Shown in pieces: positions 1 to 64,000 of a DNA stretch of 64,000 bases (positions are counted from its first letter, which is position 1; every line of letters begins with the position of its first letter). The DNA lies in sequence record NC_026927.1; one strand, given 5' to 3'. The notes below the pieces were generated by a model. The model ran no database searches. It worked only from the letters and a program-made list of their open reading frames with translations, and had not been told where the DNA came from. The position numbers and the translations under genes are program-made.

Positions 1-2
1 GC

Positions 3-428
3 TATTATGGTTCTGGGGATATTGAGAAGTTCCTCAAGGACGTTGATAAGTATTCAATCGGAATGGATGAATGGTTCCATAGGTTCGGAGCACTTCACCA
101 AACAGAAGCAAACTACCCACCCTACAACGTTATTCAGGAGAATGCAGTCTCCTATCGTGTAGAGGTTGCAGTTGCTGGATTTGCAACAAAAGAACTAGAA
201 GTATTCACAGAGAACAACAAACTCTACGTGGAGGGTCAGAAGGAACTGGCGGAACCTAAGGAGGGTGAGTCCTACGTTCATCGTGGAGTGGCTGCAAGGT
301 CCTTTAAGAGGGTCTGGACCATCTCTGATGACGTGGAAGTGAAGGACGTGGAGGTTTCCAATGGTCTCCTCACCATCCGACTCTCTCGTATCGTTCCTGA
401 CCACCAGAAGAGACGTTCCTATCTCTGA
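3..428 (+). CDS. hsp20: small heat shock protein Hsp20 (5'-partial; frame is open from the window edge)
   Basis: alpha-crystallin motifs NYPPYN, VAVAGF, HRGVAARSFKR, NGLLTIRL; frame is open upstream of the called ATG at 63 (YYGSGDIEKFLKDVDKYSIG). Confidence 0.92.
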   Translation, partial: YYGSGDIEKFLKDVDKYSIGMDEWFHRFGALHQTEANYPPYNVIQENAVSYRVEVAVAGFATKELEVFTENNKLYVEGQKELAEPKEGESYVHRGVAARSFKRVWTISDDVEVKDVEVSNGLLTIRLSRIVPDHQKRRSYL

Positions 429-513
429 CCTATATACCAGTGAGACTATTTTCTCCGGGAGTATTGATCTCCCAAATATCGTCGCACCTGGGGGGTCCTG
501 TCACAAAACAGGG

Positions 514-541
514 TTGCCCCCTTTTTGGTGCATGTTATAAT
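514..541 (+). promoter_or_regulatory. putative sigma70-type early promoter
   Basis: TTGCCC-16nt-TATAAT with TG extension upstream of ORF 557. Confidence 0.5.
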
Positions 542-556
542 ATAGTATAAACTAAA

Positions 557-943
557 ATGAACAATGATTATGATAGGGAACTTCCTTCCCCAACCGGATC
601 TACGGGGGCAGTTGAACTAATGATTGAATCTATTGACCAGATGAGCAACAATGATCCAGTAGTAAAACTAGTTCTACTGAAGAATAATGAAACTATTATT
701 GCTGAGGTTCGTGAGAGTATTGATGGAAGTAGTGTTCAGCTCATTGACCCTCGTGTAGTTCTACTACAGGCAGCAAGACCATCTGATGACGGACAGACCA
801 CAACAACTGCCATCTCATATACCGACTGGTTACCTTTGTCTGAGAGTAGAAACTTCACTATTGCTGGTGATTATGTGGTCCTTATCACTGATCCCATTGA
901 AAGTTTAGTAGAAAGTTATACACAGGCACGACAAAATGGATGA
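557..943 (+). CDS. hypothetical protein
   Basis: 128-aa ORF overlapping the next gene; shares a VLIS/AEV-E...L.DP pattern with the next ORF. Confidence 0.7.
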   Translation: MNNDYDRELPSPTGSTGAVELMIESIDQMSNNDPVVKLVLLKNNETIIAEVRESIDGSSVQLIDPRVVLLQAARPSDDGQTTTTAISYTDWLPLSESRNFTIAGDYVVLITDPIESLVESYTQARQNG

Positions 944-1217
944 AACTATTAGAGTATTGGTCTTGACCAATGGAAAAGTCCTTATCAGTAAGATCGAAGA
1001 GATAGGAGGTGCTGATATCGGGGAGCCAGACTGCCGTCTAACCGACCCAGTATGGTATAATGATGAGGTGGGGGAAATGACTGAAGGGTTCAAACGCTTT
1101 CCTGGTAAGGGGATCACACCCGATACCAAGTTGGCCATCTCTTCTGTCAATATCTTGACTCTGGTTACCCCAGATAACAAACTCCTCAGTGAATACCTCG
1201 TGTTTATTAGTGATTAA
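936..1217 (+). CDS. hypothetical protein
   Basis: 93-aa ORF whose stop overlaps the gp43 start (TAATG). Confidence 0.75.
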   Translation: MDETIRVLVLTNGKVLISKIEEIGGADIGEPDCRLTDPVWYNDEVGEMTEGFKRFPGKGITPDTKLAISSVNILTLVTPDNKLLSEYLVFISD

Positions 1218-2692
1218 TGTCTAACAAGTTCTACACCAATGTTCAGCTTTATGGTAACAACATCCTCCTACGCGGGTATGAGAATGGAGAGAAGTTTCAC
1301 ACTAGGGAACAATACTCTCCCACACTATATGTGAGTTCTAAGAAACCTAGTGAGTGGAAAACACTTACTGGTGAGAATGTTCAACCAGTGAAACCCGGAT
1401 CTATTAGAGATTGTAGGGATTTTATCAAGAAGTATAAAGATGTAGAGAACTTTAATGTGTTTGGTAATGAGAGGTTTGCCTTTCAATACATTGCAGACAA
1501 CTATCCTGGGGAGATTGAATATGATCCTCAGTTGATTAATATCTTGAGTTTGGATATTGAGGTTGAGTCTGAACATGGTTTCCCAGATCCAGAGTCTGCT
1601 AATGAGGAAGTACTACTCATTACTATTCAGGACTATGTTACCAAACAAATCATTACTTGGGGTCAGATAAAGCATGGGGAGTTTGATAACCAACAGGATA
1701 ATGTAGATTTCCGTCCCTGTGAGAGTGAGTATCACCTACTGAGTGCCTTTATTCAGTGGTGGCAACAGAACCCACCTGATGTTATCACTGGGTGGAACAT
1801 TGACTATTACGATATTCCATACCTCGTTAGACGTATGAAGAGGGTGTTGGGTGATAAACTAGCAAGCACTATCTCCCCTTGGAAGTTCGTAACAGACGAA
1901 GAGCACTTCTTCAAGGGTATGAATAAACTATATTATAATATCGCTGGTATTACCCAACTAGACTACCTAGTTTTATACACTAAGTTCACATATACGAACC
2001 AAGAGTCATACAGACTAGACCACATTGCTAATGTGGAGTTGGGTCAGCAGAAGTTAGACCACTCTGAGTTTGAAACTTTCAAAGACTTCTACCGAAAAGG
2101 TTGGCAGAAGTTCGTAGAATATAACATCGTTGACGTGGAACTGGTTGATAGGATGGAAGAGAAGTTGAAACTCATTGACCTTGCCATCACTATGGCGTTT
2201 GATGCCAAGGTTAACTTCCAGGATGTATTCTCACAGGTGAGACTATGGGATACTATTATCTATAACTATCTCAGGGATAGGAACATTGTTATCCCTCAGA
2301 AGGAACAGACTAGTAAGAGTGAGAAGTTCGCTGGAGCATATGTAAAAGAACCCAAACCCGGTCTATATGAATGGGTGGTGTCCTTTGACCTCAACTCCCT
2401 GTATCCTCACCTACTAATGCAATACAACATCTCTCCAGAAACATTGATGGAAGAGAGGTGTCCTAATATCTCCATTGAAAAGGTTCTCAATGAAGAAGTA
2501 ACCTTTGAGATGTATAAAGACTATGCTGTTTGTCCTAATGGGGCAATGTATCGCAAAGATGTCCGCGGGTTCCTACCAACCCTAATGGAAAAGATGTATG
2601 ATGAACGAAAGGCGTTCAAACAAAAGATGTTGAAGTCCAAACAAATCCTCGTTGATATCGAGGCTGAAATGAAAAGAAGAGGTGTATTATGA
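1217..2692 (+). CDS. gp43: family B DNA polymerase, N-terminal part (3'-5' exonuclease and motif A)
   Basis: ExoI LDIEV, ExoII GWNIDYYD, ExoIII YNIVDV, motif A SFDLNSLYP; ends in the fingers region with TGA. Confidence 0.95.
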   Translation: MSNKFYTNVQLYGNNILLRGYENGEKFHTREQYSPTLYVSSKKPSEWKTLTGENVQPVKPGSIRDCRDFIKKYKDVENFNVFGNERFAFQYIADNYPGEIEYDPQLINILSLDIEVESEHGFPDPESANEEVLLITIQDYVTKQIITWGQIKHGEFDNQQDNVDFRPCESEYHLLSAFIQWWQQNPPDVITGWNIDYYDIPYLVRRMKRVLGDKLASTISPWKFVTDEEHFFKGMNKLYYNIAGITQLDYLVLYTKFTYTNQESYRLDHIANVELGQQKLDHSEFETFKDFYRKGWQKFVEYNIVDVELVDRMEEKLKLIDLAITMAFDAKVNFQDVFSQVRLWDTIIYNYLRDRNIVIPQKEQTSKSEKFAGAYVKEPKPGLYEWVVSFDLNSLYPHLLMQYNISPETLMEERCPNISIEKVLNEEVTFEMYKDYAVCPNGAMYRKDVRGFLPTLMEKMYDERKAFKQKMLKSKQILVDIEAEMKRRGVL

Positions 2693-2847
2693 GTTTTCGT
2701 CACAAAACATATGGTGGTCTAGTTCATTATGACCACAATGATAAGATTATAGTCATTGAACGTCGATTGAATCCAATGCAACATCACGCTATGCTTGTGA
2801 GTAAGTTGAAGGAAGAGTATCCAGAGTATCAAGTAGTTACTGGATAG
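2689..2847 (+). CDS. small hypothetical protein inside the split gp43 locus (52 aa)
   Basis: own translation MSFRHKTYGG...YQVVTG; ATGA overlap with the gp43 N-part stop and TAGTG overlap with the next ORF. Confidence 0.6.
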   Translation: MSFRHKTYGGLVHYDHNDKIIVIERRLNPMQHHAMLVSKLKEEYPEYQVVTG

Positions 2848-3062
2848 TGAGTGGTTTAGTTGCTGAGATTATGCAAGTCGTTACTATGATTACTATGCTA
2901 TTCAATATGTGCAATAGTAATGAGTTCAACAGACAAGCATGTATGAAAGACTGGGATACTTGGTTATTACCTGAGATATCCCGTGCGTGGCAAATTAAAA
3001 CAGGTCAGGAAGCCCCTTACCAAAACGAGGAAGATGTGGTAGAATGGCACCAACAGCAGTGA
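2847..3062 (+). CDS. small hypothetical protein inside the split gp43 locus (71 aa)
   Basis: GTG start overlapping the upstream stop; hydrophobic N-terminus. Confidence 0.6.
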   Translation: MSGLVAEIMQVVTMITMLFNMCNSNEFNRQACMKDWDTWLLPEISRAWQIKTGQEAPYQNEEDVVEWHQQQ

Positions 3063-3069
3063 GGTTTTT

Positions 3070-4233
3070 ATCGGCTATCTTATCGGTGGAGACTCTGAGG
3101 AGAAGCAGGAGGAGATTGTACAATCAGATAGTGACTATTCTAAACTATCTGATAAGCAACTGCAATACCTAAGAGCACAAACCATAAAGGATATTGCTAA
3201 GTTTTATAACTTCCAGCAAGTAAGGAAAATTACCCTAAACTCCGCTTATGGTGCTTTGGGTAACCAATACTTCAGATACTACAAACTGGCGAACGCGGAG
3301 GCAGTGACCTTCTCTGGTCAGTTAAGTATCCGTTGGATTGAGAATAAGATGAATGGATTCATCAATGAGATTCTAAAAACAGAGGGTAAGGATTATGTGA
3401 TCGCCTCTGATACTGACTCTATCTACATTAACTTTGGTGATGTGGTAGATAAGTTCTTGAAGAAGTTTGATGGTGATAAGGAGAAGACTGTATCAATGGT
3501 AGATAAGATCTGTAAGGATCAACTAGAACCCTTCATTGATAAGTGCTATTCTCAGTTGGGTGAGTATGTGAATGCATACGAACAGAAGATGCAGATGAAG
3601 AGAGAGAATATTGCAGATAGGGGTATATGGACAGCGAAGAAGAGATATATCCTGAACGTGTGGGATAGTGAAGGTGTTCGTTATGAGGAACCTAAACTGA
3701 AGATGATGGGTATTGAGGCTGTGAAGTCATCTACACCTGCCCCTTGTAGAACTATGATCAAGGATGCTCTCCGTATTATCATTGAGAAATCTGAGGATGA
3801 AGTCATTGACTACATTGATGATTGTAGGAAGAAGTTCAAACAGATGAAACCAGAGGAGATCGCGTTTCCTCGTTCCGTTAGTGATATGATCAAGTTTCGT
3901 TCTGGGACAACAATATATGCTAAGAGTACTCCTATGCATGTGAGGGGGGCGTTACTATTCAATCATCACATTAAGAAGGGTGGGTTGGAGAACAAGTATT
4001 CTCTCATCAATAGTGGTGAGAAGATCAAGTTCTGCTACCTCAAGATTCCTAATCTAATTGGTGAGAATGTTATCTCATTCATCTCCGACTTTCCTAGGGA
4101 ACTTAAGTTGGAGAAGTATGTTGATTATGATACCCAATTCAATAAAGCATTCCTAGATCCACTCAAGATCATCTTGGATGCTATTGGTTGGAACTGTGAG
4201 AAGCAGATGTCCTTGGAGTCATTTTTTACCTGA
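3070..4233 (+). CDS. gp43: family B DNA polymerase, C-terminal part (motifs B and C, thumb); start placed at a non-canonical ATC
   Basis: motif B RKITLNSAYGALGNQYFRY begins upstream of the track's TTG at 3256; motif C ASDTDSIY; frame open from 3043; GAGG at 3061-3064 precedes ATC at 3070. Product is certain, start is inferred. Confidence 0.85.
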   Translation: MGYLIGGDSEEKQEEIVQSDSDYSKLSDKQLQYLRAQTIKDIAKFYNFQQVRKITLNSAYGALGNQYFRYYKLANAEAVTFSGQLSIRWIENKMNGFINEILKTEGKDYVIASDTDSIYINFGDVVDKFLKKFDGDKEKTVSMVDKICKDQLEPFIDKCYSQLGEYVNAYEQKMQMKRENIADRGIWTAKKRYILNVWDSEGVRYEEPKLKMMGIEAVKSSTPAPCRTMIKDALRIIIEKSEDEVIDYIDDCRKKFKQMKPEEIAFPRSVSDMIKFRSGTTIYAKSTPMHVRGALLFNHHIKKGGLENKYSLINSGEKIKFCYLKIPNLIGENVISFISDFPRELKLEKYVDYDTQFNKAFLDPLKIILDAIGWNCEKQMSLESFFT

Positions 4234-4261
4234 TATATAAAACCCCCAGAGGAGATCACCA

Positions 4262-4420
4262 ATGGAAAAACAAAATCTAGCGATGGATCTATTCATCGAG
4301 TCTGTAATCAAACCAGACAGTGACCTTAGGGGTCAAGCATCAGAACAGGGTTGTCTAGAAGAACTATTGCAAATCCGTGATGATGTGATAAAATATCTTT
4401 ATAACGAGAGGAAAAACTAG
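4262..4420 (+). CDS. small hypothetical protein (52 aa)
   Basis: own translation MEKQNLAMDLFIESVIKPD...; GAGGAG SD upstream. Confidence 0.65.
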   Translation: MEKQNLAMDLFIESVIKPDSDLRGQASEQGCLEELLQIRDDVIKYLYNERKN

Positions 4421-4423
4421 TTT

Positions 4424-4657
4424 ATGGCATTATCCCAATCAGTGGAGAATTCCCTCAGGGAGGCAAGTTCGTCCCTGAGGAATGCTCTAGCTTTTGCTGC
4501 CAGACAGGAGAGATCACATACCTGTCAGCATATTGCTAAAGTATTAAACGATATTGATCTTATTCAGAGAACGGATGAGATGTTTGATACCCTTGATAGT
4601 ATCAAGGATGGTAAGGGTGGTAGCAACCCATTTGGTAAATTTGGTTTTGATGAATAA
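4424..4657 (+). CDS. hypothetical protein
   Basis: 77-aa ORF coupled to uvsX (TAATG). Confidence 0.7.
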   Translation: MALSQSVENSLREASSSLRNALAFAARQERSHTCQHIAKVLNDIDLIQRTDEMFDTLDSIKDGKGGSNPFGKFGFDE

Positions 4658-5664
4658 TGGATTTCTTAAAGGATATTGTAAATGAAATTGGTGGCGACTT
4701 CACTCAGATTGCCTCAGAGATTGAAGAAAACGAAACATACGTGGACACTGGTTCGTTCATCTTTAATGCTCTTGTATCTGGGTCTATCTATGGTGGTGTA
4801 TCTGGTAACAAGATTACTGCAATTGCTGGGGAAAGTTCTACTGGAAAGACTTTCTTCTCACTCGCCGTGGTCAAGAACTTCTTGGATACTAATCCCGATG
4901 CATATTGCCTTTATTTTGATACTGAAGCTGCAATCAATAGAAACCTTCTTGAGTCACGAGGTATTGACCTTAAGCGGTTGGTTGTCGTCAATGTCGTTAC
5001 AGTAGAAGAGTTTAGGATGAAGGCACTTAAGTGTGTCGATATCTACCAGAAGAAACCAGAAGACGAACGCAAACCTTGTATGTTTGTCCTAGATTCTCTG
5101 GGTATGTTGTCTACAGAGAAAGAGATCAATGATGCTCTGAATGACAAGAACGTTCGTGATATGACTAAATCACAACTCATCAAAGGGGCGTTCAGGATGT
5201 TGACCTTGAAACTAGGTCAGGCTAAGATACCAATGATTGTTACTAACCATACCTATGATGTGATTGGTGCCTATGTTCCTACTAAGGAAATGGGTGGTGG
5301 TTCAGGTCTTAAGTATGCCGCCTCTACTATTATTCACCTCACTAAGAAGAAAGAGAAAGACGGTAAGGATGTTATTGGTAACATTATCAAGTGTAAGACA
5401 GCTAAGTCCAGACTCTCCAAAGAGAATACAGACGTAGGTGTTAGACTATTCTATGATGAACGGGGTTTGGATAAGTACTATGGTCTCCTAGAACTTGGTG
5501 AGCTTGGTGGTATGTGGAAGAACGTAGCTGGTCGTTATGACTTGGGTGATGGTAAGAAGATCTACGCTAAAGAGATACTAAAGGATCCAGAGAAGTACTT
5601 CACCGAAGAAGTTATGGAGAAACTGGATGTTGTTGCTAGGGGAACATTCTCATATGGGTCATAA
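4657..5664 (+). CDS. uvsX: RecA-like recombinase UvsX
   Basis: Walker A GESSTGKT, YFDTE, VLDSLG, MGGGSGLKYAAS; T4-like gene order next to gp41. Confidence 0.95.
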   Translation: MDFLKDIVNEIGGDFTQIASEIEENETYVDTGSFIFNALVSGSIYGGVSGNKITAIAGESSTGKTFFSLAVVKNFLDTNPDAYCLYFDTEAAINRNLLESRGIDLKRLVVVNVVTVEEFRMKALKCVDIYQKKPEDERKPCMFVLDSLGMLSTEKEINDALNDKNVRDMTKSQLIKGAFRMLTLKLGQAKIPMIVTNHTYDVIGAYVPTKEMGGGSGLKYAASTIIHLTKKKEKDGKDVIGNIIKCKTAKSRLSKENTDVGVRLFYDERGLDKYYGLLELGELGGMWKNVAGRYDLGDGKKIYAKEILKDPEKYFTEEVMEKLDVVARGTFSYGS

Positions 5665-5669
5665 ACAAT

Positions 5670-6200
5670 ATGAGTGAGTATATCAAACACTATAGGGGAG
5701 TTCTAACAGATACATCTTGTGATGTTCTGATAGATGCTCTTCTGAGTGTAGATAGAAAGCATATAAAGGAACACCGAACAGATCGTAAAACATTTGATCA
5801 GGTGTTTCTTAATGCTGCAAATATGGATCTGATTCCAGGTATTACTAAAATAGTTGGTAATGTAATCAAACAATACAAGATGGATGTTCCATACTTCACA
5901 CAGTTCTTTCCCAAGGGACTGGAGATTGAAACACCAAAGGTCAAAGGTTACAGTCCTGGAGGACAATTCAAACCACATTGTGATGTAGATGCTACTTCCT
6001 GTCCAAGGTATCTTGCCTTTCTATTTTATCTTAATGATAATTTTACAGGTGGACAAACAGAGTTCTTACCTGGTATAATGGTGGAACCTGTGAAAGGTTC
6101 AGTGGTGGTATTTCCACCCAACTGGCAACACCCTCATTGTGGATTACCAGTGGAGACTGGTAACAAATATATTATGTCAACTTATCTAAGATACGTTTAA
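5670..6200 (+). CDS. 2OG-Fe(II) oxygenase (prolyl-hydroxylase-like)
   Basis: HCD...LFYLND...GGQT...FP..W.HPH.G..V..G.KYI. Confidence 0.9.
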   Translation: MSEYIKHYRGVLTDTSCDVLIDALLSVDRKHIKEHRTDRKTFDQVFLNAANMDLIPGITKIVGNVIKQYKMDVPYFTQFFPKGLEIETPKVKGYSPGGQFKPHCDVDATSCPRYLAFLFYLNDNFTGGQTEFLPGIMVEPVKGSVVVFPPNWQHPHCGLPVETGNKYIMSTYLRYV

Positions 6201-7570
6201 TGGATCGAATTGAGAATTTAATACTAAGATCACTCTCACATAGTGAAGGGTTTTCTAGGAAGGTTATCCCCTTCATCAAACCAGATTATTTCCATGATAA
6301 TGCTGAGAAAGTTCTCTTCGAAGAAATTGCACAATACATTGTCAAGTACAACTCCAATGTTACTGTACAGGCTCTAAGTATTGAGGTAGAACAGAGAACC
6401 GATTTATCTGATAGTGATGTGAAAACTATCAGAACCATCCTAGATGACTTTGATGCGGTTACCGGAACTGATGAGTGGATGATTGATTCCACTGAGAAGT
6501 GGTGTAAGAAACAGGCAATTTACAACGCTCTTATGGAGTCTGTGAGTATTGCCAATGGAGATAGTCAGACTAAGGCTGAAGACGCTATTCCTAGTATCCT
6601 CTCAGAGGCTCTGGGTGTATCCTTTGATAGTAATGTAGGTCACGACTATATCGAGAATGCAGAGGATAGGTGGGAGTACTATCACCAGAAGGAAGATAAG
6701 ATTCCCTTCGATATTGATCTACTCAATGCGATTACTAAAGGTGGATTACCTAACAAGACACTGAATATCGCACTCGCTGGTACTGGTGTCGGTAAGTCAC
6801 TCTTTATGTGTCACGTAGCAGCCTCTAGTTTAATGCAGGGTAAGAATGTTCTATACATCACTGCTGAGATGGCAGAAGAGAAGATCGCGGAACGTATTGA
6901 CTCCAACCTACTCAACGTTAATATCAAGGATCTATCTGAACTACCTAAACAGATGTTTGAGAAGAAGATTGATTCAGTAGCTAAGAAGACACAAGGTTCT
7001 TTAGTTATCAAGGAATATCCCACAGCTTCTGCACACTCAGGACACTTCAAGTCTCTACTTAACGAACTAAAACTCAAGAAGAACTTCACACCAGATATTA
7101 TCTTTATTGATTATCTCAATATCTGTGCTTCCTCTCGTATCAGAGCTGGTGCTAACGCTAACTCCTACACACTAGTGAAGAGTATCGCAGAAGAGATTCG
7201 TGGTCTAGCGGTAGAGTTCAACGTTCCTATCGTGAGTGCTACTCAGACGACTCGTAGTGGGTATGGAAACAGTGACGTGGGTATCACAGATACCTCTGAG
7301 TCTTTCGGTCTTCCTGCAACCGCTGACCTTATGATTGCTCTCATCTCCACTGAGGAGTTGGAGGGACTGAATCAGATTATGGTTAAACAACTTAAGAACA
7401 GATACAATGATCCCACCATCCACAAGCGTTTTGTTGTCGGTATTGACAGAGCTAAGATGCGGTTGTATGACTGTGAGCAGGCAGCTCAGGATGATATTCT
7501 GGATTCTGGTGATACAGAAACCCAGGAAGGTTCTTCTCTGAAGGATAAGTTGGCAAAACTGAGTTTCTAG
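6200..7570 (+). CDS. gp41: replicative DNA helicase (DnaB-like)
   Basis: Walker A AGTGVGKS, IFIDYLNI, SATQTTR, SESFGLPATAD, QLKNRY. Confidence 0.95.
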   Translation: MDRIENLILRSLSHSEGFSRKVIPFIKPDYFHDNAEKVLFEEIAQYIVKYNSNVTVQALSIEVEQRTDLSDSDVKTIRTILDDFDAVTGTDEWMIDSTEKWCKKQAIYNALMESVSIANGDSQTKAEDAIPSILSEALGVSFDSNVGHDYIENAEDRWEYYHQKEDKIPFDIDLLNAITKGGLPNKTLNIALAGTGVGKSLFMCHVAASSLMQGKNVLYITAEMAEEKIAERIDSNLLNVNIKDLSELPKQMFEKKIDSVAKKTQGSLVIKEYPTASAHSGHFKSLLNELKLKKNFTPDIIFIDYLNICASSRIRAGANANSYTLVKSIAEEIRGLAVEFNVPIVSATQTTRSGYGNSDVGITDTSESFGLPATADLMIALISTEELEGLNQIMVKQLKNRYNDPTIHKRFVVGIDRAKMRLYDCEQAAQDDILDSGDTETQEGSSLKDKLAKLSF

Positions 7571-7578
7571 TGTATAAT
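7550..7578 (+). promoter_or_regulatory. sigma70-type promoter
   Basis: TTGGCA(7550-7555)-17nt-TATAAT(7573-7578) with TG extension. Confidence 0.7.
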
Positions 7579-7629
7579 AGTTGTGTTGGGGAGAAAACCC
7601 CAACCTCCTTTGTGATGTGGTGTTTGTTG

Positions 7630-7657
7630 GGGAAGGGGTGGTTCCCTTCCCTTTTTT
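7630..7657 (+). terminator. intrinsic terminator upstream of mazG
   Basis: GGGAAGGG-GTGGTT-CCCTTCCC followed by T6. Confidence 0.75.
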
Positions 7658-7681
7658 ATTGTTTATTGGTATTCAATTATT

Positions 7682-8086
7682 ATGAGCGTAGATTTTTCTA
7701 AGTACGGTGAGTTTGTAGACACAGTAACTAGTGCCCCCTCCAAGGGAACTGGTGAGATGATCGCAGTACTCAAGGACCTTAAGCTTCGTGGAGCACAACC
7801 CGAAAGACTTCTTACTGGTGCAGTTGGTATCTGTGCTGAGGGTGGTGAGTTCATGGAAGTGGTCAAGAAGATGGTATTCCAAGGCAAACCCTATGACCAA
7901 GATAATGTCTGGCATATGAAGCGTGAGTTGGGTGATATTATGTTCTATGTACAAACAGCGTGTATCGCTCTAGGTACCTCTGTTGATGAGATTGTAGAGA
8001 TGAATGTGGAGAAACTAGAAGCACGATATCCAGGTGGTCAATTTAGTGTAGAGAATAGTGAGAACCGAGTAGAGGGTGACTTATGA
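7682..8086 (+). CDS. mazG: MazG-family nucleotide pyrophosphohydrolase
   Basis: AEGGEFMEVVKK...KRELGDIMFYV...NVEKLEARYP. Confidence 0.9.
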   Translation: MSVDFSKYGEFVDTVTSAPSKGTGEMIAVLKDLKLRGAQPERLLTGAVGICAEGGEFMEVVKKMVFQGKPYDQDNVWHMKRELGDIMFYVQTACIALGTSVDEIVEMNVEKLEARYPGGQFSVENSENRVEGDL

Positions 8087-8205
8087 TTGCATCTGATACA
8101 CATAATGAACCCACTGAGTTAATCAGACAAATCAATGATTCAGTGGAACGTGCTAGAATGAAGGAACAAGACGATCAACTAAACTACGACACAGGAGGTA
8201 AATGA
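8083..8205 (+). CDS. small hypothetical protein (40 aa)
   Basis: ATGA overlaps at both ends; own translation MIASDTHNEP... Confidence 0.5.
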   Translation: MIASDTHNEPTELIRQINDSVERARMKEQDDQLNYDTGGK

Positions 8206-8510
8206 TGGACAAACCAATTACAGTTGAGGAATACCAAGAGGCTGGTAAAGAGTTCTGGCCAAAGTATTGGTATGTTGCTAAAGAACTTGGTGAAAACGCT
8301 AAGACTGAAGATGTCCTACATGTTATGGAGTCTCTTGCTGGTGTTGTTATGGTCAACAGAAGCAATGAAAAGAAAGAATACTCTGGTATGATTGGGTTCA
8401 ATAAGTCCCTAGAAGACAACCCATTGGCTTCTGCTACATACCACGGACAACCAGTTACAGAGTGTCCTCCAGGGACTATCTACTGTAACGGTGAATGTTG
8501 TGATCTATGA
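8202..8510 (+). CDS. hypothetical protein
   Basis: GGAGG SD; 102 aa with a Cys-rich C-terminus. Confidence 0.7.
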   Translation: MMDKPITVEEYQEAGKEFWPKYWYVAKELGENAKTEDVLHVMESLAGVVMVNRSNEKKEYSGMIGFNKSLEDNPLASATYHGQPVTECPPGTIYCNGECCDL

Positions 8511-8518
8511 GGTAAATT

Positions 8519-8653
8519 ATGGCTAAAAGAACCTATACTACAAAGTCTGGAGATGTGTTTGAGTGGGAAGAGACCCCTGAAACTACTGCAGCACTCAAAG
8601 CTCTCCACAGACAAGTGGCAGAGACAAAACAGAAGCTTGACAGCACCAAGTGA
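8519..8653 (+). CDS. small hypothetical protein (44 aa)
   Basis: GAGG SD; own translation MAKRTYTTKSGDVFEWEETPE... Confidence 0.6.
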   Translation: MAKRTYTTKSGDVFEWEETPETTAALKALHRQVAETKQKLDSTK

Positions 8654-8665
8654 GTCTGTTATAAT
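8637..8665 (+). promoter_or_regulatory. perfect-consensus sigma70 promoter driving the RNA-gene cluster
   Basis: TTGACA(8637-8642)-17nt-TATAAT(8660-8665). Confidence 0.85.
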
Positions 8666-8670
8666 ATGAG

Positions 8671-8741
8671 AGTTGGGAAGGAAACCCCCCAACTGCGGTG
8701 ACCCCCTTGGTAGTTCAGGGTTAGCGGCGATAGGAACTACC
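8671..8741 (+). ncRNA. candidate structured RNA (5' hairpin plus H-type pseudoknot) preceding tRNA-Arg
   Basis: AGTTGGG/CCCAACT hairpin; GGTAGTTC/GAACTACC stem interleaved with TGACCC/GGGTTA. Confidence 0.5.
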
Positions 8742-8745
8742 ACAA

Positions 8746-8819
8746 GGGTCAGTAGCTCAGATGGATAGAGCAATTCACTTCTAATGAATTGGTCGGGGGT
8801 TCGAGTCCCTCCTGACCCG
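8746..8819 (+). tRNA. trnR-UCU: tRNA-Arg (anticodon TCT), CCA not encoded
   Basis: acceptor GGGTCAG/CTGACCC, anticodon arm ATTCA-CTTCTAA-TGAAT, T-loop GTTCGAGT. Confidence 0.95.
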
Positions 8820-8841
8820 TTGGGGTCTAATTAACCCCATA

Positions 8842-9026
8842 GGATGTGACAGAATGAACCGTTTGGTTAATACCGGTCATTGTATAGTAGGGAAGGCTGT
8901 GGTGGCCGCCAGAAAGACTAGGAGACTAGAGTTCTGAGAACCCATACCAGGGTCCCGAAAGTTCAGAGGTATTACTATTCTTAGTATGACCCCTCTGTTG
9001 GAGGTAAAAAGATAATCCTCCCATCC
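8842..9026 (+). ncRNA. ~185-nt multi-stem RNA between the two tRNAs, possibly the manA RNA motif
   Basis: closing GGATG/CATCC; internal stems AATGA(A)CCG/CGGTCATT, CTAG-GAGA-CTAG, CAGAGG/CCTCTG, GGAGG/CCTCC; no ORF; family name from recollection only. Confidence 0.55.
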
Positions 9027-9032
9027 ACCCAA

Positions 9033-9104
9033 TCCACAATAGCTCAGCGGTAGAGTCGGCGACTGTTAATCGCCTTGTCCCTGGTTCGAATCCAGGTTGT
9101 GGAG
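9033..9104 (+). tRNA. trnN-GUU: tRNA-Asn (anticodon GTT), CCA not encoded
   Basis: acceptor TCCACAA/TTGTGGA, anticodon arm GGCGA-CTGTTAA-TCGCC, T-loop GTTCGAAT. Confidence 0.95.
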
Positions 9105-9122
9105 TTCTTTATTATCTTTGAT

Positions 9123-9839
9123 ATGGATGTATCCAATCCTGATAACTGGTATATTGGTAGATTTTGTGAATCTAACTTCCTAGATCAAACAGCACTCTCC
9201 TCAGTGAGGTCATGGATTGATACTCAATCATGGGTAGATGGAGTTTTAACTTTGGACTACTCTAAAGATAAGGATCCATATCAACTGAAAAGAAATCAGG
9301 CAACTAGAAATATAATCCCACCCAGACTATTTTGGCCACATGTTGATAAGAACGAAAAGTTCGCTCGGTTCACCTGTCCCCGATCAAGCACCGATCCAAA
9401 CTGCACAAAAACATCTAAGGGTGAATACTACAAACCACACTTTGATGATGTAGTTAATGGGCACTTCTCAACTACGATCTTTATCAGTGATCCTGATGAA
9501 TATGATGGTGGTGAGTTAGTTCTGTATATTGACGGGAAGGAAGTATTCTTCAAACCAAAAGCAGGTGAAGGTGTAACTTATGAGACTGGTATTGGTCATA
9601 GAGTCAATACAGTCACAAGGGGTGAGAGATTGGCATTTGTATTCTGGACAGATTGTCGATGGGATGATATTGATGATTATCGTGATTGGCGTTATTATAA
9701 CTATATGAAAGACTACCTAATGACAACTCCTTATGTTGATACCTTATATGAGTTTTGTAACGAACCCCATACTATATTCAAAGGGAAATCATATGATATT
9801 ATGAGAAAGGTTATGAGGAAAGTTATTCCTAATGGTTGA
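9123..9839 (+). CDS. 2OG-Fe(II) oxygenase (PKHD/YbiX-like)
   Basis: YYKPHFD...STTIFISDPDEYDGGEL...HRVNTVTRGERL; start moved to ATG 9123 because the track's start lies inside tRNA-Asn. Confidence 0.88.
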   Translation: MDVSNPDNWYIGRFCESNFLDQTALSSVRSWIDTQSWVDGVLTLDYSKDKDPYQLKRNQATRNIIPPRLFWPHVDKNEKFARFTCPRSSTDPNCTKTSKGEYYKPHFDDVVNGHFSTTIFISDPDEYDGGELVLYIDGKEVFFKPKAGEGVTYETGIGHRVNTVTRGERLAFVFWTDCRWDDIDDYRDWRYYNYMKDYLMTTPYVDTLYEFCNEPHTIFKGKSYDIMRKVMRKVIPNG

Positions 9840-10365
9840 ATCATTTTACGGAGAAATACTCAACTCGGATGCTACTGGGCATCTGTATTCGTATGCCCAA
9901 AGTATTCAAGACTGGCAAACCATAAAGCAAGACTATATGGGTAAGAACTATCAGTCTGTTATGGCTCATAAAGTTCCAAAGGGAAATGAAATTGAGAAGT
10001 ATGTTGTTAGAACTTTCCTCACATTCAATAAGTTATATTTCAATTACGATCTAGTAGGAACATTTGAAACACAGATTCTAAAGTATAATGTTCATGATGG
10101 ATATGATTGGCATTGTGACTATGGTGTGAGTGAGAATCCCAATGCGATAAGAAAACTGAGTATGATTATTCAACTCAGTGATATGTGGGACTACAACGGT
10201 GCAAATGTATTCCTAAGGGACTGGCACAACCGAGAACACATCCTAAGTAAGGAATCTGGGTATGTTACCGTATTCGACTCTAGGTCCCCTCACAGGGTCT
10301 CTCCCCTAGCTATCGGAGAACGATACTCACTGGTAGCCTGGGCTCACGGTCCAGAGTGGAGATAA
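9832..10365 (+). CDS. 2OG-Fe(II) oxygenase
   Basis: YDWHCD...RKLSMIIQLS...VFDS..PHRVSP...GERYSLVAW. Confidence 0.9.
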   Translation: MVESFYGEILNSDATGHLYSYAQSIQDWQTIKQDYMGKNYQSVMAHKVPKGNEIEKYVVRTFLTFNKLYFNYDLVGTFETQILKYNVHDGYDWHCDYGVSENPNAIRKLSMIIQLSDMWDYNGANVFLRDWHNREHILSKESGYVTVFDSRSPHRVSPLAIGERYSLVAWAHGPEWR

Positions 10366-10390
10366 ATAAAATACAAAGAAATGGAAACAT

Positions 10391-10705
10391 ATGCTTTCTA
10401 CACAATATCGTCTTCGCCTTGAGGCTATCTGCCAAAAGATTGCGAATAGTGAATCTGTGGATTTGAGTGACATGATCTGGGCAGACAAACTGGCAAAGAG
10501 TCATACTACCGCTAGAGACTGGTTGCAGCAGGCAAGAAGACAATCCGCCCATCAAATTGAAGAAGGTACCATAGATGATTTTATGAATCGGATGAATTTA
10601 GGGAACCCTGATCCATCCGATCATAAAACTGGGTTCGATAGTGCCGATGACATCAAAGATTGGTTTCGGCAAGATAAGTCCAAAGACTGGAGACAAAGAG
10701 ACTAA
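10391..10705 (+). CDS. hypothetical protein (resembles a conserved cyanophage family)
   Basis: MLSTQYRLRLEAIC...GNPDPSDHKTGF; ATAAATA late-promoter-like element just upstream. Confidence 0.75.
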   Translation: MLSTQYRLRLEAICQKIANSESVDLSDMIWADKLAKSHTTARDWLQQARRQSAHQIEEGTIDDFMNRMNLGNPDPSDHKTGFDSADDIKDWFRQDKSKDWRQRD

Positions 10706-10707
10706 CT

Positions 10708-10887
10708 ATGGCTAATAAAAACGACAAAGGCAATCACCCAAGAGAAGAGGGTTGGTTCACCGAAAAGTTGAAGAGAAGACTCAGGAATGATCTCATACAT
10801 CCTGAACATCTAGTTCCCATTCTTATTGAAGAGAATGAGGCACTTAGAGCAGAGATTGCAACACTAAAAGCAATGCATAAATGGTAA
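10708..10887 (+). CDS. small hypothetical protein (59 aa)
   Basis: own translation MANKNDKGNHPREEGWF...; fills the gap between flanking ORFs. Confidence 0.55.
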   Translation: MANKNDKGNHPREEGWFTEKLKRRLRNDLIHPEHLVPILIEENEALRAEIATLKAMHKW

Positions 10888-10888
10888 A

Positions 10889-12190
10889 ATGGCAGCATTA
10901 AGTTCCACTTCCCCAGGACAACTAGGTAAGTATGTCATCCCCACAGTCCAGAAACTAAATGATGCGATGAAACGCAGAACTAGTCTTGGTAGGGGGAGTG
11001 GTAAGTCTTATACCATTAAGAATACCCCTGCGAATGTGGCAGCTATCAAGGAGTTCTCTCGCATTGGTAGCTCCCCCAAGTCACAGAAAGAAGCACTTGC
11101 TATTAGTCTGCAGACCACTGATACTAAAGTTCCTACTATTACTATCGGCAGTATTGATAAACCTAATATCAAATACAACCTTGGAGATATGTCCGAGGCT
11201 GTAGTTGGTGCTGCTATTGCTGCCAGGTTTATCTACAAGAATAGAAGTATTACGACTTCAAATGTTTATGGTGTTCTATATGGAATGCCACCATCATCTA
11301 ACTACCCAGGGAAGAAGGGAAAATATACAGAGAAGACATTCCAGTCAGTTAATGAAAATAAGAAGGTTACAGATCAAGTTAAGGTGTATATCTCCTTAGC
11401 TGAGGTTAATATGGCTGCTGTGATGGATAGATCCAATAAGGATCTTATTCTTCCTTATGTTCGTTCTGCAGTCAGATATGCCAATAGTACTACTGTTAAG
11501 AAGTGGTCCAAACTACTTTATGAGAACAATAGATCAGATAAGATTGATGTAATGTCCGATGGTCTTGGAGGACAAACCACAACTAAAGTGGATGTATATG
11601 TAAAAGTTAATGATGAGAAAGTAAATATTAATGTGTCACTGAAGGCTGGTGATGTCAAACAGTTTGGTCAGGTCTCTGGTATTGAGTTTGAGAAACAAAC
11701 TAAACTATGGGAAACCTCCTTTGGTTTTGGTAGTGAGATTAAGAGTCTAGAGTCAAAGTATAACCAGTTGATCTCAGATAAATCAACAGTCCCACAGGCT
11801 GTAACTATGGTGTATCAAGAGGTGGCTAACCTTTTTAATCAAGGTATTAAGAGAGGTGATGCTGGTATGATAAGGAAATTTGCCAACTCCATTAAGTATT
11901 TTGCTACACTAAATGAAGACAATGTAACCCTACTACAGGTGGGTAATGATGCAGCAAAGCTCTATTCGTTTGATGATATATACCAAGGAATAGAAAACAT
12001 GCAACTGAACGCTTCTATTACTATGGGTAAGAGTGGTCTCCCAACCTTACTAATAAACGAGACTGCTAGTGGGCAACCTCTTATTCAGTATCGAGTGAAG
12101 CAGGAGTTCAAACCCGATGGGTCTCCATACATCAGAAACTATGTGGAGAAGCAGACTGTTCTAGGAAAACTTATTGGTGAAAACCTCTAG
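10889..12190 (+). CDS. hypothetical protein, possible PD-(D/E)xK-type nuclease
   Basis: 433 aa; GDMSE...TKVDV...VSLK spacing resembles a PD-(D/E)xK core. Confidence 0.45.
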   Translation: MAALSSTSPGQLGKYVIPTVQKLNDAMKRRTSLGRGSGKSYTIKNTPANVAAIKEFSRIGSSPKSQKEALAISLQTTDTKVPTITIGSIDKPNIKYNLGDMSEAVVGAAIAARFIYKNRSITTSNVYGVLYGMPPSSNYPGKKGKYTEKTFQSVNENKKVTDQVKVYISLAEVNMAAVMDRSNKDLILPYVRSAVRYANSTTVKKWSKLLYENNRSDKIDVMSDGLGGQTTTKVDVYVKVNDEKVNINVSLKAGDVKQFGQVSGIEFEKQTKLWETSFGFGSEIKSLESKYNQLISDKSTVPQAVTMVYQEVANLFNQGIKRGDAGMIRKFANSIKYFATLNEDNVTLLQVGNDAAKLYSFDDIYQGIENMQLNASITMGKSGLPTLLINETASGQPLIQYRVKQEFKPDGSPYIRNYVEKQTVLGKLIGENL

Positions 12191-12202
12191 GTGTGTTATA
12201 AT
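12174..12202 (+). promoter_or_regulatory. sigma70-type promoter for the first DNA methyltransferase
   Basis: TTGGTG-17nt-TATAAT with TGTG extension. Confidence 0.55.
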
Positions 12203-12225
12203 ACCATTGTAGAGATTTCTATTTT

Positions 12226-13125
12226 ATGAAGGAACGCAGAAAGTATCCAACCGTATTGAGGTATCCAGGCGGTAAGTCTAGGATTATCTACTATTTGTTT
12301 AGGGAAAATATGATCCCTAAGAATGTCAAGGAATACCGTGAGGGTTTCCTAGGTGGGGGTTCTTGTGCTCTTGCGTTCTCTGTGATGTACCCAAACACCC
12401 CAGTTTGGGTCAATGATCTTTACTACAATCTGTATATCTTCTGGACACAACTCCAGAAGAATCCAGATCCACTCATCAATCGTCTCCTAGAACTAAAGGA
12501 CGAAGCCTGTGATGCATCGGGTACAGAAGAACTAGAGAAAAAGCATAGAAAACTCTACACAGATATGCGTGATCTCATTAATACTTCTAGTGATCACCTT
12601 GATATTGCAACCTCCTTCTACATTCTAAACCGATCTAGTTTCGGTGGATTCACTGAACAAAACAAGAATGCCTTCATCCGAGACTCATACAAGAATACTA
12701 TTTTCTCTCAGAGTAAAATCCGTAAGTTGGCTAATATCTCTGAGATTATCCAACCCTGGAGAATTACCAATACACACTACAAGGAACTAATGAGAGCTCC
12801 TGGTGATGATGTATTTGTGTTCCTAGACCCTCCATATCTAATCAAGGATATGTTGTATGGTAAGGACAAGGAGATGCACACTGGGTTCTCTCATGAAGAG
12901 TTTGTGAGTGAGTGTAAAGGTTCTACACATGACTGGATGATTACCTACAATGAACATGAATGGTTGAGATCCCAGTTCGCTGACTATCATATGGAGTCTT
13001 TCGAGTTCCGTTATAGTCTCGCCCACAGGGAAGAGAATGGCAACAAGAAAGAAGAACTCCTCATAATGAACTATGAGATTCCTCGTGATATCCCAAACCC
13101 ACTAGAGGTAGTTTTGTATGGATGA
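12226..13125 (+). CDS. dam: Dam-like (D12 class) N6-adenine DNA methyltransferase
   Basis: LRYPGGKSR, EGFLGGGS, VNDL, FLDPPY, WMITYN. Confidence 0.9.
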   Translation: MKERRKYPTVLRYPGGKSRIIYYLFRENMIPKNVKEYREGFLGGGSCALAFSVMYPNTPVWVNDLYYNLYIFWTQLQKNPDPLINRLLELKDEACDASGTEELEKKHRKLYTDMRDLINTSSDHLDIATSFYILNRSSFGGFTEQNKNAFIRDSYKNTIFSQSKIRKLANISEIIQPWRITNTHYKELMRAPGDDVFVFLDPPYLIKDMLYGKDKEMHTGFSHEEFVSECKGSTHDWMITYNEHEWLRSQFADYHMESFEFRYSLAHREENGNKKEELLIMNYEIPRDIPNPLEVVLYG

Positions 13126-13573
13126 TCTAGAGCTAGAGTATCATCTTTATCTGGATGGAAACCCTATTCAGACACTGAAGGATGACGCTAGTACAATGAC
13201 TTTAGCCAAGAAGAGAGTTATCGGTCCTTACATTCGTAGAGCTGAATCTTTTATTAAAATATCAGAACCATTTAGGGAACTACTTCGTCTTGATGATGGT
13301 AAGGATAAACTTCTAGATGCAATAGGTGTTGTCTGGGCACACTACTTTGAACATAAGATTAACAAGAAGTATATGGTTATCCCTAAGGATGCATCTCTTG
13401 ATTTTATGGAATACTTTGGTACTATGGCACAGAAGGATAAGTTTCCAGATGATAAATATATTAAGAAAGCTCAGCGTATCATTCTCTCTCACGAAAAGAG
13501 TATTGATGCTTTCATTAAGGCTTTTCATAGTATCCGTTTAGCCAACGACAAATATCTCTCCCTGAAGAAATGA
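13118..13573 (+). CDS. hypothetical protein
   Basis: 151-aa ORF overlapping both neighbours. Confidence 0.7.
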   Translation: MDDLELEYHLYLDGNPIQTLKDDASTMTLAKKRVIGPYIRRAESFIKISEPFRELLRLDDGKDKLLDAIGVVWAHYFEHKINKKYMVIPKDASLDFMEYFGTMAQKDKFPDDKYIKKAQRIILSHEKSIDAFIKAFHSIRLANDKYLSLKK

Positions 13574-16248
13574 TCACACCGAAGTCCCTACTATCATTCC
13601 TATCTGAAGCCGCTGATTCTGAGGCTGCACAACAGGCTAAGGAGATGGGTTTAACCTCTGCCGGTTATGGTAACTGGAGAGACAGGTCGGGCAATGTTGT
13701 TGCCAAAACTGTAGATGGTCAGTTGGTGATGATTGACGCCAAGGCAGACCCTATGGCTAGACCGGCGGCACCTGAGGAGGAAATGCCACCTGAAGAGGAG
13801 GAGGAGCCCCAGTTTGTAGAACCAGATCCAGATATGGTTGAGAAAGTAGCTAAGGGTCTTTCTGGTGGTAGATATAATATTGCATCAGCACAGAGGAAGA
13901 AAGAGTTACTGGCTTCTGCTAGACAGATACTAATCAATAAACAGATCCAAGACGCTCAGATGCAGGCTGACGCTGAGGCTCAGGCAGCGGCACAGAACCC
14001 ACCAGAACCCACTCCAGAGGAGTTGGCACAACAACAGGCGGATATGGAACTACAGCAACAGAACGCTGTGATGGATACTGAACTGAAGGCACAGAGTGTA
14101 GAGAATGGGAAACTGGACCTTCAGATGAAGAAGGACCAGATGAAGCAACAGAAGGAGGCAGAGAAAGAAGCCAAGGCTATGGATAAACTAGCCAAGAAAG
14201 CAGAGGCACAGAAACAAGCAGAAGCAGAAGCCGCAGCTCCTCCACCAATGCCACAGGGTGTCGCCCCCGATGCACCACCACTTCCTGAAGAAGAGATGGT
14301 TGTACCTGATGAACTGGATGCCCTGCTTGGAGCTATTAGGGGTGGTAATGAGAAGAAGACTAGTTCTGTTCTAGGTAAAATTCAGAAGAAAATTGGTAAG
14401 AAATCTGCTCCAAAGGCAAAAGCAAAACCCAAAAAGACACCTAAAGTTCAGACAGATCGAAGAATACCTGTTGCGGCTGTCGATAGAACAGATGTCCCGC
14501 AGTTTCAATCTGAAGCCCTAAGTCAGATGAATGCATATCTATCCGAAAATAGACAGAGAGAGGAGGATGATTACTATAGGGGTGCAGCAATTGAGGCTGT
14601 GCGTGAGCAACACGGTGAGGCTTTCTATTACTTTGATGAACCAAATGGTGTTGTAACAGAAATCAACACCCCACAGGGTGCTGCTGACCTAATGGAGTGG
14701 TCAACTAATAGCTCTAACAAACTAATTGGTAAGTCCCTGAAACCTTTTTGGAAAGAAGTTGATAACTTCCATAACAACTGGGCAGATCCTGAACTCCGTG
14801 ACGAGAATAACTACGAACAAATCATCGAAGTTACTCGCCCAAACCGAGGAAAGATACCTGATTCTGTAGTAGATTCTGAATGGAAGAAACTAAAGAATGC
14901 AGAGAGGAAGCAACTAGCTGAAATGGGTCTAGGTGGTGCTGGTGGTCGTGCTAATATGTTTCTAAAGACCGATAAGGATAGGGAGAAGAGGGGTAAATCT
15001 ATCCTTAAGGTGTATCTAGAACAGGGCGGTCGAGATGCCTGGTTGGGTTCTTCTGACACTAACCCTATTAGTTGGAAGGATATGACTGTCGATCATGTTC
15101 ATTCTGAGGGTGATGTTCAGTTCTGGCAAGCCGAATGTGTCAAGAGGGGTATGGATCCTAAGGATTATCAGGCTTTGGCTAATGATCCAGAAGTTAACTA
15201 TGTTATGACTCGTTTTGGATTCAATGGAGCTCAGAAGAGGGACAACTCCATGGATAAACTATACACTGAAATGGAGAAGAAGTATTACTCTAAAGGTAAG
15301 AATGAAGTTGATAGTCTTACTAGAGGTAATGCTGAGAAGAAGATGAGGAAGCAACTTAGGGAACAAGAATATTATGCTCCCCTAGTTCAGAATCTTAAGG
15401 CGGCAGTTCAGTCTGGCAATTTTACCCCAGAAGTTTATAATGAACTATTTGATACTTATAAGAAAGGTAGGTCTGAACTTGAGACATCTAACGGTCCTAG
15501 AACTGATCGTTCTCAGATGATTATGGGACGTAATGAATCTACCGATCCTTGGAGATCTCTTGCTGAAAGATCACTATTTGGTTATAAGATCTTTGCTGGT
15601 GATGGTCTCCGTGCCAAGAAAGGTGGTCAGATTGCTGGTTGGTCTGGTGTCGGTGGAACTACCAGTGGTTCTAATGCGGCTGATGGTGAAGCTCCTTCAT
15701 ATCCCTTCGAGGATACTGCTATGGACTTCTACTTCGATCCTATTCGGAGAATGGCACTATCCAGTCCAGAGAATCAAAAAAAGGCAGATTCTATCCACAA
15801 ATACACTCAGTTTATGGGTAACGCCTTTGTTACTGGTAAGATTGGATCTCAAGAATGGCACAACTATCTAACCCAGTCTTCACAGATGATGCATGAGATG
15901 CTTCCTGATGAGTGGAAAGGTGAGTATGAGGCGGAACGGGGACAGGAATACCTATCAACAATTAATAGAACTCTAAACAAACTCAATAAGGGTCAGGATG
16001 ATCTTGAGGGTGATAATTATGCGCCCGATCGTAATATCACTGAACTTTTTAAGAACTCACCACAGAAGAGTTTAGCTGATCAGGGTATTGAAATTATGAG
16101 ATCTATGATGGATCCAGAGAACTTCAATGCGGTTGACTACTATGATCGTGGTAATCTTTATGAAGGTTTCGAAAATCTTGGGTTGTTATCTGGTAGAGGT
16201 GATGTTATAATGGAGAGGTTCCAAAATAAGAGAAGGAATGAAATTTGA
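13570..16248 (+). CDS. 892-aa modular protein: FLSEA N-terminal module, Q/E/A/P-rich linker, putative His-Me (HNH-like) nuclease region
   Basis: N-terminus shared with ORF 18791; central GGRDAW...MTVDHV...NYV...FNG.QK pattern. Confidence 0.6.
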   Translation: MITPKSLLSFLSEAADSEAAQQAKEMGLTSAGYGNWRDRSGNVVAKTVDGQLVMIDAKADPMARPAAPEEEMPPEEEEEPQFVEPDPDMVEKVAKGLSGGRYNIASAQRKKELLASARQILINKQIQDAQMQADAEAQAAAQNPPEPTPEELAQQQADMELQQQNAVMDTELKAQSVENGKLDLQMKKDQMKQQKEAEKEAKAMDKLAKKAEAQKQAEAEAAAPPPMPQGVAPDAPPLPEEEMVVPDELDALLGAIRGGNEKKTSSVLGKIQKKIGKKSAPKAKAKPKKTPKVQTDRRIPVAAVDRTDVPQFQSEALSQMNAYLSENRQREEDDYYRGAAIEAVREQHGEAFYYFDEPNGVVTEINTPQGAADLMEWSTNSSNKLIGKSLKPFWKEVDNFHNNWADPELRDENNYEQIIEVTRPNRGKIPDSVVDSEWKKLKNAERKQLAEMGLGGAGGRANMFLKTDKDREKRGKSILKVYLEQGGRDAWLGSSDTNPISWKDMTVDHVHSEGDVQFWQAECVKRGMDPKDYQALANDPEVNYVMTRFGFNGAQKRDNSMDKLYTEMEKKYYSKGKNEVDSLTRGNAEKKMRKQLREQEYYAPLVQNLKAAVQSGNFTPEVYNELFDTYKKGRSELETSNGPRTDRSQMIMGRNESTDPWRSLAERSLFGYKIFAGDGLRAKKGGQIAGWSGVGGTTSGSNAADGEAPSYPFEDTAMDFYFDPIRRMALSSPENQKKADSIHKYTQFMGNAFVTGKIGSQEWHNYLTQSSQMMHEMLPDEWKGEYEAERGQEYLSTINRTLNKLNKGQDDLEGDNYAPDRNITELFKNSPQKSLADQGIEIMRSMMDPENFNAVDYYDRGNLYEGFENLGLLSGRGDVIMERFQNKRRNEI
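16183..16211 (+). promoter_or_regulatory. internal sigma70-type promoter for the NPPY methyltransferase
   Basis: TTGTTA-17nt-TATAAT with TG extension inside the 3' end of the upstream gene. Confidence 0.5.
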
Positions 16249-17143
16249 TGTTGTTATTGGCAACCCCCCATATCAGAATCCTGATGGTGTAAAGAACAAG
16301 AAGATCTGGTTATCTTTCTTTGATCTTGGTGTCTCCCTCCTAAAGAAGGGTGGCACTATGTGTTACATCACGCCCACCACTCACTTCTGGAGTTTGGGTA
16401 GAAAGTGGCAAACTGGTGTGTCTGCTGATATTCTACTGAAACAGAACAACCTTCGTAGTGTAGATTTCACTACATCCAAACACTTCCCACAGGTTGGTGA
16501 CTATATTTGTAACTATGTTCTACGCAAAGAACCTCCCAGTGGTATGGTAGATGTTATTGAGAAAGATGGGACAGAGGTTCTACGCCCACATGATGATGTC
16601 TATGATTGTGATGAGGAGAGACAAAAGGCAAAGTTCTTCTCTGCTATGAGAGAACTACGAGAGAAGTATGGGAAGTATCATATTCCCCACGACACAAGAG
16701 ATAAGAGTCATTATAGTCAGACACAGGAGGGCGTGTATCAGCATCCTACTTATATTTCGGCAGCAAAACAGATATGGTATGCTGACAGTCCTACACTAGG
16801 GACTGATACACTGAAGATTATTATGAATATGTCTTCCTACTTCTGGAATATCAATGATACTCAGAAGTATATGAGGATTGATTCAGGTCCTGGTGTTGGG
16901 TTATTGGGAAGAATGTTGGCAATTGATAGTGTGAAGGATGGTGAGAAGATAGTTGAGTACCTAACTTCACCACTAGTGAAGTTCTACATTGACTGTATGA
17001 AGAGGACATCCCCATGGAACCACGCGATGTATCAGTTACCAAAGTGTCACCATATGACAGAGAGTGAGATCCTAGATGAGATGGGTTGGACTAGAGACCA
17101 GTTTGAAGAAATGTATCCAGAACGTCTGGAAACCAAAGTATAG
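16238..17143 (+). CDS. N6-adenine DNA methyltransferase-like protein (NPPY motif at the extreme N-terminus)
   Basis: FDVVIGNPPYQ...LLKKGG.MCYITP; no FxGxG motif I upstream of NPPY. Confidence 0.7.
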   Translation: MKFDVVIGNPPYQNPDGVKNKKIWLSFFDLGVSLLKKGGTMCYITPTTHFWSLGRKWQTGVSADILLKQNNLRSVDFTTSKHFPQVGDYICNYVLRKEPPSGMVDVIEKDGTEVLRPHDDVYDCDEERQKAKFFSAMRELREKYGKYHIPHDTRDKSHYSQTQEGVYQHPTYISAAKQIWYADSPTLGTDTLKIIMNMSSYFWNINDTQKYMRIDSGPGVGLLGRMLAIDSVKDGEKIVEYLTSPLVKFYIDCMKRTSPWNHAMYQLPKCHHMTESEILDEMGWTRDQFEEMYPERLETKV

Positions 17144-17172
17144 TTGACAAGGGACCCCAGGTGTGTTATACT
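17144..17172 (+). promoter_or_regulatory. sigma70-type promoter for the second Dam-like methyltransferase
   Basis: TTGACA-17nt-TATACT with TGTG extension. Confidence 0.8.
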
Positions 17173-17197
17173 ATCTGGGTAGGTTAGGTTATTCTGT

Positions 17198-18079
17198 ATG
17201 GTGAAACCCCTGTTTAAGTGGACTGGTGGAAAGGGGCGACTATTCCAGAAGTATCAAGATCTAAACTTCTTCCCAGAGGCAGACAGGTTCGACACATTTG
17301 TTGACCTGTTTTTTGGTGCTGGGTCAGTCACCCTTTGGGTTGCGGAGAAGTATCCAGATAAGAAACTCATTATTAATGATAAGAACACGGAACTTATGGG
17401 GTTATATACCCAAATACGTGATAACTGGGGTGAGTTTAGTGAGCACTATAAGAGAGTGTATAACGTATTCCTAGACACCCCAATAGAGAAAAGAAAGGCA
17501 CTCTATAACTGTTATAAGAAGAGATATGCATGGAACTATAAGTGGTTGTCAGAAGCAGAGATTGCGGCAAACCTCTTGGTTATGATGAAGATTAACTTCA
17601 ATGGTATTTGGTTAGCGTATAAGATGTATGGTCGTAGGTATTCTACGGCACCAGGGAAGATTGATTATAAAGAAAGTATCTTTGGTATGGAGAATGTGGA
17701 ACAGTTCCGTCAAGTCCTACTACGGGCAACACTCTACAATAGATCCTTTGAGGATGTTCCTATTCCTGATAACTCCTGGGTATTTGCTGATCCACCATAC
17801 AGAGACACCAGAGATATGTATTCCGATACATTCACCGATGAACTTCAGTCTAAACTGGCAAAGTTCATAGTTTCTACAGACGGACTATACTGTGAGTCTA
17901 ATAAAGAAACTGGTGATGGTTTCTGGGGAGAACACTTCCCTATGGAGAACATCCACTTCACAGATCACAAATACACTTGTGGTTATGGGGGATCCATTAA
18001 CCCAGTCACTGAAGTTCTTATAAAGAACTATGGGAATAATATCCCACAACCAACTACCCTTGATTCCTTTTTTAACTGA
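17198..18079 (+). CDS. dam: Dam-like (D12 class) N6-adenine DNA methyltransferase
   Basis: KPLFKWTGGK, DLFFGAGSV, IINDKN, FADPPY. Confidence 0.88.
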   Translation: MVKPLFKWTGGKGRLFQKYQDLNFFPEADRFDTFVDLFFGAGSVTLWVAEKYPDKKLIINDKNTELMGLYTQIRDNWGEFSEHYKRVYNVFLDTPIEKRKALYNCYKKRYAWNYKWLSEAEIAANLLVMMKINFNGIWLAYKMYGRRYSTAPGKIDYKESIFGMENVEQFRQVLLRATLYNRSFEDVPIPDNSWVFADPPYRDTRDMYSDTFTDELQSKLAKFIVSTDGLYCESNKETGDGFWGEHFPMENIHFTDHKYTCGYGGSINPVTEVLIKNYGNNIPQPTTLDSFFN

Positions 18080-18081
18080 TT

Positions 18082-18774
18082 ATGCAAAAGAAAAACCGTA
18101 TCTCCCACGAAGAAGAAATTAAACTATGTCGTCAGGCACAACTACAAGATCATACATCCAAGTATGCTATGACTAAAATGGTTAGTGCTAATATTGGGTT
18201 GGTTGAGAAACTCGCTAACAAACTCTACATCAAGAATGATCAATACTCTTTCGATGATCTATACCAGGAGGGTGTATTTGGTCTTATCAGAGGTGTGAAT
18301 AAGTTTGATCCTGCTGTTGGATGTAGGTTCTCCACCTATTCCTACTACTGGATTTATAGTTATATTATGAGGTATTGTGAGAATAACCTAGGTAAGATCC
18401 GTATTCCCACTCACCTCCGTGAGAAAATGAGGAAACAGAAAGATAATAAAACAGAGTTAGATAGACTAAAGTCCAAAGTCCCGTCAGTAGTATCATTAAA
18501 TACAATAGTGGGTGAATCACTATCCTTGGATAATGTAGTTACATACACCGAGAATATCTCATTTGATGATGAGATGGAACATGTTTTGGTTGTTATGGAT
18601 GAGGTTTTGGATGAAAGAGAACACCAGGTTCTCTGTAGTAGGTTTGGTATTGGTGGTGAGAAACCTCTATCACAAAGAGAGTGTGCCAAACTACACAATG
18701 TTACCCATGGTGCTATCTATTTGATTGAGAAGAAATCAATCAAGAAAATCAAACACCATATGGGTTATAAATAA
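18082..18774 (+). CDS. sigma70-family RNA polymerase sigma factor
   Basis: region 1.2 SHEEEIKL, 2.1 ANIGLV, 2.2-2.3 DLYQEGVFGLIRGVNKFDP..G.RFSTYS, IRIP, region 4 LDEREHQVL..RFG.GG. Confidence 0.88.
   Translation: MQKKNRISHEEEIKLCRQAQLQDHTSKYAMTKMVSANIGLVEKLANKLYIKNDQYSFDDLYQEGVFGLIRGVNKFDPAVGCRFSTYSYYWIYSYIMRYCENNLGKIRIPTHLREKMRKQKDNKTELDRLKSKVPSVVSLNTIVGESLSLDNVVTYTENISFDDEMEHVLVVMDEVLDEREHQVLCSRFGIGGEKPLSQRECAKLHNVTHGAIYLIEKKSIKKIKHHMGYK
18766..18773 (+). promoter_or_regulatory. T4-type late promoter
   Basis: TATAAATA upstream of ORF 18791. Confidence 0.7.
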
Positions 18775-18790
18775 TACTATAGTAGATTCT

Positions 18791-20005
18791 ATGGCGATGA
18801 GATCGTTTCTAACATTCCTAACCGAAGCCCGTTCTCGTGCATCTAAAAGAGCCAAAGAGTTGGGACTCACTGGCAATGGTCACGGTGGATGGGAAGATAA
18901 CGAAGGTAACCTAGTCGCCATGACGGTGAAGGGTGATCTGGAGTTTGTGAAGGGAAGAGAACCCAAAGAGGAAGAAGAACCCGATGAAAAGACTTCTGCC
19001 CCTGAAGAGGAACCAACATCCAACAAAGCGCCTGGGGTAGATCCAGAGAACACAGATACTCCAAGACAGAAAGAACCAGCGCCTGTTCCCAAAGATAAGG
19101 GTATTCTAACTGTTGCTTTCGGTAGGTTTAACCCTCCTACGATTGGACATGAGAAACTAATCAATACTGTAGCATCATATTCAGAGAACGGTGATTACAT
19201 AATCATTCCCTCTAGGAGTGAGGATAAGAAGAAGAACCCTTTAGATATCGACACTAAAGTTAGTATCATGAGGCAGATGTATCCAACACACGCCGAGAAG
19301 ATTGTTAACGATCCACATAATAGAACCATCTTTGATGTTATGCGTAAGGCGCATAATGATGGTTACGCTGGTATTAGGATTGTTGGTGGTGGAGATAGAG
19401 TTAAGGAATATGAGAAGTTAGCCAACGCATATAACGGATCTACCTATCAGTTTGATGAAATTGATGTAGTAAACGCTGGTGACAGGGATCCAGATGCGGA
19501 AGGTGCAGAAGGTATGTCTGCCTCCAAGATGAGAAAGGCGGCAGCTGATAATGACTTTGCTTCCTTCAGAAAAGGAATGCCAAAGACTCTCAGTAACGAT
19601 CAGATGGTTTCTATCTACACTCAGGTTCAGAAGTCTATGGGTGTAACACCTAAGGAAGCTGTAATTGAAAACTGGAAAGTTGCTCCTAGACTGTATCCAC
19701 AGGAACTGAGAGAGGCTTATATCCAAAACGAAATCTATAATATTGGTGATACTGTCAGTCATGACACCACTGGTATGGTAGGTAAGATCGTAAGAAAGGG
19801 AACCAATCACCTCATTTGTGTAACAGAAAGTGAGGAAATGTTCAAGACCTGGACACAGGATGTTAGTCCCGCAGATCTAAAACCACAACCAGCAATCTCT
19901 ACTCCAAAGGAGAGGGAAGTTGGAACAGATTCCCTTAGATCTTTCCTTCAGAGGATCACTCCAGGAGAGAAAGAGCAATCCTTTATAAATAAACATAAGA
20001 AATAA
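18791..20005 (+). CDS. cytidylyltransferase-like (HxGH nucleotidyltransferase) protein with FLTEA N-terminal module
   Basis: TVAFGRFNPPTIGHEKL, IVGGGDR, AGDRDPD, MSASKMR; start moved to ATG 18791. Confidence 0.85.
   Translation: MAMRSFLTFLTEARSRASKRAKELGLTGNGHGGWEDNEGNLVAMTVKGDLEFVKGREPKEEEEPDEKTSAPEEEPTSNKAPGVDPENTDTPRQKEPAPVPKDKGILTVAFGRFNPPTIGHEKLINTVASYSENGDYIIIPSRSEDKKKNPLDIDTKVSIMRQMYPTHAEKIVNDPHNRTIFDVMRKAHNDGYAGIRIVGGGDRVKEYEKLANAYNGSTYQFDEIDVVNAGDRDPDAEGAEGMSASKMRKAAADNDFASFRKGMPKTLSNDQMVSIYTQVQKSMGVTPKEAVIENWKVAPRLYPQELREAYIQNEIYNIGDTVSHDTTGMVGKIVRKGTNHLICVTESEEMFKTWTQDVSPADLKPQPAISTPKEREVGTDSLRSFLQRITPGEKEQSFINKHKK
19984..19991 (+). promoter_or_regulatory. T4-type late promoter
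   Basis: TATAAATA upstream of ORF 20025. Confidence 0.7.
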
Positions 20006-20024
20006 GACAGTTCCTTTTTAGAAG

Positions 20025-21521
20025 ATGGATTTCAACGTAACCGAAGCTGTCGAGCTAATCGTATTGTTAGCCGAGACAGAACAGCTAACACTACAAGATG
20101 CTCTACAGGAGTTCCTATCAGAGACCGAGTTGGACTCTGAAACGGCATCCCATCTAAAGGGTGCCCTCTTTGAGAAATATTCACTCAGAGAGATGGCGAC
20201 TGACGCCGTAACAAACGCTATGATGAAAGTGTTTGTTAGTCGTCCAGTAGTAGAAGAGGAAGTGGAGACTCCTGATGGTAATCTCTACTTTGTAGAGGTT
20301 GAATTAGAGGAGGAAGTTCTAGAAGGTTATCTAACCCTAGAAGAAATCCAGAATATGAGAGTGGATGCTGATGTTCTATCCGTTAAGTTAGTTGATGAAG
20401 GTGTTCGTGACACTGACGCCGAGAAAGGAACAGAGGAAAGAAAGAAACGCCTTGAGAAGAAGCGTGGAATGAAGTTGGACGACCATCCTCAGTATCTGGA
20501 AACAGATATGAAGAAGCGTCAGGAGAATAACGAGAAGGCTCGTAAGGATATGGATAAAGTGAAGGGTCAGAAGAATCCTCACTTCGAAGAGTATGATATT
20601 TCTGAAGGTCGCAAAGAAGGTGAGTCTTCTAAAGATTACGCCGATAGAATGACTAAGAAGTATTCTGGTGGTAAGTCTAAGTCCTATGATCCCATGAAGG
20701 ATAAGAACTTCGACCATGACAAGGCAGAAAGAACCCGTGGTTCTATGGAAGAAGGTCTAGATGCCGTAGGTGGCGAAGACGCTGACATTAATAACGATAA
20801 TAAGGTTGATAAGACTGATAAGTATCTACACAATCGTCGTAAGGCTATCGGAAAGGCGATGAAGAAGGAATCAGCTTGGGCTGAGTATCTAAATCGTAGA
20901 GGAATCTCTGAGGAAGTATTCTCTGAAGGTGACCTAATCGACGCAGGTCGTAAGAATGAGGGAGAACGAAAGGGAAAAAAGATTACCGGGGAGGGTGTTG
21001 ATAACTCCTCCTCTGTGAAGTTGATGCCCCGTATCGCTGAAGCCGCTATCATCACTGAGAAGTCAGAGAGTAAGTCACAACAGCGTCTCTTTGGTATGGT
21101 AAGAGCAGCTCAGAAGGGTGAGAAACCCGCCTCTGGTAAGGTTGCTGAACTAGCTTCTAAGGTTGGTAAGAAAGACGTTCTAGACTTCGCTAAGACAAAA
21201 CACAAGGGTTTGAAAGAGAACTGTTGTGATAAGTGTGGCACTCCTGATTGTACTTGTGATGAGAAGCCCAAGTCTAAGAAAAAGAAAGCTAAACTAGATG
21301 AAGCAGGGATGCCTATTCTAGAGTATTCTAGAAACAACGCTGAAGGTCCTACACCTGAAATGATTGATCCTCCAAAGGATGAAGAAGGTAAGAAGGGTGT
21401 AAAGAACCCTAAAGGTAAGGCTAAGAGACCTGGTGCAGGTGACAGAAGACCTAACGACGGTGGTTCCGAACTACCATTCGATATGGGAACCGTACCCGGT
21501 GGTGGCGGTTGTGGTTGCTAA
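20025..21521 (+). CDS. charged low-complexity late protein, probable virion or prohead internal protein
   Basis: 498 aa, K/E-rich, repeated hydrophobic-X-E motifs; late promoter upstream. Confidence 0.6.
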   Translation: MDFNVTEAVELIVLLAETEQLTLQDALQEFLSETELDSETASHLKGALFEKYSLREMATDAVTNAMMKVFVSRPVVEEEVETPDGNLYFVEVELEEEVLEGYLTLEEIQNMRVDADVLSVKLVDEGVRDTDAEKGTEERKKRLEKKRGMKLDDHPQYLETDMKKRQENNEKARKDMDKVKGQKNPHFEEYDISEGRKEGESSKDYADRMTKKYSGGKSKSYDPMKDKNFDHDKAERTRGSMEEGLDAVGGEDADINNDNKVDKTDKYLHNRRKAIGKAMKKESAWAEYLNRRGISEEVFSEGDLIDAGRKNEGERKGKKITGEGVDNSSSVKLMPRIAEAAIITEKSESKSQQRLFGMVRAAQKGEKPASGKVAELASKVGKKDVLDFAKTKHKGLKENCCDKCGTPDCTCDEKPKSKKKKAKLDEAGMPILEYSRNNAEGPTPEMIDPPKDEEGKKGVKNPKGKAKRPGAGDRRPNDGGSELPFDMGTVPGGGGCGC

Positions 21522-21547
21522 ATAGTGATGTAGTTTTTAGGTATAAC

Positions 21548-21724
21548 ATGTCAAAAGTAGTGAGTCTACTCAAGCCAGCACTTCTCTGGTTGCGTGATTC
21601 TACCGAAGTGAAGAAGTTAGTAATTGAACTCCTCCAGCGTTACGCTGAGAGTACGAAGACTGATGTTGATGATTTACTCGTCGCCACAGTCAGTAAAGCA
21701 CTCCTCCCCGAAGGAGCTGAGTGA
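21548..21724 (+). CDS. small hypothetical protein
   Basis: MSKVVSLLKP...; CTAAATA element upstream; start moved to ATG 21548. Confidence 0.65.
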   Translation: MSKVVSLLKPALLWLRDSTEVKKLVIELLQRYAESTKTDVDDLLVATVSKALLPEGAE

Positions 21725-21897
21725 TGGAGTGTTTGTTGGTGTCCCATACTACGTTTTGGGTTCTAACAGGCGCGTTACTTCTTTCTGAAGCTATCGGTGA
21801 AACCAAATGGATTAAATCCAATGGAATTTTGTCATTCATCTTTGAACTTTTAGAGCATCTAGCTCGTATAGTCCGAAAGGCACTATATCAACGTTAA
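21724..21897 (+). CDS. small hydrophobic membrane protein (57 aa)
   Basis: own translation MECLLVSHTTFWVLTGALLLSEAIG...KSNGILSFIFELL...; TGATG coupling. Confidence 0.55.
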   Translation: MECLLVSHTTFWVLTGALLLSEAIGETKWIKSNGILSFIFELLEHLARIVRKALYQR

Positions 21898-21933
21898 CCT
21901 AGAGGGTATTCAAAACCTTCTAGGTTTTTTCTG

Positions 21934-21941
21934 TATAAATA
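21934..21941 (+). promoter_or_regulatory. T4-type late promoter
   Basis: TATAAATA; AAGGA SD before ORF 21977. Confidence 0.75.
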
Positions 21942-21976
21942 AAACTACCGGATATTCACACTAAAGGAATCAACAA

Positions 21977-22783
21977 ATGGCACTCTGGGGAAACAAAGAC
22001 AATTTACAAGGTCCAACTCCAGTTACTATTGTCGGCACAGCAACCTCCGAGTTTTGGACTGCTGCCGCAACTGGAATTGGCACCATCGCAACAGGAACCA
22101 CTATCGTATTGGGAGACGGTGGTTCAGCAGGTTTTGCAGTCATCGAAGCAAGTCTAGGGGCAGACCTAGTAAAGGTTAACCACCTATCAGCACTTGCTGG
22201 AGCTAACGCGGCTGTATATTCACTACAACCTATCTCACTCAAGAACGATCCTGGTTATGCTCCTACTTCAGCCGATGGCTCACTAGGACGTACTCAAAGA
22301 CCAGTTGGTTTGAGTTCCGCAAACATGACAGCATCAGCTGATACAGTATGGGAAGCTGATCACAGTGGTTGGGTTGGAGTTACAACCTACATGGATAACT
22401 CAGCAACACCTCCAGTGATGCGTGTTAAGAAGGAAGTTCTAGTCGCTATGTCTGGTATTCAGACTGGTGGACGTGAGTATCCTGGTATGTTCAGTAACGC
22501 AGCTGCCGCAGTTGTCATTGGTGCAGCATCAGTAAGTGGTTCTGCTACACCTGTAGCACTCACACCATCAGCATATACAGTATCTACTGCTTCAGCAACC
22601 GCTGGTGACCTAACCTATGTTTGGTCTACTAACGATGGTTCTGCTACAATTACTGGTGGCACTACAACTACCGCTAACATTGGATTCAGTACAGCTGGTA
22701 GCTACAACGTTACTTGTACAGTTTCTTCTGCAACTGCCTCTGATTCACCATCAGCAGACACACTTGCAGTAGTCGCTAGCTGA
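21977..22783 (+). CDS. virion structural protein with C-terminal Ig/PKD-like domain
   Basis: MALWG start, A/T/S/G-rich, YVWS...F.TAG.Y.VTCTV; late promoter. Confidence 0.65.
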   Translation: MALWGNKDNLQGPTPVTIVGTATSEFWTAAATGIGTIATGTTIVLGDGGSAGFAVIEASLGADLVKVNHLSALAGANAAVYSLQPISLKNDPGYAPTSADGSLGRTQRPVGLSSANMTASADTVWEADHSGWVGVTTYMDNSATPPVMRVKKEVLVAMSGIQTGGREYPGMFSNAAAAVVIGAASVSGSATPVALTPSAYTVSTASATAGDLTYVWSTNDGSATITGGTTTTANIGFSTAGSYNVTCTVSSATASDSPSADTLAVVAS

Positions 22784-22799
22784 TAACCAAGAGTAAGAG

Positions 22800-23183
22800 A
22801 TGAGATTTGACGAACTAAATGATGATAATTATCTCTTGTTTGCTATCAAGTTTTACGAGAATCCTCACGCGGTAACCCGTGATGATTTTGAGGATGATCT
22901 TAAGAAGATTAAGTATGTTAAACGTCTATTGAGACGTTATAGGAATATGGGTGTGTTAAAAACGCACCTCATACTTAATCACTTGATTGTATTATTCAAT
23001 GTATTTGGGGATGCTGCCGTTCCCCTCCTGTTCTATAACATAGAAAAGGACCTATGGCCAGCACTGAAGGGGTTCCTTGTGTTTATGCACAAACTTCCTG
23101 AGTTTCCTAGGACACTTATGGATGAGGTTCCCTTAGACGAATATTGCCTAGAACAACTGGAGAACATAGATGAGTCATCCTAA
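22800..23183 (+). CDS. conserved T4-like phage hypothetical protein
   Basis: MRFDELNDDNYLLFAIKFY...LILNHLIVLFNVFG. Confidence 0.75.
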   Translation: MRFDELNDDNYLLFAIKFYENPHAVTRDDFEDDLKKIKYVKRLLRRYRNMGVLKTHLILNHLIVLFNVFGDAAVPLLFYNIEKDLWPALKGFLVFMHKLPEFPRTLMDEVPLDEYCLEQLENIDESS

Positions 23184-23355
23184 ACTAGATATTCTAATAG
23201 AAGCCTTCAGGAAACTGAGGGAAGACGCAGGGATGACTGTAGGTGGTGGTAACATTGCCGGTATGCCTCCAGAAGATACTGATCCCCCTGTGGATCTAAA
23301 GAAGAAAAAGAAGAAGGTATTATCTACCTTCCGTAGAAGTTTACCCAACCAGTAG
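23170..23355 (+). CDS. hypothetical protein
   Basis: 61 aa overlapping the upstream gene; GGGNIAG...KKKKKK. Confidence 0.6.
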   Translation: MSHPKLDILIEAFRKLREDAGMTVGGGNIAGMPPEDTDPPVDLKKKKKKVLSTFRRSLPNQ

Positions 23356-23362
23356 GAAGTTT

Positions 23363-23749
23363 ATGTTCCAGAGGAATGACAATGTGAAATTGGCAGTCCT
23401 TGAGGAGAAACTAAGCACAGCAACTGATGTTATCTCCAAACTCGATGAGAATATCGAGCAACTTAGTCATCTTAGTGTCAATGTCAGCAAGATGCTAGCT
23501 GTCCACGAGGAAAAGCTAGAGGTTTCTAGGGAAGTTTCTCTGGAAACTGAAAAGGAATTAGGAGAACTATCGGATAGATTAGACGAAAAGTATAATTGTC
23601 TATCCAGAAGACTCTCTGTTTTGGAACGCAGAGTCTGGATGGCTGCAGGTGCCTTTGCTATTATAGGTATCTGTCTTCAAATTGGTATTATAGAGGGTGT
23701 TTCATTATCCCAAAAGTCTGTTATAATGGAGGTGTCCCCGACTGAGTGA
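23363..23749 (+). CDS. coiled-coil protein with C-terminal transmembrane segment
   Basis: heptad-like LEEKL...LSVLERRVW followed by hydrophobic MAAGAFAIIGICLQIGII. Confidence 0.65.
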   Translation: MFQRNDNVKLAVLEEKLSTATDVISKLDENIEQLSHLSVNVSKMLAVHEEKLEVSREVSLETEKELGELSDRLDEKYNCLSRRLSVLERRVWMAAGAFAIIGICLQIGIIEGVSLSQKSVIMEVSPTE

Positions 23750-23756
23750 ATACTGA

Positions 23757-24737
23757 ATGGATTTTGTTGATTCCAAGTTCATAAGTCTAGTATCCTCTCG
23801 CTTAGAGAAGTTCAAACAGAAGAAGTCTGACCTGTATAACTGCAGGTGTCCCATTTGTGGAGACTCTTCTAGGAACCGAACTAAAGCGAGGGGATATATT
23901 TATGCAGTGAAACAAAATACAAACTACAAATGCCACAACTGTGGTGTGAGTATGTCATTCTCTAACTTCCTGAAGGAGATAGATCCAGTATTACATAAGC
24001 AATATGTCTTTGAGAAGTTCAAGGGAAAGAACTCTACGCCCATCAAGAACGTTAAGTCAGTTCTGGATAAGTTTTCCTACGAACCCAAGTTCAAGAAGAA
24101 GACAAAGATTGATTTGCCCTCCGCCTTTGATGTAAAACTATCTAAGGAGTATCTGGATAACAGAAAGATTACCTCTGGGGAGTTTTATTACACAGATAAC
24201 TTCAAAGAGTTTGTGAATGTAATCAAACCAAGAACGTTTGATGACGAACGTGGGGGACCTAGAATTGTAATTCCCCTGTATGACAGGGATGGTGTATTGT
24301 TTGGGTTACAGGGAAGATCTCTTCTCCCCAGTAAGGTTAAATACATCACAATCATCCTTGATGAAGACCAACCAAAAGTGTATGGTTTGGAGAAAATAGA
24401 CCCCACACAGAGGGTTTATCTAGTGGAAGGTCCTTTCGATTCCACATTCATAAATAACTCACTCGCTATGTGTGGTGCTGATGTAGTATTAGATACACTG
24501 GGACTACAAGAACTAGTATATGTGTACGATAACGAACCTCGTAACAGGGAGATCTGCAATAGGATCAATAAAGTTATCGATCAGGGTAAGAAGGTTGTTA
24601 TTTTCCCCACAAATATAGAACAAAAGGACATCAATGATATGATCTTAGCAGGGCATGATATAATGACTGTATTGGGATCCAATGTCTACCAAGGACTAAC
24701 TGCTAAAATTAAGTATAACGAATGGAAAAGATTATGA
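23757..24737 (+). CDS. gp61: DNA primase
   Basis: Zn finger CRCPICGDS...CHNC; TOPRIM VEGPFDS, YDNEPRN, KDINDM. Confidence 0.95.
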   Translation: MDFVDSKFISLVSSRLEKFKQKKSDLYNCRCPICGDSSRNRTKARGYIYAVKQNTNYKCHNCGVSMSFSNFLKEIDPVLHKQYVFEKFKGKNSTPIKNVKSVLDKFSYEPKFKKKTKIDLPSAFDVKLSKEYLDNRKITSGEFYYTDNFKEFVNVIKPRTFDDERGGPRIVIPLYDRDGVLFGLQGRSLLPSKVKYITIILDEDQPKVYGLEKIDPTQRVYLVEGPFDSTFINNSLAMCGADVVLDTLGLQELVYVYDNEPRNREICNRINKVIDQGKKVVIFPTNIEQKDINDMILAGHDIMTVLGSNVYQGLTAKIKYNEWKRL

Positions 24738-27034
24738 ATTCTGTGATCAGTGTTGTTAAGAGGTCTGGTGACAAGGAAGTACTTGACATTAACAAACTTC
24801 ACGTAATGGTCGAGGCTGCTTGTGACGATCTATCTGGAGTCTCTGCCTCACAGGTAGAGATGAACTCAAATATTCAGTTCTATGATGGAATTACAACTGA
24901 TGCAATTCAGGAAATTCTTATTAAGAGTGCTTCTGATTTGATTGATCTTGATCACCCAAACTATCAGTTTGTTGCTGCTAGGTTGTTGTTGTTTGCTGTA
25001 CGCAAACAGGTTTTTGATCGGATGCATGAACTACCTGATGTTAAGTCGCATGTTAGGAAGTGTGTAGACGCAGGTGTTTATGATGCCGAAATCTTTGATC
25101 TCTATAGTGACGAAGAGTTTGCTGAGTTTGATAAGATTATCAATCACGACAGGGACTATATCTTCACCTTTGCTGGTCTCCGTCAGGTGGTAGATAAGTA
25201 TTTGGTTCAGGATAGGACCAATAATAAGATGTATGAAACACCTCAGTTCATGTATCTCCTTATCGCCGCTACTATCTTCTCTCAGTATCCCAGAGATACA
25301 AGAATGTCCTATGTGAAACGTTACTATGACGCAATCTCAAAGCACCGCATCAATATTCCAACGCCTATTATGGCAGGCGTTAGAACGCCCCTTAGGCAGT
25401 TCGCTAGCTGCGTTCTTATTGATTCCGACGACAGTCTCGATTCTATCTTTAGTTCTGATATGGCTATTGGCAGATATGTTGCGCAAAGAGCTGGAATCGG
25501 GATCAACGCTGGTAGAATCCGTGGACTCAACAGTAAGATCCGTGGTGGAGAGGTCAGTCATACAGGGGTAATTCCTTTCCTTAAGAAGTTTGAAACTACC
25601 GTTAGGTGTTGTACCCAGAACGGTATCAGGGGAGGTTCGGCAACAGTTCACTTCCCTATCTGGCACCAAGAGATTGAAGACATCATGGTGTTGAAGAACA
25701 ACAAAGGTACAGAAGACAATCGAGTGAGGAAACTTGACTACTCAATCCAACTATCAAAGATTTTCTACGAGCGTTTCATCCAGAATGGAGAGATTAGCTT
25801 GTTCTCACCGCATGACGTACCAGGTTTGTATGATGCTTTTGGTACTGATGACTTTGACACTCTATATCGGATGCATGAACTCAATGATGCTGTTCCAAGA
25901 ACGACACACAAAGCACAAGAGTTAATCATGGATCTCTTGAAGGAGAGATCTGAGACTGGTCGTATCTACTTAATGAATATCGATCATTGTAACTCCCACT
26001 CGTCCTTCTTGGATAAGGTGGAGATGTCCAACCTCTGTCAGGAGATTACACTACCTACAAGACCCCTAAACCATATCGATGATACCGAAGGTGAGATTGC
26101 TCTCTGTATCCTCTCTGCGTTGAACGTAGGTAAGTTACGCAACCTAGAAGAGATGGAGGAGCTATGTGACTTGGCAATTCGTGGTTTAGATGAACTCATT
26201 GACTTCCAAAACTACCCCATCAAGGCAGCTGAAATTGCTACTAAGAATCGTAGGTCTCTAGGTATTGGTTATATTGGGTTGGCACACTACCTAGCGAAAC
26301 ATAGAGTTGGGTATAATGATCAGGAAGCATTCCAATTGGTTCATGATCTAACTGAACACTTCCAGTACTATCTAATCAAGGCAACAACTAATCTCGCCAA
26401 AGAGAAGGGAGCTTGTGGTTGGTCTGATCGTACTAAGTACAGTCAGGGTATTCTACCTATCGACACATACAAGAGTGATGTGGATGAGATTGTTCCCAAC
26501 GTCCTCACACTAGACTGGGAAGCTCTACGAGCCGATTGTCTGAAGTATGGAGTCCGTAACTCCACCCTCTCGGCACAGATGCCCTCTGAGTCCTCCTCAG
26601 TCGTCTGTAACGCCACCAACGGTATCGAACCACCCAGAGGGTTCCTATCGGTGAAGAAGTCCAAGAAGGGAACCCTGAAACAGATTGTTCCTTCCTATCC
26701 ATACCTCAAGCAGTTCTACACTCTCCTATGGGAAATGGGTAGTAACGAGGGGTACATTAAGATTGTGGCTGTGATGCAGAAGTTCTTTGATCAGGCTATC
26801 TCTGGTAACTGGTCTTATAACCCTAAAGACTACCCAAATAATGAGGTTCCAATGAGTGAGATGGTCAAAGATTGGCTCACTACATATAAGTACGGTTGGA
26901 AGACTTCTTACTACCAAAACACATATGATATGTCCACCGATACTGGGGAATCTGACACCAAAGAAGAACTAGAAACATTACTATCACAGATCGAACTCCT
27001 CGAAGATGACGACTGTGACAGTTGTAAAATCTAA
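24734..27034 (+). CDS. nrdA: ribonucleotide reductase class Ia alpha subunit with ATP cone
   Basis: VVKRSG cone, PTPIMAG, FASCVL, SNLCQEI, MPSESSS, KTSYY; start moved to ATG 24734. Confidence 0.97.
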   Translation: MNSVISVVKRSGDKEVLDINKLHVMVEAACDDLSGVSASQVEMNSNIQFYDGITTDAIQEILIKSASDLIDLDHPNYQFVAARLLLFAVRKQVFDRMHELPDVKSHVRKCVDAGVYDAEIFDLYSDEEFAEFDKIINHDRDYIFTFAGLRQVVDKYLVQDRTNNKMYETPQFMYLLIAATIFSQYPRDTRMSYVKRYYDAISKHRINIPTPIMAGVRTPLRQFASCVLIDSDDSLDSIFSSDMAIGRYVAQRAGIGINAGRIRGLNSKIRGGEVSHTGVIPFLKKFETTVRCCTQNGIRGGSATVHFPIWHQEIEDIMVLKNNKGTEDNRVRKLDYSIQLSKIFYERFIQNGEISLFSPHDVPGLYDAFGTDDFDTLYRMHELNDAVPRTTHKAQELIMDLLKERSETGRIYLMNIDHCNSHSSFLDKVEMSNLCQEITLPTRPLNHIDDTEGEIALCILSALNVGKLRNLEEMEELCDLAIRGLDELIDFQNYPIKAAEIATKNRRSLGIGYIGLAHYLAKHRVGYNDQEAFQLVHDLTEHFQYYLIKATTNLAKEKGACGWSDRTKYSQGILPIDTYKSDVDEIVPNVLTLDWEALRADCLKYGVRNSTLSAQMPSESSSVVCNATNGIEPPRGFLSVKKSKKGTLKQIVPSYPYLKQFYTLLWEMGSNEGYIKIVAVMQKFFDQAISGNWSYNPKDYPNNEVPMSEMVKDWLTTYKYGWKTSYYQNTYDMSTDTGESDTKEELETLLSQIELLEDDDCDSCKI

Positions 27035-27091
27035 TCCATAACGTGATATAATAGGATCACTACTTAAACCATAAACTAACTCTCACCAACT

Positions 27092-28258
27092 ATGAAGTTT
27101 CTAACAAATACAGGAAATATTGAAGGAATGACCGTGTTTAATCAGAATGAAGTTGATGCTAAGACCCAACCAATGTTTTTTGGTAAGCCTTTGGGGATAC
27201 AACGTTATGATACCTTCAAGTATCCTATCTTTGAGAAGCTAACTCAGCAACAATTAGGATACTTTTGGAAGCCAGAGGAAATCTCTCTTCAGAAAGACCG
27301 GTCAGACTATCAGAAACTACGTCCAGAGCAAAAGCACATCTTTACATCCAACCTAAAGTATCAGATTCTTCTAGATTCTGTACAGGGTCGCGGTCCTGGT
27401 ATGGCTTTTGCTCCTTATTGCTCTCTCCCAGAACTAGAGGGTTGTCTAAAGGCTTGGGAGTTTATGGAGATGATTCATAGTAGATCTTATACTCATATCA
27501 TCAAGAACCTATACCCAGATCCTTCTGAAGTATTTGATACTATTCTGACAGATGAAAAGATCCTTGAGCGAGCAAAGACGGTTACAGCGGCTTATAACGA
27601 ATTCATTAATGCCGCTCACGAATACGACAACGGCAACACATGGCAACACGCAAATGAAGACGTACCTGCGGCTCTTATCAACCGTTATGACCTTAAGCGT
27701 AAGCTTTACCGTGCTATGGCTAACGTTAATATCCTAGAGGGTATTCGTTTCTATGTTTCCTTTGCCTGTTCTTTCGCCTTTGGTGAGTTGAAGCAGATGG
27801 AGGCATCAGCCAAGATCATTTCACTCATTGCCCGTGACGAATCACAACACCTAGTTATTAGTCAGAACATTCTGAAGAACTGGAGGAATGGTGATGATCC
27901 TGATATGATCAAGATTGCTGAGGAACAGAAGCCTTGGTTGATTGAAACCTTCAAGTTGGCAGTGGATCAGGAGAAAGCCTGGGCGGAATACCTCTTTAAA
28001 GATGGTTCTATGATTGGTTTGAACGAGAAACTACTAGGAAACTATGTTGAGTGGATTGCTAACCGTCGTATGAAGGCTGTTGGTCTAGAACCCATCTACG
28101 ATATCGCAGCTAAGAACAACCCCCTCCCCTGGACAGAACACTGGTTGAACTCCAAGAGTGTTCAGGTTGCCCCTCAGGAGACTGAGATTACCTCCTATAT
28201 CGTTGGTAATGTGAACCAGGATGTGAAGTCTGATCAGTTTGCTAACTTCTCCCTATAA
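27092..28258 (+). CDS. nrdB: ribonucleotide reductase class Ia beta subunit
   Basis: FWKPEEI, EMIHSRSY, LEGIRFYVSF, RDESQH, PQETEI. Confidence 0.97.
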   Translation: MKFLTNTGNIEGMTVFNQNEVDAKTQPMFFGKPLGIQRYDTFKYPIFEKLTQQQLGYFWKPEEISLQKDRSDYQKLRPEQKHIFTSNLKYQILLDSVQGRGPGMAFAPYCSLPELEGCLKAWEFMEMIHSRSYTHIIKNLYPDPSEVFDTILTDEKILERAKTVTAAYNEFINAAHEYDNGNTWQHANEDVPAALINRYDLKRKLYRAMANVNILEGIRFYVSFACSFAFGELKQMEASAKIISLIARDESQHLVISQNILKNWRNGDDPDMIKIAEEQKPWLIETFKLAVDQEKAWAEYLFKDGSMIGLNEKLLGNYVEWIANRRMKAVGLEPIYDIAAKNNPLPWTEHWLNSKSVQVAPQETEITSYIVGNVNQDVKSDQFANFSL

Positions 28259-28263
28259 TTTGA

Positions 28264-28905
28264 ATGGAACTATATTATGAAAAGTTAGATAAGAATCTCT
28301 ATGTATTAGATGATTTCTTTACTATGGATGAATTCATGCCGTTACATGATGAACTACACGGCATGTACCATACTTTTTTGAGAAAGAGGGAGAGATATAC
28401 GGGTGGTGAAAACCCATATTGGTTTGCACTCAGTAAGAATGATACTCCAAATTCATCACCAAATAACGGACTCGGGGAAAATATGGTTTTCCTCGATAGA
28501 GCCACAAAGATAAGATGGGCAATAAACAAAATACTGAGACCTGATTTCTCCTTTTACCTGAAGAGAATCAATACTAACCTGCAATGGAAGTTTCAGGATT
28601 CATCTTTCCATTTAGATTCGTATAGTAATGAACTAGACGAGAAATACTGGGGTTGGACTTTCCTCGCCTGCACCCAAACGGATTGGGATTATGAGTGGGG
28701 AGGTGAGTTTGTGTGTCAGGTTGCAGACAGAACCTACAAAAACATCTCATATTCACCAAATAGGTGTATACTATTCAATGGGGATTGTTCCCATAGGGGA
28801 GCTGCCCCCAATATCTTTGCACGGGATGTTAGAACTACCGTAGCTTGGACATTTGTATCTGTGGACGCACATATAACCCCCGATGCAACTAGCTATATTC
28901 CCTAG
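28264..28905 (+). CDS. 2OG-Fe(II) oxygenase
   Basis: FHLD...WGGEF...PNRCILF.G...HRG...RTTVAW. Confidence 0.8.
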   Translation: MELYYEKLDKNLYVLDDFFTMDEFMPLHDELHGMYHTFLRKRERYTGGENPYWFALSKNDTPNSSPNNGLGENMVFLDRATKIRWAINKILRPDFSFYLKRINTNLQWKFQDSSFHLDSYSNELDEKYWGWTFLACTQTDWDYEWGGEFVCQVADRTYKNISYSPNRCILFNGDCSHRGAAPNIFARDVRTTVAWTFVSVDAHITPDATSYIP

Positions 28906-28952
28906 ATAGTCACGTCACATGATAGAATGACGTATATCACGAGGAGGATGTC

Positions 28953-29168
28953 ATGTCGAGTGAACCATTTCTTGAATGGATGGTGAAGCCGCCCATTTCA
29001 GATGAAGAGTTGATGTTGATTTGCCTAAAGAATGCCCCGTGTGGTACGAATAGGAAGCAAGCAATGAAATTGATCAGAGTGTTGGAAGTAAAGTTGGCGG
29101 AACCTACGGGATTTGCTAATATATTTCCACAACCCAAACCAGGTGGGGAGTCTGATTATGCTGGGTAA
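28953..29168 (+). CDS. hypothetical protein
   Basis: GAGGAGG SD; 71 aa. Confidence 0.7.
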   Translation: MSSEPFLEWMVKPPISDEELMLICLKNAPCGTNRKQAMKLIRVLEVKLAEPTGFANIFPQPKPGGESDYAG

Positions 29169-29286
29169 TGTTTTACTTTGGATATCAATTCCCTTTGTAG
29201 TTGCTACCATATTCTTTGGTATCTACAGAGGTGAAAATTATTATTATGAGAGTAGTGACTATGATGGAAATGGAACATCGCATTAA
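29158..29286 (+). CDS. small membrane protein (42 aa)
   Basis: own translation MLGNVLLWISIPFVVATIFFG...YDGNGTSH; GGGGAG SD. Confidence 0.6.
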   Translation: MLGNVLLWISIPFVVATIFFGIYRGENYYYESSDYDGNGTSH

Positions 29287-29479
29287 GATGCGTTACGAAT
29301 TCGCTATGAGTTCGTTCGCTAGAATGTACGGAGTGAGAGCTGTTTCTGGATCAGGGCACCATGTCAAATTCTGCAAAAGGTGGGCAGATACTAGTGTTGA
29401 GGAAGCTCCTAATGGAACTCTAACTGAAGTTGATTTCTACTTCAGGGATTTGTGGGACATTTGGGGGGAGTATATATAA
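29261..29479 (+). CDS. hypothetical protein
   Basis: RYEFAMSSFARMYG...; start uncertain. Confidence 0.6.
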   Translation: MMEMEHRIKMRYEFAMSSFARMYGVRAVSGSGHHVKFCKRWADTSVEEAPNGTLTEVDFYFRDLWDIWGEYI

Positions 29480-29570
29480 TGAGAACATATATTCCAGCGT
29501 TTTTCATACTAACCTTTGTGATAGTATTTGTTACTTGGGGATTGAATAACGCCTACCCATAAAATTACAT

Positions 29571-29714
29571 ATGATTGCTTCGTATAAGAAACTCGAAACG
29601 GAAAACTTCATGTTGCGTTTGGAAGTCGAGAGACTACGAATGGCACTACAAGAGACCCAAAACGAGTGGTCACACCCAGAGTCTTGTGTTAGAAAACAAA
29701 GTCTCTGGAAATAG
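29571..29714 (+). CDS. small hypothetical protein (47 aa)
   Basis: own translation MIASYKKLETENFMLRLEVERL...; followed by a terminator. Confidence 0.5.
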   Translation: MIASYKKLETENFMLRLEVERLRMALQETQNEWSHPESCVRKQSLWK

Positions 29715-29717
29715 GTT

Positions 29718-29746
29718 AGGGGGGTGGTTGCCACCTCCCTTTTTTT
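29718..29746 (+). terminator. intrinsic terminator
   Basis: AGGGGGGTGG-TTG-CCACCTCCCT then T-run. Confidence 0.75.
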
Positions 29747-29823
29747 GTGCTATAATACCTTTGTGAAGGGAAACAGGGGTTGCTTAGCATCTAAATACTT
29801 AATGAGAGGAGTTATCATTTAAT

Positions 29824-29958
29824 ATGGCATACAGAGTTTGGCATTCACCAATAAAGAGTATTATCCTACAAACCTATGAGGAGGTAGTTGTATACTATGC
29901 AATGCAAAGAGCAGCACATAACACTACTCCAGAAGGTTGGGAAGAAGTTGCTGCATAG
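29824..29958 (+). CDS. small hypothetical protein (44 aa)
   Basis: GAGGAG SD, CTAAATA upstream; own translation MAYRVWHSPIK... Confidence 0.5.
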   Translation: MAYRVWHSPIKSIILQTYEEVVVYYAMQRAAHNTTPEGWEEVAA

Positions 29959-29981
29959 ATATGGTAGAATGATTATGTTAT

Positions 29982-30422
29982 GTGAAAGAAGTAAATTATG
30001 AGAACCCATGGATATATCTGGAGAGACCTTTCACTGATGATGATATTCTGGACTACTTTGGTTTTGTTTATCGTATTACCAATAAGACAACAGGGAGGAA
30101 GTACCTGGGAAGAAAGGTATTTTGGTTCCACAGAAAGCCTCCTGGTAAGAAACGAAGGGTAAAGAAACCATCAGACTGGAAGAAGTACTATGGATCCAGT
30201 GATGAACTTAAAGCAGATATTCAACTCTTAGGGAAAGATATCTTCACCAGGGAGATTATATCATTGCATAAGACCCTAGGAAAGACAAACTTTGCAGAGA
30301 CAGAAGCACTCTTCCAATACAAAGTATTGACAGAGAAACTTGACGATGGGTCTCCAATGTATTATAATGCGAATATACTTTCGAGATACTACAGGAAAGA
30401 CTACTTTGATTATGAGGACTAA
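29982..30422 (+). CDS. GIY-YIG family endonuclease (endonuclease II-like)
   Basis: GFVYRITN..TGRKYLGRK...DWKKYYGSS...REII. Confidence 0.8.
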   Translation: MKEVNYENPWIYLERPFTDDDILDYFGFVYRITNKTTGRKYLGRKVFWFHRKPPGKKRRVKKPSDWKKYYGSSDELKADIQLLGKDIFTREIISLHKTLGKTNFAETEALFQYKVLTEKLDDGSPMYYNANILSRYYRKDYFDYED

Positions 30423-31510
30423 TGAGTTATTTTACTGATCGTTTTGGTGATACCTATAAGGTTATCCGTAACTATATCTCTAGTGAAGAAGCAAATACTT
30501 TAGGAGAGAACTATAAAGAGTTTGTATCTACTGATGGGGTGCCTACAGAGGCAACCATGATTACTTCGAATGCATATGATTTCTACAACCGACCTGAACA
30601 GGTAGCACTACTATCAGAGAAAGTATCACATATTAATGAACTATTAGGTAAGAAAGTTCTTCCTGCCTATTCCTTTGTTAGACAATACGGAGTTGGATCC
30701 TTTCTAGGCAAACATACGGACAGAAAGTCCTGTGAGGTATCTCTGAGTATCCACCTATGTGGTGATAAGGAATGGCCGTTCTGTATAGAGGATAAGGAAG
30801 GAAACCCCGTAGAACTCATCCTACACCCCGGAGATGCAGTTCTATATGATGCACCTAATGCAACTCACTGGAGAGAAGAATACGATGGTGAGTTCTATAT
30901 TCAAACCTTTCATCACTATGTAACTTTAGGTGGTGAGTATGAGAATCTATTCTTTGATAATAATGATAAAGAATTCTCACTAACCAATTATATTAAACAA
31001 TATAAGGAATCAGTACCTCCTGATATCTGTGATATGATTGTTAAATACGCAGAACAATTCCCCAATAGGTGGGAAAATGCTACTACTATACAATCTATAA
31101 AAGATAATACTACTGATACTAGGATATGTGAGAGTTGGAATGTTTTACCAACTGATAGTATTGATGATGTTGTTTATAAGTATATAACTGAAGCATCTTC
31201 TAAGTTCTGTAATACCTTCCCACACTTTAATCTTACTCAGGACACTGGATATCAGATTTTAAGATACAAACCAGGTGGTAAGTATGACTACCATACAGAT
31301 CAACATGCCACTTATAACAGGGAAGTTACTATTATTCTAAACCTTAATGATGACTACGAAGGTGGTAACCTATGTCACATTAAAGACAACCATATGATAA
31401 AGATGGGTAAGGGTGATATCATTATTTTCCCTGCTAACTTTATGTACCCACATCGTATTACTCCCATAACATCTGGTGTTAGGTATTCTATTGTGACTTG
31501 GGCAGTCTAA
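30422..31510 (+). CDS. tandem two-domain 2OG-Fe(II) oxygenase
   Basis: domain 1 HTDR..CEVS...HWRE; domain 2 HTDQ...LNDDYEGG...PHRI...RYSIV. Confidence 0.88.
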   Translation: MSYFTDRFGDTYKVIRNYISSEEANTLGENYKEFVSTDGVPTEATMITSNAYDFYNRPEQVALLSEKVSHINELLGKKVLPAYSFVRQYGVGSFLGKHTDRKSCEVSLSIHLCGDKEWPFCIEDKEGNPVELILHPGDAVLYDAPNATHWREEYDGEFYIQTFHHYVTLGGEYENLFFDNNDKEFSLTNYIKQYKESVPPDICDMIVKYAEQFPNRWENATTIQSIKDNTTDTRICESWNVLPTDSIDDVVYKYITEASSKFCNTFPHFNLTQDTGYQILRYKPGGKYDYHTDQHATYNREVTIILNLNDDYEGGNLCHIKDNHMIKMGKGDIIIFPANFMYPHRITPITSGVRYSIVTWAV

Positions 31511-31532
31511 ATACTCTGTTATTTCGGTTACA

Positions 31533-32753
31533 GTGATGAGAATTGATTTCAGTAACTTTTTCCAATACTATGATGGTGATCTAAAGAACCATGTAGAATC
31601 AATTGCTCTACTAGAGCGTGAGATTGAAAAGGTTGCTCCCCATCTCCTCCAGGACGAAGCAGAATGGGTTAAGGTATATCGTAATACTGCTGAGGTTGAG
31701 AAACCAGATAAGGTTATTGCCCTACCCGTACCCTACTTCCCCCAGACAGATAACTACACACAACCAGAGAGGACTTGTAACTCCTCCTCCTGTGCTATGT
31801 GTCTAGAATACTTTAGACCTGGGACTCTAGTTGGTTCTAAAGGTGATGACGCGTATATCAGAAAGGTATTTGCTGTAGGAGATACCACAGACCACTCAGT
31901 TCAAACTAAAGTTCTAGCAGACTATGGTGTAGATTCTGAGTTCAACTATTCACTCAGTTTTGATAACCTAGATCACGAACTTGAGAACAAGAGACCTGTT
32001 GTGATTGGTATCCTCCACAGAGGAAGCCTAGCACACCCCACAGGGGGTCATATGGTGGTTGTGATAGGTAAGACGGCAGAAGGTGATTACATCTGTCACG
32101 ACCCCTACGGAGACCTTAACGACGGATATACAACCAATGTATATAACGGTCAGTCTGTTGTGTATAAGAGAAACGTTCTAGAGGCTAGATGGACTCCTGA
32201 CGGTCCTACGAGTGGTTGGGGGCGTACTTTCCAGGCGAAAGTAACCGCAAAAAAGTCTGAGGAGGGTAAGTTGCCCTCCGCTGGTGTTGAACTTATCAAA
32301 GAGTTTGAAGGACTTCATGTTCTAAAATCTGATGGAATGATCCATGCTTATCCTGACCCTCTATCTGGTGGTGAACCCTGGACTATTGGTTGGGGTTCTA
32401 CTAGGGATCTTGATGGATCAGCATTCCATCCTGGAGATAAGATCACCAGAGAGAAAGCAGACATCCTCCTAGAGGAACAACTCAGAAGGGATTATCTTTC
32501 TAAGTTAGAACAAACCATCCCCTATTGGGATGAGATGAATGACAACCAGCATGGTGCTCTACTCAGTTTTGGGTATAACCTAGGAGCCAGTTTCTATGGA
32601 AGTCCTGATTTTAACACAATAACCCGTGTTTTGCGAGACAAAGAGTGGAATAAAGTCCCCGACGCGTTATACTTGTATCGTAACCCCGGAACTCCTGTAG
32701 AGGAGGGTCTTTCTAGACGACGGATTGCAGAAGGAGAACTTTGGGAGAGCTGA
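31533..32753 (+). CDS. modular endolysin-like protein: C39-like peptidase plus GH24 lysozyme
   Basis: QTDN...RTCNSSSCAM...GHMVVVIG...HDPYG; C-terminal LIKEFEG...AYPD...WTIGWG...GLSRRR.AE. Confidence 0.85.
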   Translation: MMRIDFSNFFQYYDGDLKNHVESIALLEREIEKVAPHLLQDEAEWVKVYRNTAEVEKPDKVIALPVPYFPQTDNYTQPERTCNSSSCAMCLEYFRPGTLVGSKGDDAYIRKVFAVGDTTDHSVQTKVLADYGVDSEFNYSLSFDNLDHELENKRPVVIGILHRGSLAHPTGGHMVVVIGKTAEGDYICHDPYGDLNDGYTTNVYNGQSVVYKRNVLEARWTPDGPTSGWGRTFQAKVTAKKSEEGKLPSAGVELIKEFEGLHVLKSDGMIHAYPDPLSGGEPWTIGWGSTRDLDGSAFHPGDKITREKADILLEEQLRRDYLSKLEQTIPYWDEMNDNQHGALLSFGYNLGASFYGSPDFNTITRVLRDKEWNKVPDALYLYRNPGTPVEEGLSRRRIAEGELWES

Positions 32754-33173
32754 ATGATTGCACTTGATATATTCTGTGACTGGTTCACTGGGAGATGGAA
32801 CAACCGTGCTCAGGCACATTCCAACCCCAGAGGTCAGGCATATGTGATGGCTAGACACGATAGGATATCAGACACAGAGTTTCGATGTGTTTATCACTAC
32901 CATAGGGATAAGACCCCTTATAGGGACTTTACCCTGAATATCAACGGACATGATAGTGATATTATTCTGTCTGATAAGGAAACCAGGTTAGTTTATTCTT
33001 TATATAACGGAGCGTATACCTGTCACTTTGATAAGATAATTAAAGGAAAAAGATATGTATTTGATTCTGTATTAGCGAATACTTTCTATAAACTTAATGA
33101 TCAGTGTTTTGATGGAACCCGATTAGTTCGGGGTCTAGAAACCGGTGAGTTTTATGACTTTAGAAAGGAATAA
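32754..33173 (+). CDS. cpeT: CpeT/CpcT-like phycobilin lyase
   Basis: F.DWFTGRWNNRAQA...H.RI...TPYR pattern of T-type lyases. Confidence 0.6.
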   Translation: MIALDIFCDWFTGRWNNRAQAHSNPRGQAYVMARHDRISDTEFRCVYHYHRDKTPYRDFTLNINGHDSDIILSDKETRLVYSLYNGAYTCHFDKIIKGKRYVFDSVLANTFYKLNDQCFDGTRLVRGLETGEFYDFRKE

Positions 33174-33175
33174 TA

Positions 33176-33340
33176 TTATCTAATCCCCACCCACCAGTCG
33201 CGAGCACAGTTTGCGATTTGTTCTGCGGTGGGGTTTTCTACGCGGATAATCTCAGAGCACTCATCTATCATTTCCTCTAGATGTTTATTGCAGGTAGCGA
33301 GATCGTTCATTTGCTTGTGCCTTGATATTTTCGCAGTCAT
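33176..33340 (-). CDS. small hypothetical protein on the minus strand (54 aa)
   Basis: MTAKISRHKQMND...; minus-strand CTAAATA at 33371-33377 upstream; fills an otherwise empty gap. Confidence 0.5.
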   Translation of the reverse strand: MTAKISRHKQMNDLATCNKHLEEMIDECSEIIRVENPTAEQIANCARDWWVGIR

Positions 33341-33501
33341 GAGAATACTAACAATGATCACATATAGAGTTATTTAGTTCTCAGAGAACTCTCAGTTGTG
33401 GGAAATGTGTAATGTGATATAATGTAAATATCTTCATATTTTCTTCATATACATAATGAAGAAACTATTAAGTTTCACATTGTCGTTTGTAAATTAAAGT
33501 T

Positions 33502-34146
33502 TTGGATTCCAATAAGAGATCGATTATTAGAAAACTAGCAGCTATTGCTGCGATTGGCTTCGTGGGTATTCCCGCTGGAGCTGGTCTAATCCCTACTCTA
33601 GAACAGTTTCAAGAAGAAAATGGATATGGTACTGAGGAAGTAGTAGAGGATACAACTGAAGAGGTAGTAGAAGAAGTAGCAATGACAAGGCGTTGGGTTC
33701 TTCCCAATGGAACACATAATGAGAAGATAGTACTCAGTGCCCTACAGGATAGGGGTATTACTGATAAAGTTGCTCTAGCAGTTGTTTTAGGTAACATCAA
33801 ACAGGAGTCACGATTCCATTCCAATATCTGTGAGGGTGGTGCAAGAGTTAACTATCATGGTTGTAGATATGGTGGTTATGGTCTTATCCAATGGACTACT
33901 TCAGATAGATATAGAGGACTTGGACACTACGCTTCTAGGATTGGTGGTGATCCTTCCAGTGTAGAAACTCAGGTTGGATATATCTTCAGAGAGAGGCAGT
34001 GGTTAGACATTGAATCATCCCTCAAAAGAAATGGTCATAGTGTTGGTTACTACATGAATAGGGCATATTACTGGTTGGGATGGGGTCACCATGGAGCCAG
34101 AACCCACTACTCACATGACTATGCTGCTCGTCTCATCTTTAAATAA
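33502..34146 (+). CDS. phage tail-type lysozyme / cell wall hydrolase with N-terminal signal or TM segment
   Basis: ALAVVLGNIKQESRF...GYGLIQWT...R...Q. Confidence 0.7.
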   Translation: MDSNKRSIIRKLAAIAAIGFVGIPAGAGLIPTLEQFQEENGYGTEEVVEDTTEEVVEEVAMTRRWVLPNGTHNEKIVLSALQDRGITDKVALAVVLGNIKQESRFHSNICEGGARVNYHGCRYGGYGLIQWTTSDRYRGLGHYASRIGGDPSSVETQVGYIFRERQWLDIESSLKRNGHSVGYYMNRAYYWLGWGHHGARTHYSHDYAARLIFK

Positions 34147-34160
34147 ATAGATGAAACCCA

Positions 34161-34556
34161 ATGAAAGTCCCAGAGTTTAAAGTCAGTTTTCAGTTTGGTA
34201 AGAAGAAGAAAAACCCCCTACGTCTATACATTATAGGGGCAGTTTTGAGCTTTGTTATCGATATGATACATACTTTTATGAGGGTTCCCACAAAGGACCT
34301 CTGGGCTTTGGTTGACGAATTGGGAAAAGAGCTTAGAATAGAAGATATCAATGAGCTCGTTTTGAATAGTCCCGAACTACTACAGGCTAGAATCGAACGA
34401 GAAGTTGATGGAGCTATTGAGGACCATCTTAAAGAAACAGGTCACAAAGACCCAGAGATTGAATCAGTATTTACTGAAACACTAAAGGGAGAAACCCCCT
34501 TAGGTGGTGAACTAAGAATCCGTGGTAAGTGGGTTCCTGAAAATAAGGAGGACTAA
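34161..34556 (+). CDS. hypothetical protein with N-terminal TM segment
   Basis: 131 aa; TAAATA upstream. Confidence 0.7.
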   Translation: MKVPEFKVSFQFGKKKKNPLRLYIIGAVLSFVIDMIHTFMRVPTKDLWALVDELGKELRIEDINELVLNSPELLQARIEREVDGAIEDHLKETGHKDPEIESVFTETLKGETPLGGELRIRGKWVPENKED

Positions 34557-34717
34557 TGAAACGACACAACAAAGTGATGCACCTTATCCGTGAGTCTCTT
34601 CGTAACCCAGAAGCATATTCTGAGGAAGAGATTACATATATGAGAGAGCAACTCAAACTACTGGAGGGTGAGAAGGAAACTATTAAACGGGAGAAGAATC
34701 GTGGATTTGGATCTTAA
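34556..34717 (+). CDS. small hypothetical protein (53 aa)
   Basis: TAATG coupling, GGAGG SD; own translation MKRHNKVMHLIRESL... Confidence 0.6.
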   Translation: MKRHNKVMHLIRESLRNPEAYSEEEITYMREQLKLLEGEKETIKREKNRGFGS

Positions 34718-35147
34718 ATTCATTGGAGATGAGTGTCTTAGGAAACCATCAGTAAATGTTGAAGATATCACAGAGGATGTGGTAACTTTATCCAAGGCAA
34801 TGAAACAGAAGATGGTTGAGTGTAATGGTATTGGTCTAGCAGCCCCACAGGTTGGTAGGAATATCAGACTTATAGTTGTGCGACTAATGTGTGGTATGAC
34901 TGTGGAGATGATTAATCCACGCATCAGTTGGACTTCTGATGACAGATGCATACTTGATGAAGGTTGTCTTAGTATCCCTGGAAAAACACACCCTGTTGAG
35001 AGGTATAAATCCATCAGAGTTAAATTTCAGGACATTACAGGACAACATAAATATTGGAAATTATCTAAGATGGACGCACGAGTGGTTCTACATGAGTATG
35101 ATCATTTGGAAGGTTTATTGATGGTTGATTACCAGAAGACTGGTTAA
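34701..35147 (+). CDS. def: peptide deformylase
   Basis: all three PDF motifs GIGLAAPQVG, EGCLS, HEYDH; start moved to GTG 34701. Confidence 0.95.
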   Translation: MDLDLKFIGDECLRKPSVNVEDITEDVVTLSKAMKQKMVECNGIGLAAPQVGRNIRLIVVRLMCGMTVEMINPRISWTSDDRCILDEGCLSIPGKTHPVERYKSIRVKFQDITGQHKYWKLSKMDARVVLHEYDHLEGLLMVDYQKTG

Positions 35148-35163
35148 CTTTATAGTATTAACA

Positions 35164-35355
35164 ATGATTATGAAAACGAAGAGAGAGCGTCTTGAAGATG
35201 TCATTATGGAATATCTAGATGAAGAATACTCGTCTCGACGTATCTACGAAGAATTCTTATCAGTAATGATGAATGAATGTCAAGGTAGGGAGGAGGCATC
35301 TAAGAAAGCCTTAGAACTTAGAGACTTGATGTTAGGTGATAGACCTGTATTTTAA
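35164..35355 (+). CDS. hypothetical protein
   Basis: RERLEDVIMEYLD...; start uncertain (35164 or 35170). Confidence 0.6.
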   Translation: MIMKTKRERLEDVIMEYLDEEYSSRRIYEEFLSVMMNECQGREEASKKALELRDLMLGDRPVF

Positions 35356-35373
35356 CAAAGGAGATTATCAATT

Positions 35374-35685
35374 ATGACTAAAGAAGTTAGCGATTTGAAA
35401 CTCACACGACTTGAGTGTGTGAAGTGTGGCGCCACTTGGATCAATGGTAATCATGTATGGAAGACTGGTAATACTGGAAGTGAAACCGATCTAGCTGGGT
35501 TAGTTTGCAATAAACTAGGTGATGACGATTGCATCAACCCCCTAAGGGGTGCTGAGACAGGTGACACTTGGGAACAACGCCTTGGTGACCTGGATACTGG
35601 ATTCAATGCAAGGAGAGAGCGTCTAGAAGACCAGAGAGCAAGGTTCAAAGAACAATATGGGGAAGACCCTCACTTTGACGATTGA
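35374..35685 (+). CDS. hypothetical protein with four Cys
   Basis: AGGAG SD; CVKCGATWING...GLVC...CINP. Confidence 0.75.
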   Translation: MTKEVSDLKLTRLECVKCGATWINGNHVWKTGNTGSETDLAGLVCNKLGDDDCINPLRGAETGDTWEQRLGDLDTGFNARRERLEDQRARFKEQYGEDPHFDD

Positions 35686-35702
35686 GGAAGTGGCACACCC
35701 CC

Positions 35703-35731
35703 TAGGCAAACCTATGGGGATGCGTTATAAT
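35703..35731 (+). promoter_or_regulatory. sigma70-type promoter
   Basis: TAGGCA-17nt-TATAAT. Confidence 0.55.
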
Positions 35732-35753
35732 ATGAAGGTAATCAACCAGAGAG

Positions 35754-35969
35754 ATGACACAGCTTAAAACAAAGTTCCGCAGGTATATCGGTGTTCTCAC
35801 TGAAGCCGTATCTCGTTCCATCGAGTTAGACTACTCACAACCCAAACTCTATAAGAAGGTCCGAAGGTTCTATGAGGAACAGGGAGTCTCCTTCACTGGA
35901 GACGAGGTAGATGACTACCAAATTGTTATGGATTGTTTAACTGAAGATCTAGTAAAGGAGCCAGTATGA
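35754..35969 (+). CDS. hypothetical protein
   Basis: 71 aa, ATGA overlap with the next ORF. Confidence 0.7.
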   Translation: MTQLKTKFRRYIGVLTEAVSRSIELDYSQPKLYKKVRRFYEEQGVSFTGDEVDDYQIVMDCLTEDLVKEPV

Positions 35970-36202
35970 AGACTATTCTTGAGAGAGAAGGTTTCCGTTT
36001 CATTGAGAAAGGTATTATTGAACTCAATGGAATGCCAGACTACCGACTACAGAAACAAGATCACTATTCCCAACGATGGAATGATGTTTATCTCTTCGAT
36101 AACAAGATGCAGTGTCTAACTGCTATGGAAGATATCGAATATTGCAAGTGGTTGTGTGGTGAGCCATGTTATGTTCGTGATGTTGTTGGTTCTTATTCGT
36201 AG
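35966..36202 (+). CDS. hypothetical protein
   Basis: AAGGAG SD; 78 aa. Confidence 0.7.
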   Translation: MKTILEREGFRFIEKGIIELNGMPDYRLQKQDHYSQRWNDVYLFDNKMQCLTAMEDIEYCKWLCGEPCYVRDVVGSYS

Positions 36203-36433
36203 ATGAAAACCACATCCTTCCTAAGGTATCTTGGAAATACCTTACTAGTGTTGGGTCATTTCACACTCCTTTGGGGGGATACACAGACCGCCTTGACTAT
36301 CAAAATCATAGGTGGTCTTTCTTTGTTACCCTTTGCCATCTCCTGGAAGTTGTGGGATGTTGTGGCACTTGAGTTAATATTTGGAGGTATGGATGTAACC
36401 AAGTTCATCCAGCTGGTGTTTTCTAACTCCTAG
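36203..36433 (+). CDS. small membrane protein
   Basis: several hydrophobic segments; abuts the upstream stop. Confidence 0.65.
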   Translation: MKTTSFLRYLGNTLLVLGHFTLLWGDTQTALTIKIIGGLSLLPFAISWKLWDVVALELIFGGMDVTKFIQLVFSNS

Positions 36434-36474
36434 GGTTTCTTTATTCCCTTACAAAGATGAAGTGGCGCACCTGA

Positions 36475-36503
36475 TTGGCAAACCCAAAAATATGTGTTAT
36501 ACT
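36475..36503 (+). promoter_or_regulatory. sigma70-type promoter
   Basis: TTGGCA-17nt-TATACT with TGTG extension. Confidence 0.7.
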
Positions 36504-36508
36504 GGGTA

Positions 36509-36594
36509 GGTATTGGTAGCGTTTTCAGGGGTGAATAAACTACCAATACCAATCTAAACTCATAGAAAACCACTCCTCATGGGGTGGTTTTTTT
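36509..36594 (+). ncRNA. candidate stand-alone small RNA
   Basis: perfect 11-bp stem GGTATTGGTAG/CTACCAATACC with a 20-nt loop, then a terminator; no ORF. Confidence 0.5.
36567..36594 (+). terminator. intrinsic terminator
   Basis: AAAACCACTCC-TCAT-GGGGTGGTTTT then T-run. Confidence 0.75.
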
Positions 36595-36628
36595 GTGCGC
36601 GTATAACTAGTGTAACTTGGGTTACATT

Positions 36629-36925
36629 ATGAAAGCCGACGCACAACTAGAACACCACGCCAATTGCTGGAATGCTATTCGAAATAATGATAAGGAATAC
36701 TTTAAGATAGGAGTTGGTGTTTATAAAACTATCAACGCTGATAGGGAATACTATATCAATAGTCGTATTGAAACTGATAAGAATAGTGATATATCGGAGA
36801 TGGATCAAGTGAAAGAAGCCCACTCCAAACACTTAAGTTATTTTATTGGATACAAATCAGAAGTAACAGTTGAAGCTATCAGTAGTGATTGGAAATCTAC
36901 CCTATACCGGGTTACTACCTGCTAG
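36629..36925 (+). CDS. hypothetical protein
   Basis: [14 protein letters not shown]...; start moved to ATG 36629. Confidence 0.6.
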
Positions 36926-36957
36926 GGTGTGTTATAATAGATGAAATGCATGTTGTG

Positions 36958-37956
36958 ATGAAAGCTTTAATCTCTGGTATAACTGGGCAGGATGGATCCT
37001 ATCTTGCTGAACTTCTACTGAAGAAGGGGTATGAAGTCCATGGTATTATTCGTAGAACCTCCTCGTTTAATACAGGAAGAATCGATCATATCTTCGATCA
37101 GTTACACCTCCACTACGGGGATTTGACTGACTCCCTGAACATAGTCTCTATCATTAAGGAAGTAGAACCTGATGAGATCTACAACCTAGGGGCACAGAGT
37201 CATGTGAAAGTATCTTTCGAGGAACCTGAATATACAGCACAGACTGATGCTCTGGGAACCCTAAGAGTATTGGAGGCAGTTCGTCTCCTAGGTATGACAG
37301 ATAGGGTCCGTATCTACCAGGCATCCACCAGTGAGTTGTATGGGTTGGTACAAGAGACACCACAGAAAGAAACAACACCTTTCTACCCACGATCTCCATA
37401 TGGCGTAGCTAAACTCTATGGATATTGGATTGTAAAGAACTACAGAGAGAGTTATGGGATGCACGCCAGTAGTGGTATTCTATTCAACCATGAGTCACCA
37501 CGACGGGGTGAGACTTTCGTAACCCGTAAGATTACTAGGGGACTATCCCGTATTAGTACAGGACTACAGGATTGTCTATACCTAGGTAATCTAAACTCAA
37601 GACGAGATTGGGGTCATGCTGAAGACTATGTGGAGGCTATGTGGTTGATGTTACAACAGGAAACTCCTGATGACTATGTGATTGCCACAGGTAAAGAGTA
37701 TTCAGTGAAGGACTTTGTAGAGGCATCTGCTGAATACTTTGGTATGAAGATTGAGTGGCAGGGTGAAGGATTGGATGAAGTGGGTATAGATAGATTTACA
37801 AAGAAGGTTGTCGTTCGTGTGAGTGACAAATACTTCAGACCAGCAGAGGTTGAAACTCTCTGGGGTGATCCCACTAAGGCTAAAGAGGTATTGGGTTGGA
37901 AACCTAAGCATACCTTTGCTTCCCTAGTAGAAGATATGTGTATCTACGGTCAGTAA
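36958..37956 (+). CDS. gmd: GDP-mannose 4,6-dehydratase
   Basis: [60 protein letters not shown]; start moved to ATG 36958. Confidence 0.97.
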
Positions 37957-37958
37957 TT

Positions 37959-38885
37959 ATGGAAAAAGGTGCAACGGTAGCAGTATTTGGTTCGGGTGGA
38001 TTGGCTGGAAGTGCCATCACCAGGGCACTCAGGTGTTCTTTTGGGGGGTATAAGATTCTTACTCCTAGGAGTAAAGAACTAGACCTAAGAGAACAAGCAG
38101 ATGTTCGTAGTTGGTTTAAGCATAACAAAGTTGATTATGTATTCTTAGCTGCTGCTTTAGTTGGTGGTATCATGGCTAACAAGACTAGAAAGGCAGAGTT
38201 CTTACATGACAATCTAATGATGCAGTGTAATGTAATTGACTCTGCATACTATAGTGGAGTGAAGAAACTTCTATTCCTAGGTACTTCTTGTATCTATCCA
38301 GCAGGAAGGCACCATCCACTAGTGGAACATGAACTACTCACAGGACTATTAGAACCAACCAATGACGCATACGCAATCGCAAAGATCGCAGGGATCAAAC
38401 AATGTGACTTCTACCGAGAACAATATGGATTTGATGCTATCTCTATCATGCCTCCTAATCTATATGGTCCTGGAGATAATTTCAATGAGGGATCAGGACA
38501 TGTCCTCGCCTCATTGATGAATAGGTTTCACCTAGCGAAGGAAGCAGGTGCATCTAGAGTTGAATGTTGGGGTGATGGGACACCTATGAGGGAGTTCCTA
38601 TATGTGGATGACTTAGCAGATGCTTCCTTATACTTTATGGATAGTTATAGTGAGTCTGGGCACATTAATACTGGGACTGGTAGGGATGTAACTATCAAAC
38701 AACTAGCGGAGACTATTGCTGATGTAGTTGGATACAAAGGTGAGATAGGTTGGGATACAACTAAACCCAACGGAAACCCAAGGAAACTACTTGACAGCAG
38801 TAGGGCAAACCTGTTAGGATGGGAACCCAAGGTTAAATTTGAAGACGGAATCAAACTCACATACAACTGGTATCTAGCACAATGA
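37959..38885 (+). CDS. fcl: GDP-4-keto-6-deoxy-sugar epimerase/reductase (Fcl/WcaG or ColC type)
   Basis: AALVGGI.AN, FLGTSCIYP, LEPTN..YAIAK, PPNLYGP.DNF, HV, WGDG.P.REFL.VDD. Confidence 0.92.
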   Translation: MEKGATVAVFGSGGLAGSAITRALRCSFGGYKILTPRSKELDLREQADVRSWFKHNKVDYVFLAAALVGGIMANKTRKAEFLHDNLMMQCNVIDSAYYSGVKKLLFLGTSCIYPAGRHHPLVEHELLTGLLEPTNDAYAIAKIAGIKQCDFYREQYGFDAISIMPPNLYGPGDNFNEGSGHVLASLMNRFHLAKEAGASRVECWGDGTPMREFLYVDDLADASLYFMDSYSESGHINTGTGRDVTIKQLAETIADVVGYKGEIGWDTTKPNGNPRKLLDSSRANLLGWEPKVKFEDGIKLTYNWYLAQ

Positions 38886-40075
38886 CAAAGATTACAAATG
38901 GATATACGTGGCCTCTTATGAAGGACACTGTGACCAAGAGAGATAGGTTGAGGATGGCAAAGTTTATCCTCACCAGTGATAGACTAACACAAGGTAAAGA
39001 AGTTCGTAAGTTTGAGGAGCAGTGGAGTGAGTGGCTTGGAGTTAAACATTCTCTTTTTGTTAGCAGTGGCAGTACCGCTAACCTACTTCTTGTGTCTGCT
39101 TGGAAGGAATTATACGAGATCCCAGACCAGTCGAAAGTAATTGTACCTGCTTGTACTTGGGTAACTAATGTTGCTCCTATCATTCAGTGTGGTTTGACTC
39201 CAATCTTTTGTGACATCAACTTAGAAGACTACTCCTTTGATCTGGATAAACTACAGGATATTCGTGATGAATATCACGATGACATCAGAGGTATCTTTGT
39301 TACTCACCTCCTAGGATTTCCTGCTAATGTGGAAAAGTTTCGTGATGTTTTCCCCGACGCTCATATTCTAGAAGATGTATGTGAGAGTCACGGAGCAGTC
39401 CTCCCTAGTGGTGATAAGGCGGGAACCTTTGATGTTGGTGGCACATTTAGTTTCTACTTTGGGCACCACATGACTACCATTGAAGGTGGTATGGTGAGTA
39501 CTAATGATCCAGAACTCTATGATCTAATGAGAATGAAGCGTTCTCATGGGTTAGCGAGAGAATCACTATACTTTGAAACATACAAAGAGAAGTATCCTGA
39601 TGTAAATCCACAGTTTCTCTTCGTTACTGAGGGATATAACTTCCGTAATACTGATCTAGCTGCTGTATTAGGACAGTCTCAACTGAAGAGACTAGACAGT
39701 ATGATTGGGATTCGTAACAGGAACTATGAGTTATACCAACAATTACTAAAGAAACACGAACATGACCTTACACATGAGTATGGTGGTTCTTTCTATATCC
39801 CCTCCACACAGGGGGATGTAAGTAGTTTCTGTTTTCCATTTGTAGTTGATAATATGCACTGCTATCTTAAGTTAAAAGAACTTCTAGAAGAATACTATGT
39901 TGAGTATCGACCTATTGTGAGTGGTAACCTCCTACGACAACCATTCTTGAGAGAATATTCTGCTGAGTGTCCCAAGGCAGATATAGCCCATGAAAAGGGA
40001 CTATATATTGGGAATAATCACTTTGTAGATGAGTCTAACTTTCACATGCTAGATGAGATTTTGAGCCAACTTTGA
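38882..40075 (+). CDS. PLP-dependent DegT-family enzyme, ColD-type GDP-4-keto-6-deoxymannose 3-dehydratase candidate
   Basis: VSSGSTANLL, EDVCESHGA, TFSFYFGHHMTTIEGG (His at the usual Schiff-base Lys), GYNFR. Confidence 0.8.
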   Translation: MTKITNGYTWPLMKDTVTKRDRLRMAKFILTSDRLTQGKEVRKFEEQWSEWLGVKHSLFVSSGSTANLLLVSAWKELYEIPDQSKVIVPACTWVTNVAPIIQCGLTPIFCDINLEDYSFDLDKLQDIRDEYHDDIRGIFVTHLLGFPANVEKFRDVFPDAHILEDVCESHGAVLPSGDKAGTFDVGGTFSFYFGHHMTTIEGGMVSTNDPELYDLMRMKRSHGLARESLYFETYKEKYPDVNPQFLFVTEGYNFRNTDLAAVLGQSQLKRLDSMIGIRNRNYELYQQLLKKHEHDLTHEYGGSFYIPSTQGDVSSFCFPFVVDNMHCYLKLKELLEEYYVEYRPIVSGNLLRQPFLREYSAECPKADIAHEKGLYIGNNHFVDESNFHMLDEILSQL

Positions 40076-40076
40076 T

Positions 40077-40871
40077 ATGACATTTTCATTTAATCATATG
40101 GGCAACTTGGGGCATCTGGGAAACCAGATGTTTCAGTATGCCGCACTCATTGGTATGGGGGCTAAGCATGGGAGGAGTATTTGTATCCCCCATAAACAAA
40201 GTTTTGGGCAATCATACTACCAGGATCTTCGTAGTAATATCTACGATGCTTTCAACCTCTCACCCAATGGTGTAGGTATCAGTAGGTTCCCCACAGTTCA
40301 GGAAGGTAGTTTCCACTTTGATGAAAACTTATTTGAGAACCCACCAGAGGAGAACTGTAACCTCTATGGATTCTTCCAGAGTGAAAAGTGGTTCTCACAT
40401 ATCAAAGAAGGTATTAAGAAAGAGTTCACTCTAAAGGATGAATACCGGGAAGTGGCACAACTGATGAGAGAACAACTCTCTGGTCAGGTTGTTGCTATTC
40501 ATGTTCGTAGAACTGACTACCTATCCAATCCAAACCACGGAGCATTGGGTTTAGATTACTATGAGAAGGCACTGGAGTTGGTTCCTAATAACCTTACAGT
40601 AGTTGTATTCACTGATGATCCAGAGTGGGCTAAAGAACAACCACTCTTTCCAGATGATAGGTTCTTTGTATCAGAGACAGACTGTCCCTATACAGACCTT
40701 GCTCTTATGAGTATGTGTGATTATCATATTATTGCCAACAGTTCATACTCTTGGTGGGGTGCATACTTATCTGATAGTAAGAAAGTAATTGCTCCTAAAC
40801 AGTGGTTTGGGGAACCACTTAAAACAAATAACCTGAAAGATCTTTATTGTGATGGGTGGGTGAAACTATGA
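40077..40871 (+). CDS. GT11-family glycosyltransferase (alpha-1,2-fucosyl/colitosyltransferase-like)
   Basis: GHLGNQMFQYA, GFFQSEKWF, IHVRRTDY, DYYEKA, VFTDD, IIANSSYSWWGAYL. Confidence 0.92.
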   Translation: MTFSFNHMGNLGHLGNQMFQYAALIGMGAKHGRSICIPHKQSFGQSYYQDLRSNIYDAFNLSPNGVGISRFPTVQEGSFHFDENLFENPPEENCNLYGFFQSEKWFSHIKEGIKKEFTLKDEYREVAQLMREQLSGQVVAIHVRRTDYLSNPNHGALGLDYYEKALELVPNNLTVVVFTDDPEWAKEQPLFPDDRFFVSETDCPYTDLALMSMCDYHIIANSSYSWWGAYLSDSKKVIAPKQWFGEPLKTNNLKDLYCDGWVKL

Positions 40872-41491
40872 GTAACTTTGCAAGTGCTAAACAGTTTATC
40901 AAGAATGGTATTGATACACAACAGGAGTCTATCTCTGGTGGTGGCAGCACTATGGCTTCCACAGTTGCCTTCAGATACTTCCTACCAAAGTATATCAAAC
41001 AGTATGGTATTGAGAGTATCTTAGACATTGGGTGTGGTGACTGGCATTGGATGTCTACTATCAGAGAAGAGTTTCCTGATGTAGACTATGAGGGATGGGA
41101 TGCCTCTGAGGATATGATTAATCCCATGACTGAGAAGTATGGAACAGAGAATACCAGGTTTGAGGTAAAGGATATCATTGATAACAAGTATCCCAAAGTG
41201 GATTTGGTTATCGCTCGTGATGTTCTATTCCACCTCAAAGAAGATTACCTAAAGAAGGTTCTCAAGAATATCAGTAAGGCAGGTGTGAAGTATCTACTAG
41301 CAACTACCTTCCCAGGTTTACCTAAGAACGAAGAACTCACTCCTAAGAAATATGACGGTTGGGGATTCAGACCAATCAATCTGGATATCGAGCCTTATAA
41401 TATGAAAGATTATTGTATCAATGATTTCAAGGAAACCACAGCCCCCAACAGGGGGTATCATCGTCATGTGTATTTGTATGAGGTAAAATGA
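40868..41491 (+). CDS. class I SAM-dependent methyltransferase
   Basis: ILDIGCGD, YEGWD, DLVIARDVLFHL. Confidence 0.85.
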   Translation: MSNFASAKQFIKNGIDTQQESISGGGSTMASTVAFRYFLPKYIKQYGIESILDIGCGDWHWMSTIREEFPDVDYEGWDASEDMINPMTEKYGTENTRFEVKDIIDNKYPKVDLVIARDVLFHLKEDYLKKVLKNISKAGVKYLLATTFPGLPKNEELTPKKYDGWGFRPINLDIEPYNMKDYCINDFKETTAPNRGYHRHVYLYEVK

Positions 41492-41640
41492 AGATCGAAA
41501 TTGAACTCTCTAAAGATGTAGAATACAAAGGAGAGAAACTAGGTGAGTATATCTGGAACCTAGAAGAGGGAATTAATCATGTTACTGGCTTTGGTGATTC
41601 ACTTGAGGAATGTTTTAAGGAAATTGTGAGGTTTAGATGA
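41488..41640 (+). CDS. small hypothetical protein (50 aa)
   Basis: ATGA overlaps at both ends, GAGG SD. Confidence 0.55.
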   Translation: MKIEIELSKDVEYKGEKLGEYIWNLEEGINHVTGFGDSLEECFKEIVRFR

Positions 41641-42368
41641 AGAAAGTAGCTATTATTTTTATTGGAACAGGTAGATACCTAGAGTTTCTACCAAAGTATT
41701 ATGAACAGGCAGAAGCAAACCTCTTCCCTGACAGACCCAAACACTACTATGTGTTTACTGATGGTGACTTAGGTAATGAACTACCTGACAATGTAACTGT
41801 ATACGAACAGGAACATCTCCAATGGCCATACATCACCCTCTATCGTTTCGGTATTATCCAGAAACACCTAGAGGAGATTGAGAAGGAGTGTGGTTTCCTA
41901 CTCTTTATGGATGCTGATACACAGGTAGTATCCCCTGTATCGTTCGATGAAGTATTCAAGAAGGGAAAACCCTATACAGGTGTTCATCACCCCTGCCACG
42001 CCCTGAATATGCCACCACACAATGAGTTTCCTGGTAGTCTAGAAACTAATACAGCATCCAAGGCAGCATGTAAACCTGGTGATGACTTCTCTGTATATTG
42101 GCAAGGTTGTGTATGGGGTGGAAACATCAAGGGTGCTCGTAAGATTATTGATACTCTCCACCACAGAACTAAACAAGATGAGGAGAATGGAATCATTGCT
42201 AAGTGGCATGATGAAAGTCATATCAATAGATACTTCCTTGACAACAAAGATAAGGTGAATACCCTATCACCTAGTTTCGCATACCCAGAGTCCTTCACTG
42301 AGTATATGGAAGACTACGAACCTAAGATTGTACACCTAGCAAAAGAGAATTCTAAGTATCAGGTATGA
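41637..42368 (+). CDS. GT6-family glycosyltransferase (ABO/alpha-1,3-Gal(NAc) transferase-like)
   Basis: IFIGTGRYLEF, YYVFTD, FMDAD (DXD), YWQGCVWGG, WHDESHINRY. Confidence 0.9.
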   Translation: MKKVAIIFIGTGRYLEFLPKYYEQAEANLFPDRPKHYYVFTDGDLGNELPDNVTVYEQEHLQWPYITLYRFGIIQKHLEEIEKECGFLLFMDADTQVVSPVSFDEVFKKGKPYTGVHHPCHALNMPPHNEFPGSLETNTASKAACKPGDDFSVYWQGCVWGGNIKGARKIIDTLHHRTKQDEENGIIAKWHDESHINRYFLDNKDKVNTLSPSFAYPESFTEYMEDYEPKIVHLAKENSKYQV

Positions 42369-42988
42369 GTTACTTCACAGATTATGACAACGAATTCACA
42401 GTATTCGAGGCACCAAAGAACGGGGGAACTACTCTCCGTCTTTGGATATACTACGCAGGAACAGGGGAGTTGGTGAAGTCAGCGGAGTCTGAATACTACG
42501 CTGGCACTGGAGAAACATACAAACAACTCCAAGAGTGGGGTTATGTGAATGGGGAATACGAGAACCCCAAGACCCAGATGGTATGTATCAAGAGAGACCC
42601 TGTAGATAGGTTTGTAAGTGCCTTCTATGATAAGGTAATCAAAGAGGGGAGAATCAAAGTAACCATCGATGAGTTTCTCTCAAACTATGAAGAGATACTT
42701 GATAAGTCTACCCTCAAGATGAATGATGGTAAGACTAACTTCATGAAGTTTCACTTTGAGTCACAGACATATCACTTCGGTAAAGATAAAGATCTATATC
42801 ATAAGGTCTTTGATATCTCAGAGGTTGGTACTGGTCTGAAGAAGTATCTGGAGGGTAAGTGGAATATAGAACTACCTGATGTCCATGCTAGAAATAGTGG
42901 TGGTGGTCGGAAGTTTGATCTCTCCAGGGGACAACTGAATAAGGTGAAGGAAATCTACACACAGGACTATTATAATGGCTGGTACTGA
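42365..42988 (+). CDS. sulfotransferase (Sulfotransfer_2-like)
   Basis: 5'-PSB-like APKNGGTTL and 3'-PB-like RDPVDRFVSAF; H...Q. Confidence 0.75.
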   Translation: MSYFTDYDNEFTVFEAPKNGGTTLRLWIYYAGTGELVKSAESEYYAGTGETYKQLQEWGYVNGEYENPKTQMVCIKRDPVDRFVSAFYDKVIKEGRIKVTIDEFLSNYEEILDKSTLKMNDGKTNFMKFHFESQTYHFGKDKDLYHKVFDISEVGTGLKKYLEGKWNIELPDVHARNSGGGRKFDLSRGQLNKVKEIYTQDYYNGWY

Positions 42989-43760
42989 AGGATATATCCT
43001 GATAGGTATTGGTGATAGGTATCTACAGATGACAGAGAACCTCACTAAAACTCTAAAGAAACATGGAGATAATAGAGGATCCCTAACTATCACAAGATCG
43101 GATAATAGGGAACTCTATAGTGAGTGTAACACTGAGTTTGAGAGGAATGGAACTCTACCTAAGATTACCTTAGATAGATACTTACCTTTTGATCACAATA
43201 TATTCCTAGATGCTGATATGTTATGTGTAGGTGATACACAACATGTATGGGATCTATTCAGGAGTAGTGATCAGTTTGTTCAACAGGTAGGATGTTTGGG
43301 AAGAGATCCTAACTTCCACGCTCACCAGTATGAGAGTGAGTTGGGTTTTGAGATTCCTAGAGTCCATGGTGGTTGTATCTACATCAATAGAGAGAAACTA
43401 GACCCAGGGTTCTTTCCCTATATGAGAGAGTGTTTCCTAAACTATAAACAAATATTTCATAATAGTGGTCTAACCTATAAGAATAGTAGACCAGATCAAC
43501 CACTATACGCTCTAGCAAATGGTATGTGGGGATTCAAACCTGTGGATCTATACACTAACCCTATCATGACTATTGTGAATGATAGCACCCCACCCCCACT
43601 AGATAGTGTGTTCTTCAATAAGAAGAGGGGTCCTAAGTTAGATACTCCTGTTCCCTTTGTTCATGTATTCCGTGGAGAAGAGGGTATGTCTAGGGGTTAT
43701 ACTAGAGGTGACCAGAAGATGTTGTTGTCCCATTATGATTACTACCTGAACTATGAATAA
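42975..43760 (+). CDS. GT-A fold glycosyltransferase-like protein (GT8-like)
   Basis: PKI.LD, IFLDADML, GG...IN, DQP. Confidence 0.6.
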   Translation: MAGTEGYILIGIGDRYLQMTENLTKTLKKHGDNRGSLTITRSDNRELYSECNTEFERNGTLPKITLDRYLPFDHNIFLDADMLCVGDTQHVWDLFRSSDQFVQQVGCLGRDPNFHAHQYESELGFEIPRVHGGCIYINREKLDPGFFPYMRECFLNYKQIFHNSGLTYKNSRPDQPLYALANGMWGFKPVDLYTNPIMTIVNDSTPPPLDSVFFNKKRGPKLDTPVPFVHVFRGEEGMSRGYTRGDQKMLLSHYDYYLNYE

Positions 43761-44541
43761 AACTATATGGATGTGTTGGTTCCAGGGTTGGGATAAGGCA
43801 CCAGAGATTACAGAGAAGTGTTTAGAGTCCTGGAAACACTACAATAGTGATTGGGATATTGTTCTACTAGATGAATCCAACTACAAGGATTACATCTCCA
43901 TTGATAAAGAACTACCAGGACTGAAGACAAACTATATCTCACTGGGTGATATCCTTCGTCTCTTTCTACTAAAAGAGCATGGTGGAGTATGGGCAGATGC
44001 AACTATCTTCTGCAACAAACCAGTGGATTGGGTTTTGGATTATGAGGATTCTTTCATCTTCACCAGGAAGGATAAGATGATTGCCTCTTGGTTTGTTGCT
44101 GCTCAGAAAGATTCCCATGTTGTAGATGTATGGTATAATAAGATGTTAGAGTTCTGGAAGTATCGTATGGAAAATACAGATACTTTCGAGCAACAATATG
44201 GTTGGATACACGCTTTGTTCCGTCAGTCCTACGCTCAGGATAATGGGTTCAGGGATATTGTAGATAGTATGGATAAGATTGATTGCATGAGTGATGGTCA
44301 ATCTAGAGGTAAGGGTCCGCACTTCTTTGCACCCTACAGTAAATACTTCTACAACCCTATCAGTGACACGATAAAGAATCGTATAGACTCTAAAGTTGAT
44401 CCACTATATAAGTTGTCTTACAAGGCAAACACAGACTGGAGAAGTCCAGAGAACAGGGGTATCCACCCAGCAGACCAAAAGATTATGTTGGAATATCCAA
44501 CTAATAGTGAACTACATTATCTACTCAACACATTAAAATGA
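43753..44541 (+). CDS. capsular polysaccharide synthesis / GT32-like DXD glycosyltransferase
   Basis: IWMCWFQG..KAP...CLESW, DILRL.LL..HGGVWADAT. Confidence 0.85.
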   Translation: MNKTIWMCWFQGWDKAPEITEKCLESWKHYNSDWDIVLLDESNYKDYISIDKELPGLKTNYISLGDILRLFLLKEHGGVWADATIFCNKPVDWVLDYEDSFIFTRKDKMIASWFVAAQKDSHVVDVWYNKMLEFWKYRMENTDTFEQQYGWIHALFRQSYAQDNGFRDIVDSMDKIDCMSDGQSRGKGPHFFAPYSKYFYNPISDTIKNRIDSKVDPLYKLSYKANTDWRSPENRGIHPADQKIMLEYPTNSELHYLLNTLK

Positions 44542-45443
44542 CAAATAAATCATTGGTTACCGGTGGCGCGGGTTTCATCGGGTCACATATTGTGGACCGA
44601 CTTATTACACTAGGACATCAAGTCGTAGTGATTGACAATGAATCCTCTGATGGTCATGATGAATACCATTGGAACAGAAGCGGACAAGTACAAAACCATA
44701 AGGCAGACATTCGTGACTACGATGCAATCAAACACTTGTTTGGTGGAGTCAATAATGTTTTTCACCTTGCCGCTAAAGCATCAGTACAGGCGTCAGTAGA
44801 TAACCCCCTACCAACTATTGCCACACAGGTAATGGGAACCGCCAATGTATTGGAGGCAGCACGACAATCTGGTGTGAGTAAGTTTGTATATTCCTCTACT
44901 AGTGCTTGTTATGGTAACAACAACCCCATTCCTAATGTAGAAACGATGAGAGAAGATCCTCTCAACGCCTATGCTATTGGTAAGTTATCTGGGGAACAAC
45001 TAGTTCGTGCCTATCACTACCTCTATGGTATGAAGACGGTGGCATTCCGTTATACCAATGTATATGGGGAGAGGGCAAGACATGTAGGACACTATGCTCC
45101 TGCTGTTAGTAAGTTCCTAAAGATGAGAGCACAGGGAGAACCTCTAACTATCTTTGGTGATGGTGCCCAACGCCGAGACTTTATTCATGTATCTGATGTA
45201 GTCAACGCTAACTGCTGTATTACCTATGAGGAACTAGAGCAGTGGGGTGAGACCTACAACATTGGTTATGGTAAGAACTGGAGTATCCAAGAGATTGCAG
45301 ACTCTATCAGTCAGGAACAGATTCACCTATCTGCTCGTACTGGTGAGATGCGTGAGACGCTTGCTGATATTGGGAAGGCAAAGGCAGAGTTGATGTGGAA
45401 ACCAAAGACTGACATCATGGATTGGATTAGGGTACAACTCTGA
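44538..45443 (+). CDS. NAD-dependent nucleotide-sugar epimerase/dehydratase
   Basis: LVTGGAGFIGSH, FHLAA, YSSTS, YAIGK, RYTNVYG, GDGAQRRDFIHV. Confidence 0.92.
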   Translation: MTNKSLVTGGAGFIGSHIVDRLITLGHQVVVIDNESSDGHDEYHWNRSGQVQNHKADIRDYDAIKHLFGGVNNVFHLAAKASVQASVDNPLPTIATQVMGTANVLEAARQSGVSKFVYSSTSACYGNNNPIPNVETMREDPLNAYAIGKLSGEQLVRAYHYLYGMKTVAFRYTNVYGERARHVGHYAPAVSKFLKMRAQGEPLTIFGDGAQRRDFIHVSDVVNANCCITYEELEQWGETYNIGYGKNWSIQEIADSISQEQIHLSARTGEMRETLADIGKAKAELMWKPKTDIMDWIRVQL

Positions 45444-46060
45444 TGCCAGTATTCCAGAAGGACAACAAGAAAGTTCTATTCATCCATGTTCCCAAGACTG
45501 CGGGGAGTTCTGTGAATAAACTCTTTGTGAATAATGGATATGAAATGTCCTACTATTCTGAGAGTTCTAAAGATCTATACAATGGATTATGTGGACCACA
45601 ACATCTGGACTCACTTCTATTGGAAGATGAGTTCCAAGATTTCTCTCAGTTTGATTATATCTTCTCTATCTTCAGAGACCCAGTAGACAGACATCTATCT
45701 GAGTTCACCTGGGCACCCTGGGGACTAATGGGTAGAAACATCTACACACCAGAAAGATTTGATGAGTGGTGTCCTAAGATATTCAGGGCGTATCAGGACT
45801 CACCATATAGGATGGATAACCACATTAGACCTCAACATGAGTTCTATGTGGATGGATGTGATGTGTATGACTATGAGAATATCGATACACTCACAGAGAA
45901 ACTATGTGATAAAATAGGTCTAGATAATAAAGAGATGCCATATGAAAGGTCTTCACGATATGATAGTGAGGATTATGTCATCTATGAAGATACTTACGAT
46001 TGTATCACTGAATTTTACAAAGGAGACTATCAATGGCAAAAGGATTCAGTCCTGTTGTGA
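45443..46060 (+). CDS. sulfotransferase (Sulfotransfer_2-like)
   Basis: FIHVPKTAGSSV, FRDPVDRHLSEF, HIRPQHEF. Confidence 0.85.
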   Translation: MPVFQKDNKKVLFIHVPKTAGSSVNKLFVNNGYEMSYYSESSKDLYNGLCGPQHLDSLLLEDEFQDFSQFDYIFSIFRDPVDRHLSEFTWAPWGLMGRNIYTPERFDEWCPKIFRAYQDSPYRMDNHIRPQHEFYVDGCDVYDYENIDTLTEKLCDKIGLDNKEMPYERSSRYDSEDYVIYEDTYDCITEFYKGDYQWQKDSVLL

Positions 46061-46911
46061 CTAAGGATAAGAACAAGTCCCAGTTCAAACTACAGGGTGT
46101 TCCTAGGATTTACTACATCAGTTTAGATGATCATGCTCATCGTCAAGACTATATGGAGTCCCAGTTTGAAGACTGGGGCATCACTAACTTCGAAAGAATC
46201 TCTGCTCATGATGGTAGAGGTGATAATGATCTGAGTGATATTCTCAAAGGATCTTATCCAAAGATGATGAGTTCTGGTGAGGTTGGTTGTGTAACCTCTC
46301 ACCTAAAGGCACTAAAACACTGGTTAGATACTACAGAGGGTGAAGAGTTTCTCCTTATGATGGAGGATGATTGTGATATCTCCACTGCTTCCCACTGGGG
46401 GTTCTCCTGGAGAGAGTTTGTTGGGAATATTCCATCCCATGTAGATTGTGTTCAGTTAGCAGTTATCAACCCATCAGAACTACATATCAAACTCCATATC
46501 AGGTTTGTGAATGATTTCTCCACTGCCTCATACCTAATCCGTAGATCACACGCAGAGAAGTTAGTTAGACTCTATTGTAGGGGTGATAAGTATAAACTTG
46601 ATAGTGATATCAAACCCAGAGCAGTTGCTGATGATCTTATCTACAACTCTGGTGTGACTCTTGCTATGCCTCTATTTGCCTTCAAGATTGCACTAGGTTC
46701 CAGTATCCATGATGTCCATATCAATACCTTCCACAAGAGTAGTCATGATGGTATCTGGGAGTTTTGGAAGAAAACAGCACCAACTATTGAGAACTGGAAA
46801 CCATTCTTCAACTATGATGCCTATCTGGGAACCCTACCACCCAATGTTGTGGTTCAACAATGGCAGCAAAAACAGGAATCCAAAGCAAAAGATTCAGGGG
46901 CTTCGCAATAG
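46033..46911 (+). CDS. GT25-family glycosyltransferase
   Basis: YYISLD...R..YM, FERISAHDG, GEVGCVTSHL, MEDD. Confidence 0.85.
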   Translation: MAKGFSPVVTKDKNKSQFKLQGVPRIYYISLDDHAHRQDYMESQFEDWGITNFERISAHDGRGDNDLSDILKGSYPKMMSSGEVGCVTSHLKALKHWLDTTEGEEFLLMMEDDCDISTASHWGFSWREFVGNIPSHVDCVQLAVINPSELHIKLHIRFVNDFSTASYLIRRSHAEKLVRLYCRGDKYKLDSDIKPRAVADDLIYNSGVTLAMPLFAFKIALGSSIHDVHINTFHKSSHDGIWEFWKKTAPTIENWKPFFNYDAYLGTLPPNVVVQQWQQKQESKAKDSGASQ

Positions 46912-46955
46912 AACATATATATGTTATAATATTTACATTCACCCATGAGGTTATT

Positions 46956-47075
46956 ATGAAATTTGGTTTTACCCCCGAAGCAGAAATCCTAAACGCTCGT
47001 TTGGCAATGTTGGGATTCGTTATCGCCGTAGGCACTTACTTGACCACAGGTCAGATTATTCCAGGAGTTCTTTGA
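46956..47075 (+). CDS. hli: high-light-inducible protein (39 aa)
   Basis: [13 protein letters not shown] chlorophyll-binding motif; GAGG SD; start moved to ATG 46956. Confidence 0.9.
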
Positions 47076-47368
47076 TGGCGTTTTCTGTAACACTTAGATC
47101 ACCTACTGGTGAAGATAAAGTTGTAACAGTGGAGGGAGATCAATACATCCTAGATGCCGCAGAGGAAGCGGGTGTATATCTCCCATATTCATGTAGAGCT
47201 GGTGCTTGTTCATCCTGTGCAGGTAAGATTGTATCTGGAAAGGTGAATCAAGAAGACCAGTCATTCTTAGATGATGATCAGATCGAAGCAGGTTTCGCAC
47301 TCTTATGTGTAGCTTATGCCGAATCTGATTGTGTGATTGAGACGGAAAAAGAGGAAACCCTTTACTGA
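47075..47368 (+). CDS. petF: plant-type [2Fe-2S] ferredoxin
   Basis: [16 protein letters not shown]...LLCVAY. Confidence 0.97.
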
Positions 47369-47373
47369 GACTG

Positions 47374-47523
47374 ATGTCTAATCCAAACGCTCTATATGAA
47401 GATATGGAGAAACTGAATGCCCTCTACGAAGAACTTTGTTGGGGGCATAACGATGAACTACAATTTTCCCATGACGGGGAGAGCATTATTATTACCAATA
47501 AAACCCAGGAGAAACAAAAATGA
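47374..47523 (+). CDS. small hypothetical protein (49 aa)
   Basis: own translation MSNPNALYEDMEKLNALYEELCW...; ATGA overlap with hli. Confidence 0.6.
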   Translation: MSNPNALYEDMEKLNALYEELCWGHNDELQFSHDGESIIITNKTQEKQK

Positions 47524-47729
47524 CAGTAACAACTGAAGACGGCGGACGCACAAACATGTACGCCACTGAACCCACTATGTTTATTGATCCTTCTTACACT
47601 GAGAAGTATGGTTTAGAAACACACGCTGAACGAGCTGAAACAGCAAACGGGCGTTGGGCAATGATTGGATTTGTTTCTGGTATTGTATCCTATGTTATTA
47701 CTGGTAACTTCTTCTTTGGTGTTATCTAA
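47520..47729 (+). CDS. hli: high-light-inducible protein
   Basis: MTVTTEDGGR.NMYA.EP...AETANGRWAMIGF. Confidence 0.92.
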   Translation: MTVTTEDGGRTNMYATEPTMFIDPSYTEKYGLETHAERAETANGRWAMIGFVSGIVSYVITGNFFFGVI

Positions 47730-47736
47730 TATTAGA

Positions 47737-47763
47737 AGGAGGGTTTGATACCCTCCTTTTTTT
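47737..47763 (+). terminator. intrinsic terminator
   Basis: AGGAGGGT-TTGAT-ACCCTCCT then T-run. Confidence 0.8.
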
Positions 47764-47770
47764 GTGCTCC

Positions 47771-47778
47771 TATAAATA
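47771..47778 (+). promoter_or_regulatory. T4-type late promoter
   Basis: TATAAATA upstream of the fibre gene. Confidence 0.75.
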
Positions 47779-47810
47779 CCTTCTAGGCACCCACACACCT
47801 TCGTATCAAA

Positions 47811-50219
47811 ATGGCATTTAAGATTAATGGCGTAGTACGCATTGATAATAGTGGCAACGGTTTTCTGGGAATTGTAACCGCTACCGACGCTAATATCACA
47901 GGAGTTCTCACTGCCACTGAGGTGGATGCGAAAGTATCATCTAAGGCAATAACTGAACAAACAGATGGAACCGTAGATGATGTAACTGGTGCAGATGAAC
48001 TATTACTATTAGATGCCGAGACTGGTGGATTACTAAGAGTATCAATAGATGAGTTCGTGCAGGGTTCAGGCATTGGAACTCTAGTAACGGACTTTGATAA
48101 CTTAACTGTTACTGGTATCACAACCGTTGCCACCCTCAAAGGTATTGGATCTAGTAATATCAGTGTAGGAAGTTCACTTTCCTTTGCTGATGGTACAGAG
48201 ATCATCATGGGTGACTCTGGTGACTTCAGTATTCATCATGATGGTGATCATACTTACCTAGATGAGACGGGGCAGGGTAATCTAAAACTCCGTACAAATA
48301 ACTTTAGAGTAACAAATATAGCAGAAACAAAACCAGCTATTACAGCACAGGTTACTTCTGGTGTTGAGTTGTATTTTGATGGTAATAAGAAGATAGAAAC
48401 TACAAATACTGGTGTTCTTGTGAGTGGTATGCTCACTGCTGATAGATTAAGATCAGGTGATATTGCTGCTAGAAATGTAATCACACTGGGCATTACCACT
48501 ATTCAAGATCACCTAGAGGTGAATGATAGTACTGGTTCTGGTACCGAATACAATCTCAATGTTAAGACCAATGGTAGTTCTACCTTTGGTGTCTTAGGTA
48601 ATGGAAATATTCTACTTGGAAACAGTTCCGGTGCTCCATTCATGGCGACGAATGATCACCACGCAACTTCCAAGAAGTATGTGGATGATGCTATTGATGA
48701 TTCCGTCAGCTACATCGGCGCTAGTGCTTGGGGTAGTGTTGCTGCTGATGGATCACTTCGGAATGGACTAAACTGCACAACTTCACAAACAAGTGGAGGG
48801 GTTTATCAAGTCACGTTCACAACTCCTCTTCCTAATGCAAACTATGCTATCACTGGAGCATCTAGTGATAGTGCTTTCTGGGTAAAAGATGGTTCAGAAA
48901 CAGTCAATGGATTTACAGTTTATATAGTTGATGTAGATGGAAATTCAATAAATAGAGATTTATCCTTCGCCGTCTTCAGTGCCAACGCCATCGTGCCGCC
49001 GTCAGGCGTAGGCGCTGACGCCTGGGGAACATTCTCTGGAACGACTGGCGACCTGCAAGCTGGGATGAATATCAGCTCAACTACACGTACTGCCCTAGGA
49101 GAATATGACGTAGAATTTATAACCGAGATGCCTTCGGACTCAGAATATGCCGTAACCGCAGTATCTAATGCAAGTCAAGCAAAGTTTATTAATATACGCA
49201 ATAAGTCTACAAGTGGTTTTAAGGTTGTAACTAGAGATGGTTCTGGAAATATTTCTGACGGAGCCGTATCCTTTGCCGTCCACGCATCATCAACAGTCAC
49301 GCCAACCTATACCTGGACACGCGACGGCACAACGCTGAAGACTGCTAATGATGGTGATGATGTAGAGGTGAACGGTCGGGGCCTTTTCGAAAGCAGCGAG
49401 CCGGCTGACTATGTTGTGAGAGTAAAAAACACCGACACAGGTACTATCAATCCCGCATGTTTGCTGCTGGACATGCGAGATGTTGACGCTTCTAATAATT
49501 ATTCAGCCTTAAGGGTAGTAGGTTACAACACTACAACAGGTCTTGATATAAATTCAGACGGCGCTATCACGGCTCAGGGGCAGATAACCGCAAACGTCAG
49601 TAACCAAGGCGGAGAGAATAGTGCAATCAAGGCAATTCAAACCAACTCCAACGGGTATGCGGTATGGGTTGGTGATGGACCTAACTCTACAGATAGAACC
49701 GCTTCTATAGGCCCTGATGGAAGAGCCACGTTTTCCTCCGGCAAAATTTCGCTGGGTCCGACCGGCTCGGGGACGTTTGCAGACAATAACATCTTCCTGC
49801 AGTCGGACGGACAAGTCAGATGCACGAACGTAATTACATCTTCAGCTTTGGCAGGCTCAGGCACCAGACCATTATATGTCGACTCATCTGGTGGTTTAAC
49901 TATCAGCTCTTCTGATCGTAGTTTGAAGACGAACATCACTACTCTTCCTGATCAGATACAAGTAGTCAAAGCATTAAATCCCGTTTCGTTTAATTGGATA
50001 GAGAAAGAAAGACTAGGTGCAGGTCTTGAAATTGGATTTATTGCTCAAGAAGTAGAAGAAATCGTTCCTGAGGTTGTTCGTAGCACTGCCGGAATACTTT
50101 CAGTAGATTATGCAAAATTAACCGCAACTTTAACGTCTGCCCTACAGGCAGCACTCACCCGCATCGAAGCCCTCGAAGCGAAAGTCCAATCACTCGAAGA
50201 AGGTGTGACACCTGACTAA
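47811..50219 (+). CDS. tail fibre-like protein with C-terminal intramolecular chaperone (peptidase S74-like)
   Basis: GITT/GIVT fibre motifs; two AW G.. domains; C-terminal SSDRSLKTNI...GFIAQEVE..VPE...VDY..L. Confidence 0.85.
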   Translation: MAFKINGVVRIDNSGNGFLGIVTATDANITGVLTATEVDAKVSSKAITEQTDGTVDDVTGADELLLLDAETGGLLRVSIDEFVQGSGIGTLVTDFDNLTVTGITTVATLKGIGSSNISVGSSLSFADGTEIIMGDSGDFSIHHDGDHTYLDETGQGNLKLRTNNFRVTNIAETKPAITAQVTSGVELYFDGNKKIETTNTGVLVSGMLTADRLRSGDIAARNVITLGITTIQDHLEVNDSTGSGTEYNLNVKTNGSSTFGVLGNGNILLGNSSGAPFMATNDHHATSKKYVDDAIDDSVSYIGASAWGSVAADGSLRNGLNCTTSQTSGGVYQVTFTTPLPNANYAITGASSDSAFWVKDGSETVNGFTVYIVDVDGNSINRDLSFAVFSANAIVPPSGVGADAWGTFSGTTGDLQAGMNISSTTRTALGEYDVEFITEMPSDSEYAVTAVSNASQAKFINIRNKSTSGFKVVTRDGSGNISDGAVSFAVHASSTVTPTYTWTRDGTTLKTANDGDDVEVNGRGLFESSEPADYVVRVKNTDTGTINPACLLLDMRDVDASNNYSALRVVGYNTTTGLDINSDGAITAQGQITANVSNQGGENSAIKAIQTNSNGYAVWVGDGPNSTDRTASIGPDGRATFSSGKISLGPTGSGTFADNNIFLQSDGQVRCTNVITSSALAGSGTRPLYVDSSGGLTISSSDRSLKTNITTLPDQIQVVKALNPVSFNWIEKERLGAGLEIGFIAQEVEEIVPEVVRSTAGILSVDYAKLTATLTSALQAALTRIEALEAKVQSLEEGVTPD

Positions 50220-50232
50220 CTGGCACAGGGGG

Positions 50233-50261
50233 TTGGCACCCTGGGGAATCTGTGTTATAAT
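50233..50261 (+). promoter_or_regulatory. psbA promoter
   Basis: TTGGCA-17nt-TATAAT with TGTG extension. Confidence 0.75.
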
Positions 50262-50298
50262 AAACACATAAATAAGATATGTAAAGTTCTTATTACAA

Positions 50299-50410
50299 CA
50301 CTTCCATCTAACCGAGACCTATGGGGAAGTAAAATACGTCTCTAATACCTACACCGGAGGGTGGTGTAGGAATAATACTATCGTCAGCTCCCCCTGGCAC
50401 TACTTACCCT
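50299..50410 (+). promoter_or_regulatory. structured psbA leader, probably the PhotoRC-II RNA motif
   Basis: CTTCC/GGAAG stem with CTAACCGAGAC loop, downstream GTCTC partner, CCTACACC/GGTGTAGG stem; family name from recollection. Confidence 0.6.
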
Positions 50411-50419
50411 TTTTACACA

Positions 50420-51499
50420 ATGGCTTCAACACTTACACGCCGTCAAGGCGCATCTATCTGGGATCAGTTTTGTTCCTGGGTCACATCAACCAACAATCGT
50501 CTTTACGTCGGTTGGTTCGGTGTTCTAATGATTCCTACATTGTTAGCCGCAACTGTATGTTTCATTATCGCTTTCGTGGGTGCTCCCCCAGTGGACATCG
50601 ACGGAATCCGTGAACCAGTAGCTGGTTCACTCATGTATGGAAACAACATCATCTCTGGTGCAGTTGTTCCTAGTTCAAACGCAATCGGTCTACACTTCTA
50701 CCCAATCTGGGAAGCAGCCACACTCGACGAATGGCTCTACAACGGTGGTCCTTTCCAACTAGTTGTCTTCCACTTCCTTATTGGTATCTACGCCTATATG
50801 GGACGTGAGTGGGAACTCTCTTATCGTTTAGGTATGAGACCTTGGATCTGTGTAGCATACTCTGCACCAGTTGCAGCAGCTTCAGCAGTATTCCTAGTCT
50901 ATCCTTTCGGTCAAGGTTCATTCTCAGACGCGATGCCCTTGGGTATCTCTGGAACATTCAACTACATGTTGGTCTTCCAAGCAGAACATAACATCTTGAT
51001 GCACCCCTTCCACATGTTGGGAGTCGCAGGTGTCTTCGGTGGTTCATTGTTCTCAGCGATGCATGGTTCACTTGTTACCTCTTCACTTGTCCGTGAGACA
51101 ACTGAAACTGAGTCACAGAACTATGGTTACAAGTTCGGCCAAGAAGAAGAGACCTATAACATCGTGGCAGCCCATGGCTACTTCGGTCGTTTGATCTTCC
51201 AATACGCTTCATTCAACAACTCACGCTCACTCCACTTCTTCTTAGCCGCATGGCCAGTTGTGGGTATCTGGTTCACCGCACTTGGTGTTTCCACAATGGC
51301 ATTCAACCTCAATGGTTTCAACTTCAACCAGTCTGTTATCGACGGACAAGGTAGAGTATTGAACACCTGGGCGGATGTTCTTAACAGAGCTGGTCTTGGG
51401 ATGGAAGTAATGCATGAGAGAAATGCACACAACTTCCCACTAGATTTGGCAGCAGCTGAGTCCACACCAGTGGCTCTAATTGCACCATCTGTTGGTTGA
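50420..51499 (+). CDS. psbA: photosystem II D1 protein, uninterrupted
   Basis: [41 protein letters not shown]. Confidence 0.99.
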
Positions 51500-51520
51500 T
51501 CACTCAACCTGTGGTATGAT

Positions 51521-51548
51521 AAAGGGGGACTTCGGTCCCCTTTCTTTT
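51521..51548 (+). terminator. psbA terminator with cUUCGg tetraloop
   Basis: GGGGAC-TTCG-GTCCCC then T-rich tract. Confidence 0.9.
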
Positions 51549-51569
51549 TCTTTTGTAATGTAAAGTTTT

Positions 51570-51800
51570 ATGTCTCACGATCTAATCGAATTGCTCACTT
51601 ACTATGTGATCGGTGGTGCCCTTATCATAGGACCACCCGCTATCTTTCTCATCATTGCTATGATGGCAGCACTCCAAAATACGAAAGGTCGCATGGTTGG
51701 ATACAAAGATCACAAAACTTATGGTGATTCATCCATCTACGATCCGGCATCAAAATTGCCAGTAGATCAAACAAAATTCTTCTTGGAACTAAACAATTAA
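51570..51800 (+). CDS. small membrane protein
   Basis: N-terminal TM segment, GRMVGYKDHK.YG. Confidence 0.7.
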   Translation: MSHDLIELLTYYVIGGALIIGPPAIFLIIAMMAALQNTKGRMVGYKDHKTYGDSSIYDPASKLPVDQTKFFLELNN

Positions 51801-51811
51801 GGTAAACAAAA

Positions 51812-52867
51812 ATGACTACAAGTACACTAACAACACCAACGAGGGGGTGGTATGATATTTTGGAAGACTGGCTTCTCAGAGATAGGTTTATCTTTATTGG
51901 CTGGTCTGGATTACTACTTCTTCCCACTGCTTATCTTGCCATTGGCGGCTGGCTTACTGGCACAACTTTTGTCACGAGTTGGTACACCCATGGTCTTGCT
52001 TCTTCCTATCTTGAGGGTGCTAACTTTCTCACAGCGGCTGTCTCGACTCCTGCTGATGCTATGGGTCATTCTCTTCTTCTACTTTGGGGTCCTGAATCTC
52101 AGGGCGACTTCCAGCGGTGGCTCCAACTTGGAGGGCTTTGGTCCTTTGTTGCTCTCCACGGTGCCTTCGCTCTGATTGGATTCATGCTTCGTCAGTTTGA
52201 ACTGGCAAGACTCATTGGTATCCGTCCCTACAACGCTATTGCATTCAGTGGTCCTATCGCTGTATTTGTCAGTGTGTTTCTTCTATACCCACTAGGTCAA
52301 TCTTCCTGGTTCTTTGCCCCCTCCTTTGGTGTGGCAGCAATCTTTAGATTCCTATTGTTTCTTCAGGGTTTCCACAACTGGACACTGAACCCCTTCCATA
52401 TGATGGGAGTTGCTGGTATACTAGGTGGAGCACTACTATCTGCAATCCATGGCGTTACTGTTGAAAATACCCTATATGAAGATGGAGAACAGAACAACAC
52501 CTTCACTGCGTTCGATTCCACGCAGGAGGAAGAGACCTATTCGATGGTTACTGCGAACCGCTTCTGGTCGCAAATCTTCGGGGTTGCGTTTAGTAATAAG
52601 CGTTGGCTTCACTTCTTTATGTTGTTTGTCCCTGTCATGGGTCTTTGGGTCTCAAGTATTGGCATCATTGGGCTTGCTCTTAATCTTCGTGCTTATGATT
52701 TTGTGAGCCAAGAGATTAGAGCAGCAGAAGATCCTGAGTTTGAAACTTTCTACACAAAGAACATCCTTCTTAACGAAGGACTAAGAGCATGGATGGCACC
52801 TGTGGATCAACCACATGAGTCATTTGTATTCCCAGAAGAAGTTCTACCTAGAGGTAACGCATTGTGA
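51812..52867 (+). CDS. psbD: photosystem II D2 protein
   Basis: [41 protein letters not shown]. Confidence 0.99.
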
Positions 52868-53109
52868 TTAACGCACTCTTCACTTTTATATTTGCTGCGG
52901 TGATGTGGGTGCAAGTCCCACAGTGGCAGGATGATTGGTCTAAGTGCGCAGTAGATGTACCTGATGTTCAATGTCATTGGTATATCACAGCACCCGATAG
53001 CACCATGGGTGAAGGATTTAGTTGGGCGAATGCCCCTTGGTTCAGTGCTGAAGGTCTCCTTGATATTGGAGAACTTCACAACACAGTTCAATCACTTCAG
53101 GAGGCATGA
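52864..53109 (+). CDS. hypothetical protein with signal-like N-terminus
   Basis: GTGA overlap with the psbD stop; Trp/Cys-rich. Confidence 0.7.
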
Positions 53110-53321
53110 TGAATATATTATTTTTAGTATTATACTTCGTCTGTTTCTGTCTCATTGCAGGTGGTGCCGCAGCTATGATGTATGCAAACATACAATCTAT
53201 CTGGAACACACCACCTGCCCCACCTAAACCAATTCATCCTGAGGCACCTGCATCAGGTGAAGAGGTTATGTATGTCGATCTAACAAGAGAAAAACTGGAA
53301 GATTTGTATCATGAACATTGA
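53106..53321 (+). CDS. small membrane protein
   Basis: GGAGG SD; N-terminal TM segment, PIHPEAP. Confidence 0.7.
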   Translation: MMNILFLVLYFVCFCLIAGGAAAMMYANIQSIWNTPPAPPKPIHPEAPASGEEVMYVDLTREKLEDLYHEH

Positions 53322-53433
53322 ATATCTTTTAGGTTGGGTTGCTATTCTTGTTTTGTTTATAGCAACACAGAATACCGATGATGACGATGATCCAGAAGGT
53401 GGTATGATGGTTCCTTCCACTCAATCTACATAA
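53311..53433 (+). CDS. small membrane protein with acidic tract (40 aa)
   Basis: own translation MNIEYLLGWVAILVLFIATQNTDDDDDPEGGMMVP...; followed by a hairpin. Confidence 0.6.
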   Translation: MNIEYLLGWVAILVLFIATQNTDDDDDPEGGMMVPSTQST

Positions 53434-53555
53434 CAAAACTACAAGGGGATTGCTAACAATCCTCTTTTTTTGTATCGTTATTTTGTTTGATTGTTATATA
53501 TTGTGTGTATTCTCACACAAACCATATACATAGAGTGTAGAACAAGAGGAGTATT

Positions 53556-53756
53556 ATGTTATCACATAATCTTATTTCGCATAACCAATTAGAAGGTTGG
53601 CGAGAATCTTTTCAGAAGATAGATAAATCTACCAATAGAACAACAGACGAACTAAACCTAATTAATGATTACTATGATTGCTTAATAGAGTGTGATGATA
53701 ACCAATCAGCATGTAAGCGTATCTGTAAACATGTATTGACATCTCCACCAATTTAA
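53556..53756 (+). CDS. small Cys-motif protein
   Basis: GAGGAG SD; DYYDCLIEC...CKRIC. Confidence 0.75.
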   Translation: MLSHNLISHNQLEGWRESFQKIDKSTNRTTDELNLINDYYDCLIECDDNQSACKRICKHVLTSPPI

Positions 53757-53768
53757 ATATGTTAGAAT

Positions 53769-53795
53769 GGAGGGTATAACAACCCTCCTTTTTTT
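53769..53795 (+). terminator. intrinsic terminator
   Basis: GGAGGGT-ATAACA-ACCCTCC then T-run. Confidence 0.8.
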
Positions 53796-53813
53796 ATGCG
53801 ATTCGATTTAACC

Positions 53814-53963
53814 ATGGATGATTATGCCATCATCCTCAACGCATTACACTATTATAAGAAAGTAGAGAAGCGTGGCAACTTCAAGCAGTATAATGAGGAG
53901 CGAGTTAACGATCTTAGGGACCGAATGGCCCACCAAATCGTCTGGGAACAGGGTGAAGAGTAG
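53814..53963 (+). CDS. small hypothetical protein (49 aa)
   Basis: own translation MDDYAIILNALHYYKK... Confidence 0.5.
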   Translation: MDDYAIILNALHYYKKVEKRGNFKQYNEERVNDLRDRMAHQIVWEQGEE

Positions 53964-54078
53964 CAAATACCACCATTTTCAGGAACCTCTCACCAAACCT
54001 TTGGGATACACTATGGGAAAACGGGTTGTTGATCGCCTATAATAAGGGGGTAGAACACAACTGGAGAGAAAATCCACT

Positions 54079-54462
54079 ATGAAAATCCAACAATCAATGC
54101 TTCGTCGTCTCGCCGCTAAGAAGGGGAAGAAGCAGAACGGATTCACACTAATTGAACTGATGGTGGTTGTTGCTATCGTTGGTGTATTGTCGGCTGTTGG
54201 TCTCCCTCAGCTATTGAAAGCACAAGACCGAGCAAAGATCTCAGTAGCACAACAGGAAGCAGTCAACTACGCTAAAGAGTGTTCTATCTCCATTCTTACA
54301 GGTGGCGATGGTCCTGTCGTTGCTAACTTTTCAACAGTTCCTGCCGACCAAACCTGTGCCGCTGGTACTGATGTAACCGCTTTATCTGATACTGAGACAG
54401 TAGTAACCTGGACAGTAGAAATGGAAGGCGGCATCCCTGGCGTTCCTTCTTCCGATGAGTGA
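54079..54462 (+). CDS. type IV prepilin (PilA-like)
   Basis: basic leader MLRRLAAKKGKKQNG|FTLIELMVVVAIVGVLSAVGLP: G-1, F+1, E+5, P+22; two C-terminal Cys. Confidence 0.92.
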   Translation: MKIQQSMLRRLAAKKGKKQNGFTLIELMVVVAIVGVLSAVGLPQLLKAQDRAKISVAQQEAVNYAKECSISILTGGDGPVVANFSTVPADQTCAAGTDVTALSDTETVVTWTVEMEGGIPGVPSSDE

Positions 54463-54468
54463 TCTATT

Positions 54469-55032
54469 ATGAACCTAATGTCCACCATGGTGGGACTTAG
54501 CATCATGGGGGCTTCTGCCCCCGCTATGATGAAAATGTCCATGGCACCATATGAAGCACAACTAAGAGCACAAAACCTAGGTGTAGCCGAAACTGCTGCT
54601 GTAGTATTCGCCGCTACTTACGAAGGTAAGCTCGAACTCCCAGAAGATACAGACACCTGTGTATCAAAACTACGTGAAGGTACTGCAAACGCTTTTAGCG
54701 TTACCTGTACTGAAGGTGATGGTAGGTATGTTCAGTCTGTAACTCGTGCATTCCGTCTAGCTGTTCCCGATGAAGGACTAGACGGTGGTAATGCAACTGA
54801 TACAAGCAGAGAGTTTGCATTTGAAACTCCTACTCGTTTCTCAGGACACCAATGTCCTGGTTATGATTCCTGGGGAGTCAACGGTTACAATGACAAAAAC
54901 TACTCTGCCTTAGGTGGAGCTTGTATTCCTAACGATGGATGGAATCAAACTAATTATCAGTTCTCTGATCCAGACGCTTGGCTTTATGACATCAACAACC
55001 GTAATGGTTGGGGAGCACATCCTGACTACTAA
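54469..55032 (+). CDS. leaderless pilin-like or membrane-anchored protein
   Basis: hydrophobic N-terminal helix MNLMSTMVGLSIMGASAP followed by an amphipathic helix; four Cys; 6 nt after the pilin stop. Confidence 0.55.
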   Translation: MNLMSTMVGLSIMGASAPAMMKMSMAPYEAQLRAQNLGVAETAAVVFAATYEGKLELPEDTDTCVSKLREGTANAFSVTCTEGDGRYVQSVTRAFRLAVPDEGLDGGNATDTSREFAFETPTRFSGHQCPGYDSWGVNGYNDKNYSALGGACIPNDGWNQTNYQFSDPDAWLYDINNRNGWGAHPDY

Positions 55033-55214
55033 TGATTGAGTTACTCGCATCTAGCATTATCATTTACGGTAATGCCAACGGGGTGTGGTCTCCCTCACAT
55101 CCCGATATTTATCCTTATTCAGAACCACCTACACGAGTAGAAAAACCTGAAACTCCAAAAACATCTACGACTAGCGGAAATGGAGATATCATTTTCCCTC
55201 AACTATTAGAATAA
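55032..55214 (+). CDS. small secreted-type hypothetical protein
   Basis: TAATG coupling; hydrophobic start, P/T-rich tail. Confidence 0.55.
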   Translation: MIELLASSIIIYGNANGVWSPSHPDIYPYSEPPTRVEKPETPKTSTTSGNGDIIFPQLLE

Positions 55215-55235
55215 CTAAAACTAGGAAACACACAC

Positions 55236-55258
55236 AGGAGGGCAACCCTCCTTTTTTT
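55236..55258 (+). terminator. intrinsic terminator closing the pilin unit
   Basis: AGGAGGG-CAA-CCCTCCT then T-run. Confidence 0.8.
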
Positions 55259-55291
55259 GTGCTATAATTATAAGTGAGTTGTGAGATTTCT

Positions 55292-55573
55292 ATGGACGAA
55301 AGAATAAGAACTTTATATGTCTTTCAGTCGGATGATCGTCTTATAACTCATGACGGGCATGTCCAACTAGGTTGTCATAACATGACCATGGAAAAGTTTA
55401 TGTCTTTCGATAGGGAGAATATCCGATACATCGAAACCTACTGGTTGCCTGATGTATTTGGAAATAGGTATAAGCGTTCTAACTTCCAAGCACACCAAAG
55501 GGTATCTGGGGAGAAGGGTGTATTAGAACTATCTAATAACCAACCAGGAAACAGACTTGATAGGTCTGTATAA
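55292..55573 (+). CDS. hypothetical protein
   Basis: MDERIRTLY...; start moved to ATG 55292. Confidence 0.6.
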   Translation: MDERIRTLYVFQSDDRLITHDGHVQLGCHNMTMEKFMSFDRENIRYIETYWLPDVFGNRYKRSNFQAHQRVSGEKGVLELSNNQPGNRLDRSV

Positions 55574-55601
55574 GGCACCTATATACACAAAAAGGATTCC
55601 T

Positions 55602-55811
55602 ATGGGACCTATAATTGTATTTGCTTGTTTTCTACCTATAGTTGCTATATTCATTGTAATAAAACTAGCTGTTTGGGTAGAAGCTGTTAACTCCGAAACA
55701 AACTATGTCAGAGAAGAACCTTCAAGACAACGAGGACCTTGGGTGGAAAACCCATATGAAGATATTGATGTTGAGGAAGAGGAGTATGGAGATCGCACAG
55801 ACTATCGATGA
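55602..55811 (+). CDS. small membrane protein
   Basis: AAGGA SD; N-terminal TM segment, acidic C-terminus. Confidence 0.65.
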   Translation: MGPIIVFACFLPIVAIFIVIKLAVWVEAVNSETNYVREEPSRQRGPWVENPYEDIDVEEEEYGDRTDYR

Positions 55812-55938
55812 AGCGATTAACGACTATTATTCGCTTCATGGACTCCCTGTTCCCGATTGGAAACTGAAAAAGAATCCAGACTGGTGGATTGAATACTTAC
55901 TTTCTCTTGGATTAACTGATAACAATGAACCCCTTTAA
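55786..55938 (+). CDS. small hypothetical protein
   Basis: GAGGAG SD; MEIAQTIDEAINDYY...PDWW. Confidence 0.65.
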   Translation: MEIAQTIDEAINDYYSLHGLPVPDWKLKKNPDWWIEYLLSLGLTDNNEPL

Positions 55939-56095
55939 GATACTCGGACCTTTCCTGAACCTATTGGTGGTGTATAGTCTATGGTATTCTGACTTATACA
56001 GTAGGAATCGATACTACGCATATGGTATTGTACTACTACACATTCTCGTACTGGCATCAATTCCAACCATACCCGCAATTCTATATTGGTATTAA
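55925..56095 (+). CDS. small membrane protein (56 aa)
   Basis: own translation with two hydrophobic segments; fills the gap before talC. Confidence 0.45.
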   Translation: MNPFKILGPFLNLLVVYSLWYSDLYSRNRYYAYGIVLLHILVLASIPTIPAILYWY

Positions 56096-56097
56096 TT

Positions 56098-56748
56098 ATG
56101 AAGATCTTTTTAGACACCGCTGACCTGAATGAAATCAAAGAGGCATCATCCACTGGTTTGATTGATGGGGTGACTACCAACCCAACACTCATTCTAAGAA
56201 GTGGAAACACTCTGTACTCCACTGCAAAACTATTACAACTAGAATACCCCACATTTGAGAGTATCTCCACTGAGGTGGTTGCAGATACCGCAGAGGAGAT
56301 GGTAGAACAGGCACGTCAGTACCTTGATATTGGACCTGCAATCACTGTTAAGGTTCCTTGTACTGTAGAGGGTCTTAAGGCGTGTAGAACACTCTCAGAG
56401 GAGGGTGTGAAGACCAATGTGACCCTTGTGTTCTCTGTATCCCAGGCTATCCTGGCAGCTAAGTCAGGAGCCACCTACGTGTCTCCCTTTGTTGGTAGGG
56501 TGAATGATAACTCCTTCAGTGGAGTTGCACTTATCCAAGCTATCTCAGAGACCTTCTCCCTACACAGGGTGAAGACAGAGGTATTGGCAGCTTCAGTTCG
56601 TGAAGCAAACCAAGTAGGACGTTGTTTTGCAGCTGGTGCTGACATTTGTACCATCCCAACCAAAGTATTCTGGAAGATGTACGAGCACATTCTCACAGAG
56701 AAAGGTTTAGAACTCTTCCAAAAGGACTGGGAGAACTCAGTACGATAA
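56098..56748 (+). CDS. talC: transaldolase (TalC/FsaA type)
   Basis: IFLDTAD, GVTTNPTLI, VKVP, NVTLVFS, YVSPFVGR, LAASVR; start moved to ATG 56098. Confidence 0.96.
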   Translation: MKIFLDTADLNEIKEASSTGLIDGVTTNPTLILRSGNTLYSTAKLLQLEYPTFESISTEVVADTAEEMVEQARQYLDIGPAITVKVPCTVEGLKACRTLSEEGVKTNVTLVFSVSQAILAAKSGATYVSPFVGRVNDNSFSGVALIQAISETFSLHRVKTEVLAASVREANQVGRCFAAGADICTIPTKVFWKMYEHILTEKGLELFQKDWENSVR

Positions 56749-56811
56749 AGTGTGAATATTCACACTTTAAGTATTATATAAATATTAAAGAATACATATT
56801 TCTTTGCATAA

Positions 56812-57018
56812 ATGAAACGTCCAGCCTTTTATTTGGTTGCGAGTGTTGTTATTGTTCAGATGTTAATGGCGGCGGGGGTATTATTTGGTTGTTTTGCACG
56901 ACCGGATCCCCGTTGTACCGGAGATAAAGCATCTGATTTACTGAATAATATTATTGTACAAACTTTCGCACTCTATGCGGCTGAGAAAGTTTCCCATAAA
57001 GATGATAAACAAGTATAG
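56812..57018 (+). CDS. small membrane protein
   Basis: TATAAATA at 56777-56784 upstream; TM segment plus C..C. Confidence 0.6.
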   Translation: MKRPAFYLVASVVIVQMLMAAGVLFGCFARPDPRCTGDKASDLLNNIIVQTFALYAAEKVSHKDDKQV

Positions 57019-57057
57019 TGTGGTAGAATAGGGGAGAACACCTCCACCTATTTTTTT

Positions 57058-57546
57058 ATGCCTATCAATAAAGAGTATTATGATAAATGGTATGGGATAT
57101 GGAGTTCCCAATCAGAAGATGTATTGGAAGTTACTGCCTTAGTTAGAGCTATTGAATGTACTAATGGGTGTATTCAGTGGGCGTTTAGGGACGATGATGA
57201 CAGGTCACTACCCATTGAGAAGACCAGAGAGGCTATGAAACTCTCCATGGGTGTGATGAAGAATAAGGTTTTACCATTCCCTGATGGTGGGAAGTTTGTT
57301 ATCCCAGAGGATGTAGTTCCCCTCATGGATAAGTCCAGAGATATTTACATTAGAGGATTCAAACAAGGTGATGAGGATGCCTACCAAGAGTTTATGGCAC
57401 TATCCAAGTCACACTTTGTTGTAATGGGTAGAGAGAGGATGGATAGAAACTTCCAGAAGGTGAAGGATCATTTCATAGATGTGTTTAGTGACTACTGGAT
57501 TGAGATGGGTAGGGGATATGTTTATGCCCTTGGGGAGTATGTATAA
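57058..57546 (+). CDS. hypothetical protein
   Basis: 162 aa; extended -10 (TGTGGTAGAAT) upstream. Confidence 0.7.
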   Translation: MPINKEYYDKWYGIWSSQSEDVLEVTALVRAIECTNGCIQWAFRDDDDRSLPIEKTREAMKLSMGVMKNKVLPFPDGGKFVIPEDVVPLMDKSRDIYIRGFKQGDEDAYQEFMALSKSHFVVMGRERMDRNFQKVKDHFIDVFSDYWIEMGRGYVYALGEYV

Positions 57547-57570
57547 ATATCTGGTATCGCTTCTCCTCCA

Positions 57571-57762
57571 ATGGACGAAAATAGTGCATCACGTATTTTA
57601 GATTCAGCAGGAAAAGGTGGGCATGTTAATCCTACCGCCCTGGCTGTTACCATACGTGCCGCAGTGAAGGAATGTCTAGACCATAATGGTATGGTTAGTA
57701 TGTCATCCCTCTACGAACTCAGTTGTCAGTTGGAAAAGAAGGGAAAAGAGTGGTATGATTAG
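57571..57762 (+). CDS. hypothetical protein
   Basis: 63 aa; TATAAATA at 57542-57549. Confidence 0.55.
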   Translation: MDENSASRILDSAGKGGHVNPTALAVTIRAAVKECLDHNGMVSMSSLYELSCQLEKKGKEWYD

Positions 57763-57782
57763 TAAACTTATTTGGTGATGTC

Positions 57783-57983
57783 ATGAGTGAAAAACTTTGG
57801 GTGAAGATGGCGGAAGTATTCTACAATAAGGATGCCGAGACCGCAGAGCGAATGGGAGTTGAGAACTTCTTCAATAAAGCAGCATCTAGAATGATTGCAG
57901 TTGTTGCTGAGAGTATTGATGGGGAGGAGAGACTATACCTAGAAGAGCAATCCAAAATAGCAGAGGCTGAACAACGAGTATGA
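57783..57983 (+). CDS. hypothetical protein
   Basis: 66 aa, ATGA overlap with the next ORF. Confidence 0.6.
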   Translation: MSEKLWVKMAEVFYNKDAETAERMGVENFFNKAASRMIAVVAESIDGEERLYLEEQSKIAEAEQRV

Positions 57984-58207
57984 ACACTTACTATGTGATA
58001 GTATACACACTAGTATTCTTTGTTGGTGTGTGTATTATTGAACCCAACCTACTCAAGTGGATAGAACTCCAGTTTAAGTGGGCAGGTATAAACGTTAGAA
58101 GAGCTATACTTATAGTTCAATTTCATCCACGTAACTTTGTTACCAACTGGATAATTCGTAGGAAGTTTCAGAAGATTATCAGAGAACATAGTCAACCTAA
58201 AGAGTAG
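57980..58207 (+). CDS. small membrane protein
   Basis: N-terminal TM segment. Confidence 0.65.
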   Translation: MNTYYVIVYTLVFFVGVCIIEPNLLKWIELQFKWAGINVRRAILIVQFHPRNFVTNWIIRRKFQKIIREHSQPKE

Positions 58208-58216
58208 GAGTTAGTT

Positions 58217-58393
58217 GTGATTGAGACTTTGGCATTTGTTTTCCTTTCATGCCAAGATGCACGTCAGGTTGCAGATCGTGCAATGAATACTGAGAGTATT
58301 ACCAAAGAAGTAGCCATAGAAGTTATTATTGAACTTGATATAGCTTCTGGCGGCAAATGTAACTTACCTGGAATAACTGATGGGCATGTTTGA
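58217..58393 (+). CDS. small hypothetical protein (58 aa)
   Basis: AGGAG SD, GTG start; own translation MIETLAFVFLSCQDA... Confidence 0.5.
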   Translation: MIETLAFVFLSCQDARQVADRAMNTESITKEVAIEVIIELDIASGGKCNLPGITDGHV

Positions 58394-58769
58394 TACTATA
58401 AGATGCTCCTATGATATTGGAGAACTAACTGATGTAGAATGTCAGTCTAAGAATATAGATGATTGGGGAGGCACTATGTCTTTCTATTGGGTAGATCCTA
58501 ATGGGAGGTTGTGGTCTCCCAGTTATGCTGGAACCTATGACTTTGTTCCTGAAGAGGGACCCTTCCCTGAGCTCGGAAAGGGGAAGCTTAGTCATGTACA
58601 ATATTTGGGTACTACACCTAATGGAACTCATGGGAAGTATCAGTTCGTATCTATGACAAGATGTATAGAGATATATGATACAAAAACACATGCAGATGGG
58701 TATGTAGAGTTTGTGACATGTTATTTGTCATTCTACCAAGGACTACTGAGAGATTACTTTTATAAATAA
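58380..58769 (+). CDS. hypothetical protein
   Basis: MGMFDTIRCSY...QSK...YWVDP.GRL. Confidence 0.7.
   Translation: MGMFDTIRCSYDIGELTDVECQSKNIDDWGGTMSFYWVDPNGRLWSPSYAGTYDFVPEEGPFPELGKGKLSHVQYLGTTPNGTHGKYQFVSMTRCIEIYDTKTHADGYVEFVTCYLSFYQGLLRDYFYK
58761..58768 (+). promoter_or_regulatory. T4-type late promoter
   Basis: TATAAATA upstream of ORF 58795. Confidence 0.7.
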
Positions 58770-58794
58770 GTCCATATAGAGTTGTTTTTAACCA

Positions 58795-60291
58795 ATGGAT
58801 CTCCAATCATATATCCAACTTAAAGAGGCGTACACCAACGTCCACTCCCCAAAGGTAGAAGTCACTAGAGAAGAAGTTGATGCTTTCATTGATGCTCTAC
58901 TGGAAGAAGGATACGATCTAAGTGAGTTCACTTGGGAGGAAGTCCGTGATGCTTACCTAGAAGAGGGTGTTGCTAATAATCCTCGTTGGGGAGTTATTGG
59001 TCAAGGTGCAAGACTTCTTCAGAAAGGTTTTGGTAACAAACAACAGGGAGATGCTGCTAGGGATTATGAGACATCTGTAAATAATATTAATAGTCGTAGA
59101 AATCAAAATTCTAGTACATCAACCGCAACTGCTAACGAGATTGCAGCAGAAACCAAAGGTAGGAAAGCTCAGACAGGTGGTGGATCTAGTTCTAGTGGAT
59201 CTAGTTCTAGTGGATCTGGTGGATCAAGTCTCTCTGATTCTGTTGCTAGAAAACAGAAAGAGGCTGATGCCAAACGCGCAAGACAAAGGGAGACTGGTGG
59301 AACTGGAGCCACCGACAATAAGCCCGCTGGTGGTTCTGGTGGATCCGGTGGTTCCGGTGGATCCGGTGGTTCTGGTGGATCCGGTGGTTCTGGTGGATCC
59401 GGTGGCGGCAGTAATAGACCAGTAGCAAAGGCTAAGCCAGTACAGACAGCACAACAGAAGGCAGACTCTTCTACTAACGCACAGTATGACAAGTTGAGGA
59501 AGTCTGATCCAGCTGCCGCTAAGAAGTTTGGTATGGCTGCATCACAGAAGAAGTTTGGTAATCAACTAAAGCCAAAGACTCCAAATCCATTGATGAGGGG
59601 TATGAATACTGCTTCTACTAAGCCAGCAACTACTCCTAAGCCAGCAACTACTCCTAAGCCAACAACTCCAGTATCAGACTCATCTCCTGTTAGGGCAATG
59701 AGTAAGACTACCCCCACACCAGCTGCCTCCAAGCCAAAGGCAACACCTATCAAGTCAAGTCGCCTAAACAAGGCACTATCCAGTGTTGGTGAAGCAGTGG
59801 AATTTGATTCCTTTGATATCATCCTAGAATACCTAGTTGATTCTGGTTTCCCACAACAGGAAGCTCTCGTCATCATGGCGGAAATGCCTGAAGAGAAACG
59901 CGAAGAGATTCTCGAAGCTATGAAGCATCGTGACGCCAAGACTGGTGAAGTCACAGACAAGCCTGAAATTGGCAAGACATACTACCCCCATGGTGAGCGT
60001 CAGAAGTCTTCTGTAGCTCTTCGCAAAGAGAAGGAGAGGGCAGATGCTAAAAAGAAATCAGTGAAGGAGGATAGAGCTTCCCTCGCAGATGCCTATCGGG
60101 CAGTTTATTCTGAGGAAGCTTCCGATACTAAAAAGGATAAGCACCTAGAGCGTGGTGGTCACTCTGCTAAGACTGACTATAGTAAGCCACCCAAAACAGG
60201 TAACACCTTCGGTAAGAAGCCATCTATGAGTGAGGAAGATCGTAGTGAGGCTATGGCTAAGATTGTGGCTAGAATGAAAGGTAAGAAATAA
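58795..60291 (+). CDS. low-complexity late protein, probable virion internal protein
   Basis: 498 aa; LKEAY, LLEEGYDLSE..W, YLEEG, ILEAM motifs; G/S and K/P/T repeats. Confidence 0.65.
   Translation: MDLQSYIQLKEAYTNVHSPKVEVTREEVDAFIDALLEEGYDLSEFTWEEVRDAYLEEGVANNPRWGVIGQGARLLQKGFGNKQQGDAARDYETSVNNINSRRNQNSSTSTATANEIAAETKGRKAQTGGGSSSSGSSSSGSGGSSLSDSVARKQKEADAKRARQRETGGTGATDNKPAGGSGGSGGSGGSGGSGGSGGSGGSGGGSNRPVAKAKPVQTAQQKADSSTNAQYDKLRKSDPAAAKKFGMAASQKKFGNQLKPKTPNPLMRGMNTASTKPATTPKPATTPKPTTPVSDSSPVRAMSKTTPTPAASKPKATPIKSSRLNKALSSVGEAVEFDSFDIILEYLVDSGFPQQEALVIMAEMPEEKREEILEAMKHRDAKTGEVTDKPEIGKTYYPHGERQKSSVALRKEKERADAKKKSVKEDRASLADAYRAVYSEEASDTKKDKHLERGGHSAKTDYSKPPKTGNTFGKKPSMSEEDRSEAMAKIVARMKGKK
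59329..59409 (+). repeat. in-frame 9-nt tandem repeat encoding (GGS)n
   Basis: GGTGGTTCT/GGTGGATCC units repeated about eight times. Confidence 0.9.
59620..59670 (+). repeat. in-frame 18-nt tandem repeat encoding KPATTP
   Basis: AAGCCAGCAACTACTCCT twice plus a degenerate third copy. Confidence 0.9.
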
Positions 60292-60369
60292 TAGTGTTAT
60301 AATAACCCCATAGGTCCATTCCCATGGGGTTTTTTGTTATGAATACATAAAACTAAATGGACTTACTCC

Positions 60370-60744
60370 ATGAATACATATGGTTCTCCTGAAGGCTATC
60401 TCTTTAACCTTCATACCTGCTCAGCATCAGAAGCGAAGCGAATGTGGAAAGAATCTATAAAGAATGATTGGAAACATAAATGTGCTTATTGTGGATCGGA
60501 ACATGAAATTACTTTAGATCATATAGTACCCAAAGCGAAAGGGGGTACTAGTCATACAACCAATGTCGTAGCTTGTTGTCGTTCTTGTAACGGGAGTAAG
60601 GCATATGAGGATTGGATTATCTGGTATATTCAACAGCCATTCTTCACTGAAGAGAGGAGGGAGGCTATTGAAAAGTGGATGGAGAAGGGTCTCCTCAACA
60701 ATAACTTAGTTGCATATCCACCCAGAAGAAATGTCGTTTATTGA
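60370..60744 (+). CDS. HNH endonuclease
   Basis: CAYCG...TLDHIVPKAKGG...NVVACCRSCNGSK. Confidence 0.92.
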   Translation: MNTYGSPEGYLFNLHTCSASEAKRMWKESIKNDWKHKCAYCGSEHEITLDHIVPKAKGGTSHTTNVVACCRSCNGSKAYEDWIIWYIQQPFFTEERREAIEKWMEKGLLNNNLVAYPPRRNVVY

Positions 60745-60750
60745 GTCTTT

Positions 60751-60879
60751 ATGGATTCCTATCACCCGTCTAGGGCAGATCAAGAACTAGAACTAGAACA
60801 GCAAGAACTAAAAACAATCATAGGAGGATCTATACTATCCTTCTTCACTGTACTTATACCTTTTATTATACTTCTCTAA
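60751..60879 (+). CDS. small membrane protein (42 aa)
   Basis: own translation MDSYHPSRADQELELE...ILSFFTVLIPFIILL. Confidence 0.45.
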   Translation: MDSYHPSRADQELELEQQELKTIIGGSILSFFTVLIPFIILL

Positions 60880-60898
60880 AACCTTTCAGTTCAGGCGA

Positions 60899-60906
60899 TA
60901 TAAATA
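60899..60906 (+). promoter_or_regulatory. T4-type late promoter
   Basis: TATAAATA upstream of the giant ORF. Confidence 0.7.
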
Positions 60907-60960
60907 AACCTAAGAAGAGTATATGCGTTCTTCGTCGGATAGCCTGAATCGACAAAAGAG

Positions 60961-63900
60961 ATGATCTCAACAGCGACTAAGATTAAATTTAAAAGGTCTG
61001 GTGTAGCCGGACGTAGACCCTCCTTAGCTGATCTTCAGTTAGGTGAATTGGGGATCAATTATAACGATGGTAAACTATTTTTCCGACAGGAAAATGAAGT
61101 AGTTGGCTCTCGTATCATTGAACCTGGACAGGGTGATGTAATCGGTAAGACTATTTTCGTATCCACAAAGGGTAACGATAACAATAGTGGTCTTAACGAA
61201 AGGGATGCCAAGAGAACTGTTAAAGCGGCCGCCGCAGTAGCAGAACCTGGTGACTCCATCAAACTGTATCCAGGTCAGTACATCGAAGATAACCCTATCG
61301 TATTTAAGGATAGGGTATCTGTAGAGGGTATGGAGCTTCGTAACGTTCTCGTTACTCCAGCCAACCCCAGTAAAGACTTGTACCAAGTTGGTGAGGCGTT
61401 CCACGCTACCAACCATTCCTTTGTGTCCAATAGGGATTCAACAGATGGTGCCTCTATTATCACCTATCGTCCTCTAGAGGGAACTGCGTCTGACAGGTAT
61501 TTTGACGCGGCTAGACTCATCAGGGACAATCTTAGCTTCATTGCTAACGAGACAGTAGGTTTCCTAACCAGTGGATATTCAGGCTTTGCCGCTGGTCAGA
61601 GATCACAGGACGCTGCTCGTGCTCTAGAACTAAACAAGAACTTCATAGTAGAAGAAGCATTTCAATATATCAACTCTCCTGATTATACAGGAGCCACATA
61701 CTTCAACCCAGACCCAGCACAGTGTAAGAGAGACCTAGGAAATATCATTGATGGTTGGAGATATGATCTCATCTCTGATGGTAACACCAGATCTACTGGT
61801 CTTGGTCTAACCTACTACGCACCTATTCCCTTTGTGAATAGTGCTAATGTTGCTGACCTTGTATACAACAGAAATAACGGTGATGTTCTAATTGAAACCG
61901 ACGTAGATACACAGGTTTCAGTTGGTGAGAAGATCAAACTACAGGATATCAGACTAGAGTGTGGTTCCTACAACAACGATTTCCTCATCACTGGTTTCAA
62001 GTATGATAACACCAGTGGTATTGGAACAGTTAATCTACCCTTTATCCATAACGTCAAGGTTGGAGACCTTGTTAAGTTTGATGGTTTAGAGTTTGATTGT
62101 CCTGCCTATGGTGCCATTGAATATGGTATCCAAGACTTCAAGTATAATGAAACTACTGGTGGAAGTGTTGTCACACTCACCGAAGATCATGATCTAAAGA
62201 TTGGTGACACCATTGAACTAAGAGACCTTCAGTTCGATTGTCCCGCCTATGGTGGTGACTTCACTAACATCATCAACCTAGAATACAATAAGACCAGTGG
62301 TCAGGGTGTTATCACATATGACAAACCCGCCGATCTCAAGTCTGGTGACGTTGTTATCCTCTATGACCTCACACTAACTTGTGATGCTTATGGTAACGCT
62401 ATCTCAGTTACTGATTTCTCTTATGATAACTTCACTGGTATCACTGAAGTAGAAGTAAATAGACCCCACAACCTCCGTCCCGGAGACCTAATCAAACTAG
62501 AGAACCTTAAGTTCTCTTGTGATTCCTACCTTAATGAAACATACAAGGTCTCTAACTTTGTATATAATGAGAGCACTGGTGATAGTGTCCTCACCCTAAC
62601 TGAACCACATAGTTTAGTTGCTGGTAAGAACGTCAGACTTGCTGACCTAGTTTTCTCCTGTAACTCCTATGTTCCAACCGCTAAAGCAATCTCTGATTTC
62701 CAGTATGATGAAGTAGTTGGTATCTCTACTATTACTCTAGCATCTCCACACAACTTATCAGTTGGTGAGCAGTTCAGACTAGAGGATTTAGTATTCTCCT
62801 GTAACTCATATTCCTTCACTGATATTCCTATCATTGATGCACCATATGATAATGTAACTGGTTATGTAACCCTATCGTTCTCTGGTGACCACGGACAACA
62901 GGTTGGTGAGAGAGTAAGACTCAGAGATATTGAGTACTCCTGCCCTGGTGGTTCAGGTATCACTACAACCTTGTTCCCCGATGGAACCTTTGGTTATGAG
63001 TTTGAAATCCTAAGTGTTCCAAACACTAAGAAGATGATTCTTAATGTTGGCACCTCCACTATTGAACACTCCTATGTGAGTGGTGGTACTGCTACCGTTG
63101 GTATTACAACTACTATCTTCCCTGATGGAACACAAGGTTTCGACTTCAATGTATCCAGTGTTAATAGTTCCACTGTTATCGAAGCAAGTGTTGGTATTTC
63201 TACCATCGCTCACAACTATGTTTCTGGTGGATCATTATTCGTTGGTTTCACTACCACAGTATTCCCCGATGGAACACAAGGTGATACCTTCAGAGTTAAT
63301 TCTATTCCTTCTAGCACTCAAATCAGTGTTAATGTTGGTGTATCTTCTATCGCCCATACTTTCGTATCCGGTGGTACAGCAACTGACCTAGACTCTTTCA
63401 TCCCTGTATCTGGTTTCACCTACAATGAAGGTGACGGAACTGGACTAGTATCCCTAGACAAGGCACACAACCTAGTGGTTGGTGACTCTTTTGTTCTAGA
63501 GGATCTTAAGTTCAACTGTAACTCCTACAGAACAGGTGGTACTTCTACTATTGATATCACTAACTTTGAGTATGATAAGGTAACCGGACTATCTACAGTC
63601 ACACTATCTTCTTCACACAACCTACATGTTAATGATACCGTAGCACTATATGATATCAAGTTCTCTTGTCCTGGTGGTTCAGGTATTACAACTAATATCT
63701 TCCCCGATGGAACCAGAGACAACTTCTATGATGTAGTTGCTGACCTAAACCCCAACCAGATTATTGTTCGTGTTGGTAAGTCTGACATTACTCACACATA
63801 CGCTAGTGGTGGTACTCTATCAGTTGGTATCACTACTAACATCTTTCCTGATGGAACCAGACCTTCTGGTGACTTCTTCCAGGTCATCTCTGTCCCTTCT

Positions 63901-64000
63901 ACCAAGTCTGTTCTAACTCAGGTTGGTCTATCCTCTATCGCCCACTCATACGCAAGTGGTGGTAAGTTCTACACTGGTATCACTACTAATGTATTCCCAC
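60961..64000 (+). CDS. giant repetitive structural or fibre protein (3'-partial, more than 1000 aa)
   Basis: absent from the ORF track because no stop falls in the window; own translation MISTATKIKFKRSGVAGRRPS..LQLGELGINYNDGKLF, VSTKGNDNNSG, repeated L.DL.F.C and GITT.IFPDGT units; frame spot-checked at both ends. Confidence 0.85.
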   Translation, partial: MISTATKIKFKRSGVAGRRPSLADLQLGELGINYNDGKLFFRQENEVVGSRIIEPGQGDVIGKTIFVSTKGNDNNSGLNERDAKRTVKAAAAVAEPGDSIKLYPGQYIEDNPIVFKDRVSVEGMELRNVLVTPANPSKDLYQVGEAFHATNHSFVSNRDSTDGASIITYRPLEGTASDRYFDAARLIRDNLSFIANETVGFLTSGYSGFAAGQRSQDAARALELNKNFIVEEAFQYINSPDYTGATYFNPDPAQCKRDLGNIIDGWRYDLISDGNTRSTGLGLTYYAPIPFVNSANVADLVYNRNNGDVLIETDVDTQVSVGEKIKLQDIRLECGSYNNDFLITGFKYDNTSGIGTVNLPFIHNVKVGDLVKFDGLEFDCPAYGAIEYGIQDFKYNETTGGSVVTLTEDHDLKIGDTIELRDLQFDCPAYGGDFTNIINLEYNKTSGQGVITYDKPADLKSGDVVILYDLTLTCDAYGNAISVTDFSYDNFTGITEVEVNRPHNLRPGDLIKLENLKFSCDSYLNETYKVSNFVYNESTGDSVLTLTEPHSLVAGKNVRLADLVFSCNSYVPTAKAISDFQYDEVVGISTITLASPHNLSVGEQFRLEDLVFSCNSYSFTDIPIIDAPYDNVTGYVTLSFSGDHGQQVGERVRLRDIEYSCPGGSGITTTLFPDGTFGYEFEILSVPNTKKMILNVGTSTIEHSYVSGGTATVGITTTIFPDGTQGFDFNVSSVNSSTVIEASVGISTIAHNYVSGGSLFVGFTTTVFPDGTQGDTFRVNSIPSSTQISVNVGVSSIAHTFVSGGTATDLDSFIPVSGFTYNEGDGTGLVSLDKAHNLVVGDSFVLEDLKFNCNSYRTGGTSTIDITNFEYDKVTGLSTVTLSSSHNLHVNDTVALYDIKFSCPGGSGITTNIFPDGTRDNFYDVVADLNPNQIIVRVGKSDITHTYASGGTLSVGITTNIFPDGTRPSGDFFQVISVPSTKSVLTQVGLSSIAHSYASGGKFYTGITTNVFP

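Follow-up and report, generated by a model that had tools for sequence, protein, structure and literature searches.

Annotations of "LPS" islands in cyanophages go back to 2005, and to our knowledge the product is known for none of them. One such cluster, in the Prochlorococcus phage P-SSM2, runs GMD, Fcl, ..., GT11, ..., methyltransferase, GT6 (PSSM2_268), ..., SDR, GT25 and lies upstream of hli, ferredoxin, a fiber gene, and psbA. Cyanophage S-SCSM1 carries "cell wall modification" genes of the same class (GMD, Fcl, and an alpha-1,2-fucosyltransferase), which were read as host surface modification. The colitose pathway of Escherichia coli O55 has GMD, a ColC/Fcl-like reductase, and a ColD whose Lys is replaced by His, and a GT11 lies next to these genes, with no GT6 after it; WbgN of this strain is a GT11 colitosyltransferase. 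As cited in two reports (PMC5377540, PMC3516806), the GT6/GT11 pair makes A or B antigen mimics in E. coli O86 (WbnI plus GT11) and in Bacteroides ovatus (BoGT6a). A DXD motif was already described for cyanophage GT6 in 2012, in a clade typified by P-SSM2 and by PaGT6 of Parachlamydia acanthamoebae (Thiyagarajan et al. 2012). PaGT6 has a minimal catalytic domain, needs Mg or Mn, accepts H-type substrates (2'-fucosyllactose and H trisaccharide) and not LacNAc, and transfers GalNAc.

The locus described here belongs to Synechococcus phage ACG-2014f, a T4-like cyanophage with a complete 228-kb genome (record NC_026927.1). The window is the whole 64,000-nucleotide stretch of this record that was analyzed, and adding 124000 to a window coordinate gives the record coordinate. 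On the plus strand, from 36.9 to 46.9 kb, lies a 10-kb glycan-building island containing GMD, an Fcl/ColC-like enzyme, ColD, a GalE-like epimerase, five glycosyltransferases (GT11, GT6, GT8-like, GT32, and GT25), one methyltransferase, and two sulfotransferases (Table 1). These genes are intact and co-directional, with stops and starts that overlap or abut, and no convincing terminator-like site was found on the plus strand upstream of 47734. The RefSeq annotation agrees, at the same positions, with all genes named from the sequence alone; together with profile and PDB matches, it confirmed the GT11, GT6, epimerase-like SDR, and ColD-type genes reported in the original prediction. In comparison with a strain at dS about 0.2, dN/dS was 0.05 (GT11) and 0.08 (GT6), which indicates purifying selection, and contigs of four marine RNA libraries tiled the island stretch, with DNA carry-over being possible.

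Table 1. Genes of the glycan-building island in window coordinates, with the matches behind each assignment
Feature	Position	Strand	Evidence
GMD, GDP-mannose 4,6-dehydratase	36970..37956	+	TIGR01472 555 bits (cut-off 415); PF16363 E 2e-152; longest ORF from 36889, RefSeq start corresponds to 36958
Fcl/ColC-like reductase-epimerase (GDP-L-fucose/GDP-L-colitose synthase-like)	37959..38885	+	NF047922 420 bits (below cut-off, 500); PF01370 E 2.6e-52
ColD-type PLP/PMP-dependent GDP-4-keto-6-deoxymannose 3-dehydratase	38882..40075	+	PDB 2gms E 8e-51; PF01041 E 1.6e-59
GT11, alpha-1,2-fucosyl (or colitosyl) transferase-like	40077..40871	+	PF01531 98.3 bits (cut-off 23.9; profile positions 106 to 296 of 298 covered); HVRRTDY; phrog_2644
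SAM-dependent methyltransferase, probably glycan O-methylase	40868..41491	+	PF08242/PF13649 E 1e-10
50-aa ORF, missing from some strains	41488..41640	+	phrog_3687
GT6, retaining alpha-1,3-glycosyltransferase, minimal DXD type	41637..42368	+	PF03414 75.9 bits (cut-off 25); BoGT6a E 1.7e-27; motif mapping
Sulfotransferase-like protein 1	42365..42988	+	PF03567 E 1.3e-6; PKNGGTT and RDPVDR..S PAPS-binding motifs
GT8-like retaining GT-A glycosyltransferase (FLDAD)	42975..43760	+	AlphaFold2 model (pLDDT 94) and Foldseek
GT32-type glycosyltransferase (Caps_synth/DXD sugar-binding region)	43753..44541	+	PF05704 E 6.8e-41; PF04488 E 2.4e-8
Short GalE-like extended SDR, probably UDP-hexose 4-epimerase	44538..45443	+	4zrm E 5.7e-50; WbpP/WbgU E 1e-43; PF01370 E 2e-62
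Sulfotransferase-like protein 2	45443..46060	+	PF03567 E 1.1e-7; PKTAGSS and RDPVDR..S; phrog_3347 "galactose-3-O-sulfotransferase"
GT25, LgtB/Lic2A-type beta-hexosyltransferase	46033..46911	+	PF01755 E 2.5e-11

Like the P-SSM2 cluster, the island stands beside hli, ferredoxin, the fiber gene, and psbA, a synteny common to many cyanomyoviruses with differing island contents, and it keeps the same backbone order; identity is 60% for GT25 and 50% for the SDR but only 30% for GT6. The P-SSM2 cluster lacks ColD, the sulfotransferases, GT8-like, and GT32, and its methyltransferase has no detectable homology to that of the window. Similarly, the description of S-SCSM1 names no GT6, ColD, or sulfotransferases, all of which the window has. 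The components of the O55 colitose pathway recur in the island, where, unlike in O55, a GT6 is present, and the GT6-GT11 pairing is common to O86, BoGT6a, and the window.

The best solved relative of the window GT6 was BoGT6a, and the best 60 of its 72 PDB matches at E <= 0.001 were all GT6 chains, while its score against the NCBIfam model NF041524 ("family 6 glucosyltransferase") was 174.6 bits, below the cut-off of 250. In the alignments, D92-A-D94 of its FMDAD motif falls on DVD in ABO transferases and on NAN in BoGT6a, which bears out the metal-binding-type DXD noted originally, and the enzyme is predicted to belong to the metal-dependent DXD subgroup. In contrast, WbnI and BoGT6a are of the metal-independent NXN type, and BoGT6a has a C-terminal membrane-binding domain, whereas the window GT6 is of the minimal type, as are those of P-SSM2 and Parachlamydia. 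The catalytic Glu was kept in WHDES (190-194; E303 in GTA/GTB and E192 in BoGT6a), and K236, invariant in the clade, aligned by gap-free extension with K231 of BoGT6a (K359 of alpha3GT). In a quick maximum-likelihood tree, built without vertebrate sequences, the window GT6 fell into a QGC/His group apart from P-SSM2 and Parachlamydiaceae (support, 93), which joined the NXN clade (support, 96), and hence outside the P-SSM2/PaGT6 clade of Thiyagarajan et al. (2012). The DXD that the original prediction had set against bacterial NXN enzymes is thus not new in cyanophages, but the phylogeny called for there places the window enzyme in what is predicted to be a separate, uncharacterized DXD clade. 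Since phage sugar islands and metal-dependent phage GT6 enzymes were already known, the new points are a refinement rather than a new system.

The acceptor site of BoGT6a mapped onto the window enzyme as H122 to H118, G124 to C120, T134 to S134, Y153 to Y154, W189 to W190, E192 to E193, and I228 to H233, and the aligned window GT6 showed none of the Gln/Trp/Trp replacements by which alpha3GT shuts out 2'-fucose. By this mapping, its acceptor residues resemble those of fucose-accepting GT6 enzymes and share the acceptor contacts of BoGT6a. The acceptor-gating position is taken by His233, invariant in the clade, where characterized fucose-accepting enzymes have Ala or Ile. At ABO codons 266-268, the donor motif is QGC, likewise invariant in the clade. 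Because QGC placed in human A transferase in a published test gave zero A activity and maximal B (galactose) activity, the window GT6 is predicted to be B-like with a Gal donor, by a code taken from a human enzyme that shares just about 25-30% identity with the phage GT6. The P-SSM2-type GT6 differs in its A-type AGG motif and Ala gate, which are shared with the Parachlamydiaceae enzymes. We regard it as very unlikely that the window GT6 is instead an A-type GalNAc transferase like PaGT6 or BoGT6a, supplied with UDP-GalNAc by the SDR. PaGT6, the only prokaryotic DXD enzyme of family GT6 that the cited literature names as assayed, does transfer GalNAc, and WbpP and WbgU, which rank second and third among the solved relatives of the SDR, are UDP-GlcNAc/GalNAc 4-epimerases; however, the motif of PaGT6- and P-SSM2-type enzymes is AGG, which confers A activity, QGC gave none in the code table, and its Gln and Cys are at least the size of the Met and Ala found in human B transferase.

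With an HVRRTDY motif of the HxRRxD donor-binding type at 142-148 and an N-terminal LGNQMFQYA, the GT11 appears to be an alpha-1,2-fucosyl or colitosyl transferase-like enzyme; a PDB sequence search with it returned no solved relative, only spurious TPR matches. Of 30 viral GT6 lineages represented by GT6-seeded loci, 24 had a GT11 no more than 6 kb from GT6 (16 adjacent and 8 more nearby), and the paired GT6 lineages were mutually only about 30% identical. In the reverse direction, GT6 accompanied just 16 of 79 GT11-seeded viral loci, 63 of which had GT25 within 6 kb. GT6 is thus usually accompanied by GT11 but not the reverse, as one would expect of a GT6 that acts after GT11 as an optional step. 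Two natural fusions join the domains in opposite orders (GT11-GT6 in P0134 and GT6-GT11 in L035:4231-7572), and GT11 was adjacent in 14 of 19 bacterial NXN/MGG-type loci. An alternative that we consider improbable is that both enzymes act on the same glycan without forming an A/B-type branch, GT6 using an unfucosylated acceptor residue or a donor other than UDP-Gal. It would suit an uncharacterized GT6 clade outside the P-SSM2/PaGT6 and NXN clades, with an invariant gating His differing from the Ala/Ile of known enzymes, and GT6 domains fused also to GT2, GT4, GT31, GT32, and GT17 partners; yet GT11 adjacency persists in very divergent lineages, the two domains are found fused in either order, the A1, A2, and other acceptor contacts agree with those of fucose-accepting enzymes, and QGC placed in the human enzyme acted on H substance with clean B activity. 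The original reading is partly supported: its H-to-A/B pathway logic for GT11, GT6, and the epimerase is strongly backed by linkage and fusions, and the acceptor residues also favor it, but its "A/B" and GalNAc part gives way to Gal transfer, as predicted by QGC.

Regarding nucleotide sugars, the best PDB match of the ColD-type enzyme, which has the DegT/aspartate-aminotransferase fold, was E. coli ColD, whose SHH aligned with GHH in the window: His188, a position marked by H188N and H188K mutant PDB entries, is retained where aminotransferases have the Schiff-base Lys, so the ColD-type assignment was right. Its companions are GMD upstream and an Fcl/ColC-type reductase alongside, whose score under the cut-off of the Fcl equivalog is compatible with Fcl and ColC alike. 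As an Fcl-like enzyme could make GDP-fucose too, the GT11 sugar may, as far as the sequence shows, be fucose or colitose. Among solved structures, the SDR came closest to the UDP-glucose 4-epimerase of Thermotoga (4zrm), with WbpP and WbgU next; it scored 176 bits against the GalE equivalog TIGR01179 (cut-off, 262) and has the GGAGFIGS and YAIGK motifs.

The GT8-like protein had no Pfam match, while its homologue P0291 carries PF01501, and its model matched LARGE1, LgtC, GlyE, and glycogenin in Foldseek (E 4e-8 to 1e-6). GT25 is a candidate maker of the beta-Gal acceptor. GT25, GT8, and GT11 are families typical of lipooligosaccharide (LOS) outer-core extension. Across the 228-kb record, PF02397 (Bac_transf), PF00953 (WecA-type), PF01943 (Wzx), and PF04932 (Wzy_C/ligase) were not detected, with controls positive, in contrast to O86-type genes, which lie in cellular O-antigen clusters. 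Because no initiating transferase, flippase, polymerase, or ligase was found, we infer host rough LPS as the target, a reading drawn wholly from missing genes and the enzyme families present. Cytoplasmic glycosylation of phage proteins (the downstream tail fiber, other virion proteins, or phage pilin), giving a glycan-coated virion or pilus, seems unlikely to us. It would accord with island enzymes all predicted soluble or cytoplasmic in a phage without lipid-carrier machinery, a tail-fiber gene (47811-50219) beginning about 0.9 kb downstream of the island, a pilin cassette elsewhere in the phage genome, and some QGC-type GT6 fused to PLOD-type protein glycosyltransferase domains and a PqqD peptide-recognition domain. 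However, no protein O-/N-glycosyltransferase or oligosaccharyltransferase was identified, the fiber-gene neighborhood belongs to the synteny shared with other island contents, and the glycosyltransferase families named above point to LOS.

On balance, we give even weight for and against the GT11-GT6 core building a B-like trisaccharide, probably on host rough-type LPS/LOS, and thereby altering the infected-cell surface. Terminal beta-galactose would be provided by GT25 or a host enzyme, and GT11 would add L-fucose or colitose (the 3-deoxy form) in alpha-1,2 linkage. GT6, depending on Mn/Mg, would then add alpha-1,3-galactose from UDP-Gal, for which the SDR epimerase may be the source, to yield a blood-group-B-like branched trisaccharide, to which the lineage-specific enzymes (GT8-like, GT32, methyltransferase, and sulfotransferases) would add further decorations. 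The host acceptor, probably rough-type LPS/LOS core, would be extended at the cytoplasmic face of the inner membrane and exported by the host, and the changed surface could serve in receptor masking against other phages as its likely role. What is said here of a colitose analogue, of the molecule that carries the glycan, and of what the island does biologically is inference.

A wider reading, which we put forward only tentatively and rather doubt, is an ABO-like dimorphism in marine cyanophages, in which either an A-type GT6 (P-SSM2-like, with AGG/AAA and an Ala gate) or a B-type GT6 (as in ACG-2014f and most Synechococcus myoviruses, with QGC and a His gate) at one syntenic site downstream of GT11 would stamp infected picocyanobacterial surfaces with phage-specific histo-blood-group-like epitopes governing superinfection and grazing, the QGC/His clade being an unrecognized deep branch of the ABO enzyme family. 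The ACG-2014f epitope would then be a B-like branch, possibly with colitose for fucose and with sulfate and methyl caps. If the B-like product predicted for the island is confirmed, abundant ocean viruses would be seen to mark the dominant primary producers of the sea with blood-group-like epitopes, which would offer a handle on superinfection exclusion and grazer recognition, and a metal-dependent B-type minimal GT6 clade would bear on the debated prokaryote-to-vertebrate ABO origin; if it is refuted, the island is one more uncharacterized glycan cassette. With two small soluble enzymes, GDP-Fuc/GDP-colitose and UDP-Gal as predicted donors, and purchasable acceptors (lactose/LacNAc, then 2'-fucosyllactose), the island product is cheaply testable.

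Unlike in most relatives, a methyltransferase gene stands between GT11 and GT6 in the window; a methyltransferase-GT6 fusion protein is known elsewhere (P0141). In the region of the adjacent 50-aa ORF, a 149-nt deletion variant was seen in L046 and in one RNA-library contig.

Analysis of the region confirmed the genes and partly supported the predicted A/B-type glycan, now refined to a B-like one that is possibly colitosylated and further sulfated and methylated, with host LPS as its probable target. Cyanophage glycan islands, antigen mimicry by prokaryotic GT6 and GT11, and DXD-type GT6 in cyanophages are already known; new are the strength and asymmetry of the viral GT11-GT6 linkage (fusions included), a separate QGC/His GT6 clade, the split between A-type and B-type GT6 among cyanophages, and the lineage-specific additions (ColD, sulfotransferase, GT8-like, and GT32).

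The 10-kb stretch at 36889-46911 matched Synechococcus phage ACG-2014f (KJ019059 / NC_026927.1, Kyanoviridae) at 100% identity, and the other listed isolates of this phage were 97.9 to 99.7% identical over it, with 45 records spanning most of the query. Record coordinates equal window coordinates plus 124000, and the ORFs used agree with the RefSeq gene calls. The genes around the island are typical of cyanomyoviruses (peptide deformylase, hli, ferredoxin, tail fibre, psbA, and psbD), and its composition carries no sign of recent import, since the G+C content (0.40 to 0.42) is flat across island and flanks. Island genes overlap or abut, and the first convincing terminator-like site downstream on the plus strand is a strong hairpin located after hli and before the tail-fibre gene, none being found before it. 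Sigma-70-like sites were no more common than in shuffled sequences, so that the promoter scan defines no operon boundaries. Measured against a strain at a dS of ∼0.2, dN/dS was 0.05 for GT11 and 0.08 for GT6. Intact frames in 45 isolates and dN/dS values of 0.05 to 0.13 led to rejection of a pseudogene or hitch-hiker reading of the island.

Features of the glycan island and its downstream terminator-like site (window coordinates)
Feature	Coordinates	Strand	Evidence or position
GMD			Upstream
Fcl/ColC-like reductase			Upstream
ColD (DegT family)	38882-40075	+	Best solved match E. coli ColD, E 8e-51
GT11	40077-40871	+	PF01531, 98 bits; HxRRxD motif (HVRRTDY); N-terminal LGNQMFQYA motif
SAM methyltransferase
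50-aa ORF	41488-41640	+	Between methyltransferase and GT6
GT6	41637-42368	+	PF03414, 76 bits; best solved relatives BoGT6a and human ABO transferases
Sulfotransferase-like protein	42365-42988	+	Intact PKxGxT/S and RDPxxR..S motifs (PAPS-binding)
GT8-like protein (261 aa)			No Pfam match; AlphaFold2 model (pLDDT 94) resembling LgtC, LARGE1, and glycogenin
GT32-type enzyme
SDR	44538-45443	+	Nearest: short Thermotoga UDP-glucose 4-epimerase 4zrm, E 5.7e-50
Sulfotransferase-like protein	45443-46060	+	Intact PKxGxT/S and RDPxxR..S motifs (PAPS-binding)
GT25			Downstream
Terminator-like hairpin	47734-47760	+	11 pairs, then T run

The genes named in the original prediction, namely GT11, GT6, the SDR epimerase, and the ColD-type gene, all proved real by profile, motif, and solved-relative matches; the methyltransferase, the 50-aa ORF, both sulfotransferase-like proteins, the GT32-type enzyme, and the GT8-like protein had not been named. 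GT6 matched the structures of BoGT6a from Bacteroides ovatus (E 1.7e-27) and human ABO transferases (E ∼1e-16), with its catalytic Glu in WHDES. The solved relatives next nearest to the SDR were the UDP-GlcNAc/GalNAc 4-epimerases WbpP and WbgU, and its score fell below the NCBI GalE equivalog cutoff. The ColD-type call was borne out by a His at the column of the aminotransferase Schiff-base Lys, which is marked by H188N and H188K mutant entries. A perosamine-type aminotransferase was dismissed because this Lys is replaced and perosamine synthases matched far less well (E 1e-25). No NCBIfam match was obtained for GT11, GT32, the unknown ORF, or sulfotransferase 1, and a sequence search of GT11 against PDB gave nothing beyond spurious matches between a short YYEKALEL stretch and TPR repeats. 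Both sulfotransferase-like genes and those for the GT8-like protein, GT32, and the methyltransferase are lineage specific, being present in just 2 to 3 of ∼120 related viral loci.

The predicted action of GT6 after GT11 was backed, at the level of gene arrangement, by adjacency, asymmetry, and fusions. GT6 neighborhoods from seven GenBank cyanophages and 36 IMG/VR contigs were collapsed at near-identical loci into 30 GT6-seeded lineages, whose GT6 proteins were as little as 30% identical. GT11 directly abutted GT6 in 16 of these lineages, mostly with overlapping stop and start codons; in 8 others the two were no more than 6 kb apart, and in 6 GT11 was undetected. Among 79 viral loci found with the GT11 of the window, GT6 occurred within 6 kb in only 16 and GT25 in 63; GT25 and GT11 thus form a widespread pair to which GT6 behaves as an optional extra, a pattern that corresponds to the logic of ABO built on H. 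Natural fusions exist in both domain orders, namely GT11-GT6 in the metagenomic protein P0134 (554 aa) and GT6-GT11 in a 1114-aa ORF of a giant-virus MAG. Within bacterial genomes, GT11 was adjacent in 14 of 19 loci with NXN/MGG-type GT6, in keeping with clusters already known to mimic A/B antigens. The window's own GT11 and GT6 are separated by the methyltransferase and the 50-aa ORF; P-SSM2 likewise carries a methyltransferase immediately ahead of GT6, and a methyltransferase-GT6 fusion exists (metagenomic protein P0141). The GT11-GT6 fusion lies at 6001-7665 of the ENA contig L124, beside GT_PLOD, GT92-like, and GT2 genes, and the GT6-GT11 fusion at 4231-7572 of the giant-virus MAG contig L035.

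Residues of GT6 bear on which acceptor and which sugar donor it would use. According to the BoGT6a paper, 2′-fucosyllactose is contacted by H122, G124, T134, Y153, W189, E192, and I228, and in α3GT, which does not use fucosylated acceptors, the positions of H122, G124, and I228 hold Gln, Trp, and Trp, respectively. HMMER alignment placed the contacts at window residues H118, C120, S134, Y154, W190, E193, and H233, of which four are identical and two conservative, with His at the gate and none of the α3GT type. At ABO codons 266 to 268 the window enzyme has Q-G-C, and when Yamamoto et al. put QGC into human A transferase, A activity was nil and B activity maximal, with AGG and AAA giving pure A activity. 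Given this motif, that result, and the acceptor mapping, the GT6 is predicted to transfer Gal (B-type) in a metal-dependent manner, by analogy carried over from a distant scaffold. The A/B-type logic of the original prediction was partly supported, and its predicted product was refined to B-like, since QGC left the human A transferase without A activity. Q156, G157, C158, H233, and K236 were invariant in 23 clade members that are 30 to 51% identical to the window GT6. P-SSM2 and several other viral GT6 have AGG with an Ala gate, as do the Parachlamydiaceae sequences, and a third viral class has AAA with an Ala gate; PaGT6 of Parachlamydia has been measured as a metal-dependent GalNAc transferase using H-type acceptors only.

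A quick maximum-likelihood tree built from 106 GT6 sequences of viruses and prokaryotes (no vertebrates; SH-aLRT support), which is unrooted and gives no direction of transfer, resolved three groups: DXD/QGC/His sequences from the window, scattered MAGs, and the majority of Synechococcus myoviruses; DXD/AGG-AAA-CGG/Ala sequences from P-SSM2 and Parachlamydiaceae (support 93); and NXN bacterial GT6 (support 99). The latter two joined (support 96) apart from the window's group. The noted retention of DXD was correct, FMDAD aligning column for column with ABO DVD and BoGT6a NAN, and is already in the published literature for cyanophages. The window's clade lies apart from both the NXN enzymes and the P-SSM2/Parachlamydiaceae DXD group. 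Judged by its sequence, the window GT6 belongs to a second DXD clade, marked by distinctive specificity residues and absent from the open literature searched. Hundreds of close homologues occur in marine metagenomes, and among the nearest 150 representatives of 50%-identity clusters, 101 had DXD and 78 had QGC. Two GT6 sequences 51 to 53% identical to the phage enzyme, on short contigs of a Chitinophagaceae MAG (L125) and a Thermoplasmatales MAG (L126), nested among cyanophage sequences and are probably mis-binned phage contigs.

GMD, ColD of the His type, and an Fcl/ColC-like reductase form the known GDP-L-colitose route; without ColD, GMD and such a reductase yield GDP-L-fucose. The window reductase scored below the Fcl equivalog cutoff, which is compatible with either Fcl or ColC activity. 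Several other viral lineages, some with one GT6 type and some with the other, likewise combine ColD with GMD, Fcl, GT11, and GT6 (loci L011/L012, L033/L034, L048/L049, and L103). Colitose is thus a real possibility as the sugar moved by GT11, although from its sequence GT11 may transfer either colitose or fucose. The GT11 of E. coli O55, WbgN, is a colitosyltransferase. The open literature searched held nothing on cyanophages and colitose, and for cyanophages and blood groups only two structural studies of BoGT6a plus an unrelated review.

Across the whole 228-kb genome, no match to Bac_transf, WecA/MraY-type, Wzx-type, or Wzy_C/ligase families was found, and control genomes were positive. The phage's GT25, GT8-like, GT11, and GT6 belong to families by which Neisseria, Haemophilus, and Helicobacter elongate the outer core of lipo-oligosaccharide at the membrane's inner face. 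Because initiation and export families are missing and the transferases are of this type, the target is probably host LPS: the phage enzymes would add sugars to a host acceptor, most likely LPS of the rough type, and the host would then export the product. The main rival holds that the enzymes glycosylate virion proteins or a phage-encoded pilin, and it is kept plausible by natural fusions of QGC-clade GT6, which hint that some clade members glycosylate peptides or proteins. Four such metagenomic proteins (P0133, P0139, P0140, and P0144) join a QGC-type GT6 domain to a PLOD-type protein glycosyltransferase domain, three of them also containing PqqD, a RiPP peptide-recognition element. Receptor masking, the usual interpretation of such islands, may by analogy be the role here.

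The island also varies among strains. The 50-aa ORF is absent from some natural strains; in the IMG/VR contig L046 the GT11-GT6 spacing is 149 nt shorter than in the window, and a contig from RNA library run X18 joins 41487 directly to 41637. Its absence is a strain indel, not splicing. ColD is only 82% identical between the window and L046, against 94 to 97% for GMD, Fcl, GT11, and GT6 on either side of it, suggesting a recombination mosaic within the island. In four marine RNA libraries from three studies, short contigs at 90 to 99% identity tiled most of 40.2 to 45.4 kb. These assembled contigs, which carry no strand, level, or timing, are compatible with transcription in the sea and do not prove it, since they are strandless and DNA carry-over is possible. 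Runs X2, X3, and X11, labelled "peat metagenome," contained 60 to 80% of the words sampled from the stretch, an odd habitat label for a marine cyanophage that may reflect mislabelling or shared sequencing material.
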